From a virus, in the UHGV virus genome UHGV-0038496: 64,000 nucleotides of DNA. One strand, given 5' to 3'. Shown one piece after another: positions 1 through 64,000 of the stretch. The notes beneath the pieces are model-generated. The model searched no databases. It was not told where the DNA came from and saw nothing but the letters and a program-made list of their open reading frames with translations. Made by a program: the position numbers and the translations under genes. Positions within the stretch are counted from its first letter, which is position 1, and the number at the start of each line of letters is the position of its first letter.

Positions 1-504
1 TACAACCTGTGAACGTTTCTTAGGCCACCCAATGGTGAAAGTTTGGGTATCCGCTAAATAAACAATGTTGCATTGTTCATCGTTTATAGCCACTTTTTTA
101 GGCATTCCAACAGGATCCCACAAATAACCTTCTGCCACGGAAACTTTGAAAGCAGCATCTACTTCTTTAAACACTGACGGGGTAAGTGTGATATGAGCAT
201 CACCACTTTGCAGTGTTAAAGTGCTTTCATCAAGTTTCTCTGTGAAAAACAGAAGAACTGTACCCATACGGATGGTGGAGGCTTTCGTGTCGATTGGCAA
301 TCCAGTTTGTTCTGCAATCTGTTCGAAGAAATCCACAATTGTTCTGCATGGGAAGTGTTTTTCACCAACAACAAATTCGGTTGGTGGTAATAACGCAGAC
401 AGGCCTACATTGATTTCTGGATTGGCTTCTGCCAGAAATTCGTAGAAGTCTACCTGGTTATTGAAAATCCGTAATCTCGGATCATATTCAACTGGATAGA
501 ACAC
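1..504 (-). CDS. hypothetical protein, 3' end beyond window (head module, downstream of major capsid gene)
   Basis: Open frame from GTG at 504 to window edge, no stops; GGAG 6 nt upstream of GTG; not in ORF track because partial. Confidence 0.4.
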   Translation of the reverse strand, partial: MFYPVEYDPRLRIFNNQVDFYEFLAEANPEINVGLSALLPPTEFVVGEKHFPCRTIVDFFEQIAEQTGLPIDTKASTIRMGTVLLFFTEKLDESTLTLQSGDAHITLTPSVFKEVDAAFKVSVAEGYLWDPVGMPKKVAINDEQCNIVYLADTQTFTIGWPKKRSQVV

Positions 505-526
505 AAGAGTCTCCTTATAGCCCTAA

Positions 527-560
527 AACAAGAAAGGGGAGAGGGTCCCCCCTCCCCCCT
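527..560 (-). terminator. rho-independent terminator after major capsid gene
   Basis: GC-rich hairpin GGGGAGGGG...CCCTCTCCCC followed on minus strand by TTTCTTGTTTT. Confidence 0.55.
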
Positions 561-585
561 TCGAGGTTAGTCACCGATGTGACGA

Positions 586-1593
586 TTATTCACCTGCAAG
601 AGTGACTTTAACAACCAGTTCAGGACGGGTGTTAACAGCCAACATAGAGGTTTCAGACTCAACTTTTTCTTCACGCAGATAAGCGGAGTGTTTGTACCAC
701 ATGTACAATTCTTGTGCCGGAGCATTTGCTTCTTGCAGGTCATCTGCCGGAGCAAAGTGCAGCTGGAACATAGAATCGACACCCATCGGTACTAAACGTG
801 CTTCTTTTGCCGGGATGTTGCCGGAGATATCTTCGATGAAGGTCATACCTTTGTGTTCAAATACACGGTAGACTGAGTTTTCACCGCCAGCACCCAGACG
901 GCGACGCAGAGGTTCCTGTTGAGAGCCGTAGTAGGTGTAAGCCAGTTCTACCAGCGGATGATGAACCAGTGCACTGAAGAATTCAGGAGAGCACAGGCAG
1001 ATAATGCGGTATGCACCAGCATTGTCACCAGCTTGCAGAGCAATGTGCAGACGGCCTTCTTCGATGACTTCCATCGGGTCCTGAGCAGCATCAGCCGGAT
1101 CGATTTCGATAGCTTTCTGTTCTACGCCCCACAAGGTGTAGTAGTTGTACTGGCAGGTTGCATCGCCAGGAGCATAGGATTGACCCATGATAGCAGCAAA
1201 CAGTGCTTTTTCACGCAGTGCTTCATGAGAAATACGAATGCGACGAACTACACGGGTTACAACGTCTTCTACAGTTTTCGGAGCATCCGGGCTGAAATAA
1301 CGACGGAAGTTCTGAACGTCAGCAGCAGTGATACCTTTGTCGAGAGGGAAAAAAGGTATGTTCAAATTTTTAATCTGTGCACGTTCACTTCCGACGTAGT
1401 TTCTTTCGCCACCACGACGACGAGCAGGAATATCTGCTACAACTTCGTCAACGCGTTCGATTTGTGCGATGGTAGAAGTACCCAGGTGGGTTTCAAAAAG
1501 GTTCATGCCAGTGATCAGACGGAATTGGCGTGGAACCAGTTCAAGAGTTGCACCCAGGTCAACAATACCAAAATCATCTTTACGAGTGATCAT
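586..1593 (-). CDS. major capsid protein
   Basis: 335 aa ORF at end of portal-protease-scaffold-capsid order; size and position like lambda E-type capsid proteins; followed by strong terminator. Confidence 0.55.
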   Translation of the reverse strand: MITRKDDFGIVDLGATLELVPRQFRLITGMNLFETHLGTSTIAQIERVDEVVADIPARRRGGERNYVGSERAQIKNLNIPFFPLDKGITAADVQNFRRYFSPDAPKTVEDVVTRVVRRIRISHEALREKALFAAIMGQSYAPGDATCQYNYYTLWGVEQKAIEIDPADAAQDPMEVIEEGRLHIALQAGDNAGAYRIICLCSPEFFSALVHHPLVELAYTYYGSQQEPLRRRLGAGGENSVYRVFEHKGMTFIEDISGNIPAKEARLVPMGVDSMFQLHFAPADDLQEANAPAQELYMWYKHSAYLREEKVESETSMLAVNTRPELVVKVTLAGE

Positions 1594-1616
1594 TATTTTC
1601 TCCAGTATCAGTAAAA

Positions 1617-1994
1617 TTATTCTTGAACTTTGTTACCACGAGCTTCAAGAGCTTCTAAAACAGCTTTAGGAGCTTGTACACCGCCAGCGATAACCAGATG
1701 TTCTTTTGCAAAGGTAACGCCGCGAACAGCAACAACTAGTTTATATTTTTGACCAACAGTCAGCGGTTCAGCGAGGTTTACACGACCGCAGTCATCAGGC
1801 AGTAAAGCACGGTCTACCAGAACACCGAATGCATCAGAGCCATTTGCGTTAGCCAGAGCACCAGTAGCGGTAACTACAGCACCTGCTACATGGTCAGCAG
1901 TCAGTTGGATTTCGATTTCTTTAAAGTTGAAGCCAGCATCGCTTGCATCTACTTTGCCGAGCACGATATCAGAATATTGAGTGGTGATCATCAT
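1617..1994 (-). CDS. hypothetical head protein (possible decoration/auxiliary capsid protein)
   Basis: 125 aa Ala/Gly/Val-rich ORF between scaffold and capsid genes; assignment by position only. Confidence 0.3.
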   Translation of the reverse strand: MMITTQYSDIVLGKVDASDAGFNFKEIEIQLTADHVAGAVVTATGALANANGSDAFGVLVDRALLPDDCGRVNLAEPLTVGQKYKLVVAVRGVTFAKEHLVIAGGVQAPKAVLEALEARGNKVQE

Positions 1995-2006
1995 TTTCCC
2001 CTTGAA

Positions 2007-3062
2007 TTATTTGTTAGCTTTTGCAGCGAGAGCTTTCGCTACGTTTTCTGCAAGGATTTCTTCTGCGGATTTTTGAACATCATCCACAGTAGGTTCGCCG
2101 TCTTTACCGTGTTCGGCGGTTGCGAATTCTTCTTTGGTTTTTTCGACTTCGGTTTCAAGTTCAGCAATACGTGCCTGAGCTTTTTCAAGAAGTGCGACAA
2201 CTGCTTCATTAGCTTTTTCTAACATGAAGTCAACCAGCATTTCGTGATCTTCTTCAGTTACAAAGCTAAAAGATTTAGCTTTTTCAAGCATTTCTGCTTT
2301 TTTGAGTTCAACCTGAGCTTTGATGATTGCATCGGCTTCTGCTTGTTTAGCCTGCAATTCTTCAAATTGTTTCAACAGGTCAATGTACTCTTGAGATTTA
2401 GTTACATCTTCCACCGTATTCCCCTCGATATTTGCGGGTTCATTGTTATCAGTATTATCTGGGGTGTTTTCTGGAACTTCTTCCACAGAGTCAACTGGAA
2501 CTACTTCTTCAGGTACAGGTTCCGGTTTCGGCTCTGGTTGAGGTTCAGGTTCCACCACAGGTTCTACTGGGTCTTCGACCGCTTTAATAAGGTTCCCTTC
2601 TGCATCGAAGAGATCAGCGGTTACTTCCTCGAACTTCTGCTGTGCTTTCAGAAGCTCATATTGTTCGACTAAAGTAAGGTCTTTACCTTCCTGAGCAGCT
2701 TTGTGGAGCGTGACAGTGGAGTTTTCTTCTTCCAGCCATTCACGAACCATTTCAGCGTCGGCTTGCGCCCAATCATTGTCTGGGTGTTCTCTAGCGAAGG
2801 CTTCCTCTTCGATTTCAAACCCCAGTAGTGCAGCTAATTTTTTAGCATCATAGGACCACAAACCGAAGAATCTCATGAGGTATTCTTCAAAACTAAGATC
2901 CACCGTGACTTGACGCAGAGCTTTGACGATATCATCCGTCAGTTGTTCTGGTTCAAGATCACTTTTCATCAGCAAAGAGATTGGGCGTTTATTAGCACTG
3001 AAGCCTTGTGCTTCATGGCACAGTGCAATGCCTTTCTCTTGAATTTTGATGGTGTCTGCCAT
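2007..3062 (-). CDS. putative scaffolding protein
   Basis: 351 aa, very acidic, coiled-coil-like, PEPEPQPEPKPEP low-complexity tract; located between protease-like and capsid genes. Confidence 0.45.
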   Translation of the reverse strand: MADTIKIQEKGIALCHEAQGFSANKRPISLLMKSDLEPEQLTDDIVKALRQVTVDLSFEEYLMRFFGLWSYDAKKLAALLGFEIEEEAFAREHPDNDWAQADAEMVREWLEEENSTVTLHKAAQEGKDLTLVEQYELLKAQQKFEEVTADLFDAEGNLIKAVEDPVEPVVEPEPQPEPKPEPVPEEVVPVDSVEEVPENTPDNTDNNEPANIEGNTVEDVTKSQEYIDLLKQFEELQAKQAEADAIIKAQVELKKAEMLEKAKSFSFVTEEDHEMLVDFMLEKANEAVVALLEKAQARIAELETEVEKTKEEFATAEHGKDGEPTVDDVQKSAEEILAENVAKALAAKANK

Positions 3063-3490
3063 TATTCATCGCCCTCTTCATTTTCCACGATTGTGGCCCC
3101 GAAATTGATATCTGTAATCTCACCTGTCTCTTCGTCAACATGACCTGTGCACTGGATGCTTAAGCCACCGACAATGCCAGCTTTCTTAGCTTCCCACAAG
3201 GCTTCGTTGTTGTATTTGACTTTGGCGACCCATGAGCCAGCCTTGATAGGCTGTCCCGTTTCTGCAACAATCACATCGAATTCTTCCTGAATCCAGGTTT
3301 TTTCGATAGTGAATGCGTTGGTGGAGGTGAGATGGAAAAGGTTTTCTCTGGCGATGCCAGCGGCGTATGCCATATCCCAGCTCTCTTTCGCTTTGCGAAG
3401 AGTTTCTTCGGTCATCCATTCGCCGTGAGCATCTTTGGTGTTTGGTTCGTAGATGATCTCGTACGAAATCATCTCTTCAGTTGTAGACAT
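3062..3490 (-). CDS. hypothetical protein (candidate head maturation protease)
   Basis: 142 aa ORF immediately downstream of portal; position typical of prohead protease; no catalytic motif confidently recognised. Confidence 0.3.
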   Translation of the reverse strand: MSTTEEMISYEIIYEPNTKDAHGEWMTEETLRKAKESWDMAYAAGIARENLFHLTSTNAFTIEKTWIQEEFDVIVAETGQPIKAGSWVAKVKYNNEALWEAKKAGIVGGLSIQCTGHVDEETGEITDINFGATIVENEEGDE

Positions 3491-3556
3491 TTTTACCTCA
3501 TGTAAACTATTCTACCACACTGCAAATTAAAATGCAACCCTGTTTATGAAAATTTT

Positions 3557-5116
3557 TTAATTTTCCATATTTGATACAGAATTATCGCGTGTGGATGACA
3601 TTCTGGACGTGCCATTACCGTTGGTCCCCGCTGCCATACCGTCACCTGACCGACTTACATTCTGACCCAGTATTTGCATTAACTCTTCATTATCAATATC
3701 CTCTTCGACACGGTAGTCAAAACCACCAACTTCAAGGATTTTATTGATAACGCCTGGAGTTTTAGGCAGATAACCAACTGCACCGATACGCTGTACGAAT
3801 TTGGAGAACTCTTCCATGTCAACTTTTTCAGTCAACCCTGGTTTGAGTTTCGGCATATCCTCGTTGGAGAGGTAGATACCGTTCAGCGCCAGCATCTGAG
3901 GAATGAAGTCTTTGTTGAAAGCCTCAACAATAATGTCAATATCACGGTTAACGAAGTGACCATGTAAGGACTGTTTGGACTCAGACAACGAATAAGAACC
4001 AACGTTGTCGTTACCCAAGTTAATGAAACCAGCACCAAATCTATCAAGGATAGCTTTCTTACGTGCATCAACAAGATCTTTGGTGGAGTATTGTTTACCA
4101 GCACCATTGATCCCTTTCAGGTCCATAGAATACTGTTCTTTACCTGATTTATCACGATCCGATGGGAGAATAAAGAAACTCTGTTCACCGGAGTGGGCAT
4201 TTGCAGCATCTGCCATCAGGTTAGCAACCATCTGACCTTCCATAGAGGTGGGGTCGATACTTGCTTTATTCAGAATGTTGGATGGTATTTTCAGCTCAAG
4301 TACACCACCAAGGTCTTTAGAGCAACCAACCACTTCGAGGTTTTCAATCAGCACTTTCTCACGGAAGGATCTGTAACAACCGATCATGGGTGAAACACCT
4401 GCCGGATTGGACTCTGTACCGGAGAGAGTCATGATCATGATTTTCTTAGCAGGAATGAAAATTTCTTCCCCATTGAAGTCTGCCGGGGCAGAAAGCAGTG
4501 GGCCAGCGTATTTACCTTTCTTAGCTCCAGAGAACGCTGCGGGGTCCTGCCATATACCTTCAAGTTTGCGACTGTTTTTATCAAACTGGAACGGGTTACT
4601 GCGGGACAGGCTCGCTTGAGGCCTGAATGCAAACTTGTCGATAACTAATTTACCAGCGTACTCACCTTCCTGTTCACGACGGTAAACTTTCTCAAATACT
4701 GAGAAGCCGTATTCGTTAAAAGTGGCTGCACTTCTTGCGATATCGCGGAGTGTTTGCTGGTTAGCGAGATTACGCAAAGCATAATCAATAAAGGCTGCTG
4801 CTTTCTTAGATTCTTCACTCTCTTCGTTGCAGAGAATTTTGAAATCGTTGAAGGCTTTGGTGATCAGTACGTATTTAGAATCCAGAGCGGTAGCTACTGT
4901 TGAGTCGCATTTCATCGTCTCTACGGTAGCAATAAGGTTGGGCCAACGCAATTCCTCAACCATCATCTGCTGAGATTCAAATTGGATCTGAGCCAGTGCA
5001 CCGGAACCAATCTCTCCCAGACGAACATTATGCACCTGGGCATCTTGATTTCCAGCTTTTTTCACAGCCCTTACTTTGGCTGCTGCGTTGTTTTTCCTAC
5101 GGCTTTTCTTGGACAC
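3557..5116 (-). CDS. portal protein
   Basis: 519 aa ORF directly downstream of terminase large subunit, basic N-terminus and acidic C-terminus; gene order. Confidence 0.55.
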   Translation of the reverse strand: MSKKSRRKNNAAAKVRAVKKAGNQDAQVHNVRLGEIGSGALAQIQFESQQMMVEELRWPNLIATVETMKCDSTVATALDSKYVLITKAFNDFKILCNEESEESKKAAAFIDYALRNLANQQTLRDIARSAATFNEYGFSVFEKVYRREQEGEYAGKLVIDKFAFRPQASLSRSNPFQFDKNSRKLEGIWQDPAAFSGAKKGKYAGPLLSAPADFNGEEIFIPAKKIMIMTLSGTESNPAGVSPMIGCYRSFREKVLIENLEVVGCSKDLGGVLELKIPSNILNKASIDPTSMEGQMVANLMADAANAHSGEQSFFILPSDRDKSGKEQYSMDLKGINGAGKQYSTKDLVDARKKAILDRFGAGFINLGNDNVGSYSLSESKQSLHGHFVNRDIDIIVEAFNKDFIPQMLALNGIYLSNEDMPKLKPGLTEKVDMEEFSKFVQRIGAVGYLPKTPGVINKILEVGGFDYRVEEDIDNEELMQILGQNVSRSGDGMAAGTNGNGTSRMSSTRDNSVSNMEN

Positions 5117-5132
5117 AAGATTACCCTCAAGT

Positions 5133-5164
5133 TAGACAAAAGAAATAGCCCTCCGAAGAGGGCT
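5133..5164 (-). terminator. rho-independent terminator between terL and portal
   Basis: Hairpin AGCCCTCTTCGGAGGGCT followed on minus strand by ATTTCTTTTG; same hairpin sequence reused at 37614 on plus strand. Confidence 0.5.
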
Positions 5165-5216
5165 TAGTTATGCTCTATAGATTATTGTAACACATTCATC
5201 TAAAATTGGCAACTAC

Positions 5217-6021
5217 TTAAATCATCCTCTTATACATAGAGGGTGAAACAATCTTCGGAATAACACATGGCATCGCAACTTCCTCTTTTTCAAGGTAGTT
5301 GATTGCAGAAGCAATGGAGTCGGCCCAGTCATCTTTACGGCTAAAGGTTGACCGTTCGCCGTTGAATTTCTCCAGCTCTGTCAAAAATGCTTCCAGTGTA
5401 TCAGGGTCGAAACTTGACCTGACAAGCCGAACCATACCCTGTTGGGCAAGGTTGGCAAACGGTGAGAAACGGGTGAGTTTTGATTTGTTAGACGGCATTG
5501 GGTCTTCTTCCACCCTGAAACCTCCAGCAAGGAGTTTGCGGGATGAAGTAAGAAACTCACTCTTACCTGCCTGACCGGGGTCCACAGAGAAGACAATCAC
5601 ACAATCTTCACCATCAAACTCTGCCTGTTTCCTGATAATAACATCGCGTTCACCAGCTTTCTTGCAGAACTTACCGCTCAAGCCTGTGGAATACCTGCCA
5701 TCATCTACGTTTTCAGGACAATAGTCACCAGAGATGTAGTAGTAACCATCGCTATCCTTGCTGACTTTGATACTGGCTGTATAGTCGGGGAATTTGTTGC
5801 CAGAGGTACGTTCTGTACCAGCTTTATCCCACGCTCTTACAGAAACTGCTCCTAGGGGGACATGATCCGCATCTTTCAAGAATGTGCGACTGAAATAGTT
5901 TGCGCCTTCCGGTTTAGCGAACCAGTTACCATAGAGAAGTTGTGCTTTTTCCAGTTCTGGCAGACCTTCTAGGAATGCAAGATATTCTGGGTTATCACGC
6001 AAGCAGATAGGGTTATCGTGT
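5217..6021 (-). CDS. terL: terminase large subunit, exon 3 (C-terminal nuclease domain)
   Basis: Frame contains LLYGNWF-type terminase C-terminal motif; upstream boundary set where conserved intron 3' core ends (approximate). Confidence 0.55.
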
Positions 6022-7009
6022 CCTGGTGTTCAGGGCCGGACGCAACTCCGACCCCCGTTGGTTCCATCCACCGCATCCATGCTCGGCTGCATGTTACCAT
6101 GCAGAGCAGACTATATCACGATCCTGTTTCTCACAGGACCCTTCGCTTTTCGAGCACCATCAGCTTGTGCCCTACTCCCTTTCGGGATAGTCGTTGAACT
6201 ACAATTACCAATCATAATTGTTTGAAATGTAAGTATAAGTTTTCCTTTCCTTGATACTTTTCACTGTACGGTGAGAAACCCCCCACAATCTTGCCACCGC
6301 ACCAACGGATAAGCCTTTTTGTAAATCTTCGCAGATACCAATCACCTTGTGCTCACTTATTCTGTTAGCTGAAGGTATTTCCCTAAAGTGAAACTCCGCA
6401 GAGATATCTGGGTATACTGATCCATTCTTTATACCACTTACAAGGGTTTGATTGACACCGAACATCTGACAGATATCTTTTACCCTTGCACCTTGCTCTA
6501 ATAGCCTGCATATTTCAAGGGCAGTGGCATCATCCAAATACCTGTATTTATTTACATAATCTTTTTTAAGTCCAGTTTCATGGGCGTGGTGTGTGTTTTC
6601 CTCTGGGGTTGTCCACTCAAGGTTCCATGCGGCGTTATTCAACTTATTACCGTCCAAGTGATTTACTTGGGTTTTCACGCTAGGATTATCATTATCAACA
6701 AAAACCTCAGCAACAACTCTGTGAACAAGCACTTGGAACTTTTTGCCGTCCTCACACAGGGAAACCACAGCATAGCCTGTCTTTTTATGCGTAACAGGTT
6801 GAAGGAATTTATTAGAATACAAACTATAAATTCTGCCATCATATGTCACGCAATAGTGTGGGTAACCTAAAAATCCTAAATTCTTCATTTCAAACACTCC
6901 CTACTACAGTTTCGGAAGAATAATTATAGCTGCTGATTATCTGAAAGTCAATCAGATTTTCCAGCAATTAACGAAGTTATTCGACGTGCATTACTGCACG
7001 AAGCCACTA
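6022..7009 (-). mobile_element. group I intron A in terL (contains HNH homing endonuclease gene)
   Basis: Separates two in-frame terL fragments; RNA sense has AACGACUAUCCC and GAUAUAGUCUG (S-element-like) plus CUGCAUGG..ACAUGCAG hairpin; core near-identical to nrdD introns; 5' end approximate. Confidence 0.55.
6205..6897 (-). CDS. HNH homing endonuclease (intron-encoded)
   Basis: 230 aa; HRVVAEVFV...NHLDGNKLNN...NLEW HNH motif; lies inside terL intron A. Confidence 0.7.
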   Translation of the reverse strand: MFEMKNLGFLGYPHYCVTYDGRIYSLYSNKFLQPVTHKKTGYAVVSLCEDGKKFQVLVHRVVAEVFVDNDNPSVKTQVNHLDGNKLNNAAWNLEWTTPEENTHHAHETGLKKDYVNKYRYLDDATALEICRLLEQGARVKDICQMFGVNQTLVSGIKNGSVYPDISAEFHFREIPSANRISEHKVIGICEDLQKGLSVGAVARLWGVSHRTVKSIKERKTYTYISNNYDW

Positions 7010-7333
7010 CAGATTAATGGTTGCACCAATAAAGGCGATAGAGAGGGGTTTTGGAACTATCTCAACACCTTTACCGTTAACATACGTGTACTTCTCGATC
7101 AACTCTTCTGGCGTATCGCCGAAGATAAATTCCCCATCCCTACGGATGAAATAACGCTTAACGCCACACTTACTTTCATCGGGGTAGCCTTCGTCATCAA
7201 GCCACCAACGAACAAGTTTGGCTAAATAATGTTCAGAATCGGGGTTACAGCTGATCACCATTCGCGAAGAGTATTTTGATTTCGACCTCATACGGGAAAT
7301 CAGGTAGTCGATTTGCTCCCATTCGAACTGAGT
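7010..7333 (-). CDS. terL: terminase large subunit, exon 2 (boundaries approximate)
   Basis: Frame encodes ...MVISCNPDSEHY... terminase-like segment flanked by intron-like sequence on both sides; true splice donor probably within 7010-7080. Confidence 0.45.
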
Positions 7334-7966
7334 CGTTTGTGTTCAGGCAAGGTCGCTAATCTTGCCCCGCCACCATGTGGCAGCTGCATGTCTCCATGCA
7401 GACCAGACTATATCTTATAAGCGGTAACAACCGCCTATCCTCCCGTTTCGGCAGTCTTAAAAGACTGTGGGTTTCCCCAGCCGCTTGGCCCTAACGCCCG
7501 TAAGCGATAGTCGTTGAGCACACATCCTATCAGGATGCTTCGCTGCGGATTATCTAAATCAACACACTATTACCATACCTTCGGTCTTTCTCCAAAGCCA
7601 ATATTATGTTACCATAATAGATTGGTGGTGTCAATAGTAAAGATTTCCCCGCAATTAGGGAGGTTTTACGAGAGCTACCAACTAACCCTCGTCAAAGCAT
7701 ATTAAAGTATATTCCACTTTTGTCCCGCCGGATCGCTACTCCGACGCGGTGTGCTAAGACACCCGCCACATATTACCATGTGGAACAGACTATCTCTTCC
7801 ATCCTTGGCGTGCCGTTTGGATCACCAATCGCTTGTGATTCTACTCCCCTACACTCATCGGGGATAGTCGTTACACTCGGTTTCAATTAATCCTTTAACC
7901 GTAGCTCGGTATTGTCCTTTTGTCAAGGAGTTTCACCGAATTAGGCACGAAGGGCAGGTTTGTTTA
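7334..7966 (-). mobile_element. group I intron B in terL (ORF-less, duplicated core; possibly two tandem introns)
   Basis: Two copies of the AACGACUAUC(C/G)C ... (A/G)AUAUAGUCUG ... hairpin ... CCUGAACAC core in RNA sense; no credible ORF; boundaries by analogy with nrdD intron 2. Confidence 0.45.
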
Positions 7967-9079
7967 CCCTTGATGATTCAGCTTATCTTGGACGTATTCC
8001 ATGTGGCAGTACTTGATTACCGCACCATCCCTTTTCTTATTCCACTTACCTGTCTTTGCATCGTAATATGGAAAAGTAAACTTATGATCTTTCTCCCTAA
8101 ATTTTGGCCTCATATATTCAGGAAGATCCAGATACACACTTAGTGCTTTAGGCCACAGACCGCCTTCACCTTCCAGTTGTGGGGTTGTCCTACGGAACAT
8201 CACCACAGAGGTGTTTGGGTCATCTATCATCTTTAGTGGGAGAAGCTGCAAAAGAAAGGATTTACCACTGTTGCCTGTCACTGCAATGCAGTTTTCCAGT
8301 CTGGTGATAAAATAGCCTGTTGTGGTAGCAAAACAATATTTGTAACCATCTTCCGGCTCAAACTCTTCGAACGTTGCATCGTTATTAAGAGCAATCGTAC
8401 CTGCACGTTCGTTGGAGAACACAACTTTGTAACCCTTTTCGAAGAAGATCTGTGCATTGAATCCCAGAGATGATCCGAGGTATTGCAAGAAATCAGCCTG
8501 TTCTTTCGTTGGAACAACGTAGACATGCGAGTCATTACCGTTCAGGTAAATCTCATACCAGATCTGCAACAACTGGCGACGATCACAGTTATACCATTCA
8601 TCTGTGAATTTGTAATATCTTGCCTTTTCTTTCAGCTCTTCGTCAGAAATATCAAGGCCAGTACCACCCATGTTCACAAACGTGGTTTGCATACGCATTG
8701 CCAACTCATCGTTAGCATGTTGTTCGGCCACTTCACTGAAACAAAGTGTACCGTAATCTGTTCCGTCTTCTGGTACATACAGGACTGTGTGCTCGTCAGA
8801 CAATTCCTGACAAATACCATCCTGCACAACCCTGGTCAATTTATCGCATTCCAGCTTAACAAACTCTTCAGGCTGGATAAACATAGCCTTACCAGTTTCT
8901 TTATCAAACTGGAGGATATCTTGACCATCCCAGTCTGAGATTCTGATCCAACCGTTAGGTGTCATCACCTCATGTCGCATTGACAAACAACCCGCTGCCC
9001 CACCAATGATCAGGAAGTCGGCATCATTTTCCAGAATCATTTGTTGTTTACGGGAGCATGGGCCATACATTTTAGCCAT
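7967..9079 (-). CDS. terL: terminase large subunit, exon 1 (ATPase N-terminus, contains intein)
   Basis: N-terminus ...FLIIGGAAG then, after 240 aa insert, SGKSFLLQ: restored Walker A GGAAGSGKS; ATG at 9079 overlaps o-spanin stop. Confidence 0.6.
8270..8989 (-). mobile_element. intein inserted in terL Walker A (P-loop)
   Basis: 240 aa in-frame insert starting with Cys (CLSMRHEVMTPNGWIRISD, intein block-A-like) and ending ...IAVTGN before Ser+1; removal restores Walker A. Confidence 0.6.
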
Positions 9080-9375
9080 TAATTCTCCTTATTGAATAAA
9101 GATTTTACATAATCCTGCAAGATGATTAATTTGGCACGATCATTGCTACAGGAGAGATTGTTCTGCCTCATAATTGCAGAGTTCTCCGCATCTGGTGCAC
9201 CTTTCACCAGAGGGATAGCTTTTGCTGGTGGGATCATAGCTGCCGCAGGAGCCTCTACAGCGAGTTGTTCAACTTTCTGCGGTGCAACTGTGACTGTCGT
9301 ATTTTTAGGTGAGCTACAACCTACCAAGGACATAGAAAACGTAAGTGCAATAGCTAATGCAAGTAACCACCTCAT
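9079..9375 (-). CDS. putative o-spanin (outer-membrane lipoprotein)
   Basis: 98 aa; signal peptide with lipobox LVGC; overlaps upstream i-spanin-like gene. Confidence 0.45.
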   Translation of the reverse strand: MRWLLALAIALTFSMSLVGCSSPKNTTVTVAPQKVEQLAVEAPAAAMIPPAKAIPLVKGAPDAENSAIMRQNNLSCSNDRAKLIILQDYVKSLFNKEN

Positions 9376-9791
9376 TGCTGCACCTCCGAATTAATACTTT
9401 CGTTGTAGATATCGATCACTTTATCTGGGATCTGGCTCTGTTGCCCTTCAGGAGATGACTGGAACTGCTGTTGTGTAGCCCCACCAAAAGCTCCTGGAGA
9501 GTTCATGGCGTTCTGCATATTAGCCAGCTTCTGCTCAAGCTCCCTGACTTCATAAGCGTGTTCCAGCTTCGTCTGGTTTGCTTGCAGCTTCTGCTCCATC
9601 ATCAACTTATCCCATTTCTGCTCAGTTACAGCGACTCCTTCGTTGTAGGCATTCTGTATCTGGGTGTTGTACCAACTGTGCACTCCAGCGCAGGCTACAA
9701 CCAGTAAGACAGCCGCGATAGTCCATTTTATCACGCGCTTGTATTTTATCAGGAATGCAAGTACTGCTGGCACGAAACCTCCAGAATCCAT
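9372..9791 (-). CDS. putative i-spanin
   Basis: 139 aa; N-terminal transmembrane helix then coiled-coil-like periplasmic region; adjacent to lipoprotein gene. Confidence 0.4.
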   Translation of the reverse strand: MDSGGFVPAVLAFLIKYKRVIKWTIAAVLLVVACAGVHSWYNTQIQNAYNEGVAVTEQKWDKLMMEQKLQANQTKLEHAYEVRELEQKLANMQNAMNSPGAFGGATQQQFQSSPEGQQSQIPDKVIDIYNESINSEVQQ

Positions 9792-9828
9792 AAATAAAAA
9801 AACCCCGTGACCATTTCAGTCAACGGGG
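9792..9828 (-). terminator. rho-independent terminator
   Basis: Hairpin CCCCGTTGACTGAAATGGTCACGGGG followed by TTTTTTTTATTT on minus strand. Confidence 0.6.
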
Positions 9829-9896
9829 CGGGTTAAAACTTATAAACCAATGAAAGGAGATGTATCAATGAAACTGATTACGAACTGAAAACCACC

Positions 9897-10163
9897 TTAG
9901 TTGAACTGAACACGATGAATGATACGGACTGTAACAGCATTTTCATTCATTAGGTAAGCAGAAGTGTCATCATAAATGTAGACCTTCTGTTCACCATCCA
10001 TTACCACAGCAATGATACCTTCCTGATTTGGTTCATAGAAGATAACATCTGTGTTTTTATTCATGTCATAGTATGACTCGCGGAGATACGGTTTCGATGG
10101 GATGTTGGTATCTTCCGGTTCACCTTCTGGCATTACACGTTCTACGATTTTTAATGTATACAT
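9897..10163 (-). CDS. hypothetical protein
   Basis: 88 aa ORF followed by terminator. Confidence 0.45.
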   Translation of the reverse strand: MYTLKIVERVMPEGEPEDTNIPSKPYLRESYYDMNKNTDVIFYEPNQEGIIAVVMDGEQKVYIYDDTSAYLMNENAVTVRIIHRVQFN

Positions 10164-10206
10164 AGTATAAGTTCCTTTAAGTAAGTAGTGTTTTGGTTAA
10201 AAGTGT

Positions 10207-10282
10207 TGGCACCCCGTACAGGACTCGAACCTGTAACCTATGGCTTAGAAGGCCACTGTTCTTCCATTTGAACTAACGGGGC
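10207..10282 (-). tRNA. tRNA-Arg (anticodon TCT)
   Basis: 76 nt cloverleaf on minus strand: acceptor GCCCCGT/ACGGGGT (G1-U72), D stem GTTC/GAAC, anticodon stem GTGGC/GCCAT with loop CTTCTAA, T arm ACAGG-TTCGAGT-CCTGT, encoded CCA. Confidence 0.8.
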
Positions 10283-10351
10283 ACTGTTGAGCGGTGTTTC
10301 CAGTGCTTACCGCCCAAGCACTCTTCTCTCTTCAAGGAGACACAACAACGA

Positions 10352-10699
10352 TTACTGATCGTTGATCGGGATAATCTCTGTAGTAAACGGAGAGAACGGT
10401 GTTGGGGTCGCATCTACAACCGTAGATTCTTCTTCCTCTTCCCCGAACATTTCATCGTACTCTTCCTGCATGGAAGCAGCTTTCTCCAGAACGTATGTTG
10501 CGATGCCCTGACGAATGTTTTCTTTCGTTTTCGGGTTATTCATCATATCGCGGAGAACTTTGTGTGCTTCTGGAATCATTGCAATGAACGCTTCTTTCAT
10601 CTCAATAAGATTTTTATCAAGTTGGATAGCGTTTGATTCCTCTTTCAGAGGTCTGCCCCTGCGACGACGTTTTTTCGCTTTCTCTTTTTTGTCCACCAT
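10352..10699 (-). CDS. hypothetical protein (basic N-terminus, acidic C-terminus; small terminase candidate)
   Basis: 115 aa; KKRRRRGRP basic tract; GGAGG RBS; own promoter; function guessed only. Confidence 0.45.
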   Translation of the reverse strand: MVDKKEKAKKRRRRGRPLKEESNAIQLDKNLIEMKEAFIAMIPEAHKVLRDMMNNPKTKENIRQGIATYVLEKAASMQEEYDEMFGEEEEESTVVDATPTPFSPFTTEIIPINDQ

Positions 10700-10726
10700 A
10701 TAACCTCCAGAACAGTTGATAGGTCG

Positions 10727-10755
10727 AGTTTATCACGTATTCTGGAGATTGTCAA
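10727..10755 (-). promoter_or_regulatory. sigma70-like promoter
   Basis: Minus strand TTGACA-17 nt-TAAACT upstream of gene starting at 10699. Confidence 0.5.
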
Positions 10756-10996
10756 TAGATTGCTGGTCCGTCCCCAGCACTTTCAAGCCCTCTATGGGAT
10801 AGGGGCAAGCCATTACCGCACTCAGGCTCGACCTTATTACAGGTTGCCGGAACCCTACGCGTCCGTAGCCCCCACGTTCCTACCATTTTTCAGTGTGGTG
10901 CACTATCAAGCCCTCTAGGGGGAACACTGTAAGTATAGCGTTTTAACTTAACATTGTCAAGCTAAAAGCCATCAAATTCGTCTCTCATGGCGCTCC

Positions 10997-11239
10997 TTAT
11001 TGCAATACACAGAAGAACAATACATATTTCACATGTCTGCATTCTGGATCCGGGTAAAAATAGAAGATTTTGCTTTTATCTATTTGTGCACCTCCTTCCC
11101 AGAACTCCAATCCGTAACCTGTGTTCTCGCAGGCAATATCGTTTGCAACTTCAAAGGCATCATCAAAGAATCTGTGTTCAGATTCGTGTTCTAAGTAATC
11201 TCCTTCTAAGGATCTGAAAACGAGCTTAACCTTAAACAT
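10997..11239 (-). CDS. hypothetical protein
   Basis: 80 aa ORF in minus-strand block. Confidence 0.4.
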   Translation of the reverse strand: MFKVKLVFRSLEGDYLEHESEHRFFDDAFEVANDIACENTGYGLEFWEGGAQIDKSKIFYFYPDPECRHVKYVLFFCVLQ

Positions 11240-11318
11240 AGCATTTCCTGTAGACCTCTCAAACTAAAATTGTTTACCTCACCTCATGCTTCAATCTTAC
11301 CAAACAAACCGGGTATTG

Positions 11319-11573
11319 TCAACAAATTCTTGCAGCTTTCGCTCTTTCTGCATATTCTCTAATCGCAATCTCTTGAGCGTTATCTGCCAGGTCTTCCAGT
11401 TCATCTTCGAAGTACTCTTCAAGTCCTTCATCTAAATCTGGACACCAACCTTTCTTCCGATCAGCATGAGTTGCAGCCTTGTTAAACTTGTTGCAGTTTT
11501 TAGCAACAGGATTATTCATGATGTACCTCCTTTCGATAAGAAGAATATTAGCATGTTCGGTTGTGTTTGTCAA
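11319..11573 (-). CDS. hypothetical protein
   Basis: 84 aa ORF; acidic. Confidence 0.4.
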   Translation of the reverse strand: MTNTTEHANILLIERRYIMNNPVAKNCNKFNKAATHADRKKGWCPDLDEGLEEYFEDELEDLADNAQEIAIREYAERAKAARIC

Positions 11574-11577
11574 TCAT

Positions 11578-11910
11578 CTAAACCAGGTACTCAATAAAAT
11601 TGTACACCTGTTGCAAATCTTTATCGCCTCTGAAAACCGTATCTATCTCTTCGTCTAAGCACATCGGGTCTTCATGTGCGTCTTCTTTTGCCTGGTCAAT
11701 TGCCTGCTGGTATTTTTCAATATACTCATCCCTTCTCCTGCTGCTCAGTCCGAGGTAGATGAGATGGTCCATTCCTCTACCAGATACAGAAAGATAGATG
11801 GATGGGTCTTCAGGGTCATTCTGATGGCGAGGGTTTGGTATGCAACATACATCACACCCCTCACGGATGAATGCCAGTGCCATATCGTGTACTGTTTCTT
11901 GACTAATCAT
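11578..11910 (-). CDS. hypothetical protein
   Basis: Start moved to internal ATG (MISQETV...) preceded by GGAGGA; longer track ORF would overlap divergent promoter region. Confidence 0.45.
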   Translation of the reverse strand: MISQETVHDMALAFIREGCDVCCIPNPRHQNDPEDPSIYLSVSGRGMDHLIYLGLSSRRRDEYIEKYQQAIDQAKEDAHEDPMCLDEEIDTVFRGDKDLQQVYNFIEYLV

Positions 11911-12037
11911 GTTGTGCGTCCTCCATTTATCCGCTTGTGGGCGAACGATAACATATTCTGATCTCGTTGTCAATACTATTTTATTCTTGACTCCTACAAC
12001 GAGGTGTGGTATGTTTTGCACATAGGAGGAAACCACC

Positions 12038-12196
12038 ATGAGAAGAATCGTTTTCTACAGCGTTCAAACGTTCTGTGACGAAGAGAAGGTGTACATGCTC
12101 CCAATCCTGAGGGCGTACCCACAAATTCGCTGTAGCGTTCTTTTTATGACGTTTAAAGATGCATTACTCCTGATGATTGAAGCTGATAACAAGTGA
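12038..12196 (+). CDS. hypothetical small protein
   Basis: 52 aa ORF below track cutoff; AGGAGG RBS; TTGACT-17-TATGTT promoter upstream. Confidence 0.4.
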   Translation: MRRIVFYSVQTFCDEEKVYMLPILRAYPQIRCSVLFMTFKDALLLMIEADNK

Positions 12197-12204
12197 GGTG
12201 GCAC

Positions 12205-12324
12205 ATGCGTGGCGTTGAATACGTTGTTTATCGTTACTACTATAAAGAGGCACTTCTGAACAAACATTATGATGATGCAAGGAGATTCTTCGAGCAGATG
12301 ATAAAAGCATTACGTGATGAGTAA
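12205..12324 (+). CDS. hypothetical small protein
   Basis: 39 aa ORF with GAGGTGG RBS. Confidence 0.3.
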   Translation: MRGVEYVVYRYYYKEALLNKHYDDARRFFEQMIKALRDE

Positions 12325-12327
12325 ACA

Positions 12328-12356
12328 TTGACAGCAGGCCTTGTGCCTGCTATACT
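12328..12356 (+). promoter_or_regulatory. sigma70-like promoter
   Basis: TTGACA-17-TATACT; spacer GCAGGCCTTGTGCCTGC is itself palindromic. Confidence 0.55.
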
Positions 12357-12384
12357 CTGTTAAAAACAGAAGAAGGTAACAGAG

Positions 12385-13062
12385 ATGGCAGAACAAGAGA
12401 TCAAAGCAAGTGTACTGGAGAACTGGTTCAACAAAAACATCTGCTTTGGCAATGATGATTGCTACCGGAAGGTTGACAACCTGTTTGCTGTGTGGGTGAA
12501 AAATCCTGATGCTGTGACCAACAGGAAAGATTTCGATAAGCGAAGAATCCCTGAGGCGGGTAGTGTGTGGGCAGAAAAAAGCTGCCTGTTTCTGACCAAC
12601 ATTGATAAGGCAGTACTGAGTCATCTTGCTGACCAGAACAGAATCCAGTTCAAGTGCTACCAGATTCGTAAGCAGACAAGCTACGAAGATATGCACAGGA
12701 ACAACTGGTGCGGTGATTCCACACATGTGATCGCCATGGAAGCAGGGTTGCCGTACGACAAGAACCACAACAGGAACCGGAAGGTGGCAGAGAGTATCAA
12801 ATTCCTAGAGTCAATCGGCCTTGTGATTAGCAAACCACATGCACGGAGATTAGCGACTATTGATGAAATATCCACACACGAAGACGTGGAATATTTTCTT
12901 CTGCACCCTTCTAAAGACAGAACTTTAAGATCTGTTTTCAGCAGCAGAGCAGGTTTCCTGAAATGGGTAGAAGAAAACAGAGGTTGTGGATACAGCCAGT
13001 TACCTTACCAAGAGCATCATATTGACACGGATGTTCTCTTGTGGTATCCTTGTTACGATTAA
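12385..13062 (+). CDS. hypothetical protein
   Basis: 225 aa ORF after strong promoter. Confidence 0.5.
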   Translation: MAEQEIKASVLENWFNKNICFGNDDCYRKVDNLFAVWVKNPDAVTNRKDFDKRRIPEAGSVWAEKSCLFLTNIDKAVLSHLADQNRIQFKCYQIRKQTSYEDMHRNNWCGDSTHVIAMEAGLPYDKNHNRNRKVAESIKFLESIGLVISKPHARRLATIDEISTHEDVEYFLLHPSKDRTLRSVFSSRAGFLKWVEENRGCGYSQLPYQEHHIDTDVLLWYPCYD

Positions 13063-13079
13063 AAACAGGAGATGGGCTT

Positions 13080-13478
13080 ATGACAAATTTAGGGCAGTAC
13101 CACAAAATCTACTGGGAGATGACAGAGATAAAATACATCAGAAACAAGAAAGATGGTGGAGTAATCAGAGTAAAATCTGCACACATTTTAATCTACTCAT
13201 ACCTCCGTAGCTGTTTTGAAAAATATCTCAAAGCTATCAAGTTACGCAAAAACCAAGGTATGAAGGTTGTTCGGGCAGAGTTATGTGAGAAAGCAATGGT
13301 TGACAAATCTGTAGTCTGCAAAACTCTTAACGACCTTTCAGATGCTGGGTTGATATCTTTAATGAGTAACTCTGGTAAAAGGGGGTACGTATTCAATTTT
13401 GTAGCGGATGTTGAGTCTTTCTACAAAGCAGCAGTTGATGAGGATGGAGAGTCTATCTATGCAGTGGATACAGAGTGA
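13080..13478 (+). CDS. hypothetical protein (possible winged-helix DNA-binding protein)
   Basis: Start at ATG after ACAGGAG; immediately upstream of iteron array; DNA-binding call is tentative. Confidence 0.4.
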   Translation: MTNLGQYHKIYWEMTEIKYIRNKKDGGVIRVKSAHILIYSYLRSCFEKYLKAIKLRKNQGMKVVRAELCEKAMVDKSVVCKTLNDLSDAGLISLMSNSGKRGYVFNFVADVESFYKAAVDEDGESIYAVDTE

Positions 13479-13514
13479 TTATGACTGGTGCATTTTTGGC
13501 GGTTATAACCTCTC

Positions 13515-13640
13515 ATCAGTATGGAAACCATACCGTTTATCGGTATGGAAACCATTCATTATCGGTATGGAAACCGAAGAAAAAAGTGCGGTTTTATTTT
13601 TAAGAATATACCGATAAGAGGCGGTTTTCATACCAATAAG
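13515..13640. repeat. iteron array (3 direct 23-bp-period repeats ATC(A/G)GTATGGAAACC plus inverted partial copies)
   Basis: Direct repeats at 13515, 13538, 13561; inverted GGTTTTCATACC and repeated ATAAGAGG nearby. Confidence 0.6.
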
Positions 13641-13702
13641 AGGTGGAAATCGCCTAAAAACTCCAGAATTATCTTTATAAATCCTAGGGTTAAGTGCTGA
13701 CA

Positions 13703-13716
13703 GATCAGATCAGATC
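13703..13716. promoter_or_regulatory. cluster of three GATC sites
   Basis: CAGATCAGATCAGATCAG; three GATC within 14 bp next to iterons and AT-rich tract. Confidence 0.4.
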
Positions 13717-14391
13717 AGGGATAGTAACTTCGTTAGCATTCCCTCTAACTCGTTACTATGTAGTACTAAGCTCGTACTCTCGCTTACTACCGTAAGCTCG
13801 GTACTCACTAAGTACTACCATAAGCAATGTCTTGCTTAATTAATTTATCAATTAATTTTATCAGTACAAAATCAATCAATAAATTAATTAATCAATCCAT
13901 TGATACCACTAAGTTCGTTCCTCACTAAGTGGTATACATGCTGATAGCATTCCCTCTATCAGATGATACTAAGTTCACACTTCGTATCCACTCGTGTTCA
14001 CTAAGTATCATTGATCCATTATTGCTCAAATTTATTTTTTCTTTTCCCACAAATATGGCGCTCCTTTTACCGCTCGCTCGCGCTCGGCGGGTCGCGCCTG
14101 ATCATCGTCTGCTATCAACAAGTGGGCCTGTGGCAACAGAGCTGCCTGAGTTGTGTGGGAAGATCACCGACCGTAAGGGAGGTGCTAATGTGGGGATGAC
14201 GGTGAAAAGCGAAGCTGCCGAGAGGAACCGTCGAATTGTCTGCGCCGCCGCTTCAACCATACCCAGATACCAGAAATCAGTTTTGAGGCCTCTGGTAGCT
14301 TCTGTGGTTAGCTAATAGTGCCTGATGGCTACAGTTGCATTACTAAACTATCAACATCGTTACAGAGCGTTTGAGAGCGTTTAAATTAGTA

Positions 14392-14420
14392 TTGACAGCA
14401 GATGAAAATTATGTTATTGT
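14392..14420 (+). promoter_or_regulatory. sigma70-like promoter
   Basis: TTGACA-17-TATTGT upstream of 14462 gene. Confidence 0.45.
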
Positions 14421-14461
14421 TCGCCTACTGGTAAAAGTATGCATGAGAAGAGAGGTGCTAC

Positions 14462-14935
14462 ATGCAAGACGGTCGTAAAATGCGTGAAGAGAAAATGCTG
14501 ATCGTTCAGCTTATCCCTAAACCGTTGTGGGGAGTAGCAGGACGTGAAGCTATTGGTCGTAGCTTGTGGGATAAAGCTCGTAAACGCTGCTATAAAGAAG
14601 CAGAGTACAGATGCGAAGTCTGCGGTGGTAAAGGGCCTAAACACCCTGTGGAAGCCCATGAGTTGTATCTGTTTGAAGATCACAAGATCACCTGTGTGGG
14701 GCTGATCGCATTATGCCCAGACTGCCATATGAGCGTGCATCCTGGACGCTGCAACTGCCTCGGCAGAGATGTTTACCTCAAGGCAAGAAAGCATTTTGCT
14801 GACGTAAACTGGTTGACAGAACAGCAGGCACAGGAGTATTATGAAGAGTGTTTCGAAGAGTGGAGAGAACTAAGCAAGATCAAGATCTGGGAAACTGATT
14901 TTTCATGGTTGGAGAATTACGCAAAAGGTAACTAA
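14462..14935 (+). CDS. zinc-finger protein (CxxC...CxxC-H)
   Basis: 157 aa; CEVCGG and CPDCH pairs; AGAGAGG RBS. Confidence 0.45.
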   Translation: MQDGRKMREEKMLIVQLIPKPLWGVAGREAIGRSLWDKARKRCYKEAEYRCEVCGGKGPKHPVEAHELYLFEDHKITCVGLIALCPDCHMSVHPGRCNCLGRDVYLKARKHFADVNWLTEQQAQEYYEECFEEWRELSKIKIWETDFSWLENYAKGN

Positions 14936-14936
14936 G

Positions 14937-15215
14937 ATGAAACTGAAAGATCTCGAAGGAGACTTCGTGTTCGGTGGACAATTCGCTGCGCTGAAGGGCA
15001 TTGTTCAGGATATTGAACACAAGTTTGATGAAAAATTGTACTTTGATACCTGTGTGGTGAATGGTAGTAACTGGCGTAATGTCTGTGTAGGCCTGCACGG
15101 TGATCGTAACTTGATCAACCTTGTGGTGATCCGATTTATCAGCTGGCAACATATGAATGTACGTTACGATGATTGCCACTTGTTAGTTTACCCTGTTGAG
15201 GAGTTACCGGAATGA
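14937..15215 (+). CDS. hypothetical protein
   Basis: 92 aa ORF, tightly packed operon. Confidence 0.45.
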   Translation: MKLKDLEGDFVFGGQFAALKGIVQDIEHKFDEKLYFDTCVVNGSNWRNVCVGLHGDRNLINLVVIRFISWQHMNVRYDDCHLLVYPVEELPE

Positions 15216-15481
15216 AATTTGAACTGATTAAACCGATTGAAGCACACCAGTTTGATGGATCAAGCACAAGCGTGTCTGAATTGCAACACTGGCATGATAC
15301 TGAGGTGTTTGTTCGTCATGCTGTACGGACGAGAGATATCCGACCACAAGCCCTCATCTATGACGATTTTGGTGGGTATGTCCTCCATCGTGGTGACTGG
15401 TTGGTGAATTTCTTCGGGGATTTTTTGGTGATGAGCGATGAATCGATGCACCAGATATTCAAGGAGGTGGAAGATGCCTAA
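15212..15481 (+). CDS. hypothetical protein
   Basis: 89 aa ORF, overlapping start/stop with neighbours. Confidence 0.45.
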   Translation: MKFELIKPIEAHQFDGSSTSVSELQHWHDTEVFVRHAVRTRDIRPQALIYDDFGGYVLHRGDWLVNFFGDFLVMSDESMHQIFKEVEDA

Positions 15482-15767
15482 GGCAAAACAGCCGAAGAAA
15501 GCGCCTTTTGATAAAACAGCTTTTGTGTTTGATACCCCGCTCGATGATATTATTGCTGGTATGCAGAAGCTGTACCGAAAAGCAGAAGAGGAGAAGCTGA
15601 CAGAGAGTGAGCTGTATTGGCTTGGCTGGTGGGAACTAAATCTTCCGATAGCACAAGCCTACGGTCTGAAAACAGTCAAAACATGTGCCCAGGAGAACGC
15701 TGCTCTCGATATCTACCACAAACGCCGCAGAGCTACGAAGAAAGTGGCAAGGAAATCTGCAAAATAG
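15474..15767 (+). CDS. hypothetical basic protein
   Basis: Start at ATG after AAGGAGGTGG; Lys/Arg-rich termini. Confidence 0.45.
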   Translation: MPKAKQPKKAPFDKTAFVFDTPLDDIIAGMQKLYRKAEEEKLTESELYWLGWWELNLPIAQAYGLKTVKTCAQENAALDIYHKRRRATKKVARKSAK

Positions 15768-15784
15768 GGAGAAGGGGTGTATAG

Positions 15785-15982
15785 ATGTTTGTAAAATGTA
15801 CGAAAACACCAGCAATAGGTGATTACCTGTTCTCAACAGGTGGTGTTTACTACGCTTACCTCGAAGGTTGGGACTTAATGGTGGATTCACCCAATGGTGG
15901 TCTGGCGATCCGGTTGATAGATCTCGTGGTCGCCGGATACGAGTTCGAGGAAGAAAACGGTGCAGCTTGCCCGGAGGAGTAA
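15785..15982 (+). CDS. hypothetical protein
   Basis: 65 aa ORF with GGGAGAAGGGG upstream. Confidence 0.4.
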   Translation: MFVKCTKTPAIGDYLFSTGGVYYAYLEGWDLMVDSPNGGLAIRLIDLVVAGYEFEEENGAACPEE

Positions 15983-16060
15983 TCCTCCGGGCTATTTCCA
16001 CTTGACAATGCATGGATGTTTTGGGTATAATTGATAATCACACAGAATAAGGAGAGTAGC

Positions 16061-16345
16061 ATGTACACGTATAGAGTTCACCACCTTGAATCTGATGATA
16101 TTAAAGAGATTTCTCATGGCCTGAGCACTATGGTAATAGCTCTGAAGCGCAAGAAAGGTCTGCATGAGGTTTACATCCAGCCGAACGATGTTCTCCAGCT
16201 GGGAGATATGAAAGGGGTTAAAGTGAACCAGGTGGCAGGTGTGGATCAGAAAAGGTTTGTGAAAGGAAGCAAATGGAACGTAGTCTTCTTGTGTGCAACA
16301 AGTGAAGAAGCGTTGTACTACACAGTGACAGAATTTTGGTATTAA
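16061..16345 (+). CDS. hypothetical protein
   Basis: Start at ATG after AAGGAGAG. Confidence 0.45.
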   Translation: MYTYRVHHLESDDIKEISHGLSTMVIALKRKKGLHEVYIQPNDVLQLGDMKGVKVNQVAGVDQKRFVKGSKWNVVFLCATSEEALYYTVTEFWY

Positions 16346-16359
16346 CAGGAGCACCACGC

Positions 16360-17637
16360 ATGAATCAAGTAAAAACAACCCTCTATGCACTCAACCGTGA
16401 CGGAAGCGTACAGCGGTGGAAAGTGTTTACAGAGGGTGAAAAAGTAATAGTTGAGTTCGGTAAGAAAGACGGTAAAATGCAGTACAAGGAGACGATCTGC
16501 AAAGCTAAAAACGTAGGCCGTGCCAATGAGACTACTCCAGAGCAACAGGCCGTTCTGGAAGCAACCAGTAAGTGGGAGAAGCAAGTTCGCCTGGGTTATG
16601 TTGAAGATGAAAGCAATCTTGTGGTGGAAGAAAATCTGATTCCGATGCTGGTCCATGATTACCTGAAACGCGGTAAATCACTTATTCTGCCGTGCTGGGG
16701 ATCACACAAGCTGGATGGTCTGCGGCTGCTGGTAAACTTCGAAGGGGATACTCCTGTGTTTATCTCACGCGGTAACAAATCGTATCCTATCGAAGGGGAC
16801 ATTATCAAACAACTTAAACAGCTCCGTATCCGCACTGGATTCAGCCGTTTTGACGGTGAGATTTACATTCATGGTCTGCCGTTGCAGAAAATAGTGTCTC
16901 TGGCGAAACGCTGGCGCACACAGGAAGAAATTCAGGCCGAGATCGATAAAGACTATGCCGCCGACATAAAACGCCGTCAGGCAGCGATTAAGGCAGGAAA
17001 ACCGACGTATCTGAACTTCAACAAAGAAGAGTTTCCTGTTGAAGTCGAACCTGTGCGTGATGACATGCGTTACGGTGGTTACTCAAGCTACGATCTGCAA
17101 TACCACATCTTCGATATTCCGAGTAACAAAGTATGGTGGGATCCTGAAACAGAGCAAGGGCGTTGTGCAGATCTTCTTGGCATCAAAGATTTCATTGAAG
17201 ATCTTGACCACATCTTCACTGCTGAGCCGGAACTGTTCCACACGGTTGAAGAGTGTGAAGAATCGGTGGGACGCTACATGGCTGAAGGTTATGAAGGTAC
17301 AGTACTGCGTAATTTCTGTGGTGAATATGAATACGGTCAACGTTCATGTAATGCTTTGAAATGGAAGAAATTTAACACGGATGAGGCCAAAGTTGTCGGT
17401 GCTGAAGAAGATAAAAACGGTGAAGGTGTATTGATTTGCCAGCTGAAAAATGGTAAAGTATTTAAGTGCAAAATGAAAGGCACACATGGTGAACGGTTGT
17501 ACTGGAGGATGGCTAATCTGAAAGGTAAATTTATCACGTTTAAGTACCAGGCTCTCACAGAAGACGGTCTTCCTAGTTTCCCTACAGGTATAGCGGTACG
17601 GGATGTAGACCCAATTACCTGGGAGGTTTTAGAATGA
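16360..17637 (+). CDS. ATP-dependent DNA ligase
   Basis: 425 aa; adenylation motif I KxDG (SHKLDGLR) and downstream nucleotidyltransferase-like motifs; ACAGGAG RBS. Confidence 0.7.
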   Translation: MNQVKTTLYALNRDGSVQRWKVFTEGEKVIVEFGKKDGKMQYKETICKAKNVGRANETTPEQQAVLEATSKWEKQVRLGYVEDESNLVVEENLIPMLVHDYLKRGKSLILPCWGSHKLDGLRLLVNFEGDTPVFISRGNKSYPIEGDIIKQLKQLRIRTGFSRFDGEIYIHGLPLQKIVSLAKRWRTQEEIQAEIDKDYAADIKRRQAAIKAGKPTYLNFNKEEFPVEVEPVRDDMRYGGYSSYDLQYHIFDIPSNKVWWDPETEQGRCADLLGIKDFIEDLDHIFTAEPELFHTVEECEESVGRYMAEGYEGTVLRNFCGEYEYGQRSCNALKWKKFNTDEAKVVGAEEDKNGEGVLICQLKNGKVFKCKMKGTHGERLYWRMANLKGKFITFKYQALTEDGLPSFPTGIAVRDVDPITWEVLE

Positions 17638-18278
17638 AAAAGAGAAATAGAAAACCTGTAGAGTGGTATTTGTTAGATTTTGACTTTAAATTCAGAGATG
17701 GTACATGGTGCAACTGTACTGAAGTTGTTGTAGGTGATAAATCTTACAAAGTTTTAACAAAAGCAGGTATGATATGGTTTAATATCAAACAGAGAACAAG
17801 GTTGGGGTCAGCTTACCAGAAAAATAAGCCCACTTATGCTGGAGTAAAAAATTGTTTTAAGGATTTTCAAGATTTTTGTGATTTTTGCCAAACAGCCCCA
17901 GGGTATCACATGAAGGATAAGTATGGTAGAAACTATGCTTTAGATAAAGACATTCTTGATAGAAGTGGTAGAAAAGAGTATAGTAGAGACACCTGTTGCT
18001 TTGTTCCTTTGGATGTAAATAATATGTTGTTAACTAGAGGAGGTAAAAAGGCTTCAGACTGTCCACCAGGTATATGTATGACTTCTTGTAAAAAATATGT
18101 AGTTCGTGATGGTCGTGGTAAAAGCAAAGTCTGTAATACGTTAGAGGAAGCCATAGCTGTTAAAAATAAGTTAAAAGCCGAGAGAATCTTGAGCAAGGTG
18201 GAAAGTGGTTATCTCGATTATGACAAAAGGATAGCTTTGCGTTTAACGGAGATAGCTGAAGATCTTCTAGGAGGGTAG
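17634..18278 (+). CDS. putative homing-endonuclease-like protein (AP2-like C-terminal DNA-binding segment)
   Basis: 214 aa, Cys-rich, markedly AT-rich codon usage; C-terminal ...NTLEEAIAVKNKLKAE resembles AP2 domains of HNH-AP2 endonucleases. Confidence 0.35.
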   Translation: MKKRNRKPVEWYLLDFDFKFRDGTWCNCTEVVVGDKSYKVLTKAGMIWFNIKQRTRLGSAYQKNKPTYAGVKNCFKDFQDFCDFCQTAPGYHMKDKYGRNYALDKDILDRSGRKEYSRDTCCFVPLDVNNMLLTRGGKKASDCPPGICMTSCKKYVVRDGRGKSKVCNTLEEAIAVKNKLKAERILSKVESGYLDYDKRIALRLTEIAEDLLGG

Positions 18279-18282
18279 TCAA

Positions 18283-18783
18283 ATGGCTATAATAGATCGG
18301 ATGCCGATGCTGCAAAAAGCATTGCTGTACATACTGATTTTCACGCTGTGTAACATTGCGGTTGGTGTTTGGGGATGGTTGGTTATCCCGATAACGACTT
18401 CTTGCTGTGTTGCTGCAAACATGTTTCTGCGTGACAACGTGATCCACCAGTATGGAGCATTCTGGTCTATAAGCATGGTGGCAATAGCTGGTATGGTTAC
18501 AGCAGCTGTATCTCCTGTTGCCACACAGGCCGCGATAGGTTGCTTTGTGGCTGTTGTAGCAAGCTGCGGCGCTGCTAACATACTTTATAGATTCACAGAT
18601 AACATAGTGGTTGTTAATATCTGCACTGCTGCTGTAGATGCATTGATATTCAGTCCGGTTGCATTCCTGGAGATTATGCCAGGTGTTATGGCTATGCAGT
18701 TTGGGGTGAAATGCATTGCGGTTGTGCTGGTTGGGGTACTGATTGCTAAACTTGAACGAAGAGAGGCTCACAACAATGATTAA
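18283..18783 (+). CDS. integral membrane protein
   Basis: 166 aa, 4-5 hydrophobic helices. Confidence 0.5.
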   Translation: MAIIDRMPMLQKALLYILIFTLCNIAVGVWGWLVIPITTSCCVAANMFLRDNVIHQYGAFWSISMVAIAGMVTAAVSPVATQAAIGCFVAVVASCGAANILYRFTDNIVVVNICTAAVDALIFSPVAFLEIMPGVMAMQFGVKCIAVVLVGVLIAKLERREAHNND

Positions 18784-19480
18784 ACTGTACCGTAAGCTGG
18801 AAGAACTTTCACTTAGTAATAACTTCGTATGGGCTGCTGACCACGTACGAGACTGGAACCTCACTGCTGCACAGGCCAAAGGTGGTAAGTTTACACCTCT
18901 GGATCTGCAACTAAGTTTTGTGGAAGAAGAGTTCAACGAGGTGCTGGAAGCAATTGACGAAGGAAATATTGATCATCTGATGAAAGAGGCTTGTGATCTC
19001 TTCGTGGTGACAAGCTATGCCGGATACTTGCTCCGTGAAACATTGGTCTGGAGGGATTTATTCGAGCGTGACACAGAAAGCAAGTTTGAAATCGGAACGT
19101 TTATGCATCTCCTGAGTCGTGCGATGGTTGGTGATCATCAGTCAATGAACGTTGCTAAACTTTGCCGTATGTCAACTGCTCTGCTGTTCCAGCTCCGTGG
19201 CGATACTGAAGGCATGATGAAAAAAGTTCTGGAATCAAACGACAGTAAGTTTGCCACATTACAGAAACTTCGTGCAGCACACGGTGTTCCTGCTGTGCAG
19301 GTAGATATTCCGTCACTGATAGGTTTGGAGCTAAAAGAGTTGACAAACCGCTTCGAAGGGCGTTATACTGGTTTCACTTGCTCAGAAGTCGTCTACAAAG
19401 GTGAAAAACGCTTCGTCTTCCTTGACGGAAAAGGTAAGATCATGAAGCCTTCGAGCTTTGTAGATGTTGATGAACTGTAA
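18776..19480 (+). CDS. hypothetical protein (possible MazG-like nucleotide pyrophosphohydrolase N-domain)
   Basis: EEEFNEVLEAIDEG...EACDLFVV resembles MazG EExxE...ExxD; tentative. Confidence 0.35.
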   Translation: MIKLYRKLEELSLSNNFVWAADHVRDWNLTAAQAKGGKFTPLDLQLSFVEEEFNEVLEAIDEGNIDHLMKEACDLFVVTSYAGYLLRETLVWRDLFERDTESKFEIGTFMHLLSRAMVGDHQSMNVAKLCRMSTALLFQLRGDTEGMMKKVLESNDSKFATLQKLRAAHGVPAVQVDIPSLIGLELKELTNRFEGRYTGFTCSEVVYKGEKRFVFLDGKGKIMKPSSFVDVDEL

Positions 19481-19539
19481 CAACAATCGCCAGGGCTAGT
19501 CCCTGGCTTTGATCGTTGAAACTGCACACGGAGACTACT

Positions 19540-20103
19540 ATGAAAGTGACAGACGATAAAGATCGTGAAGAACTTGCCAAAAAATACGAAATCCCAGGTA
19601 AAACGTTCACATGGACACACGGTTATCAGAGAAACCATTCTGATATTAATGACCGTAAACACCCTGATTTGTGGTTGAAACCTCCTGTACAAGAGGAGGA
19701 GAAGAAACACGAAACAGTTACCCCACGCAAAGATGGTAACTACATTAAGTGTGGTAAATCATCCACACAGAAAGAGGGCTATGCCCTTGATGAGGTGTTG
19801 CATGATGTAGAAACTGTTGTTGATGAGCGCAAACAGCTGATGCTGCAATGGTATCAGAAAGGTTTCTTTGATATGCAAGCTATCAGGAAAGTTTGTGATG
19901 TTAAGAAATCTCAATACGATGATGACTCATTGCATCGTGCACTAAAACACTACGCAGAGCGCTACGGTATGGCTTTGGTTGAACTTGATAAAACAGTACT
20001 GTACCCGCTTGAAGCGATTGCTGGCAGGTTTGGTGATGCTTACGGCGAGATGCTTGGCAACGGGGACGATGTGCTGTTCAATAAAATTTATAGCGGCAAA
20101 TAA
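19540..20103 (+). CDS. hypothetical protein
   Basis: Start at ATG after CGGAG. Confidence 0.45.
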   Translation: MKVTDDKDREELAKKYEIPGKTFTWTHGYQRNHSDINDRKHPDLWLKPPVQEEEKKHETVTPRKDGNYIKCGKSSTQKEGYALDEVLHDVETVVDERKQLMLQWYQKGFFDMQAIRKVCDVKKSQYDDDSLHRALKHYAERYGMALVELDKTVLYPLEAIAGRFGDAYGEMLGNGDDVLFNKIYSGK

Positions 20104-20115
20104 CAGGAGGATACT

Positions 20116-21255
20116 TTGAGAGACTACCCATTACTTACCTCTATTGAGGAGTTAAAAGATCTTCTTGAACCTGATGCTAAAATCTACTACGACTTTGATC
20201 AGGTGGCTTATCAGGCTGCTGCAAGCTGTGAGAAACGCACCATCGAGGTCACTCACAAAGCGTCAGGACACAAGAAAGAGTTCAAGACCAGAACAGAGTT
20301 CTGGGGCAGACAGAAAAAAGCTGTAGGTGGTTGGCTGAAAGCTGAGAATGCTAACCGTGAAGCACGTTGCAAGAAAGCTGGTAAAGAGTTCGTACCCTGG
20401 ACCCGCGATGATTTTGATGTGCTGGATATACAGACACCTGAGCCTGTTGAGAATTGCCTCCACACACTGAAATGCAAAGCTAACGCAGTGCTCAACCACC
20501 TCGGTATCCCAGTTGAAAGATGTGTTGGCGTGCTCGGTGGGGAAGGGAACTTCCGTCTGGATCTCCCTATGCCGGAACAGTACAAGGCCAACAGGGCTGA
20601 CATGCTGCGACCCCTGATGCTGCCGGATGCACGTAGATACCTGCGAGAGCACTTCAACGCACAAGTGATCGACGGTATGGAAGCCGATGACTGGTTGGCA
20701 ATCCAGCAGTATTCCGGTTGGCTACATTACCAACAGACAGGTAAATTCGACAAACTGGTGATCAGTATCGATAAAGATCAACGCCAGACTCCTGGCCTGC
20801 TGTTTGATCCGATGCGTAATGACAAAGGTGATTTTGTTCGTGAAACACCGATGCTGATCGACGATTCCATAGGCCACATCTTCATGAAGCCGAACGGGGA
20901 TGTTGGTGGCTGGGGCCAGATGTTCTTCCATTACCAAATGTTGTGTGGGGATACCGCTGATAACATCAAACCCTATCAGGGGTTGATTGCTAAAGGCCGT
21001 TTTGGTGATGCTTCTGCATTCCAGCTGTTATCCGTATGCGAGAGTGAACTGGAGCTGTGGGAAGCAACGATCCAGCAGTATAAAGAGTGGTTCCCAGATG
21101 GGCGGGTGAAATACACCGACTTCAACGGCATTGATCGGGACATTTCGGTTGGTCAGTGGATGGGCGTTATTTTCGATGCTGTCTATATGAAGCGTGTTTT
21201 CAATGACAAAACTTCTTTATCTTCGACTTTACGTCGAGTGGGGATTATCAAATGA
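20116..21255 (+). CDS. putative 5'-3' exonuclease / flap endonuclease-like protein
   Basis: 379 aa; GMEADDWLA acidic motif similar to FEN/5'-exonuclease family; TTG start after AGGAGG. Confidence 0.4.
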   Translation: MRDYPLLTSIEELKDLLEPDAKIYYDFDQVAYQAAASCEKRTIEVTHKASGHKKEFKTRTEFWGRQKKAVGGWLKAENANREARCKKAGKEFVPWTRDDFDVLDIQTPEPVENCLHTLKCKANAVLNHLGIPVERCVGVLGGEGNFRLDLPMPEQYKANRADMLRPLMLPDARRYLREHFNAQVIDGMEADDWLAIQQYSGWLHYQQTGKFDKLVISIDKDQRQTPGLLFDPMRNDKGDFVRETPMLIDDSIGHIFMKPNGDVGGWGQMFFHYQMLCGDTADNIKPYQGLIAKGRFGDASAFQLLSVCESELELWEATIQQYKEWFPDGRVKYTDFNGIDRDISVGQWMGVIFDAVYMKRVFNDKTSLSSTLRRVGIIK

Positions 21256-21584
21256 ATAAAATCGATGGCGGTGACTTAGCAATTATGGCAGCAGTGTTCG
21301 AAGACGAACATAAAGTTGGTGTAACACAGCTTAAGCCGACGTTCATCGTAGCCACAGGGATGTGGCGTTTGTACGATGAAAATGACTTTGCTTTCATCCT
21401 TTGTACAGATGATTTTGCGAGTGATCGTGTTTTCGCATTGACTCTGAATAAGGATTGTGAGATAATTGAGGGTGAAAACTTATGTGTGTTCACCAGTGTG
21501 CAGGAAGATGCGACTGGTCCAGCATATTCTCTGGTACTTTTCAAAGAAAAAGCGTGGGATGGTGAGGAGGTTCCCGAAGAATGA
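21252..21584 (+). CDS. hypothetical protein
   Basis: 110 aa ORF, overlapping start/stop. Confidence 0.45.
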   Translation: MNKIDGGDLAIMAAVFEDEHKVGVTQLKPTFIVATGMWRLYDENDFAFILCTDDFASDRVFALTLNKDCEIIEGENLCVFTSVQEDATGPAYSLVLFKEKAWDGEEVPEE

Positions 21585-22135
21585 AATTCGTAACAGCAGA
21601 TCTACACCTATTGCATAAAAATATCCTGAATTTTGATTCATCGCAAAAACACAGGGGTATGTACAAAGGTAATCTGGACTCCATGCACAGGGGAATTATC
21701 ACTACGTGGAATGATCAAGTGTCTCCTGATGATACTGTGTTCCTTCTGGGGGACATTTGTTGCGCTAAGGATAAAGATATCGCACACGATCTGCAATACT
21801 TTTTGGATATTATGAACGGTCATATTATTCTTGTCCGTGGGAATCATGATACCGAAACCACAGTGCGGATCATGAAAGAGTTTGGTCATGAAGTGGTTGA
21901 CTACTACGAATGCCGGGACTTCGAAGATCTGATCTGCATGAGCCACTACCAGTTTGCTACATGGAATAAGAAACGCTACGGTGCAAGGCAGCTGTACGGG
22001 CATGATCATGGTACGGGGACTGAGTGCTACGGCAGGCAGATGGATTGCGGCTGGGATCTGTGGGGCAGACTGTTAACGCTGGAGGAGGCCTACAACATGA
22101 CAGGCGCACTTCCGGTATGGAATAAACATTGTTAA
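21581..22135 (+). CDS. calcineurin-like metallophosphoesterase
   Basis: LLGDICCA (GDxxD-like) and GNHD motifs. Confidence 0.6.
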   Translation: MKFVTADLHLLHKNILNFDSSQKHRGMYKGNLDSMHRGIITTWNDQVSPDDTVFLLGDICCAKDKDIAHDLQYFLDIMNGHIILVRGNHDTETTVRIMKEFGHEVVDYYECRDFEDLICMSHYQFATWNKKRYGARQLYGHDHGTGTECYGRQMDCGWDLWGRLLTLEEAYNMTGALPVWNKHC

Positions 22136-22144
22136 GGAGAACAA

Positions 22145-22879
22145 ATGATTAATTTCTTCTTTAATGATAATTTCCCATTTTGGTACAAAGATGGGGAGTT
22201 GATTTGGACAAAGAATCACTACAGAGGTAGAGGCAAAAGTCAACTCTTTATAAAAGCTGGCACAAAAGCGGGTTGTAAAGATAGGCAAGGGTATATCGGT
22301 ATTAAATCCTCAGAGGTTCGTGAGAGGAAACGTCATAGAATAATTTATGATATGTTTTATAACTCCTTAACAAAAAACTTTCTTGTCAGGCATTTAAATG
22401 ACATAAAAGGTCAGGATAACATAGAAAATCTCGCTATGGGCACGTACAGCGAGAACAATAAGGATCGCATAAGAAATAATTTACTACAGAAAAATAACTT
22501 GTACGGTCACGCAGGTGTTCATAAGAAACGTGAGAACGGTTTATGGTACGCAGAATATAACACCCTTGCGGGAGGGACAAGATTTGCTGGGTATTTTAAG
22601 ACCAAAGACGAGGCTGTAGAGGCAAGGAAACAGCTAGTTTCAGGCACTTACAAAGGCAAAACACTTAAACTCAATAACACATCTGGGTGTACAGGTGTTA
22701 AATGGAGACATGACACAGGCAAGTGGCAAGTTCAGATTGCTGAAAACAGCAAAAGGTATCACTTAGGGCAATACGCAGAGTGGTGGGACGCTGTATGTGT
22801 CAGAAAATCAGCAGAATATGCAAAACATAATGGTTTGTTGGAAGAGTGGTTGATTGGAGGTTCGAATGAAATTGAATAA
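22145..22879 (+). CDS. HNH-AP2 homing endonuclease (free-standing)
   Basis: HRIIYDMF...RHLNDIKGQDNIENL HNH motif; C-terminal AP2-like repeats; AT-rich. Confidence 0.6.
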   Translation: MINFFFNDNFPFWYKDGELIWTKNHYRGRGKSQLFIKAGTKAGCKDRQGYIGIKSSEVRERKRHRIIYDMFYNSLTKNFLVRHLNDIKGQDNIENLAMGTYSENNKDRIRNNLLQKNNLYGHAGVHKKRENGLWYAEYNTLAGGTRFAGYFKTKDEAVEARKQLVSGTYKGKTLKLNNTSGCTGVKWRHDTGKWQVQIAENSKRYHLGQYAEWWDAVCVRKSAEYAKHNGLLEEWLIGGSNEIE

Positions 22880-23345
22880 AGATAAGCAATTAAGAGCATT
22901 TTTTCGTCTTATTTCGTTCAGCGAGGGGACCGACCGTTATGGTGGAGAAGATGCTTCGTACCACATCCTGGTTGGTGGAAAGTACATAAGGGATCTCAGT
23001 AAGCACCCCGGTATCTATGTTAAACTGCGTCCAGGCTTAACGTCATCAGCATTCGGCAGATACCAGATCTTGGAGAAATATGCCAAGCATTATATGAAAC
23101 AACTTGGCTTAAAAGATTTTGGTCCGGCGAGTCAGGATGCTATAGCAAAACAACTGATCCGTGAATGTAAAGCCCTTGATGACATATATGAAGGAAGGAT
23201 CCGTTCAGCTATCTACAAATGCCGTAGCCGTTGGGCAAGTTTCCCACCGCCTCCTGGTTCTGGTAAACTTTATGATCAGCGGGTTGAGGATGTTGAAAAA
23301 ATGTTGAAAATCTTCCGCGATGCTGGAGGTGTGGTCACGGATTAA
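22866..23345 (+). CDS. endolysin, lambda R-like lytic transglycosylase
   Basis: FSEGTD...GRYQ...LGLKDFGP...SQDA...AGG matches lambda R hallmark segments; start at ATG after GGAGG. Confidence 0.7.
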   Translation: MKLNKDKQLRAFFRLISFSEGTDRYGGEDASYHILVGGKYIRDLSKHPGIYVKLRPGLTSSAFGRYQILEKYAKHYMKQLGLKDFGPASQDAIAKQLIRECKALDDIYEGRIRSAIYKCRSRWASFPPPPGSGKLYDQRVEDVEKMLKIFRDAGGVVTD

Positions 23346-23351
23346 GTTTAT

Positions 23352-23380
23352 TTGACAGCCTGCTTTGTTTTTGGTATACT
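23352..23380 (+). promoter_or_regulatory. sigma70-like promoter
   Basis: TTGACA-17-TATACT. Confidence 0.55.
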
Positions 23381-23407
23381 TCGGTTGTTGATAAAAAGGA
23401 GGGCACT

Positions 23408-23611
23408 ATGAAAACACTGTGGGCTGTCTTTATTTCTGCTATGATGTTTGCTTCTGGTTCTGCATGGGCAGGTGATACAGCTTACCTTGTGGACACTTAT
23501 CGTGGCAACGGGCAGAAAGTTTGTATCTATGAAACGAGCCAAGGTGAAGTGTACGAACTGGTGAAACAGGGTGAGGCTGGTAGTTGCCCACGTACACATT
23601 ATTTTGACTAA
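23408..23611 (+). CDS. small secreted protein (signal peptide)
   Basis: 67 aa; N-terminal MKTLWAVFISAMMFASGSAWA signal-like sequence; AAAGGAGGG RBS. Confidence 0.5.
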   Translation: MKTLWAVFISAMMFASGSAWAGDTAYLVDTYRGNGQKVCIYETSQGEVYELVKQGEAGSCPRTHYFD

Positions 23612-23628
23612 TATACAGGAGCGGGATC

Positions 23629-24066
23629 ATGAACCCACAAGATATGGCGAGCATTGAGGATGCTTTGCTATTTGTGAAGGGGGCTTCTGAGATCCTCGAA
23701 CTTGATGAAGAGCAGAGGGTAAACCTGTTGTGCAGAGTGCAGCAGGCTTACAATCTTCCTCAAATCCTGCTTCGGGATGATGAGCTATATAAAGAACCAG
23801 ATCCACAACTGATTCCTCTGGAGACAATCCTCCACCGGATGGGTTGGAGTCGTTCAAAGATTGCCAATAACATTGTGCTGGCTTTTCAGCATCTGGTGAA
23901 CAAAGGGGCTATGGTGCTTACGCAACAAGGCTTCTGCCTCACAGAAGAATCTGAGATTGGTCTGGGAAAGAATTTGTACGATGACGGGGCTGTACATCCA
24001 CGATTCTACGAAGATCAAATGAAAATTATTATCAATTTGCTGCGGGATTTCGATCCTGTAGTATAA
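23629..24066 (+). CDS. hypothetical protein
   Basis: 145 aa ORF, ACAGGAG RBS. Confidence 0.5.
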   Translation: MNPQDMASIEDALLFVKGASEILELDEEQRVNLLCRVQQAYNLPQILLRDDELYKEPDPQLIPLETILHRMGWSRSKIANNIVLAFQHLVNKGAMVLTQQGFCLTEESEIGLGKNLYDDGAVHPRFYEDQMKIIINLLRDFDPVV

Positions 24067-24076
24067 GGAGTTGACA

Positions 24077-24688
24077 GTGATTTTACTTTCTGTTGACCAA
24101 TCACTAACACATTCGGCCTGCTGTATATGGCAGGATGGTGTTCCGGTGCACAAAGCCGTCTTTAAGACAGCAGATAGCTGTGCCAAAGAGGTGAAGAAGG
24201 GGGCTTATCAAGCCCATTTTACCGTTGAGCGTATACAGTGGTTATGCGAACAAATAGCTGCACTTGCTGAAGAGTGGAAAATAGACCACTTTGTGATGGA
24301 AGACTTACCTTTCAACCTTGCCCGTGGCAACGCTGGCAAGGATTTGGCAGGTCTGTTCTATGCTATTGAGCTTGCCATGTTGAAGACGCTCGGAGACATA
24401 TCGAAAATTCACACAGTGAACGTAACTGCCGCTAAGAAGCAGGCTCACAGCTTTTTACCACCAGAACTTGCCTTTTATGAAGAAATAAAGGTTGACAAAC
24501 GTTCCGGTAAGGAGCATACTATTACGAAGCAAGTGAAAATGGATAAGAAACTTATGATCGCCGCTGCTGAAAGTAAGTGGCCTGGGTTTCTTGACGGTAT
24601 GAACTTGACTATGGGCAAGGCTGACGTAGCGGATGCTTTGTGGATAGGCTATTGTTGGTGGGAGGGTATATCAGGAAGCGCAAGGTAA
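24077..24688 (+). CDS. hypothetical protein (possible RuvC-like resolvase)
   Basis: N-terminal ILLSVDQSLTHSA resembles RuvC-family start; GTG start after AAGGAG; tentative. Confidence 0.3.
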   Translation: MILLSVDQSLTHSACCIWQDGVPVHKAVFKTADSCAKEVKKGAYQAHFTVERIQWLCEQIAALAEEWKIDHFVMEDLPFNLARGNAGKDLAGLFYAIELAMLKTLGDISKIHTVNVTAAKKQAHSFLPPELAFYEEIKVDKRSGKEHTITKQVKMDKKLMIAAAESKWPGFLDGMNLTMGKADVADALWIGYCWWEGISGSAR

Positions 24689-25221
24689 AAGCAAGGCGTA
24701 AGGCTGTGAAAGCCCCTGTGACGGGCAGGTGGTTGAAGGATTCGAAAGAAATTGCAGCTTTGCGTGAAGAAATGTCTGAGGAACAGGGTGGTCTGGATCC
24801 TGTACTTGGCGAGCCACTTCGCAAACCAGTACTCGACCATGACCATGCAGACGGACACTGTAGAGGTGTTTTATCACAGTGTGTGAATACCTGGGAGGGG
24901 TATATCACGAAATACTGGATGAAATACGTTGCAGAGTACACAGATTGCAGTCTATCAGAGGCGTTGCGCCGGATGGCTGACTATCTTGAAAATGACTACA
25001 GTGATCTCCCGTTCCACAAGAATTACAGAGATGATATGACTAAGTTCTTAAGGCGCTGTTCTAAGGCCACAATCATCGCCAGAGCGAAGAAAGACCTTAA
25101 TCTGGACATACCTGAGGACTTAACCAAACATGAAGCCATAGAGGCTTACATGAAGGAATTTATTAAGTATACAGAGGAGAGAGACTTTTATGTCGGAGAT
25201 CAGAGAGAAACCCGTGTTTAA
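24640..25221 (+). CDS. endonuclease VII-like recombination endonuclease
   Basis: LDHDH...G..RG.L...CN motif typical of T4 gp49 family. Confidence 0.55.
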   Translation: MDRLLLVGGYIRKRKVKARRKAVKAPVTGRWLKDSKEIAALREEMSEEQGGLDPVLGEPLRKPVLDHDHADGHCRGVLSQCVNTWEGYITKYWMKYVAEYTDCSLSEALRRMADYLENDYSDLPFHKNYRDDMTKFLRRCSKATIIARAKKDLNLDIPEDLTKHEAIEAYMKEFIKYTEERDFYVGDQRETRV

Positions 25222-25420
25222 ACCATGTGAATCAGTTGTACTAAGATTTCTTTACCGTAACTACAAAGGTAAATACTCTGATCGGATAGTCACAGAACCA
25301 CAAATCTGGTTCGGACATACAGAATGGCATCCTGAAGATTGTTACCTGATGCACGCTTTTGACATAGAGAAAGGCGAGTATCGGGACTTCAAGGTTCAAG
25401 ATATCGTACGATTCTACTAA
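25190..25420 (+). CDS. hypothetical protein
   Basis: 76 aa ORF. Confidence 0.4.
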   Translation: MSEIREKPVFKPCESVVLRFLYRNYKGKYSDRIVTEPQIWFGHTEWHPEDCYLMHAFDIEKGEYRDFKVQDIVRFY

Positions 25421-25430
25421 GGATAACGAA

Positions 25431-26414
25431 ATGGCTGATTTAACAGTAGAAAAAATCGTAGAGCTTAAGACTCAGGGTTGGACCAATAGGCAGATAGCTC
25501 GTGAGTTATTAGGTAAAGAATCCCGTGAAAGCTGGGTTCGTCTACAACTGAAAAAAGCCCAGGCTAACTTCAATGAGATTGCTGGCGAAGCTGCTGAGCG
25601 TTTCATGGAAGAGAACCGTGGTGCTAAAATCTGGATTTACGATACAGAAACCTCTCCAACCTGTGGGTGGTTTTTCGGTCACTATAAAACAAACATCCAA
25701 CCTGCTGGTATTGAAATATTACCATACATGCTGACGTTTGCAGGTAAATGGCTGGACAGTCCTACTGTTGTAGACTGTGGTTTGCCAGACTACCCTATGT
25801 GGCAGCAGGATATACACAACGACCACGATTTGATTGAAGATTTGTGGTATTACATGGATGCTTGTGATATAGCTGTGGCCCATAACGCCCCATTTGACGA
25901 TGGCTGGGGCAATATGCGGTTCGCTTTTCACAACATGCCACCAGTATCGCCGTACAAAGAAGTGGATACTTTGAAGATGATCAAGAAAGCATTCCACTTG
26001 AACGCCAACACACTGGAATATGCTTGCAAGTACTTCCAGCTTGAGCGTCAGAAACTGATGGATCATACTTTCCAGATGTGGGTAGATTGCGTGCACGGTG
26101 ATTTGAATGCGTTTGCCAAAATGCGTGAGTACAACGTAGGTGATATTCTTTCTCTGGAAGGGTTATACCTGCTTGCACGTCCGTTTGCGAAACAGCATCC
26201 AAACCTGTCGCTGTATTATCAGGACGAAGAACCTGTTCTGCGTTGCCCACGCTGTGGTGGTGTACACTTGACCAAGCAAGATGGTGTTCATGCTTACACC
26301 CAGATAAGTAAGTTCGAAGTGTATCGTTGTGAAGATTGTGGTTCAGTTGCCCGTGATCGTCGCAACATCCGTTCACGCGAAGAAATGAAAGAAACGTTGA
26401 TTCAGATCATCTAA
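25431..26414 (+). CDS. DEDD-family 3'-5' exonuclease-like protein
   Basis: IWIYDTETSP Exo I-like motif; C-terminal CPRCGG...CEDCG zinc ribbon. Confidence 0.5.
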   Translation: MADLTVEKIVELKTQGWTNRQIARELLGKESRESWVRLQLKKAQANFNEIAGEAAERFMEENRGAKIWIYDTETSPTCGWFFGHYKTNIQPAGIEILPYMLTFAGKWLDSPTVVDCGLPDYPMWQQDIHNDHDLIEDLWYYMDACDIAVAHNAPFDDGWGNMRFAFHNMPPVSPYKEVDTLKMIKKAFHLNANTLEYACKYFQLERQKLMDHTFQMWVDCVHGDLNAFAKMREYNVGDILSLEGLYLLARPFAKQHPNLSLYYQDEEPVLRCPRCGGVHLTKQDGVHAYTQISKFEVYRCEDCGSVARDRRNIRSREEMKETLIQII

Positions 26415-26452
26415 TAGAAGATGGAGGGGCTTAGGCCCCTCAGGAGCGGGTA

Positions 26453-26620
26453 ATGTTGAAAGCAAAATGCCTCAAAGAAGATGCCGATAAAACTTTGCAG
26501 ATCGGTTGTGTCTATTTGGTTGAGCAGGTCGGTTGTGATGTGCTGGTATATCTTCCCCACGGTATGAACAGATACCTCGGTATGTTTCCGGCATCATGGT
26601 TTGGAGTTGTTCAGCAGTAG
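26453..26620 (+). CDS. hypothetical small protein
   Basis: 55 aa ORF after CAGGAG; preceded by GAGGGGCTTAGGCCCCTC hairpin. Confidence 0.35.
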   Translation: MLKAKCLKEDADKTLQIGCVYLVEQVGCDVLVYLPHGMNRYLGMFPASWFGVVQQ

Positions 26621-26629
26621 GAGATTGTT

Positions 26630-27259
26630 ATGGATGTGATTGTTTTGAATGCTCCGATGAAGTCAGGTAAAGACTACCTTGCAGATCTGCTGGTAGGTAT
26701 CATGGATCAGAATGGTATTCCTGCTGCTCATCGTGAAGTGAAAGAAATGTTGTTCTCTGTAGTAATCAAAGCTGCTGGGATTACCCCACAACTATGGGCT
26801 GCGATCTATGATCGCCATTATAAAGAGGAGCCTTGCCCCTATTTGATGATTGATGGCAAGCATGTTTCCCCACGGGAGTGGATGATCCACTGCTCTGAAG
26901 ATTTGATTAAGCCCCTATTTGGTAATCATGCCTTCGGGGACGCAGCGGTCAACTCTCTGAGAAAAGATTATCCTGAAGGTGATGGAGTAATCATCTATTC
27001 AGACGGTGGCTTCATAGAAGAGGTTGAGCGTATTTCTGAGTATGCTTACAGCACTGGCGGTGATTTCATGCTGGTCCGTGTGCACAGAAAAGGTTACGAT
27101 TGGGGTATTGACTCACGCTCATACCTGAATTTAGCCTTAAATAATGTGCGTGGATATGAAATGGATATTGACAACAAGGAGGGATGTGCGTTAGAATGTG
27201 CGGAAACGATAGCAGAAGTCTTCTTCGCAGTTAAAGAGGGGACACAATTCGAGGAGTAG
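26630..27259 (+). CDS. putative deoxynucleoside monophosphate kinase
   Basis: N-terminal P-loop-like GxxxxGKD (NAPMKSGKD); size and context. Confidence 0.45.
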   Translation: MDVIVLNAPMKSGKDYLADLLVGIMDQNGIPAAHREVKEMLFSVVIKAAGITPQLWAAIYDRHYKEEPCPYLMIDGKHVSPREWMIHCSEDLIKPLFGNHAFGDAAVNSLRKDYPEGDGVIIYSDGGFIEEVERISEYAYSTGGDFMLVRVHRKGYDWGIDSRSYLNLALNNVRGYEMDIDNKEGCALECAETIAEVFFAVKEGTQFEE

Positions 27260-27263
27260 CAGT

Positions 27264-27866
27264 ATGTTAATAGGCGTTGATGTTGATCTCACACTTGTTC
27301 CTACAGATGGTGCATGGTGGAACTGGATGGAAGCAATGTACAGGGTGAATGGTGATTTCACTCTGCCAGAAGAGCCTCCTAAGAATGGCAGATTGTTCTA
27401 CGACCTTGGCAAATACTTCCCTGAGCCAGGTAAGCACATGCTGAAGCCTAAAGATTTCTGGGAAGATCCGTATTTGTATGATCGTCTTCGCCCGTATGGT
27501 CATGCAATGGATGTTCTTAAGAAATGGGTTAAACAAGGCCATCAGATTGCGTTTATCTCGATGTGCAACAAAGGTCATCAGGCTTCAAAAGTTCGCTTCT
27601 TGAAGCGTTGGACTCAGGATTTCATGGACTTGGATGATCACTCGCAAGGACACGGTTTCTATGCCACACATTTCAAAGGCAACATCAACTGTGATGTGAT
27701 GATAGACGACCGTAATGAGTTCCTTAACCAGTTTAATCCGGCTAAAACGATCCTGATTAAAATGAAAACTCCGTACGAACAGTATCATGAACTGACTAAC
27801 CCTGTTGACTGCTTGGCAGATGACTGGTATGATATTGAAGACTTCATGGACACTATTCTGGAGTAG
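27264..27866 (+). CDS. HAD-family 5'(3')-deoxyribonucleotidase
   Basis: N-terminal DVDLT (DxDxT) HAD motif I and C-terminal MIDD. Confidence 0.55.
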   Translation: MLIGVDVDLTLVPTDGAWWNWMEAMYRVNGDFTLPEEPPKNGRLFYDLGKYFPEPGKHMLKPKDFWEDPYLYDRLRPYGHAMDVLKKWVKQGHQIAFISMCNKGHQASKVRFLKRWTQDFMDLDDHSQGHGFYATHFKGNINCDVMIDDRNEFLNQFNPAKTILIKMKTPYEQYHELTNPVDCLADDWYDIEDFMDTILE

Positions 27867-27868
27867 TC

Positions 27869-28075
27869 ATGAGTCGGTGTGCTAAAGGTGGTGATCTTGT
27901 AGTGCATGAAGGTGACTGGCTGGAAGTGCGGGATAAGGACGGAAAGCTGGTCTTTGCCAACAGGATCAATCACGACATGTGTCAAGAAATGCTCAATCGC
28001 TACTTGGTGTTTAAAGCAGACATTGACATGACAAAAGATAAAGAGTATCATATCAGGGTAAGGAAATGCCAATAG
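27869..28075 (+). CDS. hypothetical protein
   Basis: 68 aa ORF, CTGGAG RBS. Confidence 0.4.
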   Translation: MSRCAKGGDLVVHEGDWLEVRDKDGKLVFANRINHDMCQEMLNRYLVFKADIDMTKDKEYHIRVRKCQ

Positions 28076-28181
28076 GCAAAACCTTACCCAGCGATAGATA
28101 ATTTGTAATTGATAAACCACAAGATATAGTGTAAAATAGAAGTTCGTCTCGCCCAAAAGACGGCTTCAAGGAGAGACAGAA

Positions 28182-28646
28182 ATGAGCGATATGATGACAC
28201 CTAAGAAAGTATTTATCTCTGTGACCCTTGATTTTCTGGCACAGTTGCCAGGTGTTAATCTTAAGACAAGAAACGGGCTACGAGCTGCACTCTATGCTGT
28301 AGGCTTTGACCTCAAGAACATAGATGTGATGAAAGGTAAGAACGTCCGTTGTAAAAACAAAACCACACATTATCGTAAAGCAGATATCTTTGCTGGTGCA
28401 ATGCGTAAAGATTTCCTGTATCCAGAAATTTATCATGGTGTGGATATTCTTGACGTAGAAGAAGTACCAGAAGATGCATTACTGGTTTCTGATCTGCCGT
28501 ACGATATTCCGGTTGAAGACCGCGTGAATGTTCGTAAGTACACAAAACGCCAGGACAAAGAGCAACAAATGTCTATAGGCGAAGATGAACCTTTCGACAT
28601 TGACGATTTCAAACGTCTGGAAAAATTGTTTGGACTTGAAGCATAA
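28182..28646 (+). CDS. hypothetical protein
   Basis: 154 aa ORF, AAGGAGAG RBS. Confidence 0.5.
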   Translation: MSDMMTPKKVFISVTLDFLAQLPGVNLKTRNGLRAALYAVGFDLKNIDVMKGKNVRCKNKTTHYRKADIFAGAMRKDFLYPEIYHGVDILDVEEVPEDALLVSDLPYDIPVEDRVNVRKYTKRQDKEQQMSIGEDEPFDIDDFKRLEKLFGLEA

Positions 28647-28659
28647 TACAGAGGGCAAA

Positions 28660-28905
28660 ATGAGTAAAAAATGGGAAGAAAGAGGTTTTGGTAGTCGTGC
28701 AGAATACGTCGGATGGTTGTGGTTTAATGGCCTCACTGATGACAACCGACTACGTGACGATGTTTATTTTGATGAATTTAAAGGAAAAGTCATCAATATA
28801 ATGGAAGAACTTGACAGACAAGAGCTGGAAGCTCAAATACGGGACGCCGATGTTGATATTGCCGAAAAAGAGTTTGGCATTGGTGATCCGAAAGATTATC
28901 AATGA
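28660..28905 (+). CDS. hypothetical protein
   Basis: Start at internal ATG after AGAGGG to avoid overlap with upstream gene. Confidence 0.4.
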   Translation: MSKKWEERGFGSRAEYVGWLWFNGLTDDNRLRDDVYFDEFKGKVINIMEELDRQELEAQIRDADVDIAEKEFGIGDPKDYQ

Positions 28906-28926
28906 TAAAATTAGAGGAGTTTTGCT

Positions 28927-29439
28927 GTGTTAAACGTAATCAAGAGAGATCTGACAACAGAACCTTTTGATGCTCGTAAAATAGTGGTAGCTGCACAAAA
29001 AGCCCTGGAGGCATCCGGGGCTGATGTGACAAGAGCATTTCATGCTGCACATTTTATTGCTGACGAGATTGTTTCTGAATTGGAGAGCTATGCTCAACAT
29101 GAAGAGGAGATAACAGTACCTGAAATCCACACAATGGTGGAAAACGCTTTGATGCGTTATGGTTATCTGGATGCTGCCCGTGCTTATATTGAGTACCGTA
29201 AAACCCGTGATAACAACCGTGAAGCTGCTGGTAAACTGCTGGCAGATGTTAATGGTTTCCTTGACCAATCCTGTGATGAATTCACTAAGGAGAATGCTAA
29301 CAAACCCACCAAGCATGTGCACACTCATCGTGATTTACTGGCCGGGATTCTAAGTAAGCACTTAGCTGTTACACAGATCCTACCGGAACATATTTCGAAG
29401 GCACATACTGATGGTTTTATACATGTCCATGAACAACAT
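28927..29439 (+). CDS. nrdD: anaerobic ribonucleoside-triphosphate reductase, exon 1 (ATP-cone); 3' boundary approximate
   Basis: N-terminus VIKRDLTTEPFDARKIVVA is ATP-cone-like; frame ends in intron-like sequence. Confidence 0.55.
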
Positions 29440-30452
29440 CGTGGCCTTACTGAGTGATCAGTATTGAATAACTCTGTTAACGCTAATTGCAAAGCGGTGT
29501 GCAGCGAAAAGCTGTGCTAACGGTTCAGAGGCAGGTGACTGCATTATGAGTAAGGGAGCCTAAACCCTTTGGACTAGGGGCAAGGTAATACCGTGCTAAG
29601 AATAGTGGCATCCTCTTAACTAGGAGGATGGTATGAATTTAGAATATGTTGATTGTGGGGATTACACAATCTATGAAGACGGTTATGTGGTTGACCATAT
29701 AGATGGCTATTGTGGTTGGGGGTACAGAAACGGTGGATACAGAGAAGCCTATGTTTACATAGGTGGAGAAAAGAGAAGAATGAAAGTTCACAGGTTAGTA
29801 GCTATGGCTTTTATTCCAAACCCTCTGAATTTGCCAGTTGTTAATCATCTGGATGGGAATAAGATGAACAACCACAGAGACAATCTTGAGTGGTGCACAC
29901 AAGGTCGTAACAATATACATGCAATTGAGACAGGATTAAGAAACGTCGCTGAATCGAACAGTAAGAGGTGGGATGACTCTGCATTCAGAGAAAGAACGGC
30001 TTCCAGAATAAGTGCGACACAAAAAGAACGCGGGACAACCGCTGGTAGGAATAATCCTCGTTTCAAGTATGAGATTGTTAAAGACGGAGATGTGTACACG
30101 GCTCCAGAGTTCTTCAATAAATTCAAAGATGTTTATGGTTTAAAACATTTGGAAAATCTGATAGGTAATTGTTGTGCATACCTCAAGCACAACTTGAAAA
30201 GAAAATTCTGGCTTAAAGTTGGAGCAGAGCCACGCTACGCCAAGAAAGAGTAAAACCTTCGGATGCCACTATTTATGTGTATCGACTATCCCGTAAGGGA
30301 GTAGGTGGGAGATGCTCCCCATCCAAAAGCAGAGGATCTCTAACTAGAGATCGTGATATAGTCATTGCCTACAGAAATGTAGGAGAATCAAGGATTTAGA
30401 TTACATAATTAGTCCATTAACGAACTGTTGTCTTGTAAATTATCCAGACATG
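29440..30452 (+). mobile_element. group I intron 1 in nrdD (HNH endonuclease-containing)
   Basis: Interrupts nrdD frame; contains ATCGACTATCCCGTAAGGGAGTAGG and GATATAGTC elements shared with terL introns; 3' end ...CAGACATG fits phase of exon 2. Confidence 0.5.
29633..30253 (+). CDS. HNH homing endonuclease (intron-encoded)
   Basis: HRLVAMAFIPNP...NHLDGNKMNN...NLEW; AGGAGG RBS. Confidence 0.65.
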   Translation: MNLEYVDCGDYTIYEDGYVVDHIDGYCGWGYRNGGYREAYVYIGGEKRRMKVHRLVAMAFIPNPLNLPVVNHLDGNKMNNHRDNLEWCTQGRNNIHAIETGLRNVAESNSKRWDDSAFRERTASRISATQKERGTTAGRNNPRFKYEIVKDGDVYTAPEFFNKFKDVYGLKHLENLIGNCCAYLKHNLKRKFWLKVGAEPRYAKKE

Positions 30453-31055
30453 CTGGAGCATGGATTTACAATAGGTAACGCAACCATAGGAACACCAAAT
30501 TCTATTAATGTAGCTGCAACAGTTCTTTCACAAATTTCAGCTGCTGTTTCTGGTGGGCAGTATGGTGGGCAGACGTACAGTCACATAGACCGCTACCTTG
30601 TCCCCTATGTAGAAAAAACACATAATAAAAACTTATCTTTCTGTAAAAAACACGGTTTGCCGGAAAGCGTTGCTGATGAAATGACAGAGAAAGATGTATA
30701 TGATAGTATGCAATGTTTTCTCTATCAAATCAACACCTTAACCAGCACCAACGGGCAAACTCCGTTTTTGACTATCAGTTTAGGTCTTGATACTTCTAAA
30801 TTTGGGAGGATGATCACTAAAAACTATCTTATGGTTCATAAAGGTGGCATTGGTGAAGACCATATAACCCCAGTATTCCCTAAAGTCTTGTTCTTCCTTG
30901 AAGAAGGGGTGAACATGAACCCAGGTGACCCAAATTACGATTTGAAACGCCTGGCTTTGGAATGCTCAGCAGAGCGAATTTACCCAGACTTCGTTTCTGT
31001 GCCTTTGAACAGAAAAGTGACAGGATCTACTGCTGGCGATGTTACAAGCATGGGT
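30453..31055 (+). CDS. nrdD: anaerobic ribonucleoside-triphosphate reductase, exon 2
   Basis: Frame continues reductase body; ends with U before splice donor. Confidence 0.55.
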
Positions 31056-31833
31056 AAACTACTATTGCTCATGTAAAACCTATCTAAACGGGGGAACTCT
31101 CTACGGAGAAAATCCCGTGCTAAACGTAACAGAACTCCCGGAGAAAAGGAGTCCTGAAATGAGAAAACAAATTCGTGATTTTGAAGGGTATGAAATTGAC
31201 GAGATGGGAAATGTTTATTGCACCCGCTACGAAAAGGAAAGAATCATCCATCCGTGGGAAGAAATAAACACAGGCTACCTTCTTGTCAGGATACGCAAGA
31301 ACAAGAAAACTGTTTGCCTGAGGGTTCACAGACTTGTTGCTGAAGCGTTTTTACCGAATCCAGACAATTTGCCCTATGTTAAGCATAAGGGTGACAACAA
31401 GAAAGATAACAGCGTATACAATCTTGAGTGGGGTGCTTGCCCAGATAATACCCAGGAAGGTTACGACAACAACTGTTATACTTTTTACACAAGGTGTCAC
31501 GGTGTGAAAGCTACCAACAAACTGACTGGTGAAGTTTTCCACTTTAAGAGTCTGAGATGCTGTGCTGATACTTTAGGGGTGGATAGAAAAAGAATATCTG
31601 CTATCCTGAAGCGTGGAGCACCTAATAACTATGATTACGAGTTCTGTTACGAAATGCCGAACGACTAACCGTGATGAATGTAGCGGTGTAGGGTGCAAGC
31701 CTATGGCACTCCAAAAGATAGGCACACGAAAGTGTGAAGATATAGTCTGATCTGCATGGTGACATGCAGCCGAGCATGGATGCGGTGGATGGAACCAACG
31801 GGGGTAGTGTTGCGAGCTACTCTGAACACAATG
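31056..31833 (+). mobile_element. group I intron 2 in nrdD (HNH endonuclease-containing)
   Basis: Exon 2 ends ...ATGGGT, intron ends ...CACAATG (omega-G), exon 3 begins TGT giving continuous ...SMG/CRSF...; AAGATATAGTCTG and CTGCATGG..ACATGCAG hairpin near 3' end. Confidence 0.6.
31159..31668 (+). CDS. HNH homing endonuclease (intron-encoded)
   Basis: Start at MRKQIRDFEGYEIDEMGNVY after AAAGGAG; VHRLVAEAFLPNP...NLEWG. Confidence 0.65.
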   Translation: MRKQIRDFEGYEIDEMGNVYCTRYEKERIIHPWEEINTGYLLVRIRKNKKTVCLRVHRLVAEAFLPNPDNLPYVKHKGDNKKDNSVYNLEWGACPDNTQEGYDNNCYTFYTRCHGVKATNKLTGEVFHFKSLRCCADTLGVDRKRISAILKRGAPNNYDYEFCYEMPND

Positions 31834-32808
31834 TGTAGAAGTTTCTTGAGTAAATACAACGATCCTGTAACAGGTGAAGAGAAATATCTCGGTCGTTTCA
31901 ACTTAGGTGTGGTAAGCCTGAACCTACCTATGATTGCAGCTCGTTCCAAAGCTGAACAGGTAGATTTCTTCAAACTGCTTGACGAGTATCTTGAACTGGC
32001 GTATGATGCTCATATGGTACGTGTGAACCGTTTGAAAGGCACAAAAGCTGGACAGAACCCGATCATGTGGTGTGAAGGTGTTCTGGCTCGTCTTGATCCT
32101 AATGAGGAGATTGACAAACTGTTCTACGATGGCTATGCTTCTATAAGCATCGGCTATATTGGTGTTTATGAAACATGCCAGATCCTTGGCAGAGAAGGCG
32201 ACAAAAACCTTGCTCTGGGTATCCTCCAGCACATGAAGGATAAATGTGTTGAGTTCAAAGAACGCAGCAGATTAGGTTTTAGCCTGTACGGCACACCAAG
32301 TGAAAATCTCTGCTATAAAGCGGCTACTTGCTTAGACAGGGCGTATCCTGGAGTTCTGGAGCACGAAAGGGAATATCTGACTAATTCGTTTCATCAGCCA
32401 GTCTGGATCAAGAGCAGTCCTTTCGACAAGTGGGACTATGAAACCGGATTCGCAGCGATCTCCAACGGAGGGTTCATAGGTTACGTTGAACTACCTAATT
32501 TACGTAACAATCTCGATGCTTTGGAAAAAATTGTTGATTACGGGTACACCCATTTGCCATATTTCGGCATCAACATGCCTGTTGACCAATGCTTCAAATG
32601 TGGCTTCCGTGGGGAATTTTCTGCCACTGCAAAAGGGTTCTGCTGCCCTGAGTGTGGTAACCATGACGAAAGTAGCATCAGTGTGATCCGAAGAGTATCA
32701 GGCTATCTGTCTGCACCTAATGCTCGCCCATTCAATCGAGGGAAACAATCGGAGGTGTTAGAAAGGGTTAAACATGTCGGCAACGTAGATTGTTGTAGTA
32801 TCTGTTAA
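31834..32808 (+). CDS. nrdD: anaerobic ribonucleoside-triphosphate reductase, exon 3 (C-terminal zinc ribbon)
   Basis: C-terminal CFKCG...CCPECG zinc ribbon as in class III reductases. Confidence 0.6.
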   Translation, partial: CRSFLSKYNDPVTGEEKYLGRFNLGVVSLNLPMIAARSKAEQVDFFKLLDEYLELAYDAHMVRVNRLKGTKAGQNPIMWCEGVLARLDPNEEIDKLFYDGYASISIGYIGVYETCQILGREGDKNLALGILQHMKDKCVEFKERSRLGFSLYGTPSENLCYKAATCLDRAYPGVLEHEREYLTNSFHQPVWIKSSPFDKWDYETGFAAISNGGFIGYVELPNLRNNLDALEKIVDYGYTHLPYFGINMPVDQCFKCGFRGEFSATAKGFCCPECGNHDESSISVIRRVSGYLSAPNARPFNRGKQSEVLERVKHVGNVDCCSIC

Positions 32809-32862
32809 CAGAGGTAGGAGCCACCTCTGGTGGGTGGCTCTATACCTTCGTAGGGAGGAGTT

Positions 32863-33372
32863 ATGAATGGAAGATGTTCTATACCTGTTCCTAAAGGTAG
32901 TAACGGAGAAATCTTATGGGATGAAATTTTCATAGCCAAAGATAAAGGTTTAGTGTGGAAATACGACAGAAGGATGGTTAAAGCTGGCGAGAAGGCAGGT
33001 ACAAAACAGAAAAATGGCTACTTTGCTGTCTATGTTTGTGGGAAACAGTATTATGTTCACCGAATAGTTTGGGAAATGCATAATGGTCCTATACCGAAAG
33101 GTAAAATGATTGACCATGTGGATCACGACAGAGAAAACAATGATATAAGCAATCTTAGGCTTGTTGATGATAAAGGCAATACGAGAAATGTATCCTTGAG
33201 AGCAGACAACAAGTGTGGTTGCCCTGGTGTGTGCTTCGACAACACAAGGCAGAAATGGCTTGTCACTATTTGCGGGAAATACATAGGTAGGTTTGATACC
33301 TTGTTTGAAGCAATTTGCGCCAGAAAATCTAGAAACGCAGAGCACGGCTTCCACAAGAACCACGGGAGGTGA
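32863..33372 (+). CDS. HNH-AP2 homing endonuclease (free-standing between nrdD and nrdG)
   Basis: VHRIVWEMHNGPIP...IDHVDHDRENNDISNL HNH motif; AP2-like C-terminus. Confidence 0.6.
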   Translation: MNGRCSIPVPKGSNGEILWDEIFIAKDKGLVWKYDRRMVKAGEKAGTKQKNGYFAVYVCGKQYYVHRIVWEMHNGPIPKGKMIDHVDHDRENNDISNLRLVDDKGNTRNVSLRADNKCGCPGVCFDNTRQKWLVTICGKYIGRFDTLFEAICARKSRNAEHGFHKNHGR

Positions 33373-33615
33373 CTATCGTAGCCCATAGAGGCCATTTAAA
33401 TAAGGATAGCCAAAGAACACAAAGAGGTGCTGTTAAGATAAGCAAATGCTGATTGTTAGGTAAAGAAGAGGTTTAATTGATTAAAGAAAAGGTTGAGGAA
33501 ATTGTCGAAAGTCCTGTAGAATGGTGTAAGCGAATGCAGGATGAAGCCGAGACAACAGAAGATGTGATGAATCACTATAAACTGGCCCAGATGTGGATGG
33601 GACGGGAGAAAAAAG

Positions 33616-34101
33616 ATGAACATAGTGGGGTATGACTCTACCTCTTATACAGAGGGTCCAGGTATCAGGGTTGCTGTGTGGGTGTCTGGTTGCGTACATC
33701 ACTGCAAGGGGTGTTTTAACGCTCATTATTTCGATCCGAAGGTAGGTACACCATTTTCAGAAAAACATCTTGACAAAATACTTCAAGATCTGGATAATAG
33801 CTACATCGACGGAATCAGTTTCCTCGGTGGTGAACCTCTTGCACCTTACAACGTGGAAGGCGTTCTTTCAGTAATGCGAGAAATCCGCAAAAAATTTGGT
33901 GACAAGAAGACAATTTTAGTGTATACTGGCTACGTATTGGAAGAACTACCGATTTGGGTACGTGCCCAGGTAGAATGCCTTGCTGACATGATTATCGACG
34001 GCAGATATGAGAAAGACCTGCCAACAAAGAAACCTTTCCGTGGTTCTGATAATCAGTGCTTTTATGTTAAGAAAGACGGCATCTGGCACAAGGTTGATTG
34101 A
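33616..34101 (+). CDS. nrdG: anaerobic ribonucleotide reductase activating protein (radical SAM)
   Basis: CVHHCKGC = Cx3Cx2C radical-SAM cluster motif near N-terminus; next to nrdD. Confidence 0.65.
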   Translation: MNIVGYDSTSYTEGPGIRVAVWVSGCVHHCKGCFNAHYFDPKVGTPFSEKHLDKILQDLDNSYIDGISFLGGEPLAPYNVEGVLSVMREIRKKFGDKKTILVYTGYVLEELPIWVRAQVECLADMIIDGRYEKDLPTKKPFRGSDNQCFYVKKDGIWHKVD

Positions 34102-34138
34102 AAAGCAAGCAAACAATACGTAATACTTAAAAGATTGG

Positions 34139-34168
34139 TTGACAAAGCCCAGTAAACTTTGCTATACT
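34139..34168 (+). promoter_or_regulatory. sigma70-like promoter
   Basis: TTGACA-18-TATACT. Confidence 0.5.
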
Positions 34169-34199
34169 TAGTTCAACAAAACAGAGGAGGAGCCTTGAA

Positions 34200-34322
34200 A
34201 TGGCTAAGAAAATGCTGAAAAAAGCTCTGAAGAAAGAAATGGCACTAGAGCTTAAACGTAGGCGTAAACACGAAGAGATTGAAAGGGCAAAACGTAAAGC
34301 AAAAGAAGAGGAAGAAGAATAA
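34200..34322 (+). CDS. hypothetical small basic protein
   Basis: 40 aa Lys/Arg/Glu-rich ORF after AGAGGAGG; stop overlaps next start. Confidence 0.35.
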   Translation: MAKKMLKKALKKEMALELKRRRKHEEIERAKRKAKEEEEE

Positions 34323-34681
34323 TGCCGATCAATGTAGACAAACGCAGAGCTTTGGCTCAGGAATTTGTGGATTTAGTATTTCCACGTATGATGGCAGGCC
34401 ATGCTGAAAGTATTCAGTTTGAACTGGAAGGTATTCGCCTGTTACTACAGAAATCTACCGATCCTCGTTTGATGAAAGACCTGGAAGCAAAAGCCAAACA
34501 GCTTGAAAAAGCATTGTTAGCTGAAACTCAGGCCAAAGTGCGGGAGATTATGGTGGATGCGATGGCGAAAGAGTTCTCCGTGAAAGAGTTGGAAGAACTG
34601 ATCCACACAGAGAAACTTAACATTCGTGTACAAGGTGTAGCAGCCGGACTTGATCAATCTTTAACTGAACTCCTGGGATGA
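34322..34681 (+). CDS. hypothetical protein
   Basis: 119 aa coiled-coil-like ORF. Confidence 0.5.
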   Translation: MPINVDKRRALAQEFVDLVFPRMMAGHAESIQFELEGIRLLLQKSTDPRLMKDLEAKAKQLEKALLAETQAKVREIMVDAMAKEFSVKELEELIHTEKLNIRVQGVAAGLDQSLTELLG

Positions 34682-34775
34682 TTCAAGAAAACAGCCGTTG
34701 ATTAGGCCGTGCGGTGCTGAAGTGTAGCGGTCTGAAACAATATTCCCCAATTATCCTCAACTAAGGAGTCCCAAA

Positions 34776-35585
34776 ATGGGCAGAAGTTTAGAGACTAAAA
34801 TGCGTCGTCAAGAGGCTCGTGAGGCTCGTAAAGAAAAACGCATGAAACATGCTGTTGAGAAATTTGCAGAGGAACGTGAAGAGATTCAGAAAGTTGAACC
34901 TCTGGTGGGCCTCAATCCTAAGCAAAAAGCTATGCTCCGTGCTCTGCGTGAAAAAACTCTTATTGTGGTAGACGGTTTAGCAGGGACTGGGAAAACATAT
35001 CTTGCGGCGGCTTTTGCAGCAGACCTTTTCCGTGAAAACCAGATCGATAAAATCGTTGTTACTCGCCCTTTAGTATATTGCGGGGGGAAAACAAGCGGTT
35101 ACAAACCTGGTGGCGTTGTAGAGAAAATGGGGCCGTATGTACGACCAATGCTGGAAGTAATTATGTCTCGCCTGGGTAAAGGTGCTTATAAAACTGCACT
35201 GGCGAATGGTACTGATGGTCGTATTGAAATTCTTGAGTTTGAAAGTGTGCGTGGTCGTTCTATTGGTTCAAGCAAGTGCCCGACAATTCTGATTGTTGAC
35301 GAAGCACAGAACGCAACACCAGAAGAACTTTTCAGTATGATCACTCGTATTGGTGAAGGCTCTAAAGTTATCTTACTTGGCGACGTATACCAACGTGATA
35401 CTCGCAATTCTGGTCTGAAATGGTTAACAACTTTCATTGAAAACCATGAAGGTCTTGACGAGTTTGCTGAGGTTATTCACTTCAACCGTCCAGAAGATAT
35501 TGTTCGTTCTGGCTTAACTAAAGCTATGATTACTGCTGTTATGGAAGATGCTGATGACGGTCTGTATGTTCCTATCAGTAAATAA
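34776..35585 (+). CDS. phoH: PhoH-like ATPase
   Basis: Walker A GLAGTGKTYLA and Walker B ILIVDEAQN. Confidence 0.7.
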   Translation: MGRSLETKMRRQEAREARKEKRMKHAVEKFAEEREEIQKVEPLVGLNPKQKAMLRALREKTLIVVDGLAGTGKTYLAAAFAADLFRENQIDKIVVTRPLVYCGGKTSGYKPGGVVEKMGPYVRPMLEVIMSRLGKGAYKTALANGTDGRIEILEFESVRGRSIGSSKCPTILIVDEAQNATPEELFSMITRIGEGSKVILLGDVYQRDTRNSGLKWLTTFIENHEGLDEFAEVIHFNRPEDIVRSGLTKAMITAVMEDADDGLYVPISK

Positions 35586-35625
35586 TTGACAGGAGGGAGG
35601 GGTGTCATGCCCCTCTTTTGCATAA

Positions 35626-36162
35626 ATGTCAAAAGCAAGAGAGATAGAGTTAAAATACGGTCAAGAAGGCTTCAATAAATTATTCCTTATAGACCAAAAG
35701 AACAATTTGGTGTGGAAAGTAAATAGAGGTGGTGGAGCAAGAATCGGGGATGTATCTTGCAACAGCAAAGACACTTCTGGTTACTTCATTGTTACAGTAG
35801 ACGGTGTGCATCTGGCAGCTCATAGGGTTATTTGGATTATGAGGCACGGCGATATACCGGATAACATGCAGATTAATCATATAGACCTGTGTAAAACCAA
35901 TAATGCTGACTCTAACCATGAGCTTGTGGCACATGCTACAAATTGCAGGAGGAGAGGTCCCCAGAGGAAAAGCAAAACGGGTTATGGTGGTGTGCATTAC
36001 CGTAAAGATCGGGATAAATGGAGAGTTTGCACAAGAAACGAGAAAGGTGAACGTGTAAACCTTGGGTGCTATGACGATCTCGACATGGCTAATACAGTTG
36101 TTACTTTGTACAAGATAACATTAGAAGCATTATTCGGAGAAGATTTTAAATATTTGTGTTGA
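35626..36162 (+). CDS. HNH-AP2 homing endonuclease (free-standing)
   Basis: HRVIWIMRHGDIP...INHIDLCKTNN HNH motif; AP2-like C-terminal repeat. Confidence 0.6.
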   Translation: MSKAREIELKYGQEGFNKLFLIDQKNNLVWKVNRGGGARIGDVSCNSKDTSGYFIVTVDGVHLAAHRVIWIMRHGDIPDNMQINHIDLCKTNNADSNHELVAHATNCRRRGPQRKSKTGYGGVHYRKDRDKWRVCTRNEKGERVNLGCYDDLDMANTVVTLYKITLEALFGEDFKYLC

Positions 36163-36187
36163 CAACCATCGTCGTTTCTGTTATAGT
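36159..36187 (+). promoter_or_regulatory. sigma70-like promoter
   Basis: TTGACA-17-TATAGT overlapping end of upstream endonuclease gene. Confidence 0.5.
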
Positions 36188-36213
36188 TAGTCCCATCAAG
36201 AGGAGAACGAAGT

Positions 36214-36531
36214 ATGGCAGAAAAGAGATTTCTATCATTGCAAGAAAGACTTAACAAAGTGTATTGCCTTGTCCCTAAAGGTGAAGGTTATATCGTAGCC
36301 AACAAGGGAACACGTAATGCATGGGTCAAGAATCCTGACGGTTCTGTAGAAAGTGTGGCAATCTTGACAAATTCGTCTTACAAGATGTTCACAGAGTCTA
36401 TGGAATATTTCACAAGTGAAGTAAAATTTGTTGGAGAAAAGGTTGACATAGACGGTGTAATCTGGTACATTGTTGACATTGCAGGAATCCCAGAGAACGA
36501 CAACACTTACAAATACGTTGTAGCAAGATAA
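36214..36531 (+). CDS. hypothetical protein
   Basis: 105 aa ORF. Confidence 0.5.
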   Translation: MAEKRFLSLQERLNKVYCLVPKGEGYIVANKGTRNAWVKNPDGSVESVAILTNSSYKMFTESMEYFTSEVKFVGEKVDIDGVIWYIVDIAGIPENDNTYKYVVAR

Positions 36532-36585
36532 GGTGGTGATGCAGTAACGCTACAACAAGTCTACCCTCACATAAGGATCGCTATC

Positions 36586-37599
36586 ATGAACAAATTTTAT
36601 AACAATCGTCGTCAGCCTGAACGCAACGAGAAAGCAGTAGAACCGATGCAGAACAAAATGTTTGGTATGCCTGGTGGCATCATGGAAACATACAGCTATC
36701 CTGCTCCGGTTATGGATCACGTCATCTATATTGATGACTTAGAAGACCTTCAGGACCATCTATCTCGTTTACAACTGATCCGTATGCTGCAACCTGATGA
36801 TTCTATTCGTATTATCATCAATAGCCCAGGGGGTTGCGTTAACATTGCTATGGCTTATCTCCAGGCAATGCGTGAATCTCAGGGCCATGTAGTTACTCAT
36901 GCGGAAGGTATGGTTTGCTCTGCTGGTACTATTTTGTGGTTAGGTGCAAAAGAACGTACTTTGTCTCCGAACTGTGAGTTCATGTTCCACAACTATCAGG
37001 GCGGTACTTTCGGAGACGGTGCTAACATGCACGATCAGGTGACTTTCTTCAAACGTCATTTTGATCGCTTGATTGATAAAATGTATACTGGGGTGTTAAC
37101 TGAAGAAGAGATTGCTAAAATTAAAGGTGGTGGTCAGGTTTGGTTGAACGAAGAAGAGATCGCTGAACGTACTGGTGCAATCATCCTTGACGAAGAGAAT
37201 ATTGCACGTATTCAGGCTGGTCAGCAGGCTTTACCTTTCAACAAAGACCGTGGCGTGTTAGGTGAAGAAGGTTTACCGGAAGTTCATCAATGCAGCTCTA
37301 TGGAAGAACTGGTAAAAGCTATCCATGAAGCGAAAGCAAAAAGCAATGAAGAAGATAAACCGAAAGATGTTTATCTGAATCTGCTGATGGACGATGGTCG
37401 TAACTTTAAACTGAACGTTGCAACGTTAAGTGAAGAAGAGCTGAAAGACTTCACTGTTGCAGAACTTCGTGAGATTCTGGTTCAATTACACGGTGCTTTA
37501 ACTGGTGAAGAAATTGAAGTTAAAGACAACAACCGTGGTCGTCTGGTTAAGAAAATCATCAAAGCTGGCAAAGATCTTCATGATAAATTGCTGGGCTGA
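36586..37599 (+). CDS. ClpP-like serine protease with C-terminal extension
   Basis: ClpP-type motifs around INSPGG and MVCSAG (Ser) in N-terminal half; about 150 aa acidic coiled-coil-like extension. Confidence 0.55.
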   Translation: MNKFYNNRRQPERNEKAVEPMQNKMFGMPGGIMETYSYPAPVMDHVIYIDDLEDLQDHLSRLQLIRMLQPDDSIRIIINSPGGCVNIAMAYLQAMRESQGHVVTHAEGMVCSAGTILWLGAKERTLSPNCEFMFHNYQGGTFGDGANMHDQVTFFKRHFDRLIDKMYTGVLTEEEIAKIKGGGQVWLNEEEIAERTGAIILDEENIARIQAGQQALPFNKDRGVLGEEGLPEVHQCSSMEELVKAIHEAKAKSNEEDKPKDVYLNLLMDDGRNFKLNVATLSEEELKDFTVAELREILVQLHGALTGEEIEVKDNNRGRLVKKIIKAGKDLHDKLLG

Positions 37600-37613
37600 T
37601 TAACATAACGCTA

Positions 37614-37637
37614 AGCCCTCTTCGGAGGGCTTTTTTG
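37614..37637 (+). terminator. rho-independent terminator
   Basis: AGCCCTCTTCGGAGGGCT followed by TTTTTT. Confidence 0.65.
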
Positions 37638-37653
37638 ATCTGGAGATTTATTT

Positions 37654-38172
37654 ATGACCTGTGCTCGCAAGCCAGATAGTGAACGTAAACCCTATGATGA
37701 GTATGTCACCCCACAATATTTAGCGGATGCACTGTTTGAACTGATTGACTTCCCTGACCACTTCACATTCATGGAGCCATGCAGAAACAGTGCAACAGGG
37801 CCGTTCTACAGTAATATGCCGTTAGGTTCAGCCTGGGGTGAGATTCAGGAAGGTGTAGACTACCTTGAAACAGATTATCCACATGTTAACTGCATTGTGA
37901 CCAACCCGCCATTCTCTAAAGCCAAAGAGTTTATTGAGAAAGGCATGGACGATGCTGATGTGGTGATCATGTTACTCCGTCTTAACTTCCTTGAGTCAAA
38001 GACACGTTATGAGTGGTGGCAAACTCACCAACCCACAACGATAATCACCATTGCCAAGCGTCCATCCTTCCAGGAGAACGGCAGAACCGATGGTCAGGCC
38101 TATGCCTTCTTTGTGTGGGATAAACAGGACCTGCTGAAACTTCCACCATTTATGTGGATAGGGCCAGAATAA
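37654..38172 (+). CDS. putative DNA methyltransferase-like protein (NPPF motif)
   Basis: VTNPPFS motif IV-like and EPCRNSATGPF motif I-like; short (172 aa). Confidence 0.35.
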   Translation: MTCARKPDSERKPYDEYVTPQYLADALFELIDFPDHFTFMEPCRNSATGPFYSNMPLGSAWGEIQEGVDYLETDYPHVNCIVTNPPFSKAKEFIEKGMDDADVVIMLLRLNFLESKTRYEWWQTHQPTTIITIAKRPSFQENGRTDGQAYAFFVWDKQDLLKLPPFMWIGPE

Positions 38173-38450
38173 TGAACGCCAGAGATACGCTACACAACCT
38201 AGCCAAAAAAGCTCCTATAACACTCCCAAAAGAGATGAACGAGCTTTATGATGCAGTTGTGGCTACAGCCAAAGAAAAGGCGGTTGCAGGCTTCTTTGGC
38301 TGCTCATTTACGCTGAAAATACCTGAGCATCTGTCAGATTACATTCCTCACATGATAGCTGACCTAAGATCTGGCGGCATATCTGTAGATGTGATCGGGA
38401 TGAATCCAGAAAAAGATGCCGTATTTGTGTTTTTGATGTTGACATGGTAA
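38172..38450 (+). CDS. hypothetical protein
   Basis: Start at ATG overlapping upstream stop (TAATG). Confidence 0.4.
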   Translation: MNARDTLHNLAKKAPITLPKEMNELYDAVVATAKEKAVAGFFGCSFTLKIPEHLSDYIPHMIADLRSGGISVDVIGMNPEKDAVFVFLMLTW

Positions 38451-38487
38451 GAGAGGTGTGCTACTATTCACAACATCGGAGGTGCTT

Positions 38488-38718
38488 ATGGCTTACGTTA
38501 AATTCAATATCTGGTTCCGCAAAAACAAACACTATACAGAGCTGTTCATCACACAAGGTGAAAAGCCTGAGGGGAATGGTTGGTGGTGCCGTGAGATGCT
38601 GCGTAAGGATGAGCACTTCAAAAGGCTGATTGGCATGATTCCGGCTGATGAAATTTATGATCTGGATCATGGCAGAGATGTGTTAGATTTAATAAAATAC
38701 ATGAACACTTGGAAATAA
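38488..38718 (+). CDS. hypothetical protein
   Basis: Start at ATG after GGAGGTG. Confidence 0.45.
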   Translation: MAYVKFNIWFRKNKHYTELFITQGEKPEGNGWWCREMLRKDEHFKRLIGMIPADEIYDLDHGRDVLDLIKYMNTWK

Positions 38719-38730
38719 CAGGAGTCCACG

Positions 38731-39141
38731 ATGAAAATCGAAATCGTAACAGGTGAGAGCGGTAAGAAAGAAGTGAACGGTGAATTCGCCACAGTGGTGA
38801 AAGACACAATGTTCGAGAAAACTCATTTCGGTGAAAGTGTTGTTGGTGACACTGTTCAGGTGATGGGTTTTGTACCTAAAGGTGCAACAATCCTGATCCT
38901 TGTAGCAGGTCAGGAACCTATGGAAGGTACTGTTGGCACAGACGGATACATCTGCATGACTGAACACCCTCGTATGCAGATGGAAGATAGTGCAGGCAAT
39001 CGTATCGGTTGCAAATTTGATGAAGTGGCTCTGATTTATGCAGAAGACCCTGAAAACTGCGAAAAAGAAGATATCATTGTTGGTAACGAACTCTTTGCTA
39101 TTGAAGAGTTGTCAATGGTAGCTCCGAAAACAGTTCAGTAA
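38731..39141 (+). CDS. hypothetical protein
   Basis: 136 aa, ACAGGAG RBS. Confidence 0.5.
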   Translation: MKIEIVTGESGKKEVNGEFATVVKDTMFEKTHFGESVVGDTVQVMGFVPKGATILILVAGQEPMEGTVGTDGYICMTEHPRMQMEDSAGNRIGCKFDEVALIYAEDPENCEKEDIIVGNELFAIEELSMVAPKTVQ

Positions 39142-39182
39142 GTTTCTTTAGCCTGCCAGGGATGGCCTTTCAGGAGGTTTAA

Positions 39183-39416
39183 ATGAAAGTTAAATTCCTT
39201 ACCGACCACGGTTACCCATCCCTTTGTGATTGTGTTGGCAAAATTGTCCCCTGTAAACGCTTGACAACCGATCCAACAATTGTTATAATCCGTGGTGTTG
39301 ACTTACTGGAGGCAGGTGCAAAAGAGGGAAGAATATCTCCCGGATACACCTACTACATGTCCCTTCTGCCACTCCCAGAGCATGGCGGCTTGGGGTTCGA
39401 AATAGTTGAGGAGTGA
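39183..39416 (+). CDS. hypothetical protein
   Basis: 77 aa, CAGGAGG RBS. Confidence 0.45.
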   Translation: MKVKFLTDHGYPSLCDCVGKIVPCKRLTTDPTIVIIRGVDLLEAGAKEGRISPGYTYYMSLLPLPEHGGLGFEIVEE

Positions 39417-39421
39417 CCACT

Positions 39422-39928
39422 ATGAGCAAGCTACTGTACACTTGGAAAGACTTTTACGTATCACCGGATAAGATCCACACATATTATTACTATGCTTCAG
39501 GAAAACATACTGAAGCAGATGTAAAACGTCATCAAATCATGATGGCTAAAGCTAAATATGCTTACTTTATCGCTGGTGTTTCTGAGGCAGTAGCTGCTTT
39601 TGTATCTTGCATGGATAAAGCGTTCGATGATAATACGCTTTACTTTGTTGAAGGTGAGGAAACAGGCCATCCAGAGCGCCGGGTAACACCATTCACTCTC
39701 GAAGGTCATGACCTGCCTGTTAAAATTGCTGTGAATTGGTATGATGGCTACAATGAATGTGGTCTGTATTCTTACAAAACTGTAGAAATAGAAGAGGAAG
39801 GACTCCTAACTAAAGCTGAGCGAGATTACATTGCAAGATTTATCTCTGAAGTGTTTGAAGAGTGTATGCGTGCTCATCACAGAAAAGCTCGTGATCGGAT
39901 GATCCGCAATATGGCAGAATTTAAATAG
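39422..39928 (+). CDS. hypothetical protein
   Basis: Start at ATG after GAGGAG. Confidence 0.5.
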   Translation: MSKLLYTWKDFYVSPDKIHTYYYYASGKHTEADVKRHQIMMAKAKYAYFIAGVSEAVAAFVSCMDKAFDDNTLYFVEGEETGHPERRVTPFTLEGHDLPVKIAVNWYDGYNECGLYSYKTVEIEEEGLLTKAERDYIARFISEVFEECMRAHHRKARDRMIRNMAEFK

Positions 39929-39939
39929 GAGTTGACACA

Positions 39940-40158
39940 ATGGGCATTGTTGAGCTATATTTCGGGGTAGCAGGATTGCTAATGATTGTTCTGGCAATTC
40001 TGTGTCTGAAGACTAAACGTCGGATCGATGGTGATGACGTTCACAATATCCTTGGGTTGGCAGGACTGTGGCCTTTCCTGTTCCTGGGTTTACTGATCGG
40101 CGTAATCGATTGGGTTAAGAATATGCGTAAGTTGAGAGGAGGTGGTGATGGAAGATAA
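39940..40158 (+). CDS. small membrane protein
   Basis: 72 aa, two hydrophobic helices, AGGAG RBS. Confidence 0.45.
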   Translation: MGIVELYFGVAGLLMIVLAILCLKTKRRIDGDDVHNILGLAGLWPFLFLGLLIGVIDWVKNMRKLRGGGDGR

Positions 40159-40315
40159 TATTCATGCCCAATTGCTGTGGCAAGTTCTCCACATCATAAA
40201 AGACCACAGAAACAATGCTGAAACGTTGGCTGATCAAATGTTGTTGCAAAACTTGCTGCATGAAGTTGTTGAACTGATCGAAGAGGTTGACCATGGGCCA
40301 AGCAATGCTGGTTGA
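40148..40315 (+). CDS. hypothetical small protein
   Basis: 55 aa ORF below track cutoff; GAGAGGAGG RBS; overlaps neighbours. Confidence 0.3.
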   Translation: MEDNIHAQLLWQVLHIIKDHRNNAETLADQMLLQNLLHEVVELIEEVDHGPSNAG

Positions 40316-40389
40316 GATGTTGACTGGGGTGTGCCTGTTCTTTGTTATCTTAGCGGGTGCAATTATCCTTTATCACAAACTGAAAGAGG

Positions 40390-40602
40390 ATGATGAAGAT
40401 GATTGACATTTCAAAGATTAATCCTGACAACATGTCTCTTGAACAGGCCAAAGAGTATATGCACCAGCTAATAGATGTGTGGGAGATGGACTACCGCGCC
40501 CACAACGTTGAGCATGGTGATGAATCTTGGCCTATGATCCGTTCTAATTGGGACTGGATTGATGATTTTAACTTCTTTTTGACTTTCGGCAAGGAGGATT
40601 AG
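40390..40602 (+). CDS. hypothetical protein
   Basis: 70 aa, AGAGGA RBS. Confidence 0.45.
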   Translation: MMKMIDISKINPDNMSLEQAKEYMHQLIDVWEMDYRAHNVEHGDESWPMIRSNWDWIDDFNFFLTFGKED

Positions 40603-41058
40603 ATGTTTGTGAAGTACGTCAGGTCTGGTCTTGAGAATCTGGATAAGAAGCACTGGATGATGCTCCTTGAGGCTGGTAAGATTGAAACGACAACTGGTGT
40701 GATTAAACTTTCACCATCAATTGACCATACCAAAGAGGTTCTTAGCATTTATGATTCTGAGGCGAATACACATTATTCTGTGTCAATGAATCGACTCATT
40801 GTGACTCGTGGTTCTGGAGGTAGCACAAAAGACTACGCTTTCGATGTGGTTACGGAGAAAGACGAAGGATCTGATAGTTTTAAAATGGCTGTCCATGATA
40901 TGAATCGCTCAGTTGAGCGTATCCTGAAAGCTCTGCCTGAATCACGTTCTGAAAAGATTCGTAAAATTGTTAACAATAAGGTCAACTGGGTAGTTCTTGC
41001 CATCGTGATAGTGCAATTAATGCTTATTTTACACCACGTAGAGCTACTCTTTGAATAA
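40603..41058 (+). CDS. hypothetical protein (C-terminal membrane anchor)
   Basis: 151 aa, AAGGAGG RBS, hydrophobic C-terminus. Confidence 0.5.
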   Translation: MFVKYVRSGLENLDKKHWMMLLEAGKIETTTGVIKLSPSIDHTKEVLSIYDSEANTHYSVSMNRLIVTRGSGGSTKDYAFDVVTEKDEGSDSFKMAVHDMNRSVERILKALPESRSEKIRKIVNNKVNWVVLAIVIVQLMLILHHVELLFE

Positions 41059-41190
41059 ATGTTACACAAGGATGTGTAAGAGGAGATGGTAACATGAAAA
41101 ATTCATTAAGGAGTTGGCAGAGGGGGTGTACTGGTTTGCGTTCGGTGCAGTGTTAGGTCTTCTGTTTGTTGAAGCTATGAGGCTCATTGT

Positions 41191-41580
41191 ATGAAAAATT
41201 TTCTGTTCAGTGTTGCTTTCGCCAAGTGTATGCTTGCTTTAGGTATCCTTCTGTTTTGCGGATTAGGCCTAGGATTCATTATTCATACACTGGGTGAAGA
41301 TTATAAAGATCAGGAGGCTTACGCTTGCCAGGTTGCAACGTACACGCTCCAACAAAGTGGCTACGAAGAAGTCTGTGTTGAAGCGACAATTGATGAAAAG
41401 TTGACTAAGAACAAAGATTTCTTCCACGGTTATGCTATTCTTTCTTCTGGTGAAGAGATAGAGTTCTGGCTTTATATGGATGAAGACCAGGCTCAGATGA
41501 GAATGGAAGCTCCAGCCGCCAGTGATCCGGTAACGGAACCTGAGCGGTACTCTGGGCCAGCAGATGGGGTTCGTATATGA
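41191..41580 (+). CDS. hypothetical membrane-anchored protein
   Basis: 129 aa with N-terminal hydrophobic segment. Confidence 0.45.
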   Translation: MKNFLFSVAFAKCMLALGILLFCGLGLGFIIHTLGEDYKDQEAYACQVATYTLQQSGYEEVCVEATIDEKLTKNKDFFHGYAILSSGEEIEFWLYMDEDQAQMRMEAPAASDPVTEPERYSGPADGVRI

Positions 41581-41780
41581 CAAAAGAGCAATTTGAGGTA
41601 TTCCAACGCATTTTTGACGAACTGGATCGGGATATCGTAGCTCGTCGCTACAACCCAACAATGGAGTCTCCTCTGGAAGATATGTTGCGTCAGCAGGGTT
41701 TTGACGTTGCATATGATGCCATTATGGATATCTACCACCAGATGTTGAAGGAGGAAGACAATGCTGTGGATCCATCATAG
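41577..41780 (+). CDS. hypothetical protein
   Basis: 67 aa; ATGA overlap. Confidence 0.4.
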   Translation: MTKEQFEVFQRIFDELDRDIVARRYNPTMESPLEDMLRQQGFDVAYDAIMDIYHQMLKEEDNAVDPS

Positions 41781-42069
41781 TGACGGTACACTTTTCTACA
41801 CGGCAGGTGTCCGTTATGAGACAGAAGAAAACGGGAAAACAATTATTATAAAAACATTTGACAAGGACGGTAAACTTCTGTTAGAATTGCCATACAAGGT
41901 CGGAGAGGTTGAGTCAGTAGAGATTGACATTGAAGAACATGACAATCCTTTGAAGAAACCTGGCCTTGGAAAGAACTCTCAGGCACATCTCATGCAGATG
42001 TTTAATGCAGATGATGAAGCTGGGGAATCTAAGAAAACAGCAAAAAGAAAAGGTAGAGGTAGACGCTGA
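41761..42069 (+). CDS. hypothetical protein
   Basis: 102 aa; AGGAGG RBS; basic C-terminal tail. Confidence 0.45.
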   Translation: MLWIHHSDGTLFYTAGVRYETEENGKTIIIKTFDKDGKLLLELPYKVGEVESVEIDIEEHDNPLKKPGLGKNSQAHLMQMFNADDEAGESKKTAKRKGRGRR

Positions 42070-42266
42070 TGGCTAACGAATTTAAATATGACACTTATTA
42101 CTTCAACAAGCAGAACGGCCTGTATTACATCGTGCACTCAGACGCTCCTGGTGTTGTAATGGTGTGCAGACCTGAAAATATAAGTAAGGGTAAGGCTTCT
42201 GCTTTCACGCAGGATCTTATGATAAAAGCTATTCAAATAGGTATTTTTGAAGAGGAGATCTTCTGA
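42069..42266 (+). CDS. hypothetical protein
   Basis: 65 aa ORF. Confidence 0.4.
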   Translation: MANEFKYDTYYFNKQNGLYYIVHSDAPGVVMVCRPENISKGKASAFTQDLMIKAIQIGIFEEEIF

Positions 42267-42460
42267 TGCCTACAGAAACAACTTTCATCATATCTGGTCG
42301 TATGTCTGTTGACGAAGACTGGCATTTGGTCAGGGTTCTTGTTTTTAAAGAAGGCACGACTCCTGAGTACATCCGTGATACTCTTGATGACGCTGGTGCC
42401 CTCTATAGCCGGACGTGGCGCTATGTGAAGCTGGAGGAGGTTACAGATGTGGCTCTTTAA
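42266..42460 (+). CDS. hypothetical protein
   Basis: 64 aa ORF, GAAGAGGAG RBS. Confidence 0.4.
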   Translation: MPTETTFIISGRMSVDEDWHLVRVLVFKEGTTPEYIRDTLDDAGALYSRTWRYVKLEEVTDVAL

Positions 42461-42716
42461 CTGGTGGCAGAAACGTAAATTCCACACAGTAGCTTATTGC
42501 CGCTGGAGTATAGAGTGGCTTGATGAGAGCGGCATGAAAATACCTGGAGATGCTGACACAGGTTTCTGGCTCTTCCAGGAGAACGGTTATGGTGAACGTC
42601 GTTTCTGCACCACAACTAAACCTTGTGGAATATCCCGCATTCCAGGGTATGCTCAGTGCGAGCTTTGGGTTGAAACAGGTATTTATCCAGCAGGTGCACA
42701 GCTGGTGGGAGGGTGA
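42447..42716 (+). CDS. hypothetical protein
   Basis: 89 aa, GGAGGAGG RBS, Trp/Cys-rich. Confidence 0.45.
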   Translation: MWLFNWWQKRKFHTVAYCRWSIEWLDESGMKIPGDADTGFWLFQENGYGERRFCTTTKPCGISRIPGYAQCELWVETGIYPAGAQLVGG

Positions 42717-42719
42717 CCG

Positions 42720-42983
42720 ATGGAAGTGGAATTTAAAATCTTCTTTGATGGTGTATGGTGGAGAGCACAGGTGAAGAAAGTTCACTTTGGCTTTATACCA
42801 ATGTGGCATGATATCTGGCTAAACGGTCAGCGTAAATGGCACGCTGAAGAACAGGCCGTTTGGGCTGCTGATTGCTACTTGAAAGACAGAGCTTTAACAG
42901 AGCAAGGTGCACAGTATTACACTGCTGACCAGATTCATGCTAAAGCTCATATGCCTAAGGCAGCACCGCCAAAAAAGCCGTAA
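42720..42983 (+). CDS. hypothetical protein
   Basis: 87 aa, GGGAGGG RBS. Confidence 0.45.
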   Translation: MEVEFKIFFDGVWWRAQVKKVHFGFIPMWHDIWLNGQRKWHAEEQAVWAADCYLKDRALTEQGAQYYTADQIHAKAHMPKAAPPKKP

Positions 42984-43055
42984 AGGACGATAAACCACGT
43001 CCACCTGAACCACCACAACCAATTATCCGCTATGAAGGCTGGTAAGGAGAGAGTT

Positions 43056-43331
43056 ATGCGTCATGTTCGTTTACTTGATGGCCTCGATGACGATCCGGTA
43101 GTAAACCGGGTAGCTGAATTAGTCAATAAGATGATGGAATACCAATACCGTTTGTCAAACGGCACATTCCGCATGTTCCGACGCAAAGATGCACAACGTA
43201 TGGAAGAGACGGTTGAGAAAATCCGTCGCCATATAGGCATACTGCTGGGTAAAGTTTATCCAGGTGGTGGCTACTGGGAGGTAACTGGGGTGCCGGATAC
43301 TCGTATCTTGCTCATGTATGTAGATGAGTAG
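43056..43331 (+). CDS. hypothetical protein
   Basis: Start at ATG after AAGGAGAG. Confidence 0.45.
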   Translation: MRHVRLLDGLDDDPVVNRVAELVNKMMEYQYRLSNGTFRMFRRKDAQRMEETVEKIRRHIGILLGKVYPGGGYWEVTGVPDTRILLMYVDE

Positions 43332-43340
43332 AGGTGGGTT

Positions 43341-43703
43341 ATGGTTATCGAGACAGTAATCCCTTCTGACTTCATGTATCAATTTTACATGGAGTACAGG
43401 AGCTGGGCATGGGGAGGTGCTAAAGACACTGATCCTGTGTTCCAGGATCATCGCGGTTTATGTGGTAACCTGGCTGAGTATGCCTCTTATCAAGGTCTTG
43501 ATACAGAGACGTACCATCAGCTCCAGGAAGAGCTGGAAACTGCTCTGGAAAAAGTTTATGGTGACACACAATTTCCGTTTGACAACGGGGATGCATACGT
43601 GTATTATAGTCGTAAGAACAAACACCTCAACGTTATGAGGATGTTGTTTGTAGATGCCATGATTCTGAACTATGAGGAGGCCCACAGAGGTGAATCTCTA
43701 TAA
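43341..43703 (+). CDS. hypothetical protein
   Basis: 120 aa, AGAGGTGGG RBS. Confidence 0.45.
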   Translation: MVIETVIPSDFMYQFYMEYRSWAWGGAKDTDPVFQDHRGLCGNLAEYASYQGLDTETYHQLQEELETALEKVYGDTQFPFDNGDAYVYYSRKNKHLNVMRMLFVDAMILNYEEAHRGESL

Positions 43704-44076
43704 AATAACTGCGCTGGTGGAAGATGCCTGGGATGTTGAGGATGACCACCAGAAAAGAAAACGTGTAATTGGCTACGCCATTGCGGGGGATGGTGTCTCT
43801 GCTGGCTGGTTAGCCGGATATTTATTTGCAAGATCGAATTTCGACCGTGGATATCAACGTGGTGGGTTTAATGGTAAAGTCCACGTAGATTTTGAAAAAA
43901 TTGACTTGACAACAGCACCTGAAGTGTTTATAATCAAACATCCTGATAGCAGATCTCCTTACTATTGGGACAATGATAAAAAACAGTGGACACCAGATAA
44001 AAACTGTGCTACAATGCTTAAAAATAGCAATCTTGATGACATGCCTCCGTATGGCAAAATTGAGATTAAAAAGTAG
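43690..44076 (+). CDS. hypothetical protein
   Basis: GTG start after GAGGAGG. Confidence 0.4.
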   Translation: MNLYKITALVEDAWDVEDDHQKRKRVIGYAIAGDGVSAGWLAGYLFARSNFDRGYQRGGFNGKVHVDFEKIDLTTAPEVFIIKHPDSRSPYYWDNDKKQWTPDKNCATMLKNSNLDDMPPYGKIEIKK

Positions 44077-44105
44077 TTGACAACACGATTTGAATCTGGT
44101 ATAGT
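44077..44105 (+). promoter_or_regulatory. sigma70-like promoter
   Basis: TTGACA-17-TATAGT. Confidence 0.5.
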
Positions 44106-44134
44106 TACCACATCAAAACAAAGAGGGTGCCAAG

Positions 44135-44395
44135 ATGAAACAAGAACTCGTTATCGACAACAACGGTGCATTCGGCCTTATCGCTGGTGTAGATTACGTT
44201 GAAGAAAGTATGGACCAATCTTGTCCTGGGGTACTTCCGGTACGTGGTGAACTCCATGCGGAAGATGGTGAGTTGAAAGCAGTACTCGAAGCATTACGCT
44301 TCGATCCTCAAGACGGACTTTCTCCTTTGGAACACGCCAAAGCGGTTCGTCAACTGGCCGACGCGCTCATTAAACTGGCGCAAGGTCACTTTTAA
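44135..44395 (+). CDS. hypothetical protein
   Basis: 86 aa, AGAGGG RBS. Confidence 0.45.
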   Translation: MKQELVIDNNGAFGLIAGVDYVEESMDQSCPGVLPVRGELHAEDGELKAVLEALRFDPQDGLSPLEHAKAVRQLADALIKLAQGHF

Positions 44396-44769
44396 TTAAC
44401 TAACTGGAGATTGCACTTATGGCATGTGGCAAAAAAGGTGGTTGTAAAGGAAAAGGTAAAGGGAAAGGTAAAAAATAATTTACCTCTTTTCCGAATTTTA
44501 ACTTTACACGAGCAGCAAGATGGTGTAGTATGTACGACATGATTTTGATGTTTCTCATCTATACTTTTCTTGTCTGTGGAATCATTGGAGGGCTGGACTT
44601 TGTAATCCAGCTCCTCCGTGAACACTACAAACAAGATAAATAACTACCAACTAAGGAGAATATGTAATGCGTTTAGAGATAGCTTGTCTGTTAATTATGA
44701 TTTTCTTGATAGCTGTTGTTAACTTCTTAGGCTACGGCTATTAATTCTACCCAAAAAGAGGACCTTCTG

Positions 44770-45042
44770 ATGAAAATTAAATTACTGAACACTGAAATTG
44801 CTGATCCAATCCATGGCCTGACTGAAGGTATGATCGTAGAAGCTAAAATGCCTACACCGGAAGATGTTGCTCGTGATGCTCTGGGCGACGAAACATTCGA
44901 AGGCATGGGCGAAGCTGAACGTGAAGCTCTGCTCACTATGGTTGAACTGCACCTGCCAGAAGGTATGGCTACTTTTGATGCCCCAGGGAGCGGTGAAAAC
45001 CTGATTGTTTTACCTGAAAACTACGAGGTAGTTGAGGAGTAA
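44770..45042 (+). CDS. hypothetical acidic protein
   Basis: 90 aa, AAGAGGA RBS. Confidence 0.45.
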   Translation: MKIKLLNTEIADPIHGLTEGMIVEAKMPTPEDVARDALGDETFEGMGEAEREALLTMVELHLPEGMATFDAPGSGENLIVLPENYEVVEE

Positions 45043-45215
45043 AGCATGTTAGCGGTCGCTTATCTCTTAACTGTCGTAACAGCACCTGTAGTTCTTGCTT
45101 ATGGTGTCTTTATGGTCACTCAAGCTAAAGTTTTGAAAGAGTTTCTCTGATAAACTTGCAGTTACCTCACTAACTTAGGCACAGCGGATGTGCCCTTTTA
45201 CAAAAGGTACTCACA

Positions 45216-45509
45216 ATGCGCCAACCAGATTTTAAAGTAGTGCTTAAAGGTGTAGACGAAGAAACAGCAAAAATCTTCGGTATCAAAGACGGCGAAATTC
45301 ATGATGCATTTGTCCCAAGTCCGGCAGATGTGTTGAAAGAGATCACTTCTCACGGTGATCCTGATCCTGGTGAAGATGCATTACAGCAGGTCACTCTGAT
45401 GATGATCCTCGAAGGTGTTGTTTTCATTTTCCCGAATGGTGATGAAAGTAACGGTCTGGCTATACCTGGTGATTTCTGGGATGTTGTTGAAGAAGAGGAG
45501 GACGAATAA
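45216..45509 (+). CDS. hypothetical acidic protein
   Basis: 97 aa; similar in composition to 44770 and 45509 ORFs (possible paralog family). Confidence 0.45.
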   Translation: MRQPDFKVVLKGVDEETAKIFGIKDGEIHDAFVPSPADVLKEITSHGDPDPGEDALQQVTLMMILEGVVFIFPNGDESNGLAIPGDFWDVVEEEEDE

Positions 45510-45781
45510 TGAAAATTCGCCTGACTAAAGTTGAAGACGGCATGACTCCTGATGACATGAAAGAAATGGTTGAAGCAACTGGGATGATCAAGGTAGGTGC
45601 GGTGCTTGATGCACACTACCCGGATAAAGAAGAACTGCTTCGCTTGGGTGTCGCAGAAGAAGATGTTGGTATTCTCCTGGTTATGCTGACTCTCGACCAA
45701 GCGATCGTTCTTGAAAATATCCCTGGCTTCGAAGCAGACCCAATGATTGTTTGCGGTGATTGCTACGAAGTAATCGAATAA
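45509..45781 (+). CDS. hypothetical acidic protein
   Basis: 90 aa, GAGGAGG RBS. Confidence 0.45.
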   Translation: MKIRLTKVEDGMTPDDMKEMVEATGMIKVGAVLDAHYPDKEELLRLGVAEEDVGILLVMLTLDQAIVLENIPGFEADPMIVCGDCYEVIE

Positions 45782-45796
45782 CAGGAGGACTCTCCC

Positions 45797-46072
45797 ATGC
45801 TGGTTAAAGTTAGATTGATTGGTGTGGGAGATGTTTTAGCAGAGTACGGGGTTCACGAAGGTGACAAAGTTGTTGGTGAAACTCCTACTAAAGAATCTGT
45901 AGCTAAAGCACTCTCACACGAGGACCTCTCCACTTGTGGATTGACTGAAGATGATATCTTATTCCACATGGTAAGAGACAATGTAATTATCTGTTACTTC
46001 TATCGTAATGGTGCACCAGAAGCCTTCATATTCAAACCTAACCATTATGAACTTTTGGAGATCATACCATGA
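45797..46072 (+). CDS. hypothetical protein
   Basis: 91 aa, CAGGAGG RBS. Confidence 0.45.
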   Translation: MLVKVRLIGVGDVLAEYGVHEGDKVVGETPTKESVAKALSHEDLSTCGLTEDDILFHMVRDNVIICYFYRNGAPEAFIFKPNHYELLEIIP

Positions 46073-46161
46073 ATAAAGAGATGCTGAAATTGTTTTTAGG
46101 AACAATGGCTATTACAGCGGCAGCAGTTATCGCACTTATCATTCTGATCTAAGGGGACTTT

Positions 46162-46419
46162 ATGGTGGTCAGTACATTGACCGCCATTCTTCTGGCAATC
46201 TTGATCCTGTTTATTATTTGCAGGGTTGCCGTAGAATGGTGTAAGATAGAACTTCGTAAACAGGGTTTCAGTGAGTTTGATATCAGCCGTCTGGAACTTC
46301 GTGGTGAACTGTTTGTAGCCTGCCGCTTGTGTAAAGAATACTACTACACAGCGGAAGAAGTTATCCATGCGATTGACGAAGGCTATAAACTTGAAGATAT
46401 CCTGAAAGGTATTCGATAG
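46162..46419 (+). CDS. small membrane protein
   Basis: 85 aa with N-terminal transmembrane helix. Confidence 0.45.
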   Translation: MVVSTLTAILLAILILFIICRVAVEWCKIELRKQGFSEFDISRLELRGELFVACRLCKEYYYTAEEVIHAIDEGYKLEDILKGIR

Positions 46420-46429
46420 GGGGTGGCTT

Positions 46430-46576
46430 GTGGACGTTTCCATGGTAGATATCTATGTCCTGTTGTTGATCTTCGGTGTATCCATTGTACTTGGCGGGAT
46501 ACTTGCTGGGGTATCGTATCTGCTGAAAGTGGCTTGTGACCGGATTCGTGAGGAGTTGAAAAATGACAAACGGTGA
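46430..46576 (+). CDS. hypothetical small membrane protein
   Basis: 48 codons from GTG after AGGGGGTGG; hydrophobic core. Confidence 0.3.
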   Translation: MDVSMVDIYVLLLIFGVSIVLGGILAGVSYLLKVACDRIREELKNDKR

Positions 46577-46781
46577 TTGCTTCGCAGTGAAATGCCTCGG
46601 TGATTACTGGGGGTTCACTAAAGGTGGAATCTACGATGGTTACGTTGTCCACCATCCGAATATTGAAAGTGAGTTAGCTTTCTATACGATTGATGACGAT
46701 GGGGATAGCCGTTACATCTGCCTGAATGTGATTGAATCGCCAGAGTACTTCAAAATCGTAGATATTTTTGATCAGGAGTAG
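46563..46781 (+). CDS. hypothetical protein
   Basis: 72 aa, GAGGAG RBS. Confidence 0.45.
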   Translation: MTNGDCFAVKCLGDYWGFTKGGIYDGYVVHHPNIESELAFYTIDDDGDSRYICLNVIESPEYFKIVDIFDQE

Positions 46782-46785
46782 CACT

Positions 46786-47121
46786 ATGCACTGTAAACAT
46801 TGTGGTCACAAAGTATTAGACGAAGCTGTTATTTGCCCATCTTGTGGGTGCGAATTGAAAGAAAAGACTCAGGTTGGTAAATCGAAATGGGTTGCATGGA
46901 TACTCAGCTTTTTCTTTGGTGGCTGGGGTATTCACCGCTTCTACATGGGCAACCCGATGATTGGTATCATCTATTTGTTAATTAACCTGGCTGGTTGGTT
47001 GGTTACTGGTGGTATTCTCAGTATGTTCTTGTACATCTTCTTAATTTTTGAAGGTATCTACATCATCACTCGTAACGACGAAGACTTCCAGAACATGTGT
47101 GGCAAGAAAGGGGACCTCTAA
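46786..47121 (+). CDS. zinc-ribbon / TM2-domain membrane protein
   Basis: N-terminal CKHCG...CPSCG zinc ribbon; WGIHRFYMGNP...G TM2-like segment. Confidence 0.5.
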   Translation: MHCKHCGHKVLDEAVICPSCGCELKEKTQVGKSKWVAWILSFFFGGWGIHRFYMGNPMIGIIYLLINLAGWLVTGGILSMFLYIFLIFEGIYIITRNDEDFQNMCGKKGDL

Positions 47122-47122
47122 G

Positions 47123-47428
47123 ATGGCACGTACTAAAGTTGAACTGTTTACTTCTCTTCCGGCTGATCCAGCAGAACGTGAACGTCTGCGTAAAACAGTT
47201 GAAGAACTGGTTGATCTCCAGTTGAAAATTAAAGACATGAAGGAAGCAATGAAGGATATCATCAAGGTGGAAAAAGAAGACCACCTGATTTCTCCTAAAT
47301 TCCTGAAGTCACTGGTGGCTACTGAATTTGACCGTCGATTTGAAGCAGAGAAACGTCGTGCAAGACTGGAAGCCGAAGTGGATGCTATGGAAGAGACTGA
47401 TATCCTCTTCAAGCGTTCAGCAGAATAA
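47123..47428 (+). CDS. hypothetical coiled-coil protein
   Basis: Start at ATG after AAAGGGGA; followed by terminator. Confidence 0.45.
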   Translation: MARTKVELFTSLPADPAERERLRKTVEELVDLQLKIKDMKEAMKDIIKVEKEDHLISPKFLKSLVATEFDRRFEAEKRRARLEAEVDAMEETDILFKRSAE

Positions 47429-47431
47429 CCT

Positions 47432-47458
47432 GGAGGGAGCTTCGGCTCCCTTTTTCTT
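47432..47458 (+). terminator. rho-independent terminator
   Basis: GGAGGGAGCTTCGGCTCCC followed by TTTTTCTTT. Confidence 0.6.
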
Positions 47459-47472
47459 TATCTGAGGTTTAC

Positions 47473-47778
47473 ATGTTCAGTGATCACGAATTGTTACCTG
47501 GTGACAGCCCTACACTTGTAGCTGTCTGCACAGGTATTGACAGAACATTCAATATCATTAGCCCCGATGATAGCACTATCGATGAAATCTTTCCAAACCT
47601 TGACAAGAAAGATGCTCTGGATAAGATGCTACCCAGGGACTTCTGTCAGGTTATGATAGATCTGCACTGGCTGAACACATGCAGAGAATCTTTGTGTACC
47701 AGGACTGATGCCGATCTCAATGCTTTGCAGGATTTCACGAAAAACCGCAGGGCCGCTTGTGAAGCAATCTTTGGATGA
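47473..47778 (+). CDS. hypothetical protein
   Basis: 101 aa ORF. Confidence 0.45.
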   Translation: MFSDHELLPGDSPTLVAVCTGIDRTFNIISPDDSTIDEIFPNLDKKDALDKMLPRDFCQVMIDLHWLNTCRESLCTRTDADLNALQDFTKNRRAACEAIFG

Positions 47779-47789
47779 TGGAGGACGAG

Positions 47790-48065
47790 ATGAGATACAC
47801 TATGCGAGAACTGAGCAAATTGACCTGTGAAGAAGGTTTATACCCTCTCATGAGTGTCATGTGCGTAAAAACAGGCAATATCGAAGGGTTGTACCTCGGT
47901 GAGATCTATACGGTGCTCTATGCCCATCAGAGAAATTTTGAATGCATCGTTACAGAAACTGGGCAGACTATCTTCCTGCAAGGTCTTACTACTGGTGAAG
48001 TTGTTGCCCCTGGCCTTGATTGTGAATTTCTCCCCTGGAAAGACTATGACGCTGATCATAAGTGA
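47790..48065 (+). CDS. hypothetical protein
   Basis: Start at ATG after GGAGGA. Confidence 0.45.
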   Translation: MRYTMRELSKLTCEEGLYPLMSVMCVKTGNIEGLYLGEIYTVLYAHQRNFECIVTETGQTIFLQGLTTGEVVAPGLDCEFLPWKDYDADHK

Positions 48066-48081
48066 TCGGAGGTAATGCAAA

Positions 48082-48297
48082 ATGGAGTTCAGTGTGCTCT
48101 GCTCTGAAGGTGAGGTGCATAATTACCCTTTCGAGAACTCTTATCTAGCCAGTATGCCTCTGGACTTCTGGACAACAATAACTGCGGTGCACAATAGAAA
48201 CACCAGACGTGCACTTGCACAGGATCTTGATATGATCACAGACACTGCCTGGCTTGAAGAGTTCACTAAAATACTTCGTGAAAGGGAGGAGTTTTAG
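48082..48297 (+). CDS. hypothetical protein
   Basis: 71 aa, CGGAGG RBS. Confidence 0.45.
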   Translation: MEFSVLCSEGEVHNYPFENSYLASMPLDFWTTITAVHNRNTRRALAQDLDMITDTAWLEEFTKILREREEF

Positions 48298-48504
48298 CGT
48301 ACCCTAAGACTAAAAACAGGCCCCAGATTTCAAATTTAAGGGGCCTAGACGCAATTCTGACGCATTTTTCTCAGGAATGTGAGCAAACGCCTTACCCTAA
48401 CATAAAAACCCTTCACAGGCCTTCTTATAGCGTTTTAGGAGGTCTGTATACTTTCTCGCCAGCGGCGAGCTGTCCAAAATTTTTCCCATCTTACCTTCAC
48501 TGCT

Positions 48505-48570
48505 CAGAAAATGTACTATTTTCTTCGAGGCTCTGCCGAGATACTGCCAGAAAATGTACTATTTTCTTCG
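48505..48570. promoter_or_regulatory. two direct copies of 23-bp operator-like element CAGAAAATGTACTATTTTCTTCG
   Basis: Exact repeats at 48505-48527 and 48548-48570, each with an imperfect palindrome GAAAATGTACTATTTTC; immediately upstream of promoter at 48581. Confidence 0.5.
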
Positions 48571-48580
48571 CGGTTTATGC

Positions 48581-48609
48581 TTGACTCCTTCTCCTGTTTG
48601 TGCTATTAT
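48581..48609 (+). promoter_or_regulatory. sigma70-like promoter
   Basis: TTGACT-17-TATTAT. Confidence 0.5.
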
Positions 48610-48634
48610 CAGTTTGCATTTGAAAGGAGGGGCT

Positions 48635-48787
48635 ATGTACAAGCTGATAATCGTTTTACAATCGGGTGAGCGTATAGAGCTTGGAGATCGCTTCCACACA
48701 ATTGAAGAAGCAGACAGGGAGGGTTATCGTATCCTGCAAGAATCAAGATATGCAGACTATTTTGAAGTAGCAAAAGCAATGCAATAG
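48635..48787 (+). CDS. hypothetical small protein
   Basis: Start at ATG after AAAGGAGGGG (MYKLIIV...). Confidence 0.45.
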   Translation: MYKLIIVLQSGERIELGDRFHTIEEADREGYRILQESRYADYFEVAKAMQ

Positions 48788-48796
48788 GAGGAGCGT

Positions 48797-48937
48797 ATGA
48801 AATCAAGTGAAGTCACAGACGGAATCATCGTCTATTGTCTGGTTACACTGGCAATCCTGTGTGCTGTATTGTGTATAGCTGGAGCATATACAATGCTATC
48901 TTTGCTACTGGAGTATGTTGCAGGGCTATTGTTCTGA
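48797..48937 (+). CDS. hypothetical small membrane protein
   Basis: 46 aa with single hydrophobic helix after AGGAGGAG. Confidence 0.35.
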   Translation: MKSSEVTDGIIVYCLVTLAILCAVLCIAGAYTMLSLLLEYVAGLLF

Positions 48938-49447
48938 CACGTAACTCCTCTGCCCACACATCCACAACAATCGCAAGCTCTGTTGCCTGAAGAGTCAGAC
49001 AAACTTCAGCGATAAGTGCTTTAGCAAGTAGCTTTTAGCTAATTGTGCTGTTCACACATGCCTACCAATTCTGGTAGGTATCTTCCGTATTGCAATTCCT
49101 TTCATCTCCTGCTATAATTTAGATCTTCTCTCTCTTTTCCAGAATACGCTTCTGGGTTTCTCTCTCTTCGGATTGAAGGAGATAGGGGAATATCGACTGA
49201 GTGAACAGTGTGAACATCCGAACGAATGGAGTATCGCACGAGCTTGTCGAGGTTGGAGAGCGGGAGCGGTTATAGCGACCAGCCAACTGCGATGTAATAT
49301 AGGCAGTAAGGCACAATAACGGTAGAGTTTAAGTACCAGCGTTGTTGGGGAGACTAGAACCGGGGGTAGGGGGTTAGGCACATATAGATACTTAGCCTGC
49401 TAATTATTGCATAACTAAGTGATTATAATGGCTTCCTTGCCTGAAAA

Positions 49448-50158
49448 CTACATTCCATAATCCTCATCCTGCTTCTGAGCCATTCCATGATAAACTTCCC
49501 AGTACTTAGAGGCATACACCATATCCCATTCTTCCTGAGTCACCCATGCAATCATCCCACTGAGAATGTCTCTCACCTGTTCCCATTCTTCCCTTTGAGC
49601 AATAGCCTCTTCCTGTGTTTTGAATGCTTTCGCTATACGTTTTGTAACGGTATGACGAGTGACAGCAATACTTGCCCTCCAGTAAGTGTACGGGCCATTA
49701 TGATATTCACTTACCCCACAAATACCAGACTTGTTAGTTTTGTGCATACCACTGTTAGTCATGTTCTGTAGGCGACTAACCAGTCTGAGATTGTCCAGGT
49801 GGTTGTTACCAGGGTCACGATCAATATGGTCAATCTCCATACCTTCCGGGATTGGACCATGATGCATCACCCAGATAATCCTTGCACCCTGGAGCAGAGT
49901 CTGTTTCCCGTCCACCAGCCAGCCTACAACATAGCGACCATCTTTAGCTGCATAGCTACCAGCAACAGCCCCCTTCTTCGCATTAGAAGAACGAGTAAAT
50001 TTATTCCTCAACACACCAAACTCAGCATCATAAACGAAATAGATGCTCCAGTCTGTAGTGTTATACACCTCCTCAAATTTCACCACAACTGTTTTGTTGT
50101 GATTGTTCTTCACAGCGTTATCATAATACGCCTGGGCATCAGCCTTGAACTCAAACAT
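49448..50158 (-). CDS. HNH-AP2 homing endonuclease (free-standing)
   Basis: WVMHHGPIPEGMEIDHIDRDPGNNHLDNLRLV HNH motif and AP2-like segment; isolated in ORF-poor region. Confidence 0.6.
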   Translation of the reverse strand: MFEFKADAQAYYDNAVKNNHNKTVVVKFEEVYNTTDWSIYFVYDAEFGVLRNKFTRSSNAKKGAVAGSYAAKDGRYVVGWLVDGKQTLLQGARIIWVMHHGPIPEGMEIDHIDRDPGNNHLDNLRLVSRLQNMTNSGMHKTNKSGICGVSEYHNGPYTYWRASIAVTRHTVTKRIAKAFKTQEEAIAQREEWEQVRDILSGMIAWVTQEEWDMVYASKYWEVYHGMAQKQDEDYGM

Positions 50159-50199
50159 CCTGACCTCCGAAACCTTTTACCAGTATCGAAAATATACCA

Positions 50200-50525
50200 C
50201 AAATGGCCTGAAGAGTCAAATCATTTCCCCTCTTTAAGCCTCTTTGATCCGATTAACATGCTAATTATTCACAGAAAATACCCACACATAGCCTAAGCAC
50301 TTGATTTCATTGTGAAATATGGCCTGAAGAGCACCACATATTTTAACATACCTTTAACATAATACTTCCCCCGTATATACCTCCCCGCCCTGTCCAGGAG
50401 TCCCGTAAATACTGGCTTCCCCACAAATATCAGCACCACAAATATCACAGGCCTGAAGAGGGCCTCATTTTTTTTTATTCGCACCTCCCCCTCCCCCGTA
50501 GGGCGGTACATAGCCTGAAGAGGCA
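50200..50525. repeat. four dispersed copies of (G)GCCTGAAGAG
   Basis: Copies near 50208, 50322, 50449, 50512 in ORF-free DNA. Confidence 0.45.
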
Positions 50526-50921
50526 TTCATACAATCAGGGGCAAATATCCCAGACTTACATTTGAGGTATTAGGCAGGCGAAACGCGACTCCTTCTCATA
50601 ATGCGAATGATTCTCAAATATCACGGCTGCTTTCGTTATTGATAGCCTGGGCCTTGCAGCTATTGGCCTGGTTATTGCACGGTAGTTACTCACAGCGATT
50701 AATAGTTACACACAGAGATTATAGGGTTGACTGTTCACGCCCTCATTGTGTGGGGTTGAATAATAACATGCGTTACAGTTTTCCACAGGAGCATTTAAGT
50801 TGATGATAAGCCTTCTCATTTGGGAATAATTATTACTTCGTATTGTTCATCATACGTAACACCAGTTATACGCACTTATGATCATCTGTACAGTAGTTCC
50901 ACACAAAGGTAGGACACTGGG

Positions 50922-50961
50922 TTATCCACAGGTGGCAGGGTTATCCACAGACTTATCCACA
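50922..50961 (+). promoter_or_regulatory. three tandem DnaA boxes (TTATCCACA)
   Basis: Exact consensus 9-mers at 50922-50930, 50941-50949, 50953-50961, same orientation. Confidence 0.6.
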
Positions 50962-51299
50962 GCTCACGTATGACGCTACGCGGAATAATCACAGGTCAAA
51001 CGACAGGAAACGAAAGGAAACGAAAACAATCGAAAGAAGATTAATTGCGGTTTATTACAGCACGAAAAGATTAATCATTGCAATAGTTAGCCTGCTATTA
51101 ATTATATTTACAGGGGTGACAGTTACGTCATGTTACAGATGACTGGGCATCATATTGCACTGGCACACTACCATACCAGCTATATAACATGCCCCACAGA
51201 TGCATCTTATAACTGGTCTGACCACTTACGCATAAAAAATCGTTGACAAAAAGAGCGAAATTTGTTAGGCATACTTTCCCCATACTTCGGTCATACTCC

Positions 51300-51480
51300 C
51301 CCCACAGTTTACAGTTTGAAAAGCCCATAATCACACCTCAGGCCTCTGGCCTTCGAGGTAACGCAGTTACGAGACACGCATTGAAATCATAACATCCCAT
51401 GACTGTTTACACAGCGTAGCACTGAGGCCCCGCCGATTTTACACATCTGACAGTTTACACGCATGACAGTTTACGCCTTG
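51300..51480. repeat. ACAGTTTAC(A/G)C repeat family
   Basis: At least five copies (about 51308, 51315, 51402, 51449, 51465). Confidence 0.45.
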
Positions 51481-51596
51481 ATTTACAAGGAAATAGTTGC
51501 GACATGTAACTACCGCAAGACGGTATAGTTGCGCCGTGTTATCGTTGCATGTGTAACTTTACCGTGAAGCCATAGGCTGAATGTGTAACATTACTT

Positions 51597-51928
51597 CAGC
51601 GTTATTGTCACAGATCTGATAGTTTGCACTCTACTCTTAACCAGTGTTATAGTAACACCTGTTACTACTACTTTTGACATAATAACGCTGGGAAAACGTA
51701 ACCGTTTTTGATTATTAACATGTAATAACCCAGCGTTACCATAACAATTTTTATTGTTATTGGAGGACATAATAACGCTGAGGATTATTACATGATAATT
51801 TATGATATAATTTCGCTGGCTATGCCAGGTGGACTACGTCCACCCCGTAGGGCGTTATCATAAATTAGCGAGATAATAATGCTGGATAATAACACGGGGG
51901 TGTTATTGTCACTCAGCGTTATTATGTC
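51597..51928. repeat. iteron family GACATAATAACGCTG (direct and inverted copies)
   Basis: Direct copies at 51677, 51767, variant 51872; inverted CAGCGTTATT at about 51597, 51732, 51914. Confidence 0.5.
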
Positions 51929-52651
51929 GCTCCCTCCGGTCGCGCCATGTTATCGTTGCATAATGTGATTATTGCATTCGCAAATTATTATTTATCTTAT
52001 TTTACTTTATGCAATTTATATATTTTCATTGATTGTAATTTTATTTATTTTATATTTTATTGTATCTCATAATCTAATTATATTACTAATATTATACTAT
52101 ATAGATTATTGAGATACAGAATAATCACCGCCTGAAAGTATATTAATCCCACAGCAGAATAGTCACTGCATGAAATAATGTGGGGTGGGATAGTCACACC
52201 TCGGCATGACTGCCTTGCGGAATAATCACCATATTTACCACACCTGCCAGGTTGTTGAGAATATTTCTCATATGTTAGCTATGCACTAATATTGCATAAT
52301 TAAAACATACCTATCAGATGCATCTTATCGTGACGCTACGTGAAAAATAGAATTTTGCGCCTATAGTTATACCCGATTTTTCAAAAAATGGACTTTATAA
52401 CTCACTGTTTTATAAAGATTTATAGTTGTTGACACAGCCATATAAAATGTGCATCAGCCGAAAAGTGTGAGATACTTCACAAAATGCCCTACATTTGACA
52501 GCCGAAAACTGAAAAAACTTAAAAACTATGTATGCAAATACAGCTATTTTACTGTGTGGTTAATTTTTAGGCATTTTATTTTATGCATTGTTTGAATACC
52601 GGATTCACAGCTTGCCCATGAAGCTACGCTGAATAAATCACTATATTACAG

Positions 52652-52683
52652 ACAACAAAAAGGCCGCTTATTTGCGGCCCCTT
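52652..52683 (-). terminator. rho-independent terminator
   Basis: AAGGGGCCGCAAATAAGCGGCCTTTTTG on minus strand after gene ending at 52701. Confidence 0.6.
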
Positions 52684-52700
52684 ATTATTTCGTTGATAAA

Positions 52701-53120
52701 TTATAGCGCTTCGTATATTTCATAGATTCGATTTGCAAGGTCGTTACGGTAGCGGAATTTTTCGTCACGCTTGATCATTAAATCTTTATAGCCATACTCC
52801 TTAAGCACTTCATTAACTTTATGGCGGCATACCTGCATATTGTCCTGAGCGTCACCAATAAACTTGTTGCTGTGGTGCATTGCTTTAATTTCTTCTTCCA
52901 GGACCAGGGCAACTACCCGGACCGGATCAAGCTGGTAGGCGTTAACATCCATGCGGCACTGTAGGCGGCTTTTAACATCGTTTACCGGATATACTGCAAC
53001 CTCTTCCCCGTCCACGTTGACAATAACCAGCTTGTCGCCGATCTCGAATCCTTTAGCCGCTGGACCGTGGCAAAAAGCGTTATCAAAACTATATGCGGGA
53101 TTGTTTGATTCAATGTTCAT
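52701..53120 (-). CDS. hypothetical protein
   Basis: 139 aa, GAGGAAAA RBS. Confidence 0.5.
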   Translation of the reverse strand: MNIESNNPAYSFDNAFCHGPAAKGFEIGDKLVIVNVDGEEVAVYPVNDVKSRLQCRMDVNAYQLDPVRVVALVLEEEIKAMHHSNKFIGDAQDNMQVCRHKVNEVLKEYGYKDLMIKRDEKFRYRNDLANRIYEIYEAL

Positions 53121-53177
53121 GGTGTTTTCCTCTTCGTTGTGTCTTAGTTGGGCCTTTCGGCCCTTGCAATTATCTTA

Positions 53178-53450
53178 TTACTTGATGCGGCAAAATTCAA
53201 GCGTTTTTAATTGATAATCTTCTTCGGCTTGCATCACCACGCAATTGATCATGTGGTCGGCGTTATCGAATCCACATTTCACAGCGAAATCATCGGCCCC
53301 GCCTTTGTGGTCATGTTCTGCGTTCATAGCCTCTACAAAATGGTACTCAAGATTATTCAAGTAAGGGCTAGATGTGCCGTCTTCTTTTTCAATAAGATCC
53401 CAGATAGCATTAAAACGTTTTTCAGTCGCCTTTTTAATCCACCCTTTCAT
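53178..53450 (-). CDS. hypothetical protein
   Basis: 90 aa, AAGGGG RBS. Confidence 0.45.
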   Translation of the reverse strand: MKGWIKKATEKRFNAIWDLIEKEDGTSSPYLNNLEYHFVEAMNAEHDHKGGADDFAVKCGFDNADHMINCVVMQAEEDYQLKTLEFCRIK

Positions 53451-53729
53451 AATTTTGCCCCTTATTGTGTGAGATATTTACTTCTTCCATTTTCATTATA
53501 GCCTATTTGTGGATTGATGCAAGATTGTTTTTTAGTTACAACATTCCAACCCCCTCCAACCGGACCGGACCGCCGTCACGGCCTGGACCGGACCACAGGA
53601 AACGCAACAGGAAGCATTTTAGGGGCATGAAAAAGGAGGCTATGCACTTGCAAGGCCTCCTCCAGTTTATCCCGCCTGTGTGGCGATTATGTGGGCTATT
53701 TTTGATTTGCAGCTTTCGAGTATAGTCGG

Positions 53730-54026
53730 CTATTCTTCAACAGGGAAAACATCGTTCACGAAAGCGATGATCGCACCCTGGACCAGGTAGCGCGGGAAGA
53801 TGGCTTGATCCCCTGCCTCCTGGTGACCGTCTTCAAAGAGGCGATAGATCACCAGATAACTTTTTTCGTCAACCTTTTGGATCTCGACCTCCAGCCATCG
53901 ATCATGGTCATGGTCATCACGGAATGCCATCACCTGGCCGCCGTTTTTGTTGGCAATCTCAACCATTACAGCGGCATTGTCGATCATGCCGTCAAAGAAG
54001 AATAAACCGTTTGCAGGGATAAACAT
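53730..54026 (-). CDS. hypothetical protein
   Basis: Start at ATG after AAGGAG (MFIPANG...); His/Asp-rich. Confidence 0.45.
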   Translation of the reverse strand: MFIPANGLFFFDGMIDNAAVMVEIANKNGGQVMAFRDDHDHDRWLEVEIQKVDEKSYLVIYRLFEDGHQEAGDQAIFPRYLVQGAIIAFVNDVFPVEE

Positions 54027-54085
54027 AATAATCACTCCTTTCGATTTGGTGGATAGCTGGCGGGGTATCGTCCCCGCCTGGTTGC

Positions 54086-54376
54086 TTATTTGTTTTCTTT
54101 AATCATTTTGCCGATATACTCGATCACTGCTTTCAGCTGGCGGCGATCCTTGATCCAGGCTGGGAGGTCTTCCAGGTAGCTGCATAAGCTGCCACGGAAA
54201 AACATTTCTTCACCCTGTAAGTGATACAGTACTAAAGGCTCGCATTCATTTTCAAGATCCCAGATCCAGACTACGGGAACGGCCTTTTCTTCCACCTCGT
54301 TCCATGCTTCTTCAATCGTTACGTCCACACCGCGATTATTAGCAAAGTTAATTAGTTTTTTATCGATGATGCTCAT
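54086..54376 (-). CDS. hypothetical protein
   Basis: 96 aa, GGGAGG RBS. Confidence 0.45.
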   Translation of the reverse strand: MSIIDKKLINFANNRGVDVTIEEAWNEVEEKAVPVVWIWDLENECEPLVLYHLQGEEMFFRGSLCSYLEDLPAWIKDRRQLKAVIEYIGKMIKENK

Positions 54377-54453
54377 TTTATTTTCCTCCCTTCCTGCTCT
54401 TTATGATTAGTTTAATACCCTGGGGACTGCATTGCAAGCCCCTATCTTAAAAT

Positions 54454-54618
54454 TTACATAATTACCGCCTTTTTGCCTTCGGCTATTGCGATCCGGTAAA
54501 CTTCCATTGCTCGCATCCAGTCGCCTCCCTCGTACATCAAACGATAATTGCCGTTTTCCAACACTTCATAAATGGCATAGGCGGGAGCGCCATAATCTTT
54601 TACTAAATCTGCGTTCAT
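54454..54618 (-). CDS. hypothetical small protein
   Basis: 54 aa ORF below track cutoff; GGGGGAAAA upstream. Confidence 0.35.
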   Translation of the reverse strand: MNADLVKDYGAPAYAIYEVLENGNYRLMYEGGDWMRAMEVYRIAIAEGKKAVIM

Positions 54619-54631
54619 GATGTTTTCCCCC

Positions 54632-54724
54632 TTAAGCTACCACGATTGCCACAGCTGCCACTACACCTATTACAACTGCCGCCATAGTCAGAGCTAACAC
54701 ACTGCCTACGAATAAAGTTGCCAT
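54632..54724 (-). CDS. hypothetical small hydrophobic peptide
   Basis: 30 aa all-hydrophobic ORF after GGGGAGG. Confidence 0.3.
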   Translation of the reverse strand: MATLFVGSVLALTMAAVVIGVVAAVAIVVA

Positions 54725-54928
54725 AATCTTTTCCTCCCCTTCGTGTTACTGTTTACTGCCTTCACCTATAGAATACAGTATGGGGGGCAGTAGTCAACAC
54801 CTTTTGTAAAAAAAAATCCTGGTAGTCGTTGGCATCGGCGGCACTGACTAACCAGGATGGGCAAACATCAAAAATAAGGCATCAAACGGGGCGTAGGACG
54901 CAAAAAACTTAGTTCCCTTTGTACTTCT

Positions 54929-55282
54929 TCATAGCTGGATAATATAGCCCTTAGAATCGTATAGACGGCGTTCCAGCGCTTCATAATAAAAACCCGCAAG
55001 GCTAAAAAGGCAGTGATTAGCACGTAAAACTTCCGCTGCATAAGCCGGATCCGCTTCCATTCGTTTGATTAGAATATTCTGCCACGCCAGGCGACGGATC
55101 TCACCGTTAACGTTACGTTTGATCAAAGTGTCTACTTTGTAGAGTCGTGCGGCTTGAGCGGCTTTTTTCGCTTTTACCCGCAAGGCCTCTTTTTCGTAGG
55201 CTATCACCGCGCCGATGGCCTCATCCTGGGCTTTTGCTGCCAATAGGTCGAAAGTTAACAGGCTAACGCTTGCACGTTTCAT
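54929..55282 (-). CDS. hypothetical protein
   Basis: 117 aa ORF. Confidence 0.45.
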   Translation of the reverse strand: MKRASVSLLTFDLLAAKAQDEAIGAVIAYEKEALRVKAKKAAQAARLYKVDTLIKRNVNGEIRRLAWQNILIKRMEADPAYAAEVLRANHCLFSLAGFYYEALERRLYDSKGYIIQL

Positions 55283-55308
55283 AGTAATTTACCTCTTATG
55301 CTGTTGCA

Positions 55309-55536
55309 TTATTTATTATCATTCCGGTAAATAACTTTTCCGTTCCGGTCCATCAGCACGCCGATTAATCCGTGGCGTTCGTGGTAGTATTTTTCCATTT
55401 TGAAGATTAAAAAATCTTCTGCTTTATCATATTCATAGCAAGAAACGATATAATCAGGGCGAAAATATATAAAATGGTTAGCATGTGGATTTTTTTCTTT
55501 TGCCTGATTAAATGCTTTGCTGTCAACGATAATCAT
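55309..55536 (-). CDS. hypothetical protein
   Basis: Start at ATG after GGGGAG (MIIVDSK...). Confidence 0.45.
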   Translation of the reverse strand: MIIVDSKAFNQAKEKNPHANHFIYFRPDYIVSCYEYDKAEDFLIFKMEKYYHERHGLIGVLMDRNGKVIYRNDNK

Positions 55537-55553
55537 GATCTTTACTCCCCTTG

Positions 55554-55802
55554 TCAACCGTGCAATGCCTGCACATTGAAAGCGCCATAGATAGGATCAG
55601 CCGGAACATCAATTTTGTATTTTTCGCATTTAAAGACGATATAAACATAGTCTTTTTTGTCCTGCCTGATCGCACGTTCGACCATTTTCCCATTGTGCAC
55701 AAATACAACGTAACCGCTTGCGATGTACTGGTTAATGGCGACAGGTATCATAGTACGGCGAACGTTAGTACCCTTGTCGATTAAAGCGCTTAGATTTTTC
55801 AT
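55554..55802 (-). CDS. hypothetical protein
   Basis: 82 aa, GAGGAG RBS. Confidence 0.45.
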   Translation of the reverse strand: MKNLSALIDKGTNVRRTMIPVAINQYIASGYVVFVHNGKMVERAIRQDKKDYVYIVFKCEKYKIDVPADPIYGAFNVQALHG

Positions 55803-55843
55803 TTTGCTTACTCCTCTTTTCTTGTTGGACTTAAGGCCCTGCC

Positions 55844-56023
55844 TTACAGGGCCATTTTTAACAATTCATGCATGTCGAAATTTTCAAGGTTTTTAGCCAG
55901 GTAGACGGCTTTTTCTGCCACCTCCTCATCGATATCGTCATCGGGGAGAAGGTCCAGAGCATTTTCACGTTCACGCATTGCAACATTTACCAGGTTGTTA
56001 ACTTTTTTGATATTCCGTTTCAT
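55844..56023 (-). CDS. hypothetical small protein
   Basis: 59 aa ORF below track cutoff; AAGAGGAG RBS. Confidence 0.4.
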   Translation of the reverse strand: MKRNIKKVNNLVNVAMRERENALDLLPDDDIDEEVAEKAVYLAKNLENFDMHELLKMAL

Positions 56024-56100
56024 GATTTAGTACTCCTCTTATTTGGTGTGGTACTTCTTTTATTTACATCTTACAACAACCTGGCAGCTTGTCAACCTTT

Positions 56101-56631
56101 TTATTTCATCATTTTGCGAATTTTGTTAGCCATTGCCGGGTTATCTAGTACAAGGTTGTAGAGGTCTTTAAAATTCTCGGCGGCATCCTCATAACCATTC
56201 AGGCCATAGCCTTTTACCATTTTGTTAAAACCTGCTTTATCTTCCTCTATAACTTCCTCTTTTTCTTTGAAAATTAATTCGCCGTTATCATCAACCAGGT
56301 TGGCCCCATTGTCAAAAACCAGATTCCCTTTTTCCCCTTTATAAACATGGTCACGGATCACGACCTCTTTTAAAGCCTCCTGTATAACATATTTTGCATC
56401 ATTTGCACAATTGCGATCCGCCTTTTTCAACCAGGCCCCTTTTTCCTTGATATCCGCATCAGGATTAAAGGCGACCATAGGGGCAACAACTTCCCCGGCG
56501 CAATTCATTATAATTTCTTTCACATAGACGGGATTGATATGCTCAGGGGCTTCAACTTTAAAGCCGCCAGCGTTTACATTCGCACCGATAACCATCGCCA
56601 GGGCAGCTAAAACATATTTGAATGCTTTCAT
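56101..56631 (-). CDS. secreted/periplasmic protein (signal peptide)
   Basis: Start at MKAFKYVLAALAMVIGANVNA after AGAGGA; hydrophobic signal-like N-terminus, no lipobox Cys. Confidence 0.5.
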   Translation of the reverse strand: MKAFKYVLAALAMVIGANVNAGGFKVEAPEHINPVYVKEIIMNCAGEVVAPMVAFNPDADIKEKGAWLKKADRNCANDAKYVIQEALKEVVIRDHVYKGEKGNLVFDNGANLVDDNGELIFKEKEEVIEEDKAGFNKMVKGYGLNGYEDAAENFKDLYNLVLDNPAMANKIRKMMK

Positions 56632-56711
56632 GATTTTTTCCTCTTTCAAGTGGTTAATACTGCTTTCAGTTTTATAATATACTATCCTGGCAAGGTGTCA
56701 ACACTTTTATC

Positions 56712-56897
56712 TTATTTTGCTTCTCTTTCTCTTCGTGCCAGGTACTTACACCGGGCCAGGGCTAGATCGAAATCTGCGTAAGCGCTATCACAAGTAGAAT
56801 GTGTTAAACCTTTTACCATCACCTGGTAAACTTCCGGCCTAACCTCAAGGATCCAGTAGTTGCCCTCTTCGTAAAGTATTTGAGATTCTTTAATCAT
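56712..56897 (-). CDS. hypothetical protein
   Basis: 61 aa, AAGGAG RBS. Confidence 0.45.
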   Translation of the reverse strand: MIKESQILYEEGNYWILEVRPEVYQVMVKGLTHSTCDSAYADFDLALARCKYLARREREAK

Positions 56898-56945
56898 GGT
56901 GTTTACTCCTTTTAGTGCTTTATGTTGTGTTTTTATGTTCTGTCG

Positions 56946-57212
56946 TTATTTATGAGCGCCTTTTACGCCAACCAGGCGATTATATTCTAAGTGCTCAACA
57001 ATTAACCAATCTTTGAAATCGCCGTCACGGTTTAACAGCCGCCAATCTTTGTTGATATTGTATTTATAGCCATAGCCGCAATTTAACTTAGTAGGATGCA
57101 CCGCTTTCGCGTTGTGTGCTTCCAGGATGCTCAGGGCTTTTTTAAGAACGTTTGCGGGAGTATTTTTTTGCATTTTAACGTTCTTGATACCTTTAACGTC
57201 GATCATTTTCAT
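56946..57212 (-). CDS. hypothetical protein
   Basis: Start at ATG (MKMIDVK...) after AAAGGTGA. Confidence 0.4.
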   Translation of the reverse strand: MKMIDVKGIKNVKMQKNTPANVLKKALSILEAHNAKAVHPTKLNCGYGYKYNINKDWRLLNRDGDFKDWLIVEHLEYNRLVGVKGAHK

Positions 57213-57308
57213 GATGGTCACCTTTTTGTGTTTTGTTAGTCTTAACTACTTCTTTTAATTTAATTGTATATCTTTTAGATTCTGTGTCAACTACTTTTTT
57301 CTAACTTT

Positions 57309-57518
57309 TTACCCCTCCCTGGCAAGGCGTTCAAGCCGGATAACCATTCTTGCGACCGCCCTCCAATCCGCATCATTAAATTCATCCATAGGGGCCGGAT
57401 TGTTCATTACTTCCAGGTTGTTGATATTGACGTGATACGGTACAGCTTTTACAGGTGCGGCCTTTGCTGCCGCTTTTCTTGCTTTCGCCGCTTTGCGTTT
57501 ATCTCTACCCATGCCCAT
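57309..57518 (-). CDS. hypothetical protein (basic N-terminus)
   Basis: 69 aa, GAGGAG RBS, KRKAAKARKAAAKAA tract. Confidence 0.45.
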   Translation of the reverse strand: MGMGRDKRKAAKARKAAAKAAPVKAVPYHVNINNLEVMNNPAPMDEFNDADWRAVARMVIRLERLAREG

Positions 57519-57611
57519 GATTTGTTACTCCTCTGGTTGTTGGCCTTACTTCTTTCTTCATCTTTATAGTAAGAAAAAGGCCTGCACATTGCAAGCCTTT
57601 ATGAAGATTTT

Positions 57612-57893
57612 TTAAAACAACGCATGTAGCGGGTAACGGTTACCAGGGTAATAAATCACCTTGATCATTTCGTCCGGCAGGAAGAAGTTAAACCATTCGC
57701 CAGTGTTATCGTCTGGATCTTCGTCCGCATACATGAAGAAGTAGTCTACAGTTTCCTCGCCAGGGGCCTGGCCTTCGTTGTATTCTACCCTAGTTAATTT
57801 CAACGGGCGATCATTACGGATTATAACCATACCAGCCTGTAAATAACGGGCTTCAAAATTGATAACCGCGCCAGGTAATAAGTTAGGGAACAT
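57612..57893 (-). CDS. hypothetical protein
   Basis: Start at MFPNLLPG after AGAGGAG; G10 tract in 5' leader. Confidence 0.45.
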   Translation of the reverse strand: MFPNLLPGAVINFEARYLQAGMVIIRNDRPLKLTRVEYNEGQAPGEETVDYFFMYADEDPDDNTGEWFNFFLPDEMIKVIYYPGNRYPLHALF

Positions 57894-57917
57894 AATTTTA
57901 ACTCCTCTGTTGTTGGT

Positions 57918-57927
57918 GGGGGGGGGG
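57918..57927. repeat. homopolymeric G10/C10 tract
   Basis: Ten consecutive G in 5' leader of 57612-57893 gene. Confidence 0.7.
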
Positions 57928-58200
57928 TATTCCCCTTTCAAGAATAAGTATACACACAACAGACCACATTGCAAGAAAAATTTTATCAGATGATAACTAT
58001 TCTCATTTTGCAGGAGGCAACACTTTTGAGTCTGGATCGCTTCGAGGTTGGCAATAGTGGAAGCGTTGAAATCGATTTTTAGGCACCTGGCAGGGCCTGT
58101 AACGGCCTGGAATGGTGGGGGCTTTACACTTGCATATCTTGCTGGTAAATCTTGATGGCGGGGCTTACAGGAAGGATTTAAAACACAGGAGGCAGGGCCA

Positions 58201-58228
58201 TAAAAAAGGCCGCTGATTTGCGGCCCTT
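58201..58228 (-). terminator. rho-independent terminator
   Basis: AAGGGCCGCAAATCAGCGGCCTTTTTTA on minus strand. Confidence 0.6.
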
Positions 58229-58246
58229 CATAATAGTTTCACATTG

Positions 58247-58363
58247 TTATCTTTTCGCGTCGTGTTTATCGCCAGCTATACCGAAGACCTTCCAGCCTAC
58301 ACCGATCCCGATGATACAGATAAACCAGACAACCAGGGCACCAAGCCCGATCAAGATGTGCAT
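58247..58363 (-). CDS. hypothetical small membrane peptide
   Basis: 38 aa hydrophobic ORF after GAGGG, followed by terminator. Confidence 0.35.
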   Translation of the reverse strand: MHILIGLGALVVWFICIIGIGVGWKVFGIAGDKHDAKR

Positions 58364-58368
58364 TGTCG

Positions 58369-58719
58369 TTACCCTCTAAAATAATGTTTTACGATTGCAA
58401 TAATTACAGGCGCAACATAATAGACCACTGCACCCAAGACGGCCCACGGGGCCAGTTTTTTGGCGACTGGATAAATGTATTCACCGCACACATAGCACAC
58501 GATCCAGGCCAACATAATTTTAATCGGTGCATTGTAAAAGATGTTATGCACCCAATCAATATAAGCGTATGCCATACCGAAAAGCACCGCACCGATAGCG
58601 GCCCCACGGCATTTAATTTTACGGGCCGCTTTTTCGGCAGCTTCTCGATCAATGGCGTTCATCTCTGGGGCCATCTCGTTGACGTCCGGCATACGGTTTA
58701 ACAGGTCGATGATTCTCAT
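58369..58719 (-). CDS. integral membrane protein
   Basis: 116 aa, GAGGAAG RBS, three predicted hydrophobic helices. Confidence 0.5.
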   Translation of the reverse strand: MRIIDLLNRMPDVNEMAPEMNAIDREAAEKAARKIKCRGAAIGAVLFGMAYAYIDWVHNIFYNAPIKIMLAWIVCYVCGEYIYPVAKKLAPWAVLGAVVYYVAPVIIAIVKHYFRG

Positions 58720-58752
58720 TGTTTTTCTTCCTCATGGTTGTTTCCTTCTGCG

Positions 58753-58872
58753 TCAATTATAGATCGCTATAAAGTAAATGCCAACCCCCATAAGTGTTTC
58801 AATCGCCAGGATCTCACACCACGTTATCAAGTGGCTGATTGTATCATTGCAAGGTCGAGGCTTGTCTTTCAT
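58753..58872 (-). CDS. hypothetical small protein
   Basis: 39 aa ORF after AAGGGGAA. Confidence 0.3.
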   Translation of the reverse strand: MKDKPRPCNDTISHLITWCEILAIETLMGVGIYFIAIYN

Positions 58873-58933
58873 TTTCTTATTCCCCTTGTTGGTTGATGAT
58901 AGGGCCGGACTTCCGGCCCTGGTTGAAATTGTG

Positions 58934-59164
58934 TTACATGATAGTAAGTTTACGGCCTTTGATCATGATGTAACCGTGTCCAGCATTGCCCCAGATATCA
59001 ACGTAGACGCGGCGCATCCGGCCCTCGAAGTTGATCATCCAGTTAGTCGGTAATTTTTTACCGTAACCGCTTGCAGGCATTTTGGCGTTGACTGGTTTTT
59101 CAATCATGACTACATCAAAAAAGTTTTTATAGTCAAATGTTGCAACAGCTGGCATAAGGTCCAT
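58934..59164 (-). CDS. hypothetical protein
   Basis: 76 aa, AAGGGG RBS. Confidence 0.45.
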   Translation of the reverse strand: MDLMPAVATFDYKNFFDVVMIEKPVNAKMPASGYGKKLPTNWMINFEGRMRRVYVDIWGNAGHGYIMIKGRKLTIM

Positions 59165-59245
59165 GATGTTTCCCCTTCTTACTGTGTGGTTGAGTTCTCT
59201 TTATTGATGATCCACTTTCTCATCGTGGACCATCTAAAAGCTAAC

Positions 59246-59440
59246 TCATGCGGCTATTGCAATGATTCGTTCTGCTGCCTCAACCGCTTCATAGTCCAGA
59301 TTATTGTGGTGCGCTACATCCAGGAGGAAAGTTAGTGCATCTTTATAATCTTCGTAGTCGCAACGATAAGCCTCTACACCTTCAACAAGAATCGCAATTT
59401 TACCAGCTTTTTTCAGGTTTACGATGTTAATGTGTTTCAT
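59246..59440 (-). CDS. hypothetical protein
   Basis: 64 aa, AAGGAG RBS. Confidence 0.45.
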   Translation of the reverse strand: MKHINIVNLKKAGKIAILVEGVEAYRCDYEDYKDALTFLLDVAHHNNLDYEAVEAAERIIAIAA

Positions 59441-59515
59441 GATTTGTCACTCCTTTTAAATTGTTTACTGCTTTCGATTATCAGTATACTTGTTTTTTCT
59501 GATTTGTCAACCTTT

Positions 59516-59743
59516 CTAGACTTCTTCCGGTGCCGCTTTAAAGAATCCTCTAATGATCCGGCCTCCCCTTACACTTCTTGAAAAAATTGCGTCAACCTCG
59601 CGCCTGAATGCCTCTACCCAGATATCGCCCTTACTATCGCTATTCCTAACAATCCAGGCCATACGGTAGACCTTGTTATCGAAATTAATCACACCTTTAG
59701 ATGGTTTAACTCGATTCATGGGGAACTTGATAACGTTGCTCAT
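59516..59743 (-). CDS. hypothetical protein
   Basis: 75 aa, GAGGAAAATAAA-ATG. Confidence 0.45.
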   Translation of the reverse strand: MSNVIKFPMNRVKPSKGVINFDNKVYRMAWIVRNSDSKGDIWVEAFRREVDAIFSRSVRGGRIIRGFFKAAPEEV

Positions 59744-59907
59744 TTTATTTTCCTCGCTTAGTTGTTTATTTTTGTAGTGGGAGGTTTATAACCTCCCTCC
59801 TCTGTGTTTATAATGCTGCCCGTATATGATGTACCAGATGTTTAAAAGCTCGCGCCAGGTAAATTTATCATCTTCGGGCTTTTCTTTATCGTTTTTCATA
59901 CCCAACC

Positions 59908-59994
59908 TCATTTTTTGTTATTCAGACCTTTTAACATTTCTTTAATGAAATCTTCCACCCTTTCATATTCGTTTGCTTTGTAGTAGTCTTTCAT
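59908..59994 (-). CDS. hypothetical small protein
   Basis: 28 aa ORF with the same GAGGAAAATAAA-ATG context as the 59516 gene. Confidence 0.25.
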   Translation of the reverse strand: MKDYYKANEYERVEDFIKEMLKGLNNKK

Positions 59995-60300
59995 TTTATT
60001 TTCCTCGTTTTCTTTCAGCTTCCCCCGGTTTATCCGGTCCTTGTTGCCTCCCTGCATCCTTTCCTTTCAACTTTATTTTACTGCTTTGTGTTACCTTGTC
60101 AACCTTTTTTACTTCTTTCTAGTTTTAGGGCTTTTCGGCTCCCTCGGTCCTTCGGTTAGCTATGCTTCAAGGCTTTTCCTTTACCCTTCTTTTCCCGCTC
60201 CCGGAACTTTCCTTTCTGTTCCCTTTCTTCTCCTTTCGACTATAGAATACCAAACCGGGGGGCCGTGTCAATACCTTTTTCACAACTTTCTTAAAAATTT

Positions 60301-60405
60301 TTACTTCCGCATGTTGCTTAAGATAAAACCAACAACCAGGCAGCAGATAACCACAAAGGCCAGGCCCACAGCGATAAACGGATTCATCAGCATTTCAAGT
60401 AACAT
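60301..60405 (-). CDS. hypothetical small membrane peptide
   Basis: 34 aa hydrophobic ORF after GGAGG. Confidence 0.3.
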   Translation of the reverse strand: MLLEMLMNPFIAVGLAFVVICCLVVGFILSNMRK

Positions 60406-60407
60406 GA

Positions 60408-60617
60408 TCAGGCCTCCAATACCATAATTTCAAAGCGTGCGACGATAGGGCTAACGTCTACGAGGCACATCGGATCGACTACGCGATGGATAACGACTAG
60501 ATGATCATCATGCTTATCGATGTAATAATCCTCGTTATCAATTATTTCGCTTAGGTCATAATAACGGCCTTTCTCATAGCGGCCCCGTGCATCATTGGCA
60601 TAATCACAGTAGACCAT
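60408..60617 (-). CDS. hypothetical protein
   Basis: Start at ATG after AGGAGG (MVYCDYAND...). Confidence 0.45.
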   Translation of the reverse strand: MVYCDYANDARGRYEKGRYYDLSEIIDNEDYYIDKHDDHLVVIHRVVDPMCLVDVSPIVARFEIMVLEA

Positions 60618-60773
60618 TTTGCTTTCCTCCTGCTGTGTTTCTTCTTTCAATTAAAATAATACGCAGATCCTACAAGAAGTAAATAAGGTTTTACCTATTG
60701 ATTTTTGCGTTAGATGTGTTTTACAGGTTGGGGAGTGGCAAACGAAGAAAGGCCCCACCAGGGGGCCTATCGG

Positions 60774-60995
60774 TTAAATTTCGTCTGCTTTCATGCGTTC
60801 ACGCCGTGCTGCATATTTCATTTGCTGGCGTTCACGTTCAAGTAACAGGCGGCGTAAATTACGGTCGTAATAGTTGCGCCACAGTTTACCGAAGCGGCGC
60901 GGCTTGTTCAATTTGTTGTTACGCTGGCGGCGTTCCGGCAGTTCATCAGATAAATGATTGCGTTTAGTGATTTTTTCAAAGTTTACCATGTTCAT
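60774..60995 (-). CDS. hypothetical Arg-rich protein (possible nucleic-acid binding)
   Basis: 73 aa, about 25 percent Arg/Lys; AGGAGC RBS. Confidence 0.45.
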   Translation of the reverse strand: MNMVNFEKITKRNHLSDELPERRQRNNKLNKPRRFGKLWRNYYDRNLRRLLLERERQQMKYAARRERMKADEI

Positions 60996-61009
60996 AATCG
61001 GCGCTCCTG

Positions 61010-61348
61010 TTACTCGTTATCGTCGTTTTCTTCTGCTGCAATATTTGCCGCTACTGCTTTAATAAATTTTTTCGCGTCACCGTTGCGGCCCCACAGGTCA
61101 ACGATTAAAAATCCTGCCTGCTTTATCTTATTCGTGTACTCCAGCAAGTTGTAAGCCGGGATCGGCGACGGCGTTACATATTGTTTCCCGTGTCGGTCCT
61201 GGTACTTGATAACATAATCAGCACCCGGATCAATATCCCACGGATTCACCCGAAAAGCCTGGCACCTGGCGTAATAACTTTGATTTCTTACTTTGTTCCA
61301 GACTACCCCGATTGCAATAAATGTAAGTATGCACGTCACTAGATCCAT
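61010..61348 (-). CDS. membrane-anchored protein
   Basis: Start at MDLVTCILTFIAIGVVW after AAGAGGA; one N-terminal transmembrane helix. Confidence 0.45.
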   Translation of the reverse strand: MDLVTCILTFIAIGVVWNKVRNQSYYARCQAFRVNPWDIDPGADYVIKYQDRHGKQYVTPSPIPAYNLLEYTNKIKQAGFLIVDLWGRNGDAKKFIKAVAANIAAEENDDNE

Positions 61349-61435
61349 AGATTTTTCCTCTTTGCTATTGTGTGGGCATAATGTCACCTCCTCCTGGTTG
61401 GATAGGGGGCCGGACTCCCGGCCCCGCCTGGTATG

Positions 61436-61684
61436 TTATCCTAACATTTTAAAATAGTTGACGTTCAAAATTTTTTCAATATCGTCAACCGCTTTGATAT
61501 GCATGAAAGCAATCAATTTACCATCGATGCGGATAACCGGGCGGCCCAGGTGATAACCTTTAATCATACGCGCTTTTACTTTTCCACCTGCTCCCCCTTC
61601 ACGCCACCAAATGGCTTTTCCGTTGCTGTAATACCAATCAGCTTTTACCAGGTCCACCGCTGCAAAGTTAATTAATTTAGCCAT
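61436..61684 (-). CDS. hypothetical protein
   Basis: 82 aa, GAGAGGAG RBS. Confidence 0.45.
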   Translation of the reverse strand: MAKLINFAAVDLVKADWYYSNGKAIWWREGGAGGKVKARMIKGYHLGRPVIRIDGKLIAFMHIKAVDDIEKILNVNYFKMLG

Positions 61685-61761
61685 TGCGTAACTCCTCTCT
61701 TATTGTGGTTACACTAAATTATCTTTATGGATGGCCCCGCCAGGGCCATCTAAAAGGCAAC

Positions 61762-62100
61762 TTAGTTACGTAACGCTTCCTCTACTTCCTGCAATTCTGC
61801 TTCAAGGTCGGCCAATTCGTCGCACAAATCACAATAGTTTGCGTCATCGCTTACGTCTACGCTGTCTACATAGTCATTCAATCCGCAACGATAAGCAATC
61901 GGATCCAATTCGCGTAAGATTCTAGACGGTAAAAATTCGCAACCGCCTACCACTACCGCACCGCCTTCGTCTAGTACTTCATTGTAGTCATCTTCATAAT
62001 CAGCCGGATCGATTTCAAAATTCTCGATTTTATTGTTCAGTTGTTCGATAGCTGCAACCAGAGCGGCACGACGTGCAATCATTTCGACGTTAGCGTTCAT
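61762..62100 (-). CDS. hypothetical highly acidic protein
   Basis: 112 aa, Asp/Glu-rich; AGAGGAGA RBS. Confidence 0.5.
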   Translation of the reverse strand: MNANVEMIARRAALVAAIEQLNNKIENFEIDPADYEDDYNEVLDEGGAVVVGGCEFLPSRILRELDPIAYRCGLNDYVDSVDVSDDANYCDLCDELADLEAELQEVEEALRN

Positions 62101-62137
62101 AATGTTTTCTCCTCTGTTGTTACTTATTACTGTGGTT

Positions 62138-62166
62138 AGTTTACTTTATTGATGGCCCCGTGTCAA
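62138..62166 (-). promoter_or_regulatory. sigma70-like promoter within inverted-repeat module
   Basis: Minus strand TTGACA-17-TAAACT; -35 flanked by inverted repeat GATGGCC (62151-62157) / GGCCATC (62177-62183). Confidence 0.5.
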
Positions 62167-62198
62167 TACTTTTTGAGGCCATCTAAAAGCAAGCTATT

Positions 62199-62558
62199 TT
62201 ATTTGTATGCTAGTTCCACATAAAACCGCGCCATCAGTTCAAACCATTCTTCAATGTAACGTTCTTTAGTATCTTCTTTAGTTTTTTCATCAATGATCCC
62301 GAACTCACGCAGGCGGTTTAAAATGTCATCGTTGCAAAAATCGATATCAACACCGCTAGGAAGACCAGCCAGCCAGTCAGCCATAGCCTTCACACGATTG
62401 CCATTGAAGCGACGGATATAATAGCCGTCGAAATGCTCAGCTTCAAAGCGTGCTTTCAGTTCCTCAACGTCGTTGTCGTGTTCCATGTCATCAAAGTTCA
62501 AGCTATCAACTACATACTCACGAATTGCGTTAGCCATAGCCTTATTGATGCGTTTCAT
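62199..62558 (-). CDS. hypothetical protein
   Basis: 119 aa, AAGAGGAAAA RBS. Confidence 0.5.
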   Translation of the reverse strand: MKRINKAMANAIREYVVDSLNFDDMEHDNDVEELKARFEAEHFDGYYIRRFNGNRVKAMADWLAGLPSGVDIDFCNDDILNRLREFGIIDEKTKEDTKERYIEEWFELMARFYVELAYK

Positions 62559-62650
62559 AATATTTTCCTCTTTGTGATTTACTAATTACTTCTTTCAGTT
62601 TTAAGTTTACTTATTTTTGCTACCGTGTCAACTAATTTTTTGAATTTATT

Positions 62651-62743
62651 TTACATCATTACACGAAAGACCAACATAACCAGGTAGACCAGTACCATAA
62701 TCATAACATCGCGGCGGATCTGATAGCGAGAATAATTTTTCAT
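62651..62743 (-). CDS. hypothetical small membrane peptide
   Basis: 30 aa ORF after GAAGGGGAAA. Confidence 0.3.
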   Translation of the reverse strand: MKNYSRYQIRRDVMIMVLVYLVMLVFRVMM

Positions 62744-62774
62744 GATTGTTTCCCCTTCGTTGTGTGGATTTTTA

Positions 62775-62803
62775 GGTTACTTTATAGATGGCCCGGTGTC
62801 AAT
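62775..62803 (-). promoter_or_regulatory. sigma70-like promoter within inverted-repeat module
   Basis: Minus strand TTGACA-17-TAACCT; inverted repeat GATGGCC (62788-62794) / GGCCATC (62810-62816) around -35. Confidence 0.45.
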
Positions 62804-62825
62804 ATCCAGGCCATCGAAAAACAAC

Positions 62826-63236
62826 CTATAAGCTCATATAGTCACGATGTGCAATCATCCATGCAGCGTCTTTGTTTTCACAATAGCCGACGTGGCGAGA
62901 CTCCCCATCATAACGATAGATAACCTGGTAAACTGCTTCCCCTCTAAGGTCCAGGACGTGGCGCACTTCGTAACGTTTGCAACGTTTAACTTGTGCGATA
63001 CGTGCCCCGAAAATTAGTTTTACCAGTTCTTTCCAATGGCGACGGGCATCAGTTAAAGACACCACACTAAACCATGCTTGCCGCTCGCCATCAGCATTAA
63101 AAGCGCGAACATGGTAGCAACCGTGGGCCTTAAACAGATCCACCATTTCACGATCCCGCCCCTCTACCATTTGAACATATCCGCAAGCTAAAGCGAACGC
63201 AGTTAAACCATTTGCATTACGGAAAGTAGTTTTCAT
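62826..63236 (-). CDS. hypothetical protein
   Basis: 136 aa, CAGGAGAAAGG RBS; Cys/His-containing. Confidence 0.5.
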   Translation of the reverse strand: MKTTFRNANGLTAFALACGYVQMVEGRDREMVDLFKAHGCYHVRAFNADGERQAWFSVVSLTDARRHWKELVKLIFGARIAQVKRCKRYEVRHVLDLRGEAVYQVIYRYDGESRHVGYCENKDAAWMIAHRDYMSL

Positions 63237-63315
63237 GATCCTTTCTCCTGTGTTTTATTAATCTCGTTTACTGCTTTCATTGTTAAGTATACTTGTTTTT
63301 TATCGCCTGTCAACT

Positions 63316-63426
63316 CTATTTTTCATCTTTTTTAAAGAAATCGATCAGGCCTTTGATAACTGCCGCCAGGTGCAAGCCCAGCAAAAAGAAGGCATAGCCT
63401 ACAATGATTGCCGCGATAATGTTCAT
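63316..63426 (-). CDS. hypothetical small membrane peptide
   Basis: 36 aa ORF after CAGGAGG. Confidence 0.3.
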   Translation of the reverse strand: MNIIAAIIVGYAFFLLGLHLAAVIKGLIDFFKKDEK

Positions 63427-63500
63427 AATGTTGCCTCCTGTTGTGTGAATAGTAACTTTATTCATGGGGCCGTTGCTACAGCCCCAGGGTAAAGCGGCTA

Positions 63501-63746
63501 TTAGTGCGGCATTCCTACCATAGCGGCGCGGATGTTAGTTTTATTGTAAGGCACTCCATCAGGCGTATGAGTGATCCCCTCTTCTTTCAAGCGGTAAACC
63601 ATTAAATCAGCTGCCGCGTCTTTATTGCCACACTCATTAATCAGGCCCATCGCTAAAAACCATAAACCTTCGTCATTGTTGATCCAAAGTGCGACGTTCC
63701 ATTGATTGTAATTTTTCCAACCGTTATAACCTTTATTGCCTTTCAT
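63501..63746 (-). CDS. hypothetical protein
   Basis: 81 aa, AAGAGGA RBS, Trp/Asn-rich. Confidence 0.45.
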   Translation of the reverse strand: MKGNKGYNGWKNYNQWNVALWINNDEGLWFLAMGLINECGNKDAAADLMVYRLKEEGITHTPDGVPYNKTNIRAAMVGMPH

Positions 63747-63802
63747 AATTTTATCCTCTTTAGTTTTTGCCTCTGGGGAAATTTCTTTCCCTTTCGGTTT
63801 AT

Positions 63803-63830
63803 ATACTACATCTTTATTCTACCGTGTCAA
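63803..63830 (-). promoter_or_regulatory. sigma70-like promoter
   Basis: Minus strand TTGACA-16-TAGTAT; -35 overlaps stop codon of upstream partial gene. Confidence 0.45.
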
Positions 63831-64000
63831 CATTTTTTAAAGAATTTTTCTACCGTGATATCTTTCCCAGCAGGTTTAGCCACTTTCAGAATTTTATCAT
63901 GCACCGGGCGCCCGAAAGAATAAGCGCCATACACAGTAAGCCAATAATCCCCGTTAGGCTGTACTATTACCGCTGCATATGGTACGCCTTTCTCGTTATC
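63827..64000 (-). CDS. hypothetical protein, 5' end beyond window
   Basis: Open frame from window edge to TGA at 63827-63829; not in track because partial. Confidence 0.35.
   Translation of the reverse strand, partial: DNEKGVPYAAVIVQPNGDYWLTVYGAYSFGRPVHDKILKVAKPAGKDITVEKFFKKC

Follow-up and report, generated by a model that had tools for sequence, protein, structure and literature searches.

A predicted short terminal repeat with conserved DnaA boxes in the gene-free gap of an rV5-like phage genome

Results and discussion

The ORF-free stretch between the two gene blocks of this genome probably comprises the termini of a linear phage genome, which the window shows joined end to end. It is predicted to contain a direct terminal repeat (DTR) of about 690 bp that is delimited by boundary motifs shared with relatives, carries three head-to-tail DnaA boxes near its centre and is flanked on both sides by non-coding repeat arrays (Table 1). 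The window, that is the whole 64,000-nt stretch analysed, belongs to a diverged rV5-like (Vequintavirinae) phage.

Table 1 Positions of the features of the gap and its surroundings in the window
Feature	Position	Strand	Remarks
Candidate small RNA: promoter TTGCAA-17-TGcTATAAT (49090-49118), then ~270 nt of conserved non-coding sequence	49090..49400	+	
HNH homing-endonuclease gene, inserted	49448..50158	-	phrog_99, E = 1e-44; tblastn matches HNH endonucleases
GCCTGAAGAG-N5/6-CAT sites, four	50206..50530	+	47-371 bp upstream of the predicted left DTR boundary
Intrinsic terminator of the rightward block: hairpin AGGCCTGAAGAGGGCCT plus T run	50449..50475	+	Terminator scan; lineage-conserved
Predicted DTR, ~690 bp	50577..51266 (+/-2 each end)	.	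Boundary homology to HdK5 and KPP-1
TTTTCCACA, fits the relaxed DnaA consensus TTWTNCACA	50779..50787	+	Invariant in 5/5 lineage members
Three perfect DnaA boxes TTATCCACA, head-to-tail	50922..50961	+	Near the centre of the predicted DTR
Phased A-tracts: four tandem 10-bp units ACGAAAGGAA	50998..51036	+	TRF period 10, 3.9 copies
Right-boundary block: palindrome AGATGCATCT, then TTGACA (51243) plus 17-19 nt	51198..51266	.	Conserved
Hypervariable start of the unique left end	51270..51474	+	Lineage conservation only 0.02-0.26
23-nt direct repeat pair (51528-51550, 51939-51961)	51528..51961	.	
Branched (Y-shaped) palindrome	51762..51933	.	ssDNA fold -45.8 kcal/mol, z = -9.9
AT-rich tract, candidate DNA-unwinding element	51962..52125	.	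Least stable duplex in 64 kb
Strongly conserved non-coding block	52268..52600	.	Contains AGATGCATCT and a second GTTGACA
Bidirectional intrinsic terminator GGCCGC-TTATTT-GCGGCC	52658..52690	.	Closes the leftward block ending at 52701; lineage-conserved

Setting of the gene-free gap

Genes on the + strand reach ~48.9 kb and genes on the - strand begin at 52701, so the gap lies between convergent blocks, as does the homologous gap of Murica and KPP-1. The initial annotation had taken the flanks for two early gene blocks, overlooking that they converge on the gap and do not diverge from it, and had missed the identity of the region as a genome-end junction. The non-coding zone truly begins at ~48.9 kb and is interrupted by the HNH endonuclease gene, which is absent from the Murica region and from the related contig L015, where the interval corresponding to window positions 49130 to 51027 spans just 1,230 bp. 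The earlier statement that the gap is free of ORFs holds: seven ORFs of 42-77 aa were tested, and not one is intact in all three relatives compared; each is broken in at least one relative by in-frame stops, frameshifts or deletions of most of the ORF. No third-position bias was found in these seven ORFs, while the control, a real gene on the flank, displays such a bias. The sole tRNA of the window is located at 10.2 kb.

Three related contigs only were recovered from IMG/VR, and a single metagenome scan provided three further members of the window lineage. The lineage comparisons comprise five members, all closely related, and the locus edges obtained from the collection scans are not contig ends and have no bearing on physical ends. 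A megablast search of the gap against GenBank phages returned no near-identical match. A similar search with the predicted repeat gave no match in E. coli genomes and plasmids, and thus there is no sign of a host or plasmid origin. The map in the rV5 paper displays a 'non-coding' box that is given no explanation, and the skew changes described there follow the direction of transcription. No mapped origin was found in the literature on the rV5 group.

Boundaries of the predicted terminal repeat

The ends of the predicted DTR were placed by boundary homology to two relatives, HdK5 and KPP-1. HdK5 and EdH4 possess 458-bp terminal redundancies (Korf et al. 2019, PMC6563267), while KPP-1 has a 514-bp DTR, with doubled coverage over the repeat, that PhageTerm assigned to the T7-type class (PMC9862379). 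In the GenBank record of HdK5 the first 459 bp are identical to the last 459 bp and map inside the gap, and the KPP-1 DTR falls in the same gap as the repeat predicted for the window. The window contains the predicted DTR only once, since the assembly would read across the point where the two ends are joined, in a concatemer or a circularised assembly.

The left boundary (marked here by a slash) is defined by the motif GGTGCT..CA/GGCGGAC ... TTCTCAAATATC, common to the DTRs of the relatives and to the window, which also matches the fuller form GGTGCT..CA/GGCGGAC ... TTCTCAT-N10-ATTCTCAAATATC. At 50577 the window reads GGTATTAGGCA/GGCGAAAC...TTCTCATAATGCGAATGATTCTCAAATATC, in alignment with base 1 of the HdK5 record and with the start of the KPP-1 DTR. 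The right boundary follows the pattern TTGACA-N17-19/, the DTR ending 19 nt after TTGACA in HdK5 and 18 nt after it in KPP-1. Both boundary motifs are common to HdK5, Murica, L004, KPP-1 and the window lineage. Conservation peaks at the two DTR boundaries (0.94 and 0.86) and drops to 0.02-0.4 just outside them, the sequences of the lineage diverging directly past ~51275. Beyond the boundary motifs, the window is mostly unalignable to the DTR regions of other Vequintavirinae. The block at the right boundary may provide the context for terminase cleavage. A sigma-70 promoter at its TTGACA was considered and rejected because no -10 element is conserved in any clade.

Fixed ends of this kind conflict with a circularly permuted genome that is packaged by the headful and lacks fixed ends, in which the gap would be a convergent terminator zone with an internal origin or regulatory region. 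Such a genome is quite improbable here, even though rV5 has been described as circularly permuted, PhageTerm called four bovine vequintaviruses 'circular permutated' and BpE1AUH headful, and the terminators of both blocks lie at the gap edges. Short repeats often escape PhageTerm when libraries are made with transposase, and the permuted or headful calls in the group may reflect either a short DTR that was missed or packaging that varies within the group. The permuted reading is opposed by the terminal redundancies published for HdK5 and EdH4, by the repetition of both ends in the HdK5 record and by the doubled coverage in KPP-1. Repeats that were determined independently end on the same conserved motifs, which are also found in the window.

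DnaA boxes inside the predicted repeat

Three perfect DnaA boxes had been reported within 50922-50961, and exact copies of TTATCCACA are indeed located at 50922, 50941 and 50953, all on the + strand and separated by spacers of 10 and 3 nt; the 64 kb contain four exact copies altogether. In the five lineage members boxes 1 and 2 never change, nor do the two spacings, while the sequences of the spacers vary, and box 3 is replaced by TTATTAACA in two of the five. Invariant columns amount to 25/27 in the boxes versus 19/40 in the neighbouring sequence (Fisher p = 9e-5; five closely related sequences). As judged from this pattern of substitution, the boxes are under purifying selection within the lineage, which makes some form of DnaA binding at the candidate boxes plausible. 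The assignment of the relaxed match TTTTCCACA is ambiguous because it is aligned with a ACAGTTTAC-type iteron in Murica. The phased A-tract units downstream of the boxes likely constitute intrinsically bent DNA, and in relatives that lack a 32-nt insert (50962-50993) they approach to within a few bases of box 3. No DnaA boxes were found in the DTRs of HdK5, Murica and KPP-1 (Vequintavirus, Mydovirus).

One possible use of the boxes is as a datA-like sink for DnaA, hundreds of sites in the multiplying genomes shutting off initiation at the host chromosome. All three boxes display the highest-affinity sequence in an R4/datA-like flanking context (GTTATCCACAG), with G..G as in the datA box at 4392744; their location in a repeat would double them in each genome, and selection acts on the boxes and not on the spacers. 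However, the IHF consensus WATCAANNNNTTR was not found in 50577-51266, the nearest occurrence being at 50294-50306, and an IHF site is a requirement of datA. The arrangement of datA is also different, with dispersed boxes and one head-to-head pair, whereas the boxes of the window are all in one orientation; a datA-type locus was rejected on these two grounds. The strictly fixed spacing of 10 and 3 nt suggests an ordered DnaA complex over simple titration, box 3 is weakened in two relatives, and titration would leave the placement in terminal repeats of two unrelated phage groups unaccounted for. A role as a DnaA sink is, for these reasons, unlikely.

The initial annotation had also proposed a replication origin, and the boxes could form the core of a DnaA-dependent origin of the oriC, P1 oriR or iteron plasmid type, opening the nearby DNA and loading the helicase. 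The clusters of E. coli oriC and datA and of P1 oriR likewise contain multiple consensus boxes, and in the window three tandem, high-affinity and lineage-conserved boxes are adjoined by phased A-tracts and share the gap with iteron-like repeats and a strong AT-rich tract. In contrast to those clusters, the boxes of the window lack both an unwinding element next to them and an IHF site. The box cluster of an oriC-type origin is thus present, but the AT-rich unwinding element directly beside it is not. The predicted repeat holds no top-ranked unstable region and the sole strong candidate for unwinding lies at a distance of 1 kb, which argues against an oriC-type origin at this position. The boxes are missing from sister genera that share the terminal architecture, the palindrome and the AT-rich tract, and are therefore an add-on and not a conserved replicator. 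In addition, the rV5 group has a PolA-type polymerase and a gp4-like primase-helicase of its own, and the equivalent boxes of T5 are not at the mapped origins (Davison preprint 10.1101/866236). An origin built on the boxes is therefore distinctly unlikely, and the boxes probably do not fire replication.

Non-coding zones on either side of the predicted repeat

To the left of the predicted DTR, in what would be the right end of the genome, the four reported copies of GCCTGAAGAG were recovered at 50206, 50322, 50451 and 50513. The 9-mer CCTGAAGAG occurs six times in the window versus 0.42 copies expected. A GCCTGAAGAG-type motif occupies the same place 4-6 times in Murica, magaca and L004, and is represented by CCTGAAGTG in KPP-1. 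By their anatomy alone, the GCCTGAAGAG-N5/6-CAT sites are a candidate terminase/pac recognition array. The CCTGAAGAG copies were also considered as RNA hairpin loops, a possibility rejected on inspection by eye since the pairings that could form are not the same in each copy, and a protein-binding site is thus more likely. The two reported copies of CCCCGTAGGGCG were found at 50494 and 51843.

To the right of the predicted DTR, the unique left-end non-coding zone extends over 1.4 kb. Its hypervariable start contains three CATACT copies spaced 11 bp apart from start to start (51270, 51281 and 51292), followed by ACWGTTTAC iterons at 51304, 51402, 51450 and 51466; at the same relative position Murica displays eight tandem copies of a 15-16-bp iteron. 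The repeat families listed previously are real, but some of the counts require revision. The five copies claimed for ACAGTTTAC reduce to three exact ones plus one ACTGTTTAC and looser copies, while GAATAATCAC has three exact copies together with variants; its copies sit in ~33-nt units that are gained or lost between relatives. The direct and inverted occurrence of GACATAATAACGCTG was reproduced: the sequence runs forward at 51676 and 51766 and is inverted at 51914, and degenerate copies are present in addition. The 23-nt direct repeat pair brackets about eight GACATAATAACGCTG-type sites in both orientations as well as the branched palindrome, and its counterpart in Murica consists of GCCATGCCATTCGTTTGCAT twice, 262 bp apart.

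The branched palindrome, which could adopt a cruciform or a single-strand hairpin, is built from perfect outer arms of 17 nt (51766-51782 and 51912-51928) with nested hairpins within. Equivalent palindromes are found in Murica (z = -12.7) and KPP-1 (z = -11.3), and perfect arms of 17, 18 or 21 nt recur in all 11 genomes examined, at 200-500 bp inward of the DTR end. The element is conserved in three genera, with arms whose sequences co-vary from clade to clade. The extreme AT-rich tract noted earlier stands out clearly, the 150 bp from 51976 having 14% GC (z = 6.4, the next best region reaching 3.4), and 84-88% of its columns are invariant in the lineage; Murica has a syntenic AT-rich tract as well. 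Within the strongly conserved block further to the right, 92-96% of the columns are invariant in the lineage at 52310-52460, and 52327-52457 is 72-84% identical to Vequintavirus.

The self-complementarity of the 51762-51933 element is exceptional, and it has to be considered whether the gap is mainly transcribed as one or more long structured non-coding RNAs, its repeats and palindromes being RNA structure. The region at 49090-49400, in the right-end non-coding zone and outside the stretch described initially, would be consistent with this, as it combines a conserved extended -10 sigma-70 promoter (scan score 10/12 with TG) with partly co-varying downstream sequence, for which RNAalifold against Vequintavirus gave 51 pairs, 15 of them changed on both sides, in two independent clades only. 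In contrast, a search of 49-54 kb with Rfam in E-value mode returned a chance-level match only and no family, and the 11 sigma-70 promoter-like sites found in 48.5-53.5 kb represent no enrichment over the 14.6 expected. The arms of the palindrome are perfect Watson-Crick complements with no G-T positions, as expected of an element that acts at the DNA level, and many of the motifs are same-strand direct repeats, which are typical of protein-binding sites. Transcription of the gap as long structured RNA is accordingly very unlikely.

Proposed working of the terminal region

The terminal region may work as follows. Terminase would cleave concatemers at the two conserved boundary motifs, as shown in the relatives, guided by the upstream CCTGAAGAG sites as a putative recognition array. 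Cleavage at both boundaries would place the repeat at both ends of every virion DNA, as in T7-type packaging, and the repeat would allow progeny genomes to join into concatemers. This lineage alone appears to have gained, within the repeat, three high-affinity DnaA boxes with phased A-tracts downstream of them. With the boxes inside the repeat, host DnaA should dock on both genome ends upon entry into the cell; the boxes are conserved, and docking is what we infer from them. Their likeliest use would be the one proposed for the paired boxes of T5, namely to keep the incoming ends in place or to organise them, for instance by tethering them to membrane-associated DnaA or by bringing the two repeats together. 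The anatomy suggests that replication starts elsewhere, the palindrome and AT-rich tract at 51.6-52.2 kb being a separate origin-like module to the right of the boxes and the more likely origin.

It is possible, although doubtful, that paired DnaA boxes of the T5 style were gained by the rV5-like myovirus lineage separately from T5, in a terminal repeat of 0.7 kb without genes. Virulent coliphages whose genome ends are fixed would in that case have converged on DnaA docking at terminal repeats as a strategy, by which the incoming ends might be tethered, paused or synapsed. What the boxes do would then be separable from the T5 pre-early programme, and a much simpler system would be available for the injection-stop mechanism of T5. 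The 'non-coding box' of rV5-like phages has remained unexplained on maps since 2013, and in many records circular permutation is assumed for them. Placing a terminal repeat and its boundary motifs in the gap provides a rule for opening and comparing rV5-like genomes, along with candidate packaging signals and a candidate origin, in a group widely used in therapy and biocontrol. The new element is the DnaA boxes, which would make this lineage the second, unrelated to T5, to have conserved DnaA sites in a phage terminal repeat (here a predicted one). The role proposed for DnaA at T5 ends thereby becomes testable in a repeat without confounding genes.

Comparison with known terminal regions

The likeness to T5 drawn in the initial annotation proved apt, since the gap holds a predicted DTR with boxes inside it and boxes 2 and 3 are paired as in T5-like phages. 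These two boxes are arranged head-to-tail with a 3-bp spacer in all five lineage members, as in T5-like terminal repeats, although the location in a repeat is predicted for the window. In the T5 record AY587007 box pairs were verified at 9358/9370 and 9419/9431, the left terminal repeat containing TTATCCACA-GAC-TTATCAACA and TTATCAACA-GAC-TTATCCCCA. The first of these compares with TTATCCACA-GAC-TTATCCACA in the window, and the variant TTATTAACA occurs in T5-like phages and in the window lineage alike. A BLAST search with the 47-nt box array against GenBank phages matched 597 records, most of them from phages of Salmonella, Escherichia and Klebsiella. The best of the listed matches to the box 2-3 pair are from 107-138-kb Enterobacteriaceae phages and several are annotated as terminal repeat or FST DNA; the one checked, KPP2018, is a Tequintavirus. 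Both T5-like phages and the window carry an HNH endonuclease gene inserted in the terminal non-coding zone. Similarly, Untranslated Repeat Region 3 of T5-like phages is non-coding, dense in repeats, palindromes and iterons, and extends across the inner end of the terminal repeat, as the corresponding region of the window does for the predicted repeat. That region is a putative injection-stop signal in the left terminal repeat, and DnaA anchoring in T5 is an unreviewed hypothesis (Davison preprint 10.1101/866236).

The differences from T5 are equally marked. The T5 repeat of ~10 kb contains the pre-early genes (A1, A2, dmp), whereas that predicted for the window measures ~0.7 kb and has no conserved ORF. 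About eight boxes of T5 are distributed over two 131-bp inverted repeats with a 52-bp spacer (IRD'-spacer-IRC' and IRC-spacer-IRD), unlike the three boxes and one relaxed match of the window, which are in one orientation and outside any inverted repeat. The virions are unrelated, T5 being a siphovirus and the window an rV5-like myovirus, and two-step DNA entry is a trait of T5 that is not known for rV5-like phages.

In the concatemer junction of T7, the terminal repeat is flanked by packaging signals and a hairpin-forming palindrome. The window displays no sequence similarity to this junction and, to our knowledge, T7 has no DnaA boxes. The likeness is instead one of organisation, with a short gene-free DTR (predicted in the window), non-coding repeat arrays on both sides and a hairpin-capable palindrome near the junction. 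It extends to the T7-like replisome of the rV5 group (PolA, gp4-like primase-helicase) and to the T7-type PhageTerm class of KPP-1.

The closest counterparts are the short DTRs of the Vequintavirinae HdK5, EdH4 and KPP-1. The repeat predicted for the window is ~230 bp longer than DTRs of this type and contains the three DnaA boxes and phased A-tracts, neither of which the others possess. The Vequintavirinae repeats nevertheless occupy the same gap, are delimited by the same left and right boundary motifs and have the same neighbours as the predicted repeat of the window, with CCTGAAGAG-type sites upstream and iterons, branched palindrome and AT-rich tract downstream.

Gene organization around the gap

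The conserved genes of the window share ~77% nucleotide identity with Vequintavirus (rV5-like) phages, and a major head protein, a portal and a terminase are also encoded. No close match to the ORF-free, repeat-dense gap at 50160–52690 was found among GenBank phages, and its alignment to Vequintavirus is restricted to two short patches of 72–77%. The flanking gene blocks, each closed by a terminator, converge on the gap, with small + strand genes extending to ~48.9 kb and − strand genes starting from 52701. The same convergent layout is displayed by two other Vequintavirinae phages, Murica (Vequintavirus) and KPP-1 (Mydovirus; PMC9862379). The rV5 paper draws a 'non-coding' box at this place, where bidirectional terminators were expected and the origin could not be defined. 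An HNH endonuclease gene missing from Vequintavirus and from the related metagenome contig L015 is an insertion, and thus the non-coding zone truly begins near 48.9 kb; an HNH homing-endonuclease gene is also present in the terminal non-coding zone of the relative L003. The overall description of the gap in the initial annotation is confirmed, including its lack of a credible ORF: none of seven ORFs tested (42–77 aa in the window) is intact across all three relatives compared, since in-frame stops or sizeable deletions disrupt each of them in one relative or more, and codon-position bias is absent from all seven. In a neighbouring real gene, used as control, all substitutions fall at third positions.

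Features of the gap and related loci (positions in the window; slash, boundary)
Feature	Position	Description
Candidate small RNA	49090-49400 (+)	TTGCAA-17-TGcTATAAT, then ~270 nt non-coding
HNH endonuclease gene	49448-50158 (-)	insertion
Four GCCTGAAGAG-N5/6-CAT sites	47-371 bp upstream of left boundary	one strand; recur in Vequintavirus
Left boundary, HdK5		GGTGCTGCCA/GGCGGACG, then ...TCAAATATC
Left boundary, KPP-1		GGTGCTA/GACGGAC, then ...TCAAATATC
Left boundary, window	50577	GGTATTAGGCA/GGCGAAAC
DnaA boxes 1, 2, 3	50922, 50941, 50953 (+)	TTATCCACA
~33-nt units	50962-50993, 52607-52640	...ATGA(A/C)GCTACGC(G/T)GAATAA(A)TCAC
Right boundary, HdK5 and KPP-1		TTGACA + 19 nt (HdK5), + 18 nt (KPP-1)
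Right boundary, window	ending ~51266	TTGACAAAAAGAGCGAAATTTGT
Predicted terminal repeat	50577-51266	~690 bp
Branched palindrome	51762-51933	ssDNA fold -45.8 kcal/mol, z = -9.9
45-nt core	51811-51855	TTTCGCTGGCTATGCCAGGTG + hairpin + CCCCGTAGGGCG
AT-rich tract	150 bp from 51976	14% GC
Conserved block	52310-52460	92-96% invariant in lineage
Promoter-like site	52419-52448 (+)	TTTATA-18-TAAAAT
Bidirectional terminator	52658-52690	
Second AT-rich intergenic region	13700-14060	- and + gene blocks diverge
Terminase region	5217-9079 (-)	371-aa ORF at 7964-9079

Predicted terminal repeat

The gap is best explained as holding the genome ends, the region being the probable terminal-repeat junction of an rV5-like phage with DTR packaging. 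KPP-1 has a 514-bp direct terminal repeat (DTR; record positions 116,316–116,829), supported by doubled coverage and PhageTerm, which falls inside its own convergent gap. Similarly, the GenBank record of the Vequintavirus phage HdK5 (PMC6563267) opens within the gap, its first 459 bp being identical to its last 459 bp, and the published terminal redundancies of HdK5 and EdH4 measure 458 bp. The two repeats, determined independently, start and end with the same motifs. Both boundary motifs are found in the window, where they coincide with conservation peaks of the lineage alignment (0.94 and 0.86 of columns invariant) while the sequence just outside is hypervariable or indel-rich, and thus a DTR is predicted here by homology. 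Since the assembly reads across the junction, only a single copy of it is seen in the window. By analogy only, the GCCTGAAGAG-N5/6-CAT sites form a putative terminase recognition array. Short terminal repeats are easily missed. Confidence in the DTR reading is lowered mainly by reports that rV5 is circularly permuted and that PhageTerm assigned four bovine vequintaviruses as permuted and another as headful.

DnaA boxes

The 64-kb window contains four copies of the motif TTATCCACA, three of which are the perfect tandem DnaA boxes described initially, separated by 10 and 3 nt and occupying positions 346–385 of the predicted DTR. Scanning metagenomes for the left-boundary motif identified the lineage members L009 (same contig as L003), L014, L015 and L024. 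Boxes 1 and 2 and both spacings are invariant across the five lineage sequences and box 3 is TTATCCACA in three and TTATTAACA in two, while the first spacer (GGTGGCAGGG, GGAGGAAGAG, GGTGCCAGAG, GGGGGCAAAG) and the second (GAC, AAG, GAG) vary. Invariant columns amount to 25/27 in the boxes versus 19/40 in their neighbours (Fisher p = 9e-5, which overstates independence because the sequences are related). The repeats of HdK5, Murica and KPP-1 contain no DnaA box, relaxed consensus included, and the boxes are therefore a lineage-specific addition, in a predicted DTR ~230 bp longer. Behind them lie four tandem 10-bp A-tract units. The arrangement is best explained as a DnaA-box array, specific to the lineage and under selection, within the predicted DTR. 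Searches of E. coli chromosomes and plasmids returned no homologous DNA, and the boxes were probably not copied from either.

Origin-like module

A replication origin at the boxes, as initially suggested, is unlikely in our judgement because the only strong unwinding candidate lies 1 kb away, no IHF consensus was found in the predicted DTR and sister genera do without the boxes. The left-end unique zone looks replicator-like, a separate origin-like module beside the DTR. Approximately eight 15-bp sites, oriented both ways, are followed by the branched palindrome, a conserved GTCGC...CGCGCCA motif and the previously noted AT-rich tract, whose duplex is less stable than any other in the window (z = 6.4, against 3.4 for the runner-up). 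These elements keep the same order in Murica and KPP-1, whose equivalent palindromes have z = −12.7 and −11.3, respectively. Perfect outer arms of 17, 18 or 21 nt are found in 11 of 11 genomes examined, 200–500 bp inside the repeat end, and the inner arm halves differ between clades yet stay complementary (ACGCTGAG, TAAAAGCAG, ACACGGGAG). The arms are perfectly Watson-Crick paired without G-T positions, an argument against RNA and for either a structure at the DNA level or a pair of protein sites.

A second repeat-dense intergenic region ranks second in duplex instability within the window. It has several short repeats (AGATC x3, CACTAAGT-type) and three IHF-consensus matches that overlap one another, and is a candidate alternative regulatory or origin region.

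Repeat families and additional elements

Most repeats listed in the initial annotation were recovered as described: four copies of GCCTGAAGAG within 310 bp, two direct and one perfect inverted copy of GACATAATAACGCTG along with several degenerate ones, and two occurrences of CCCCGTAGGGCG. For ACAGTTTAC and GAATAATCAC, the five copies each reported are corrected to three exact copies each plus variants. Copies of the 9-mer CCTGAAGAG in the window number 6 versus 0.42 expected. Directly after the right boundary, three CATACT copies with an 11-bp period precede ACWGTTTAC iterons, at the matching place of which Murica has eight tandem iterons. The conserved block remains recognisable in Vequintavirus.

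The GAATAATCAC repeats are accounted for by ~33-nt units, found at other positions in L014 and L024, whose presence or absence differs by place and lineage member. Directly after box 3 the unit is present in the window only, L009 having unrelated sequence there and L014, L015 and L024 nothing. In this they resemble small modules that duplicate or move. The 45-nt core, possibly a small mobile hairpin element, recurs in Murica (L002, 4981–5026) with compensatory changes in the hairpin. Neither L009 nor L024 has it, and in the further relative L004 it has the opposite orientation and a different position.

The candidate small RNA follows a conserved extended −10 promoter (TTGACA-16-TGaTAAAAT in Murica) and its ~270 nt are conserved. 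Where the window lineage and Vequintavirus differ, compensatory changes keep its hairpins paired, covariation evidence that is weak because only two independent clades are represented; no Rfam match was obtained. The weak promoter-like site faces the bidirectional terminator, and the two could define a ~235-nt + strand transcript, within which a 48-aa ORF (52449–52595, +) is not conserved in relatives. In the 371-aa ORF of the terminase region, terminase large-subunit profiles match the C-terminal third only, and the N-terminus matches a PhoH-like profile; a split or interrupted terminase gene is possible.

Comparison with T5

The T5 analogy drawn initially is supported in outline. Davison (preprint 10.1101/866236) described DnaA and variant boxes in 25 T5-like phages, most commonly TTATCAACA and TTATTAACA, and proposed, without experimental proof, that DNA is held at the boxes by membrane-bound DnaA. 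The T5 pairs TTATCCACA-GAC-TTATCAACA and TTATCAACA-GAC-TTATCCCCA, with the 3-nt spacer, were verified in sequence. A BLAST search of the 47-nt window array against all GenBank phages returned 597 records, the majority from phages of Salmonella, Escherichia and Klebsiella. For the box 2–3 pair, the best among the matches listed are 107–138-kb Enterobacteriaceae phages, of which the single record opened, KPP2018, is a Tequintavirus, and several of the positions matched carry a terminal repeat or FST DNA annotation. An HNH insertion is also found in T5, lying between the terminal repeat regions. The contrasts with T5 are substantial: the T5 repeat is 10 kb and carries pre-early genes, its boxes lie within inverted repeats with a 52-bp spacer, and its virion is unrelated to that of the window phage. 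Terminal regions of this kind are already known from HdK5, EdH4 and KPP-1, and such boxes from T5; the combination is a new variant.

Follow-up and report, generated by a model that had tools for sequence, protein, structure and literature searches.

Introduction

[quoted passage not shown] In Certrevirus, sigma-70 promoters with UP elements are concentrated in a region of short ORFs called the "likely early gene region". Published transposon data for phage Bas54 show that its counterpart of the block studied here is almost wholly non-essential on K-12.

The window, a stretch of 64,000 nucleotides, comes from a 140.7 kb metagenomic, uncultured myophage (source contig 99.99% identical to the window), an rV5-like, Vequintavirinae-related phage of E. 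coli type. Positions 52,701-64,000 make up 11 kb on the promoter-distal side of an array of small accessory genes that is at least 21 kb long. The first-pass annotation had given the block as 52,700-64,000, but its beginning is not at 64,000; on the source contig it goes on for at least another 10 kb. This is a known kind of phage region, a fast-evolving stretch of accessory genes, and we think it likely that the array consists of swappable early accessory genes set in promoter/hairpin/ribosome-site modules of an rV5-like phage.

The genes of the array

Within 52,701-63,746 there are 34 complete minus-strand genes of 30-176 aa, and a 35th is cut by the window edge, which agrees well with the roughly 35 short genes of 28-180 aa that had been proposed for 52,700-64,000. 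The product types named in the first-pass annotation were also recovered, namely tiny hydrophobic peptides (g02, g04, g11, g19, g29), a signal-peptide protein (g24), an Arg-rich protein (g09), highly acidic proteins (g06, g20, g32) and membrane proteins (g08, g18).

63827-64000, minus: g00, 3' end only; 77 aa on the source contig
63501-63746, minus: g01, 81 aa, Pfam DUF7249 / phrog_871; Murica-block homolog 58%
63316-63426, minus: g02, 36 aa hydrophobic peptide, AGGAGG ribosome-binding site, no family
62826-63236, minus: g03, 136 aa, basic, phrog_16510
62651-62743, minus: g04, 30 aa hydrophobic peptide, dN/dS 0.28 against L003
62199-62558, minus: g05, 119 aa, acidic, phrog_11100
61762-62100, minus: g06, 112 aa, pI 4.1, phrog_9294; homolog of bas53_0106
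61436-61684, minus: g07, 82 aa, basic, phrog_11241; Vequintavirus homolog at a different position
61010-61348, minus: g08, 112 aa, N-terminal TM segment, phrog_12734; 34% identity to bas53_0108
60774-60995, minus: g09, 73 aa, Arg-rich, pI 11.1, Pfam Phage_1_1 (T7 gp1.1-like), phrog_8176
60408-60617, minus: g10, 69 aa, acidic, no family
60301-60405, minus: g11, 34 aa TM peptide, starts 2 nt past g10
59908-60057, minus: g12, 49 aa, no family
59786-59899, minus: g13, 37 aa; resembles the C-terminus of bas53_0133, a member of the opposite, converging array
59516-59743, minus: g14, 75 aa, basic, no family, dN/dS 0.02
59246-59440, minus: g15, 64 aa, phrog_12347
58934-59164, minus: g16, 76 aa, basic, phrog_3436
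58753-58872, minus: g17, 39 aa, phrog_13629, dN/dS 0.09
58369-58719, minus: g18, 116 aa, multi-TM membrane protein, no family
58247-58363, minus: g19, 38 aa TM peptide, dN/dS 0.07
57612-57893, minus: g20, 93 aa, acidic, pI 4.3, phrog_12610
57309-57518, minus: g21, 69 aa, basic N-terminus, Lys/Ala-rich
56946-57212, minus: g22, 88 aa, Pfam ParE_like toxin domain, phrog_1525
56712-56897, minus: g23, 61 aa, phrog_20712
56101-56631, minus: g24, 176 aa, N-terminal signal peptide
55844-56023, minus: g25, 59 aa, acidic, no family
55554-55802, minus: g26, 82 aa, phrog_14550
55309-55536, minus: g27, 75 aa, no family
54929-55282, minus: g28, 117 aa, basic, phrog_8549
54632-54724, minus: g29, 30 aa TM peptide
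54454-54618, minus: g30, 54 aa, acidic, no family
54086-54376, minus: g31, 96 aa, acidic, phrog_6147
53730-54026, minus: g32, 98 aa, acidic, pI 4.4, phrog_7366, dN/dS 0.01
53178-53450, minus: g33, 90 aa, phrog_7287; Vequintavirus ortholog 78% identical
52701-53120, minus: g34, 139 aa, phrog_12277, terminal anchor gene; 91% identity to bas53_0130

An SD core of at least 4 nt stands 4-12 nt upstream of the start in 31 of the 34 genes, bearing out the strong ribosome-binding sites noted earlier for most of them. The spacing of 20-120 bp given there does not hold: gaps range from 2 to 353 nt and coding density is 74%. An independent gene caller gave the same models on the source contig except for three tiny ORFs; g04, g11 and g17 were the ones skipped. 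For the 24 genes alignable with the relative L003 (88% nucleotide identity; g02, g11 and g29 were among those left out), dN/dS is 0.01-0.28 per gene and 0.11 pooled, ORFs of 38-39 aa being among these low values, and no internal stop occurs in L003 across the 24. The 34 protein-coding genes are thus real and under purifying selection, with a few tiny ORFs outside the dN/dS set (g02, g11, g29) less secure. One could still suppose that many ORFs of the array are false or are decaying "ORFan junk", passive cargo between promoters, and that the tiny ones are not genes, given that 13 of the 34 lack a PHROG family, that five ORFs have only 30-38 aa, that coding density is low and that three were skipped by the caller; this is highly improbable, as every testable gene, including g04, g17 and g19, has low dN/dS, SD motifs sit at the correct spacing, and g17 has both a PHROG family and a Vequintavirus homolog.

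Promoters

The motif TTGACA-N16/17-TAnnnT occurs 11 times on the minus strand of the block, against 0.12 +/- 0.34 in shuffled sequences (maximum 2), and not once on its plus strand; seven near-consensus promoters add to these.

63803-63830, minus: consensus promoter TTGACA-16-TAGTAT, upstream of g01
63286-63313, minus: consensus promoter upstream of g03, followed by a GAAAGCAGTA box
62604-62631, minus: consensus promoter upstream of g05, followed by a GAAAGAAGTA box
60244-60271, minus: consensus promoter of a 141-nt ORF-free purine-rich leader (60103-60243)
60075-60102, minus: consensus promoter upstream of g12
59483-59510, minus: consensus promoter upstream of g15, followed by a GAAAGCAGTA box
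57263-57290, minus: consensus promoter upstream of g22
56674-56701, minus: consensus promoter upstream of g24, followed by a GAAAGCAGTA box
56068-56095, minus: consensus promoter upstream of g25; right junction of the g24 replacement
60656-60683, minus: near-consensus promoter TTTACT/TATTAT, upstream of g10
57947-57974, minus: near-consensus promoter TTGCAA/TATACT, upstream of g20
57566-57600, minus: composite terminator and promoter between g20 and g21; 11-bp hairpin then U-run, TTGCAA in the loop, TACTAT 17 nt downstream
54770-54797, minus: near-consensus promoter TTGACT/TATTCT, upstream of g29
54409-54442, minus: near-consensus promoter upstream of g31, hairpin with TTGCAA in the loop, and TAAACT
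53495-53522, minus: near-consensus promoter TTGCAT/TATAAT, upstream of g33
53141-53169, minus: weak promoter-like element with hairpin (TTGCAA / GGGCC hairpin / TAAGAC), upstream of g34

A generic promoter scan found 36 sites (27.5 +/- 6 expected) and a generic terminator-like scan 18 (12.1 +/- 3.9 expected), neither total being significant alone; the signal is in the high-scoring, strand-specific, intergenic sites and not in the scan totals. Most genes had been credited with a -35 element of their own, which is true of about half, 17 of the 34 having a promoter-like element directly upstream (ten with consensus TTGACA, seven with a one-mismatch -35). A hairpin is the sole upstream element of seven genes, and the remaining ten are tightly coupled or follow a short plain spacer. 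A conserved A-rich, UP-like tract precedes the promoters, and a GAAAGnAGTA box occurs six times against 0.17 expected. Since the promoters are of the host sigma-70 consensus type and have UP-like tracts, early expression is the natural inference, and judging by promoter type the array would be transcribed early; we found no measurements of expression timing for phages of this group in the searchable literature.

Hairpins, terminators and module structure

Between the genes lie GC hairpins and highly standardised SD/start contexts. The block holds many such hairpins and six intrinsic terminators, as expected from the earlier remark that several genes are followed by terminators; the structures reach -15 to -22 kcal/mol, with z down to -4.7. 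Together with about 18 promoters of the host sigma-70 type, the six terminators divide the block into about 15 short transcription units.

63449-63494, minus: Type B-like hairpin with AATAAAGT, upstream of g02
62774-62822, minus: Type B hairpin-promoter cassette upstream of g04, TTGACA -35 in the loop, -18.5 kcal/mol
62138-62190, minus: Type B hairpin-promoter cassette upstream of g06, -17.4 kcal/mol, z -4.3; 91% identical over 33 nt to the g04 copy
61716-61758, minus: Type B variant without -35, upstream of g07; resembles the copy upstream of the Bas53 g08 homolog
59193-59241, minus: Type B variant without -35, upstream of g16; stem kept via different sequence
61395-61431, minus: Type C GC hairpin CCAGGCGGGGCC...CTATCCAACCA, upstream of g08
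58890-58922, minus: Type C GC hairpin upstream of g17
54047-54081, minus: Type C GC hairpin upstream of g32
55827-55855, minus: GC hairpin across the g25 stop codon, upstream of g26
60740-60768, minus: intrinsic terminator after g09
58200-58234, minus: strong intrinsic terminator after g19; 88% identical to the post-g34 terminator
54808-54856, minus: terminator-like hairpin then T9, after g28
53627-53663, minus: terminator-like hairpin then T5, after g32
52654-52688, minus: strong bidirectional terminator after g34, closing the array

Type B and Type C hairpins have no U-tracts. The hairpin-promoter cassette, about 47 nt long, is present more than once in the block and also in Vequintavirus genomes, where its neighbours are unrelated genes; it is conserved and multi-copy in JLBYU08 and Bas53.

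Gene turnover and position in the genome

The block is the most variable part of the window: only 32% of its ORFs are common to Bas53, against 62-82% in other regions of the window, and 13 of its 34 genes are common to Murica. It is nevertheless syntenic with a Vequintavirus block whose last gene is the g34 ortholog. Compared with L003, g26 is transposed (the L003 copy lies between g22 and g23), orf75 is an additional gene in L003, and g29 is missing there as a precise ORF-sized indel; all the breakpoints of these changes fall in the SD/start region. In L003, an unrelated protein takes the place of g24 from codon ~8 as far as the next promoter, and promoter, ribosome-binding site and the first ~8 codons are kept. 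These indels, transpositions and the replacement break inside shared regulatory sequence (SD-ATG or promoter UP/-35), in a sample of only five events against a single close relative, and the position of the SD-region breakpoints may in part be due to selection for products that can be expressed, not to where recombination took place. The comparisons support a block that is accessory and hypervariable, yet under purifying selection.

At its end the array adjoins a stretch devoid of ORFs that carries three DnaA boxes, iterons and an AT-rich tract. This stretch is probably a replication origin, and its Bas54 counterpart tolerates no transposon insertions. The replication module lies upstream of the block, and both are on the same strand. 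In Bas53, the helicase, primase and DNA polymerase genes share a strand with the array and precede it, and the g08 and g34 orthologs are not freely dispensable. A block mainly serving replication or origin function and its regulation would fit this position, but we regard it as very unlikely: the counterpart genes are nearly all non-essential, the set of genes changes much too quickly for core replication functions, and no block product matches a DNA-binding or replication family.

Essentiality data from Bas54

Bas54 genes were paired with those of the window via the sibling phage Bas53, through identical gene lengths and order, which makes bas54_0108, bas54_0110 and bas54_0134 the putative counterparts of g06, g08 and g34. 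The first shows depletion on isolate CFE303 (so named in the title of the supplementary sheet, although strain 311 appears in the command line of that sheet), the second is essential, and the third is of intermediate essentiality and depleted on a clinical isolate. The essential g08 ortholog means that not every block gene is accessory. Significant depletion on a clinical isolate is reported for bas54_0106, 0123, 0126, 0127 and 0132-0134; within the run 0123-0134 it may stem from polar effects on the final genes and not from many independent functions.

What the products may do

Annotated matches are confined to a ParE-like toxin domain (g22; 43.6 bits against a cut-off of 24.4, with invariant R58, L59, H74 and Y77), T7 gp1.1 (g09) and a DUF (g01), while a confident model of g06 shows an antiparallel coiled coil with the conserved core PSRILxELDPIAYRCGLNDYVDS. 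No block protein matched a known anti-defence, defence or enzyme family, in line with the lack of a recognisable enzymatic motif noted in the first-pass annotation, and known structural families, which might have accounted for all the ORFs, were absent as well. No block gene matches known host shut-off or superinfection-exclusion proteins, and fold searches with g06 and g34 yielded no informative match.

A host-takeover or anti-defence role, as originally proposed, is plausible but unproven: early-type promoters, the accessory nature of the block and conditional depletion agree with it, and the missing matches to known families of that kind do not. In its strong form, by which the block is specifically an arsenal of inhibitors and most members act in host shut-off, anti-restriction/anti-defence or superinfection exclusion, the proposal is a possibility that we hold only tentatively. 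It gains from the small acidic, basic and membrane proteins without enzymatic family, from the RelE/ParE-fold toxin-like g22, from the depletion of the g06 and g34 orthologs on clinical E. coli isolates, and from the two validated Bas54 anti-defence genes, which were found elsewhere in that genome among hypothetical ORFs and are of unknown or unexpected type. Yet these two, 0063 and 0140, both lie outside the counterpart of the block (the window matches bas54_0140 only at 31% over 39 aa, at 47.6 kb), no block protein gave a hit to a known anti-defence family, a PADLOC model or a solved structure, the conditional phenotypes may have a cause in the host other than a defence system, and the g08 ortholog is essential. 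The reported exceptional susceptibility of Vequintavirinae to RM systems likewise argues against a broad anti-restriction arsenal.

Nine genes (g02, g04, g08, g11, g17-g19, g24 and g29) encode at least one predicted TM segment or a signal peptide, a strong terminator closes the tightly linked trio g17-g18-g19, and the Vequintavirus block carries genes annotated "membrane protein" and "putative holin". It is conceivable, if rather unlikely, that these form a membrane/periplasm module for superinfection exclusion or lysis timing and not for host takeover, but they show no homology to the known families Imm, Sp, Cor, Llp or holin, the gene annotated as a holin can be lost in Bas54 as non-essential, endolysin and spanins are located elsewhere, and only about a quarter of the genes would be covered. 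Such a module is compatible with an array of swappable early accessory genes.

Discussion

For the swappable early gene modules that we favour, we infer that unmodified host RNA polymerase probably transcribes the array right after DNA entry, and that the hairpins may limit read-through, make the mRNAs more stable, or both. Repeated regulatory sequences could serve as short homologies at which recombination swaps whole ORFs, which would be expressed upon landing, as proposed for T4-like PeSL cassettes. The products would be small factors for interaction with the host, comprising membrane peptides, a secreted protein, a RelE/ParE-fold toxin-like protein and acidic coiled-coil proteins. On a permissive laboratory host the phage could do without them, on particular hosts they would be adaptive, and some of them probably counter host defences or take over host processes. 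The block is a reasonable search ground for new host-manipulating proteins, none of which is demonstrated here.

Among known systems, the recurrence of the hairpin-promoter cassette resembles the PeSL cassettes in the hyperplastic regions of T4-like phages; the likeness does not extend to every module, as Type A promoters lack a stem-loop. In the related Bas53 and Certrevirus genomes, promoters of this host sigma-70 type cluster in the corresponding stretch of short hypothetical ORFs.

Extent and coding capacity of the small-gene array

The block at 52,701-64,000 carries on its minus strand 34 complete ORFs of 30-176 aa and a further gene that is cut, which bears out, with corrections, the array of small genes that the first-pass annotation had placed here. 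The genes are numbered g00-g34 from the 64,000 end downwards.

52,701-63,746, minus strand: 34 complete ORFs (g01 at 63,501-63,746; g34, the terminal gene, at 52,701-53,120)
63,827-64,000, minus strand: 35th gene, 3' end only

A Shine-Dalgarno (SD) core of at least 4 nt lies 4-12 nt 5' of the start in 31 of the 34 ORFs, and the coding density of the block is 74%, with intergenic gaps that run from 2 to 353 nt and not, as first claimed, from 20 to 120 bp. Every kind of product that had been read from the sequence is present, namely hydrophobic peptides (five of 30-38 aa), a signal-peptide protein (g24), an Arg-rich protein (g09, pI 11.1), acidic proteins (g06, g20 and g32) and membrane proteins (g08 and g18). 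The claim that none has a recognisable enzymatic motif also stands: all 34 proteins, concatenated, were scanned against Pfam, PHROGs, NCBIfam, PADLOC and PDB sequences, and the last three gave no matches. PHROG families were found for 21 proteins, all annotated 'unknown function', leaving 13 of the 34 without a family, and the Pfam matches were DUF7249 (g01), Phage_1_1, which is the T7 gene 1.1 protein (g09), and a ParE_like toxin domain (g22).

A metagenomic contig, ENA ERZ27287477 k141_617802 (140,706 bp), is 99.99% identical to the window, and independent gene calls on it agree with our models of the block except for three tiny ORFs. The block is collinear, at about 88% nucleotide identity, with the contig of a close relative from IMG/VR (L003), and the comparison gives dN/dS values of 0.01-0.28 and a pooled pN/pS of 0.11 for the 24 genes that align without gaps, a set that takes in g04 (30 aa), g17 (39 aa) and g19 (38 aa) and leaves out g02, g11 and g29. 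No internal stops occur in the L003 counterparts of these 24 genes. Because dN/dS is low and internal stops are absent, the array is protein-coding and under purifying selection.

The array runs at least 10 kb past position 64,000 on the source contig (1-9746 of that stretch, L011), with about 25 more small genes on the same strand and eight further consensus promoters. Among these genes are an NT5C-family nucleotidase and a weak match to the Macro domain. A second ORF-free gap of about 1.1 kb lies inside this part of the array (L011 7325-8472, some 1.3-2.4 kb past the window end) and contains repeated ACTATAAATCACCGTGCGTTACTATTT-like iterons and GC-rich hairpins.

Position in the genome and the counterpart block of rV5-like phages

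By DNA and protein comparison the window groups with the rV5-like phages (Vequintavirinae), with about 76% nucleotide identity to them across some third of the core region; in the block, just 6-8% of the sequence is alignable to theirs as DNA. In the Vequintavirus phages Murica, JLBYU08, Bas57 and Bas53 a same-strand unit starts with the helicase, primase and DNA polymerase genes, continues into about 55 small hypothetical genes and ends at the orthologs of g33 and g34 (78% and 91% identical, respectively), past which come an ORF-free region of about 2.5 kb and then a converging second small-gene array. The window shows the same arrangement, with g33 and g34 at the end of the array and about 2.5 kb without ORFs between converging arrays. 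The genes for thymidylate synthase and for the ribonucleotide reductases of classes I and III that lie in the corresponding Bas53 array seem to be missing from positions 1-49400 of the window, and there is one tRNA gene in the window (Arg-TCT, 10207-10282) compared with six in Bas53.

The ORF-free region between the two arrays (50200-52700) is a probable replication origin. It holds perfect DnaA boxes, TTATCCACA, at 50922, 50941 and 50953 (four such boxes occur in the whole window against 0.69 expected), together with iteron-like repeats consisting of four copies of GACATAATAACGCTG with inverted copies and four copies of TGACAGTTTACAC, and it reaches a GC minimum of 25% at 52000-52199. The DnaA-box triplet is kept in L003 and not in Bas53. 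In the related phage Bas54, the counterpart of this region tolerates no transposon insertions (10.1101/2025.11.20.689424).

Promoters, hairpins and terminators

Totals from generic promoter and terminator scans were not significant and were dropped as evidence; therefore, strand-specific counts of full patterns were compared with shuffled sequence. On its minus strand the block has 11 sites that fit the pattern TTGACA-N16/17-TAnnnT, compared with 0.12 +/- 0.34 in shuffles, and on its plus strand none, which gives a density of about one promoter per kb, with A-rich tracts 5' of the promoters. The same consensus promoter is found elsewhere in the window, at 22 plus-strand sites between 12 and 48 kb and seven minus-strand sites between 7.6 and 12 kb; thus, sigma-70-type promoters occur across all of the non-structural regions and not in the block alone. 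Of ten consensus promoters on the plus strand of Bas53 at 80-100 kb, eight lie in the counterpart block, and the structural 50 kb has almost none. The paper on phage CB7 had likewise pointed to an accumulation of sigma-70 promoters with UP elements where Certrevirus has its short ORFs, the 'likely early gene region'.

Inspection of every intergenic region in the block distinguished recurring cassettes of three types, each with the SD and start of the next gene at its 3' end. Type A consists of an A-rich tract, TTGACA, 16 nt, TAnnnT, about 6 nt and then GAAAG(C/A)AGTA, and its copies form repeat families of 42-49 nt. The GAAAG(C/A)AGTA box is present six times in the block compared with 0.17 expected. 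The six sites (56060-63280; the box is also seen in L011) lie about 6 nt 3' of the Type A -10, at or just past the predicted transcription start, and the box is nearly missing from the rest of the window and from Bas53; it is possibly an initial transcribed sequence, a leader element or a regulator site.

Type B has the form GCTTTTAGATGGcC-loop-GGcCATCnATAAAG(T/A)AAaCT, in which a GC stem of 9-10 bp is set within a second short stem, and folds at -16.6 to -18.5 kcal/mol (z to -4.7). Two of its five copies carry the -35 TTGACA in the loop and three have no -35; the copy at g16 differs in sequence with its stem preserved. Type C occurs in two forms, either a GC hairpin followed by CTATCCAaCCA (g08, g17 and g32) or a hairpin with TTGCAA in its loop followed by a -10-like hexamer (g21, g31 and g34). 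The SD/start contexts, too, fall into repeat families (D4-D6, D10-D12 and D17).

Elements directly 5' of the 34 complete genes
Consensus TTGACA promoter: 10 genes
One-mismatch -35 promoter: 7 genes
Hairpin only: 7 genes
Tight coupling or short plain spacer: 10 genes

On this per-gene tally, about half of the genes have a promoter of their own (10 consensus and 7 one-mismatch of 34), and not most of them, as had been proposed. The terminators noted after several genes are matched by six predicted intrinsic terminators (hairpin and U-run) after g09, g19, g20, g28, g32 and g34, those after g19 and g34 being 88% identical copies, and the array is predicted to divide into about 15 short transcription units. 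A different role for the hairpins, as RNase III sites of the kind found in T7 early mRNA, is presumably unlikely since the stems are only 7-11 bp long. An Rfam search of 47-64 kb for structured RNAs gave only a sub-threshold Trp-leader match. At 60058-60300, strong tandem promoters (60271 and 60102) flank an ORF-free, purine-rich stretch of 141 nt (60103-60243) that is kept in L003, has no Rfam match and may represent either a long leader or a small RNA.

Gene turnover and its proposed link to the cassettes

Homologs in the corresponding block of Murica, JLBYU08 or Bas53 were found for 13 of the 34 genes, some of them reordered. The proportion of ORFs in common with Bas53 is 82% at 1-12 kb, 63% at 12-30 kb, 62% at 30-49 kb and 32% in the block; for ORFs below 150 aa the corresponding values are 100%, 43%, 60% and 33%. 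Even between the window and L003, five discrete differences are seen in the block.

Differences between the block and L003
g26: lies between g22 and g23 in L003; both junctions within the SD/start segment
Extra 75-aa ORF: between g27 and g28 in L003; both junctions within the SD/start segment
g29: missing from L003; both junctions within the SD/start segment
g24: swapped for an unrelated protein in L003; the exchanged stretch starts near codon 8, within the signal peptide, and stops at the UP/-35 of the promoter that follows
g09-g10 spacer: 32-nt segment replaced by a 114-nt segment, window versus L003

The junctions of all five rearrangements fall in SD/start or promoter sequence, and in Bas53 the genes beside the cassettes are different ones. 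The Type B cassette is both multi-copy and conserved across genera, with near-identical copies of about 47 nt before three unrelated genes of Bas53 and two of JLBYU08. Its -35-less variant before the Bas53 homolog of g08 matches the copy that lies 5' of g07 in the window, which places g07 and a Type C hairpin, relative to Bas53, between the cassette and g08; in Bas53 the g07 homolog follows g09. From the five junctions and the distribution of the cassettes we infer recombination of the type described for the promoter-early stem-loops (PeSLs) of T4-like phages. This suggests that new genes are gained ready to express, via recombination at standard modules of promoter, hairpin and ribosome site.

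The g24 gene (56101-56631) and its L003 counterpart (6685-7134) have the promoter, the ribosome-binding site and the first eight or so signal/anchor codons in common, and their mature parts are unrelated, a pair that looks like an exchange of exported domains behind a constant export leader. The product of g13 (59786-59899) has a match in the 30 residues at the C-terminal end of bas53_0133, which is encoded in the opposite, converging array.

Candidate effectors and the host-takeover question

Whether the block encodes host-takeover or anti-defence functions has to be weighed from its proteins and from the phenotypes of their orthologs. Among the 34 proteins no homologs of Ocr, Gp0.7, Gp2, A1/A2, Alc, Ndd, Arn, Dmd or other characterised effectors were found, and the searches gave no sequence or fold homology to a characterised anti-defence or host-takeover inhibitor. 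The g09 protein is assigned by sequence to Pfam PF08200 (29.7 bits, cut-off 21), and its ortholog in Murica is annotated 'T7 gp1.1-like'.

The 88-aa g22 protein matches the ParE-like toxin domain PF24732 (43.6 bits, cut-off 24.4); it has nine relatives among 1.8 billion cluster representatives, all nine of which match PF24732, with R58, L59, H74 and Y77 invariant. It resembles the RelE/ParE-superfamily toxins in this curated family match, in the conserved R...H..Y pattern and in its typical size; unlike them, it has no recognisable antitoxin beside it, as g21 and g23 have no match to an antitoxin family. No solved structures related to g22 by sequence were found. Its assignment as a RelE/YoeB-type RNase was rejected after a PDB profile search gave no credible match, and only the Pfam family assignment stands. 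As an orphan protein of predicted RelE/ParE fold, g22 could be an early host shut-off toxin.

The g06 family is broader than that of g22 (41-94% identity) and has an invariant core, S..L..DPIAYRCGL.DYVD. The very confident model of g06 (pLDDT 94.4) shows an antiparallel coiled coil that also has a helical tip and a small beta-hairpin; in structure searches it matched either generic coiled coils or phage proteins that are uncharacterised. The terminal protein g34 is limited to rV5-like phages, in which it is at least 82% identical; its model is less reliable than that of g06 and its structural matches are generic.

Phenotypes come from the transposon map of Bas54 in the HIDEN-SEQ preprint (10.1101/2025.11.20.689424). 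Here, the sibling phage Bas53 (JohannBauhin), with identical gene lengths and order, stood in for the Bas54 GenBank sequence, and through it bas54_0110 and bas54_0108 were matched as the homologs of g08 and g06, and bas54_0134 as the ortholog of g34. Nearly every gene of the counterpart block is non-essential on K-12, with exceptions that include 0110 (essential) and 0134 (intermediate) (10.1101/2025.11.20.689424). In the comparison of K-12 with a clinical isolate, for which the supplementary sheet is titled CFE303 and the command line names strain 311, genes 0106, 0123, 0126, 0127, 0132, 0133 and 0134 are significantly depleted, and bas54_0108 is depleted on isolate CFE303 according to the methods (10.1101/2025.11.20.689424). 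Depletion across 0123-0134 may partly reflect polarity, since the run is contiguous.

The validated anti-defence genes of Bas54, 0063 and 0140 (10.1101/2025.11.20.689424), both lie outside the counterpart of the block. A placement of 0140 within it was rejected, as the gene table puts this gene across the ORF-free region, in the converging array; the sole match in the window to this anti-DS-28 gene (via bas53_0136) is weak, at 31% over 39 aa (47620-47736, plus strand). The BASEL paper found the Vequintavirinae exceptionally susceptible to restriction-modification systems, which argues against a broad anti-restriction role.

The block is a hyperplastic array of modular expression cassettes, probably expressed early, and as such a known kind of phage region. 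The first-pass reading of it as a host-takeover and anti-defence block is a reasonable hypothesis for a subset of the genes, with indirect support from the phenotypes of orthologs. We further propose, tentatively and at somewhat less than an even chance for the two parts jointly, that one or more host-specific factors for counter-defence or takeover, as yet undescribed, are encoded in the block and that the hairpin-promoter cassette of about 47 nt is a mobile regulatory element which shuffles ORFs across the Vequintavirinae. The best candidates for such a factor are the acidic coiled-coil proteins of the g06 family, whose Bas54 member is required on a clinical isolate, and the highly conserved g34.

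Phages of the rV5 group, large lytic coliphages with a broad host range, are often considered for therapy, and about two thirds of their genes are uncharacterised. Our analysis bounds the fastest-evolving and presumably host-polymerase-driven part of one rV5-like genome and establishes that the tiny genes there are real. It also yields a ranked shortlist for screening, tied to published transposon phenotypes of orthologs: g06, g34, g22, the membrane trio g17-g19 and the secreted g24. Should the ordinary reading alone hold, what is gained is one good annotated case of a familiar type of region; should the cassette shuffle ORFs across the Vequintavirinae, this would be a system convergent with the PeSLs of T4.

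Comparison with known systems

Close counterparts are the 'likely early gene region' of the Vequintavirinae and Certrevirus and the block at about bas54_0094-0134, with which the array agrees in genomic position and strand logic, in the terminal genes g33 and g34 beside an ORF-free region, in the UP-element type of promoter, in the Type B cassette and in 13 common genes. It differs in that 21 of the 34 window genes are missing from the Vequintavirus block, in several local rearrangements and in the GAAAGnAGTA box after the -10, which is found only in the lineage of the window. The class I region of T7, the first-step-transfer region of T5 and the immediate-early region of T4 resemble the block in their strong host-type promoters and many small proteins, and g09 belongs to the T7 gene 1.1 family; these early and pre-early regions encode non-essential, host-directed proteins, including those for host takeover and anti-defence.

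The PeSLs of T4-like phages consist of an AT-rich tract, a near-consensus sigma-70 early promoter, a stem-loop that often lies between -35 and -10 or over -10, and an SD/ATG; they are concentrated in hyperplastic regions beside ORFan indels, and degraded copies exist (Arbiol et al. 2010 PMC2839356; Comeau et al. 2014 PMC4122927). Mini-circles were shown by inverse PCR on infected cells (PMC2839356), and the crossovers in those sequenced lie between the -10 and the SD or ATG (PMC2839356; PMC4122927). Recombination at such expression modules is documented to date for T4-like phages alone. The literature searched gave no description of PeSL-type cassettes in other phages, and such modularity seems not to be on record for an rV5-like phage.

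The cassettes of the block share with the PeSLs the AT-rich tract, the near-consensus sigma-70 promoter, in some copies a stem-loop between or over the hexamers, and an SD and start at the 3' end. Other points in common are that they cluster where variability is highest and ORFans abound, that close relatives differ by ORF-sized indels with crossovers between the -10 and the SD/ATG, and that degraded copies retain part of the motif. They differ in that the phage lineage is unrelated and the cassette sequences are different, in that only some 5-9 of about 18 block promoters have a stem-loop (the Type B cassettes and the TTGCAA-loop hairpins of g21, g31 and g34, with none at nine plain Type A promoters) and in that the clearest breakpoints of the block lie within the SD/start region itself. 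Since the window belongs to a relative of the Vequintavirinae and not to a T4-like phage, the likeness is one of working in the same way and not of common descent.

Follow-up and report, generated by a model that had tools for sequence, protein, structure and literature searches.

A length-variable homopolymer in the leader of a small early gene of an rV5-like phage, probably a tolerated slippage hotspot on a leader hairpin

We analysed a 64-kb stretch of phage DNA (the window throughout this text) in which a single ten-residue G/C homopolymer lies in the leader of a small early gene. This tract is an ordinary simple-sequence length polymorphism in a non-coding leader. On balance, we consider it probable that the run is a slippage hotspot tolerated on a leader hairpin, acting at most as a graded tuner of the gene that follows.

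Genomic setting

The window comes from an uncultured rV5-like (Vequintavirinae-related) human-gut phage of about 140 kb, with a portal protein 82% identical to those of Escherichia phage rV5 and other Vequintavirus members. The minus strand carries one tRNA gene, tRNA-Arg(TCT), at 10207-10282. The 54-64 kb region consists of many short minus-strand ORFs, each preceded by a near-consensus sigma-70-type promoter. About 12 minus-strand promoters of the form TTGACA-16/17-TAnnnT (e.g. at 63313, 62631, 59510, 57974 and 56701) were noticed between 54000 and 64000. A GAAAG(C/A)AGTA(A) motif is common to these promoters, 7-8 nt 3' of the -10 hexamer, and looks like a conserved initial transcribed sequence of early genes.

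The earlier note had reported ten G residues at 57918-57927, and direct reading of the sequence confirms this exactly: the plus strand reads GGGGGGGGGG, an uninterrupted G10 with T on either flank. Its placement of the run between the -10 element and the ribosome-binding site of the 57612-57893 gene also agrees with the minus-strand order of these elements. The strand had to be corrected, since the gene lies on the minus strand; the mRNA consequently contains C10, with G10 on the template strand. No other G or C run longer than 6 nt exists in the window, the next-longest being G6 (three times) and C6 (four times). Under a first-order Markov model, the expected number of runs with ten or more residues is 0.019 for G and 0.008 for C, together about 0.03. 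A side observation concerns the G/C-rich palindromic sequence GGGGAGAGGGTCCCCCCTCCCCCC at 536-560, which contains two C6 runs and lies just downstream of the minus-strand ORF 586-1593; read on the minus strand, it resembles a terminator hairpin, GGGGGGAGGGGGGACCCTCTCCCC, with TTT after it.

Judging from its alignment and its codon-position bias, the 57612-57893 gene is real. The alignment of its 93-aa protein across two clades contains 38 invariant columns, with about 52% identity between the clades, and column identity by codon position (0.982, 0.999 and 0.935) reveals substitution biased towards the third position. No Pfam match was found for the protein, and its PHROG family, phrog_12610, has no known function attached. 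An AlphaFold model (pLDDT 75) takes the form of a small beta-barrel, the best matches of which, all weak, are to the N-terminal KOW/SH3-like domain of eIF5A and EF-P (Foldseek E about 1e-3, TM about 0.55).

Several features of the neighbourhood were noted in passing. The minus-strand ORF at 56946-57221 encodes a small protein with a ParE-like toxin domain (PF24732, E 3e-11) and is kept in all relatives. In some related contigs (L008 at 2464-2958, L009, L015, L022 and L024), an HNH_3 endonuclease ORF of 164 aa follows 3' of the ParE-like gene; it is missing from the window, as expected of a mobile homing endonuclease. On the other side of the promoter, about 230 nt without a conserved ORF (57975-58204, minus strand) separate it from an upstream terminator around 58230-58205. 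All relatives contain this segment; its column identity is 0.93, roughly that of synonymous positions, and several blocks in it are fully conserved. It has no Rfam match and may represent a decayed gene or an unrecognised element. Further upstream, a 127-nt segment within 58240-58370, which carries a hydrophobic 38-aa ORF (58247-58363), is polymorphic for presence and absence, being found in the window and 19 relatives and cleanly missing from 18 others.

Leader architecture

The elements of the leader and of the gene, in the order of transcription, are as follows.

57969..57974, minus strand, -35 hexamer TTGCAA (promoter scan), present in 53 of 53 related leaders
57947..57952, minus strand, -10 hexamer TATACT with a 16-nt spacer from the -35 hexamer (promoter scan), invariant in relatives
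57935..57939, minus strand, putative transcript start G 57939 with the GAAAG initial transcribed motif (from motif position)
57932..57935, minus strand, 5' arm of the stem-loop, GGGG, about +5 to +8, paired with the C run at a probability of at least 0.99 (RNAfold)
57928..57931, minus strand, loop AATA, in relatives AATA or ATA
57918..57927, minus strand, C10 tract, made up of the 3' arm and six surplus C, about +13 to +22 (from sequence)
57908..57917, minus strand, CA-rich spacer ACCAACAACA, made of AAC units and likewise a simple repeat of variable length (38-sequence alignment)
57902..57907, minus strand, Shine-Dalgarno sequence GAGGAG, 8 nt ahead of the ATG at 57893 (from sequence)
57612..57893, minus strand, 93-aa gene (phrog_12610, rV5 gp171 family; alignment and codon-position bias)
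57576..57600, minus strand, terminator-like hairpin 3' of the 93-aa gene (terminator scan)

The transcript of the 93-aa gene likely starts at the G of GAAAG (57939). We take this G as the start because GAAAG or AAAG sits 7-8 nt past the -10 hexamer in about 12 early promoters; a literature search for start-site or transcriptome data on rV5-like phages returned nothing relevant. The minus strand reads TATTCTT between TATACT and GAAAG, and GAAAG overlaps the start of the GGGG arm by one base, its final G. Among related leaders, the bases directly 3' of TTGCAA vary in some cases, the 5' arm is either GGGG or GGGGG, and the spacer ACCAACAACA occurs also as ACCAAC-AA, ACCAACAAC and ACCAACAACAAC. 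AGGAG of the Shine-Dalgarno sequence is invariant in the cross-clade leader alignment.

Two sequence similarities to the region 3' of the gene were observed. The hairpin at 57576-57600 contains TTGCAATGTG, the same 10-mer as found in the -35 region of the promoter of the 93-aa gene, and this copy may double as the -35 element of the next gene (TTGCAA-17-TACTAT). Ahead of that next gene, at about 57545-57525, lies CCAACAACCAGAGGAG, which is similar to the spacer ACCAACAACA.

A hairpin shared by divergent leaders

In the window, the leader forms a GGGG-AATA-CCCC stem-loop with a pairing probability of at least 0.99 (RNAfold), the stem of which begins about 4 nt (3-5) after the putative transcript start. 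Gut relatives carry GGGGG-ATA-CCCCC, a perfect 5-bp stem, or GGGG-AATA-CCCCC at the same site. From this, the run of the window can be read as the 3' arm of the hairpin plus about six surplus C residues. The leaders of cultured Vequintavirus members contain GGGGG-AGG-CCCCC, GGGGGG-CGG-CCCCC or GGGGGC-loop-GCCTCC. At an equal distance from the -10 hexamer, a third clade has the non-homopolymeric GGCGGC-AATAGC-GCCGCC, and a further contig (L070) has GGGGAAA-AAA-TTTCCCC.

As the hairpin arms were left out of register by the MAFFT cross-clade alignment, folding of individual sequences and shuffling were used instead of a formal covariation count. A G/C stem was found at the same position in 39 of the 41 distinct leaders, which represent four sub-clades and differ in their arm sequences. 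The structure is therefore kept in orthologues despite sequence change, as is characteristic of ompA-type stem-loops. Compared with composition-matched shuffles, hairpin energies were significant for short-tract leaders of the gut clade (0.004-0.015), for the third clade (at most 0.008) and for L070; they were unremarkable in Vequintavirus leaders (0.16-0.30) and in the C10 leader of the window (0.11). In the early region of the window, about 20 other promoter-like sites were scanned and only two of them were followed by a stable hairpin. Since orthologous leaders keep a G/C-rich hairpin of differing sequence, we regard it as probably a functional element. It is nevertheless dispensable, because two leader types, GAAAGAAGAGTACCCCCC and GAAAACAGAAACACCC, together 9 of the 53 leaders, lack it; 6 of these 9 also lack a C run longer than 3.

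An Rfam 15 scan of 54000-64000 gave no match at the leader; the sole hit in this region was a sub-threshold Trp_leader at 58200-58280 (25 bits against a gathering threshold of 41, E 0.14). We also considered the leader hairpin as an intrinsic terminator or attenuator and rejected this possibility: no U run is present, since what comes after the hairpin is a series of C and CA repeats when the minus strand is read, and TTTC when the plus strand is read. The terminator scan did not report the leader hairpin.

Variability of tract length

A megablast search of 57400-58400 against 50,697 phage records gave no match, and relatives were therefore reached via the protein. The gut-clade comparison comprised 53 leaders from contigs related to the window. 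A metagenome scan contributed 3 of these, the usable leaders from 10 hits, while a pattern scan of IMG/VR yielded only two contigs, both already in the set; a 17-mer scan of genome contigs produced 86 chance matches in unrelated bacteria only. The exact protein of the window is also encoded by three further contigs, the leaders of which lie outside the comparison. The longest C run in each leader was distributed as follows.

C3, 10 of 53 leaders
C4, 4 of 53 leaders
C5 (mode), 19 of 53 leaders
C6, 12 of 53 leaders
C7, 4 of 53 leaders
C8, 2 of 53 leaders
C10, 1 of 53 leaders (the window)
C11, 1 of 53 leaders (L005)

Some related leaders contain interrupted tracts (CCTCCC, CCTCCCC and CCTCCCCC), and runs from C5 to C8 occur among contigs that encode one identical protein allele. 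The C11 contig (L005; ENA ERZ27287477, k141_617802) agrees with the window at every base of a 3282-bp alignment apart from one gap, which is the extra C; these two contigs possibly come from the same sample. Among near-identical pairs in the clade of the window, only this pair differs in tract length; in the other pairs, all with short tracts, the two members agree. In the 1.2-kb alignment of 38 sequences, the C run and the AAC repeat have 7 length alleles each, the most of any site, and other intergenic A/T runs are length-variable as well.

In Vequintavirus, it is the opposite, G-rich arm that varies. Between identical flanks, phage CM1 has G5, PDX and naswa G6, nom G7 and ime G9, the other arm being C5 or CCTCC. 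The longest run at this site was found in Escherichia phage V18 (L056, NC_041937.1), with G17 in the leader of its gp171 orthologue. We observed that in V18, which is a cultured phage, G17 takes the place of most of the leader hairpin. The number of G residues differs in 10 of 13 Vequintavirus pairs diverged by less than 1.2% (over about 433 nt); ime (G9) and MaxBurger (G6), for instance, are separated by just 2 mismatches in 431 nt.

Mutation in G/C mononucleotide runs proceeds by replication slippage, and its rate climbs steeply with run length. The ten-residue run exceeds the length of about 8 or more at which G/C tracts become unstable, and differences in tract length between closely related genomes, as expected of a contingency locus, were found here in comparisons between genomes. 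Homopolymer length at the gp171-family leader has thus changed repeatedly, at a pace that outstrips substitution, and in two clades independently, on the C arm in the gut clade and on the G arm in Vequintavirus. The notion of a slippage-prone tract put forward in the earlier note, and with it hypermutability, is thus supported by C3 to C11 in 53 leaders, by the C10/C11 pair and by G5 to G17 in Vequintavirus, and the tract works like a simple-sequence repeat locus.

Consequences of tract length and competing explanations

The proposal that the tract is a phase-variable expression switch is not supported by the analysis. A contingency tract of the classical kind lies within an ORF or between the -35 and -10 hexamers; this one lies outside both the promoter spacer and the conserved ORF, and because of this placement we do not class it as a phase-variable switch. 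A promoter scan of both strands detected no promoter-like site with the tract in its spacer, and that arrangement was discarded. When the leader was folded with C3 to C14, stem pairing was at least 0.99 from C4 upward and the mean unpaired probability of the Shine-Dalgarno sequence stayed at 0.42-0.46. Folding thus predicts the same hairpin and an equally accessible Shine-Dalgarno sequence from C4 to C14; being thermodynamic, the calculation is blind to effects exerted via RNA polymerase, Rho, ribosomal protein S1 or standby-site binding. Moreover, C-run lengths are unimodal at 5-6 with a thin upper tail, which fits slippage under weak or no selection rather than two favoured states.

In the explanation we favour, a short G:C stem-loop would lie at the mRNA 5' end of a small early gene, and the run would be its 3' arm in over-extended form. 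The hairpin would most likely act as a 5'-proximal shield against 5'-end-dependent decay, as in ompA-type leaders. Replication slippage in the homopolymeric arms would alter arm length, and surplus C residues would merely extend the unstructured C/CA-rich stretch that separates the hairpin from the Shine-Dalgarno sequence, so that selection would tolerate them and the run would drift. The outcome of this drift would be 5-6 residues in most genomes and 10-11 in the lineage of the window. The length of the tract would be expected to have no effect, or to cause a small graded shift in translation or stability, without ON/OFF behaviour. We infer the protective role of the hairpin and slippage as the mechanism of length change from established knowledge, and we infer the near-neutrality of tract length as well. 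The 5'-terminal position of the hairpin depends on the putative transcript start and is equally tentative.

The main competing possibility, which we consider unlikely, is a functional contingency or rheostat locus, in which slippage in the leader would step the mRNA level or translation of the 93-aa protein up and down in a heritable and reversible manner. A longer single-stranded spacer between a 5' hairpin and the Shine-Dalgarno sequence could raise standby-site binding, which would provide a route for such an effect. In addition, the tract is longer than what usually suffices for instability, its length differs between near-identical genomes, and long tracts arose independently in two clades on different arms (C10/C11 on one side, G9 of ime and G17 of V18 on the other). 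That an upstream G(n) tract can shift mRNA about 20-fold is documented for uspA1 (PMC7302503). Against this stand the position of the tract, in neither a promoter spacer nor an ORF, the lack of any predicted effect of length on hairpin or Shine-Dalgarno accessibility, the unimodal lengths expected under drift, and the leaders that dispense with the hairpin and, for the most part, with any C run longer than 3. Selection for variability might, counting against the explanation we favour, also account for the expansion of this one leader in two clades, which reaches G17. It is distinctly unlikely, in our estimation, that rV5-like phages keep the homopolymer of the gp171 leader as a true contingency locus for bet-hedging against a host factor or defence system that detects the gp171-family protein or is counteracted by it. 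If they did, slippage would generate sub-populations with differing amounts of the small beta-barrel gp171-family protein, and no phase-variable or rheostat element that is non-coding and situated in a leader would have been described earlier from a virulent coliphage group.

We find it quite improbable that the long tracts are sequencing or assembly artefacts, i.e. that the true tract has 5-6 residues as in relatives and C10 and C11 are homopolymer miscalls. Homopolymers are indeed error-prone, and two assemblies of one strain differ by one base. Both of these assemblies nevertheless contain at least ten residues, and L005, being a k141 MEGAHIT-style contig, must have been built from short accurate reads. 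Six other independent assemblies show lengths of 7 and 8 and several isolate genomes G7 to G9 at the orthologous site, and a consensus error of 4-5 bases is unlikely. The agreement of two assemblies on at least ten residues and the intermediate lengths in independent assemblies and isolates make an outright artefact unlikely. Of the earlier suggestion that the tract is a sequencing-error hotspot, what survives is that the one-base difference between C10 and C11 may be noise; the run of at least ten, on which two assemblies agree, argues against the remainder.

It is very improbable that the GGGG-N4-CCCC inverted repeat serves as a DNA-level operator bound by a phage or host regulator, with tract length altering the binding. 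The repeat does occupy a classical roadblock position, at about +5 to +16. Its arms are, however, wholly different between clades (GGGGG/CCCCC, GGGGGC/GCCTCC, GGCGGC/GCCGCC and GGGGAAA/TTTCCCC) with complementarity kept, and a folded strand therefore fits better than sequence-specific recognition. The motif is also absent from other early promoters, save for one different hairpin at 63830. Scarcely conceivable is a coding frameshift switch, in which the tract would be part of an N-terminal extension starting at TTG 57974, a 120-aa ORF listed by the ORF finder. In the window this ORF, 57612-57974, stays open and crosses the tract in frame; yet its TTG is part of the -35 hexamer and has no ribosome-binding site, the extension does not stay in frame in L005 (C11) or in relatives carrying C5, C6 or C8, and protein conservation begins at the ATG preceded by a canonical Shine-Dalgarno sequence. 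The N-terminal coding extension is contradicted by these comparative data, as its frame is not conserved.

Implications

Apart from the mechanism, the tract marks a site at which assemblies of rV5-like phages will disagree, and single-base differences there should therefore not be read as strain differences. The analysis also flags a conserved 5' hairpin on one specific early transcript. Finally, cultivable Vequintavirus phages (CM1, PDX, nom, ime and V18) provide a natural allelic series of 5 to 17 residues on either hairpin arm, with which it can be tested cheaply whether homopolymers in a leader adjust how strongly an early gene of a lytic coliphage is expressed.

Comparison with characterized leaders and repeat loci

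The tract and its hairpin share features with several known systems. In the Neisseria porA and opc genes, poly-G or poly-C tracts between the -35 and -10 elements change promoter spacing. The tract of the window resembles them as a homopolymer beside promoter elements, and differs in being located downstream of the -10 hexamer and of the putative transcript start.

As for the hairpin, a stem-loop near the 5' end reportedly shields E. coli mRNA from 5'-end-dependent RNase E decay. The leader studied here is similar to those of ompA and papA in having a short stable stem-loop a few nucleotides from its putative 5' end and upstream of an accessible ribosome-binding site, with a structure kept in orthologues that differ in sequence. 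In contrast to the ompA hairpin, the stem comprises only 4-7 bp, its homopolymeric arms are unstable in length and the transcript start is deduced from motif position.

Campylobacter phages are said to carry hypermutable polyG tracts within coding sequences, which switch the frame of receptor-binding genes. Both there and here, a slippage-prone G/C homopolymer resides in a phage genome and differs in length between close relatives; the tracts of Campylobacter phages are coding and frame-switching, whereas the tract of the window is non-coding and shifts no frame. If an effect on expression were found, the range of hypermutable phage tracts would extend beyond the coding sequences seen in Campylobacter phages and into untranslated leaders.

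The nearest functional analogue would be the tract upstream of uspA1 in Moraxella catarrhalis. In that gene, the upstream G(n) tract changes the mRNA about 20-fold and its selection in biofilm has been measured (PMC7302503). A G/C homopolymer of about 8-12 residues ahead of the ORF, variable in length between strains, is common to uspA1 and to the leader described here (PMC7302503). The two differ in that an effect on expression was measured for uspA1, whereas folding predicts none here, and in that a bacterial adhesin is encoded there and an early gene of a lytic phage here.
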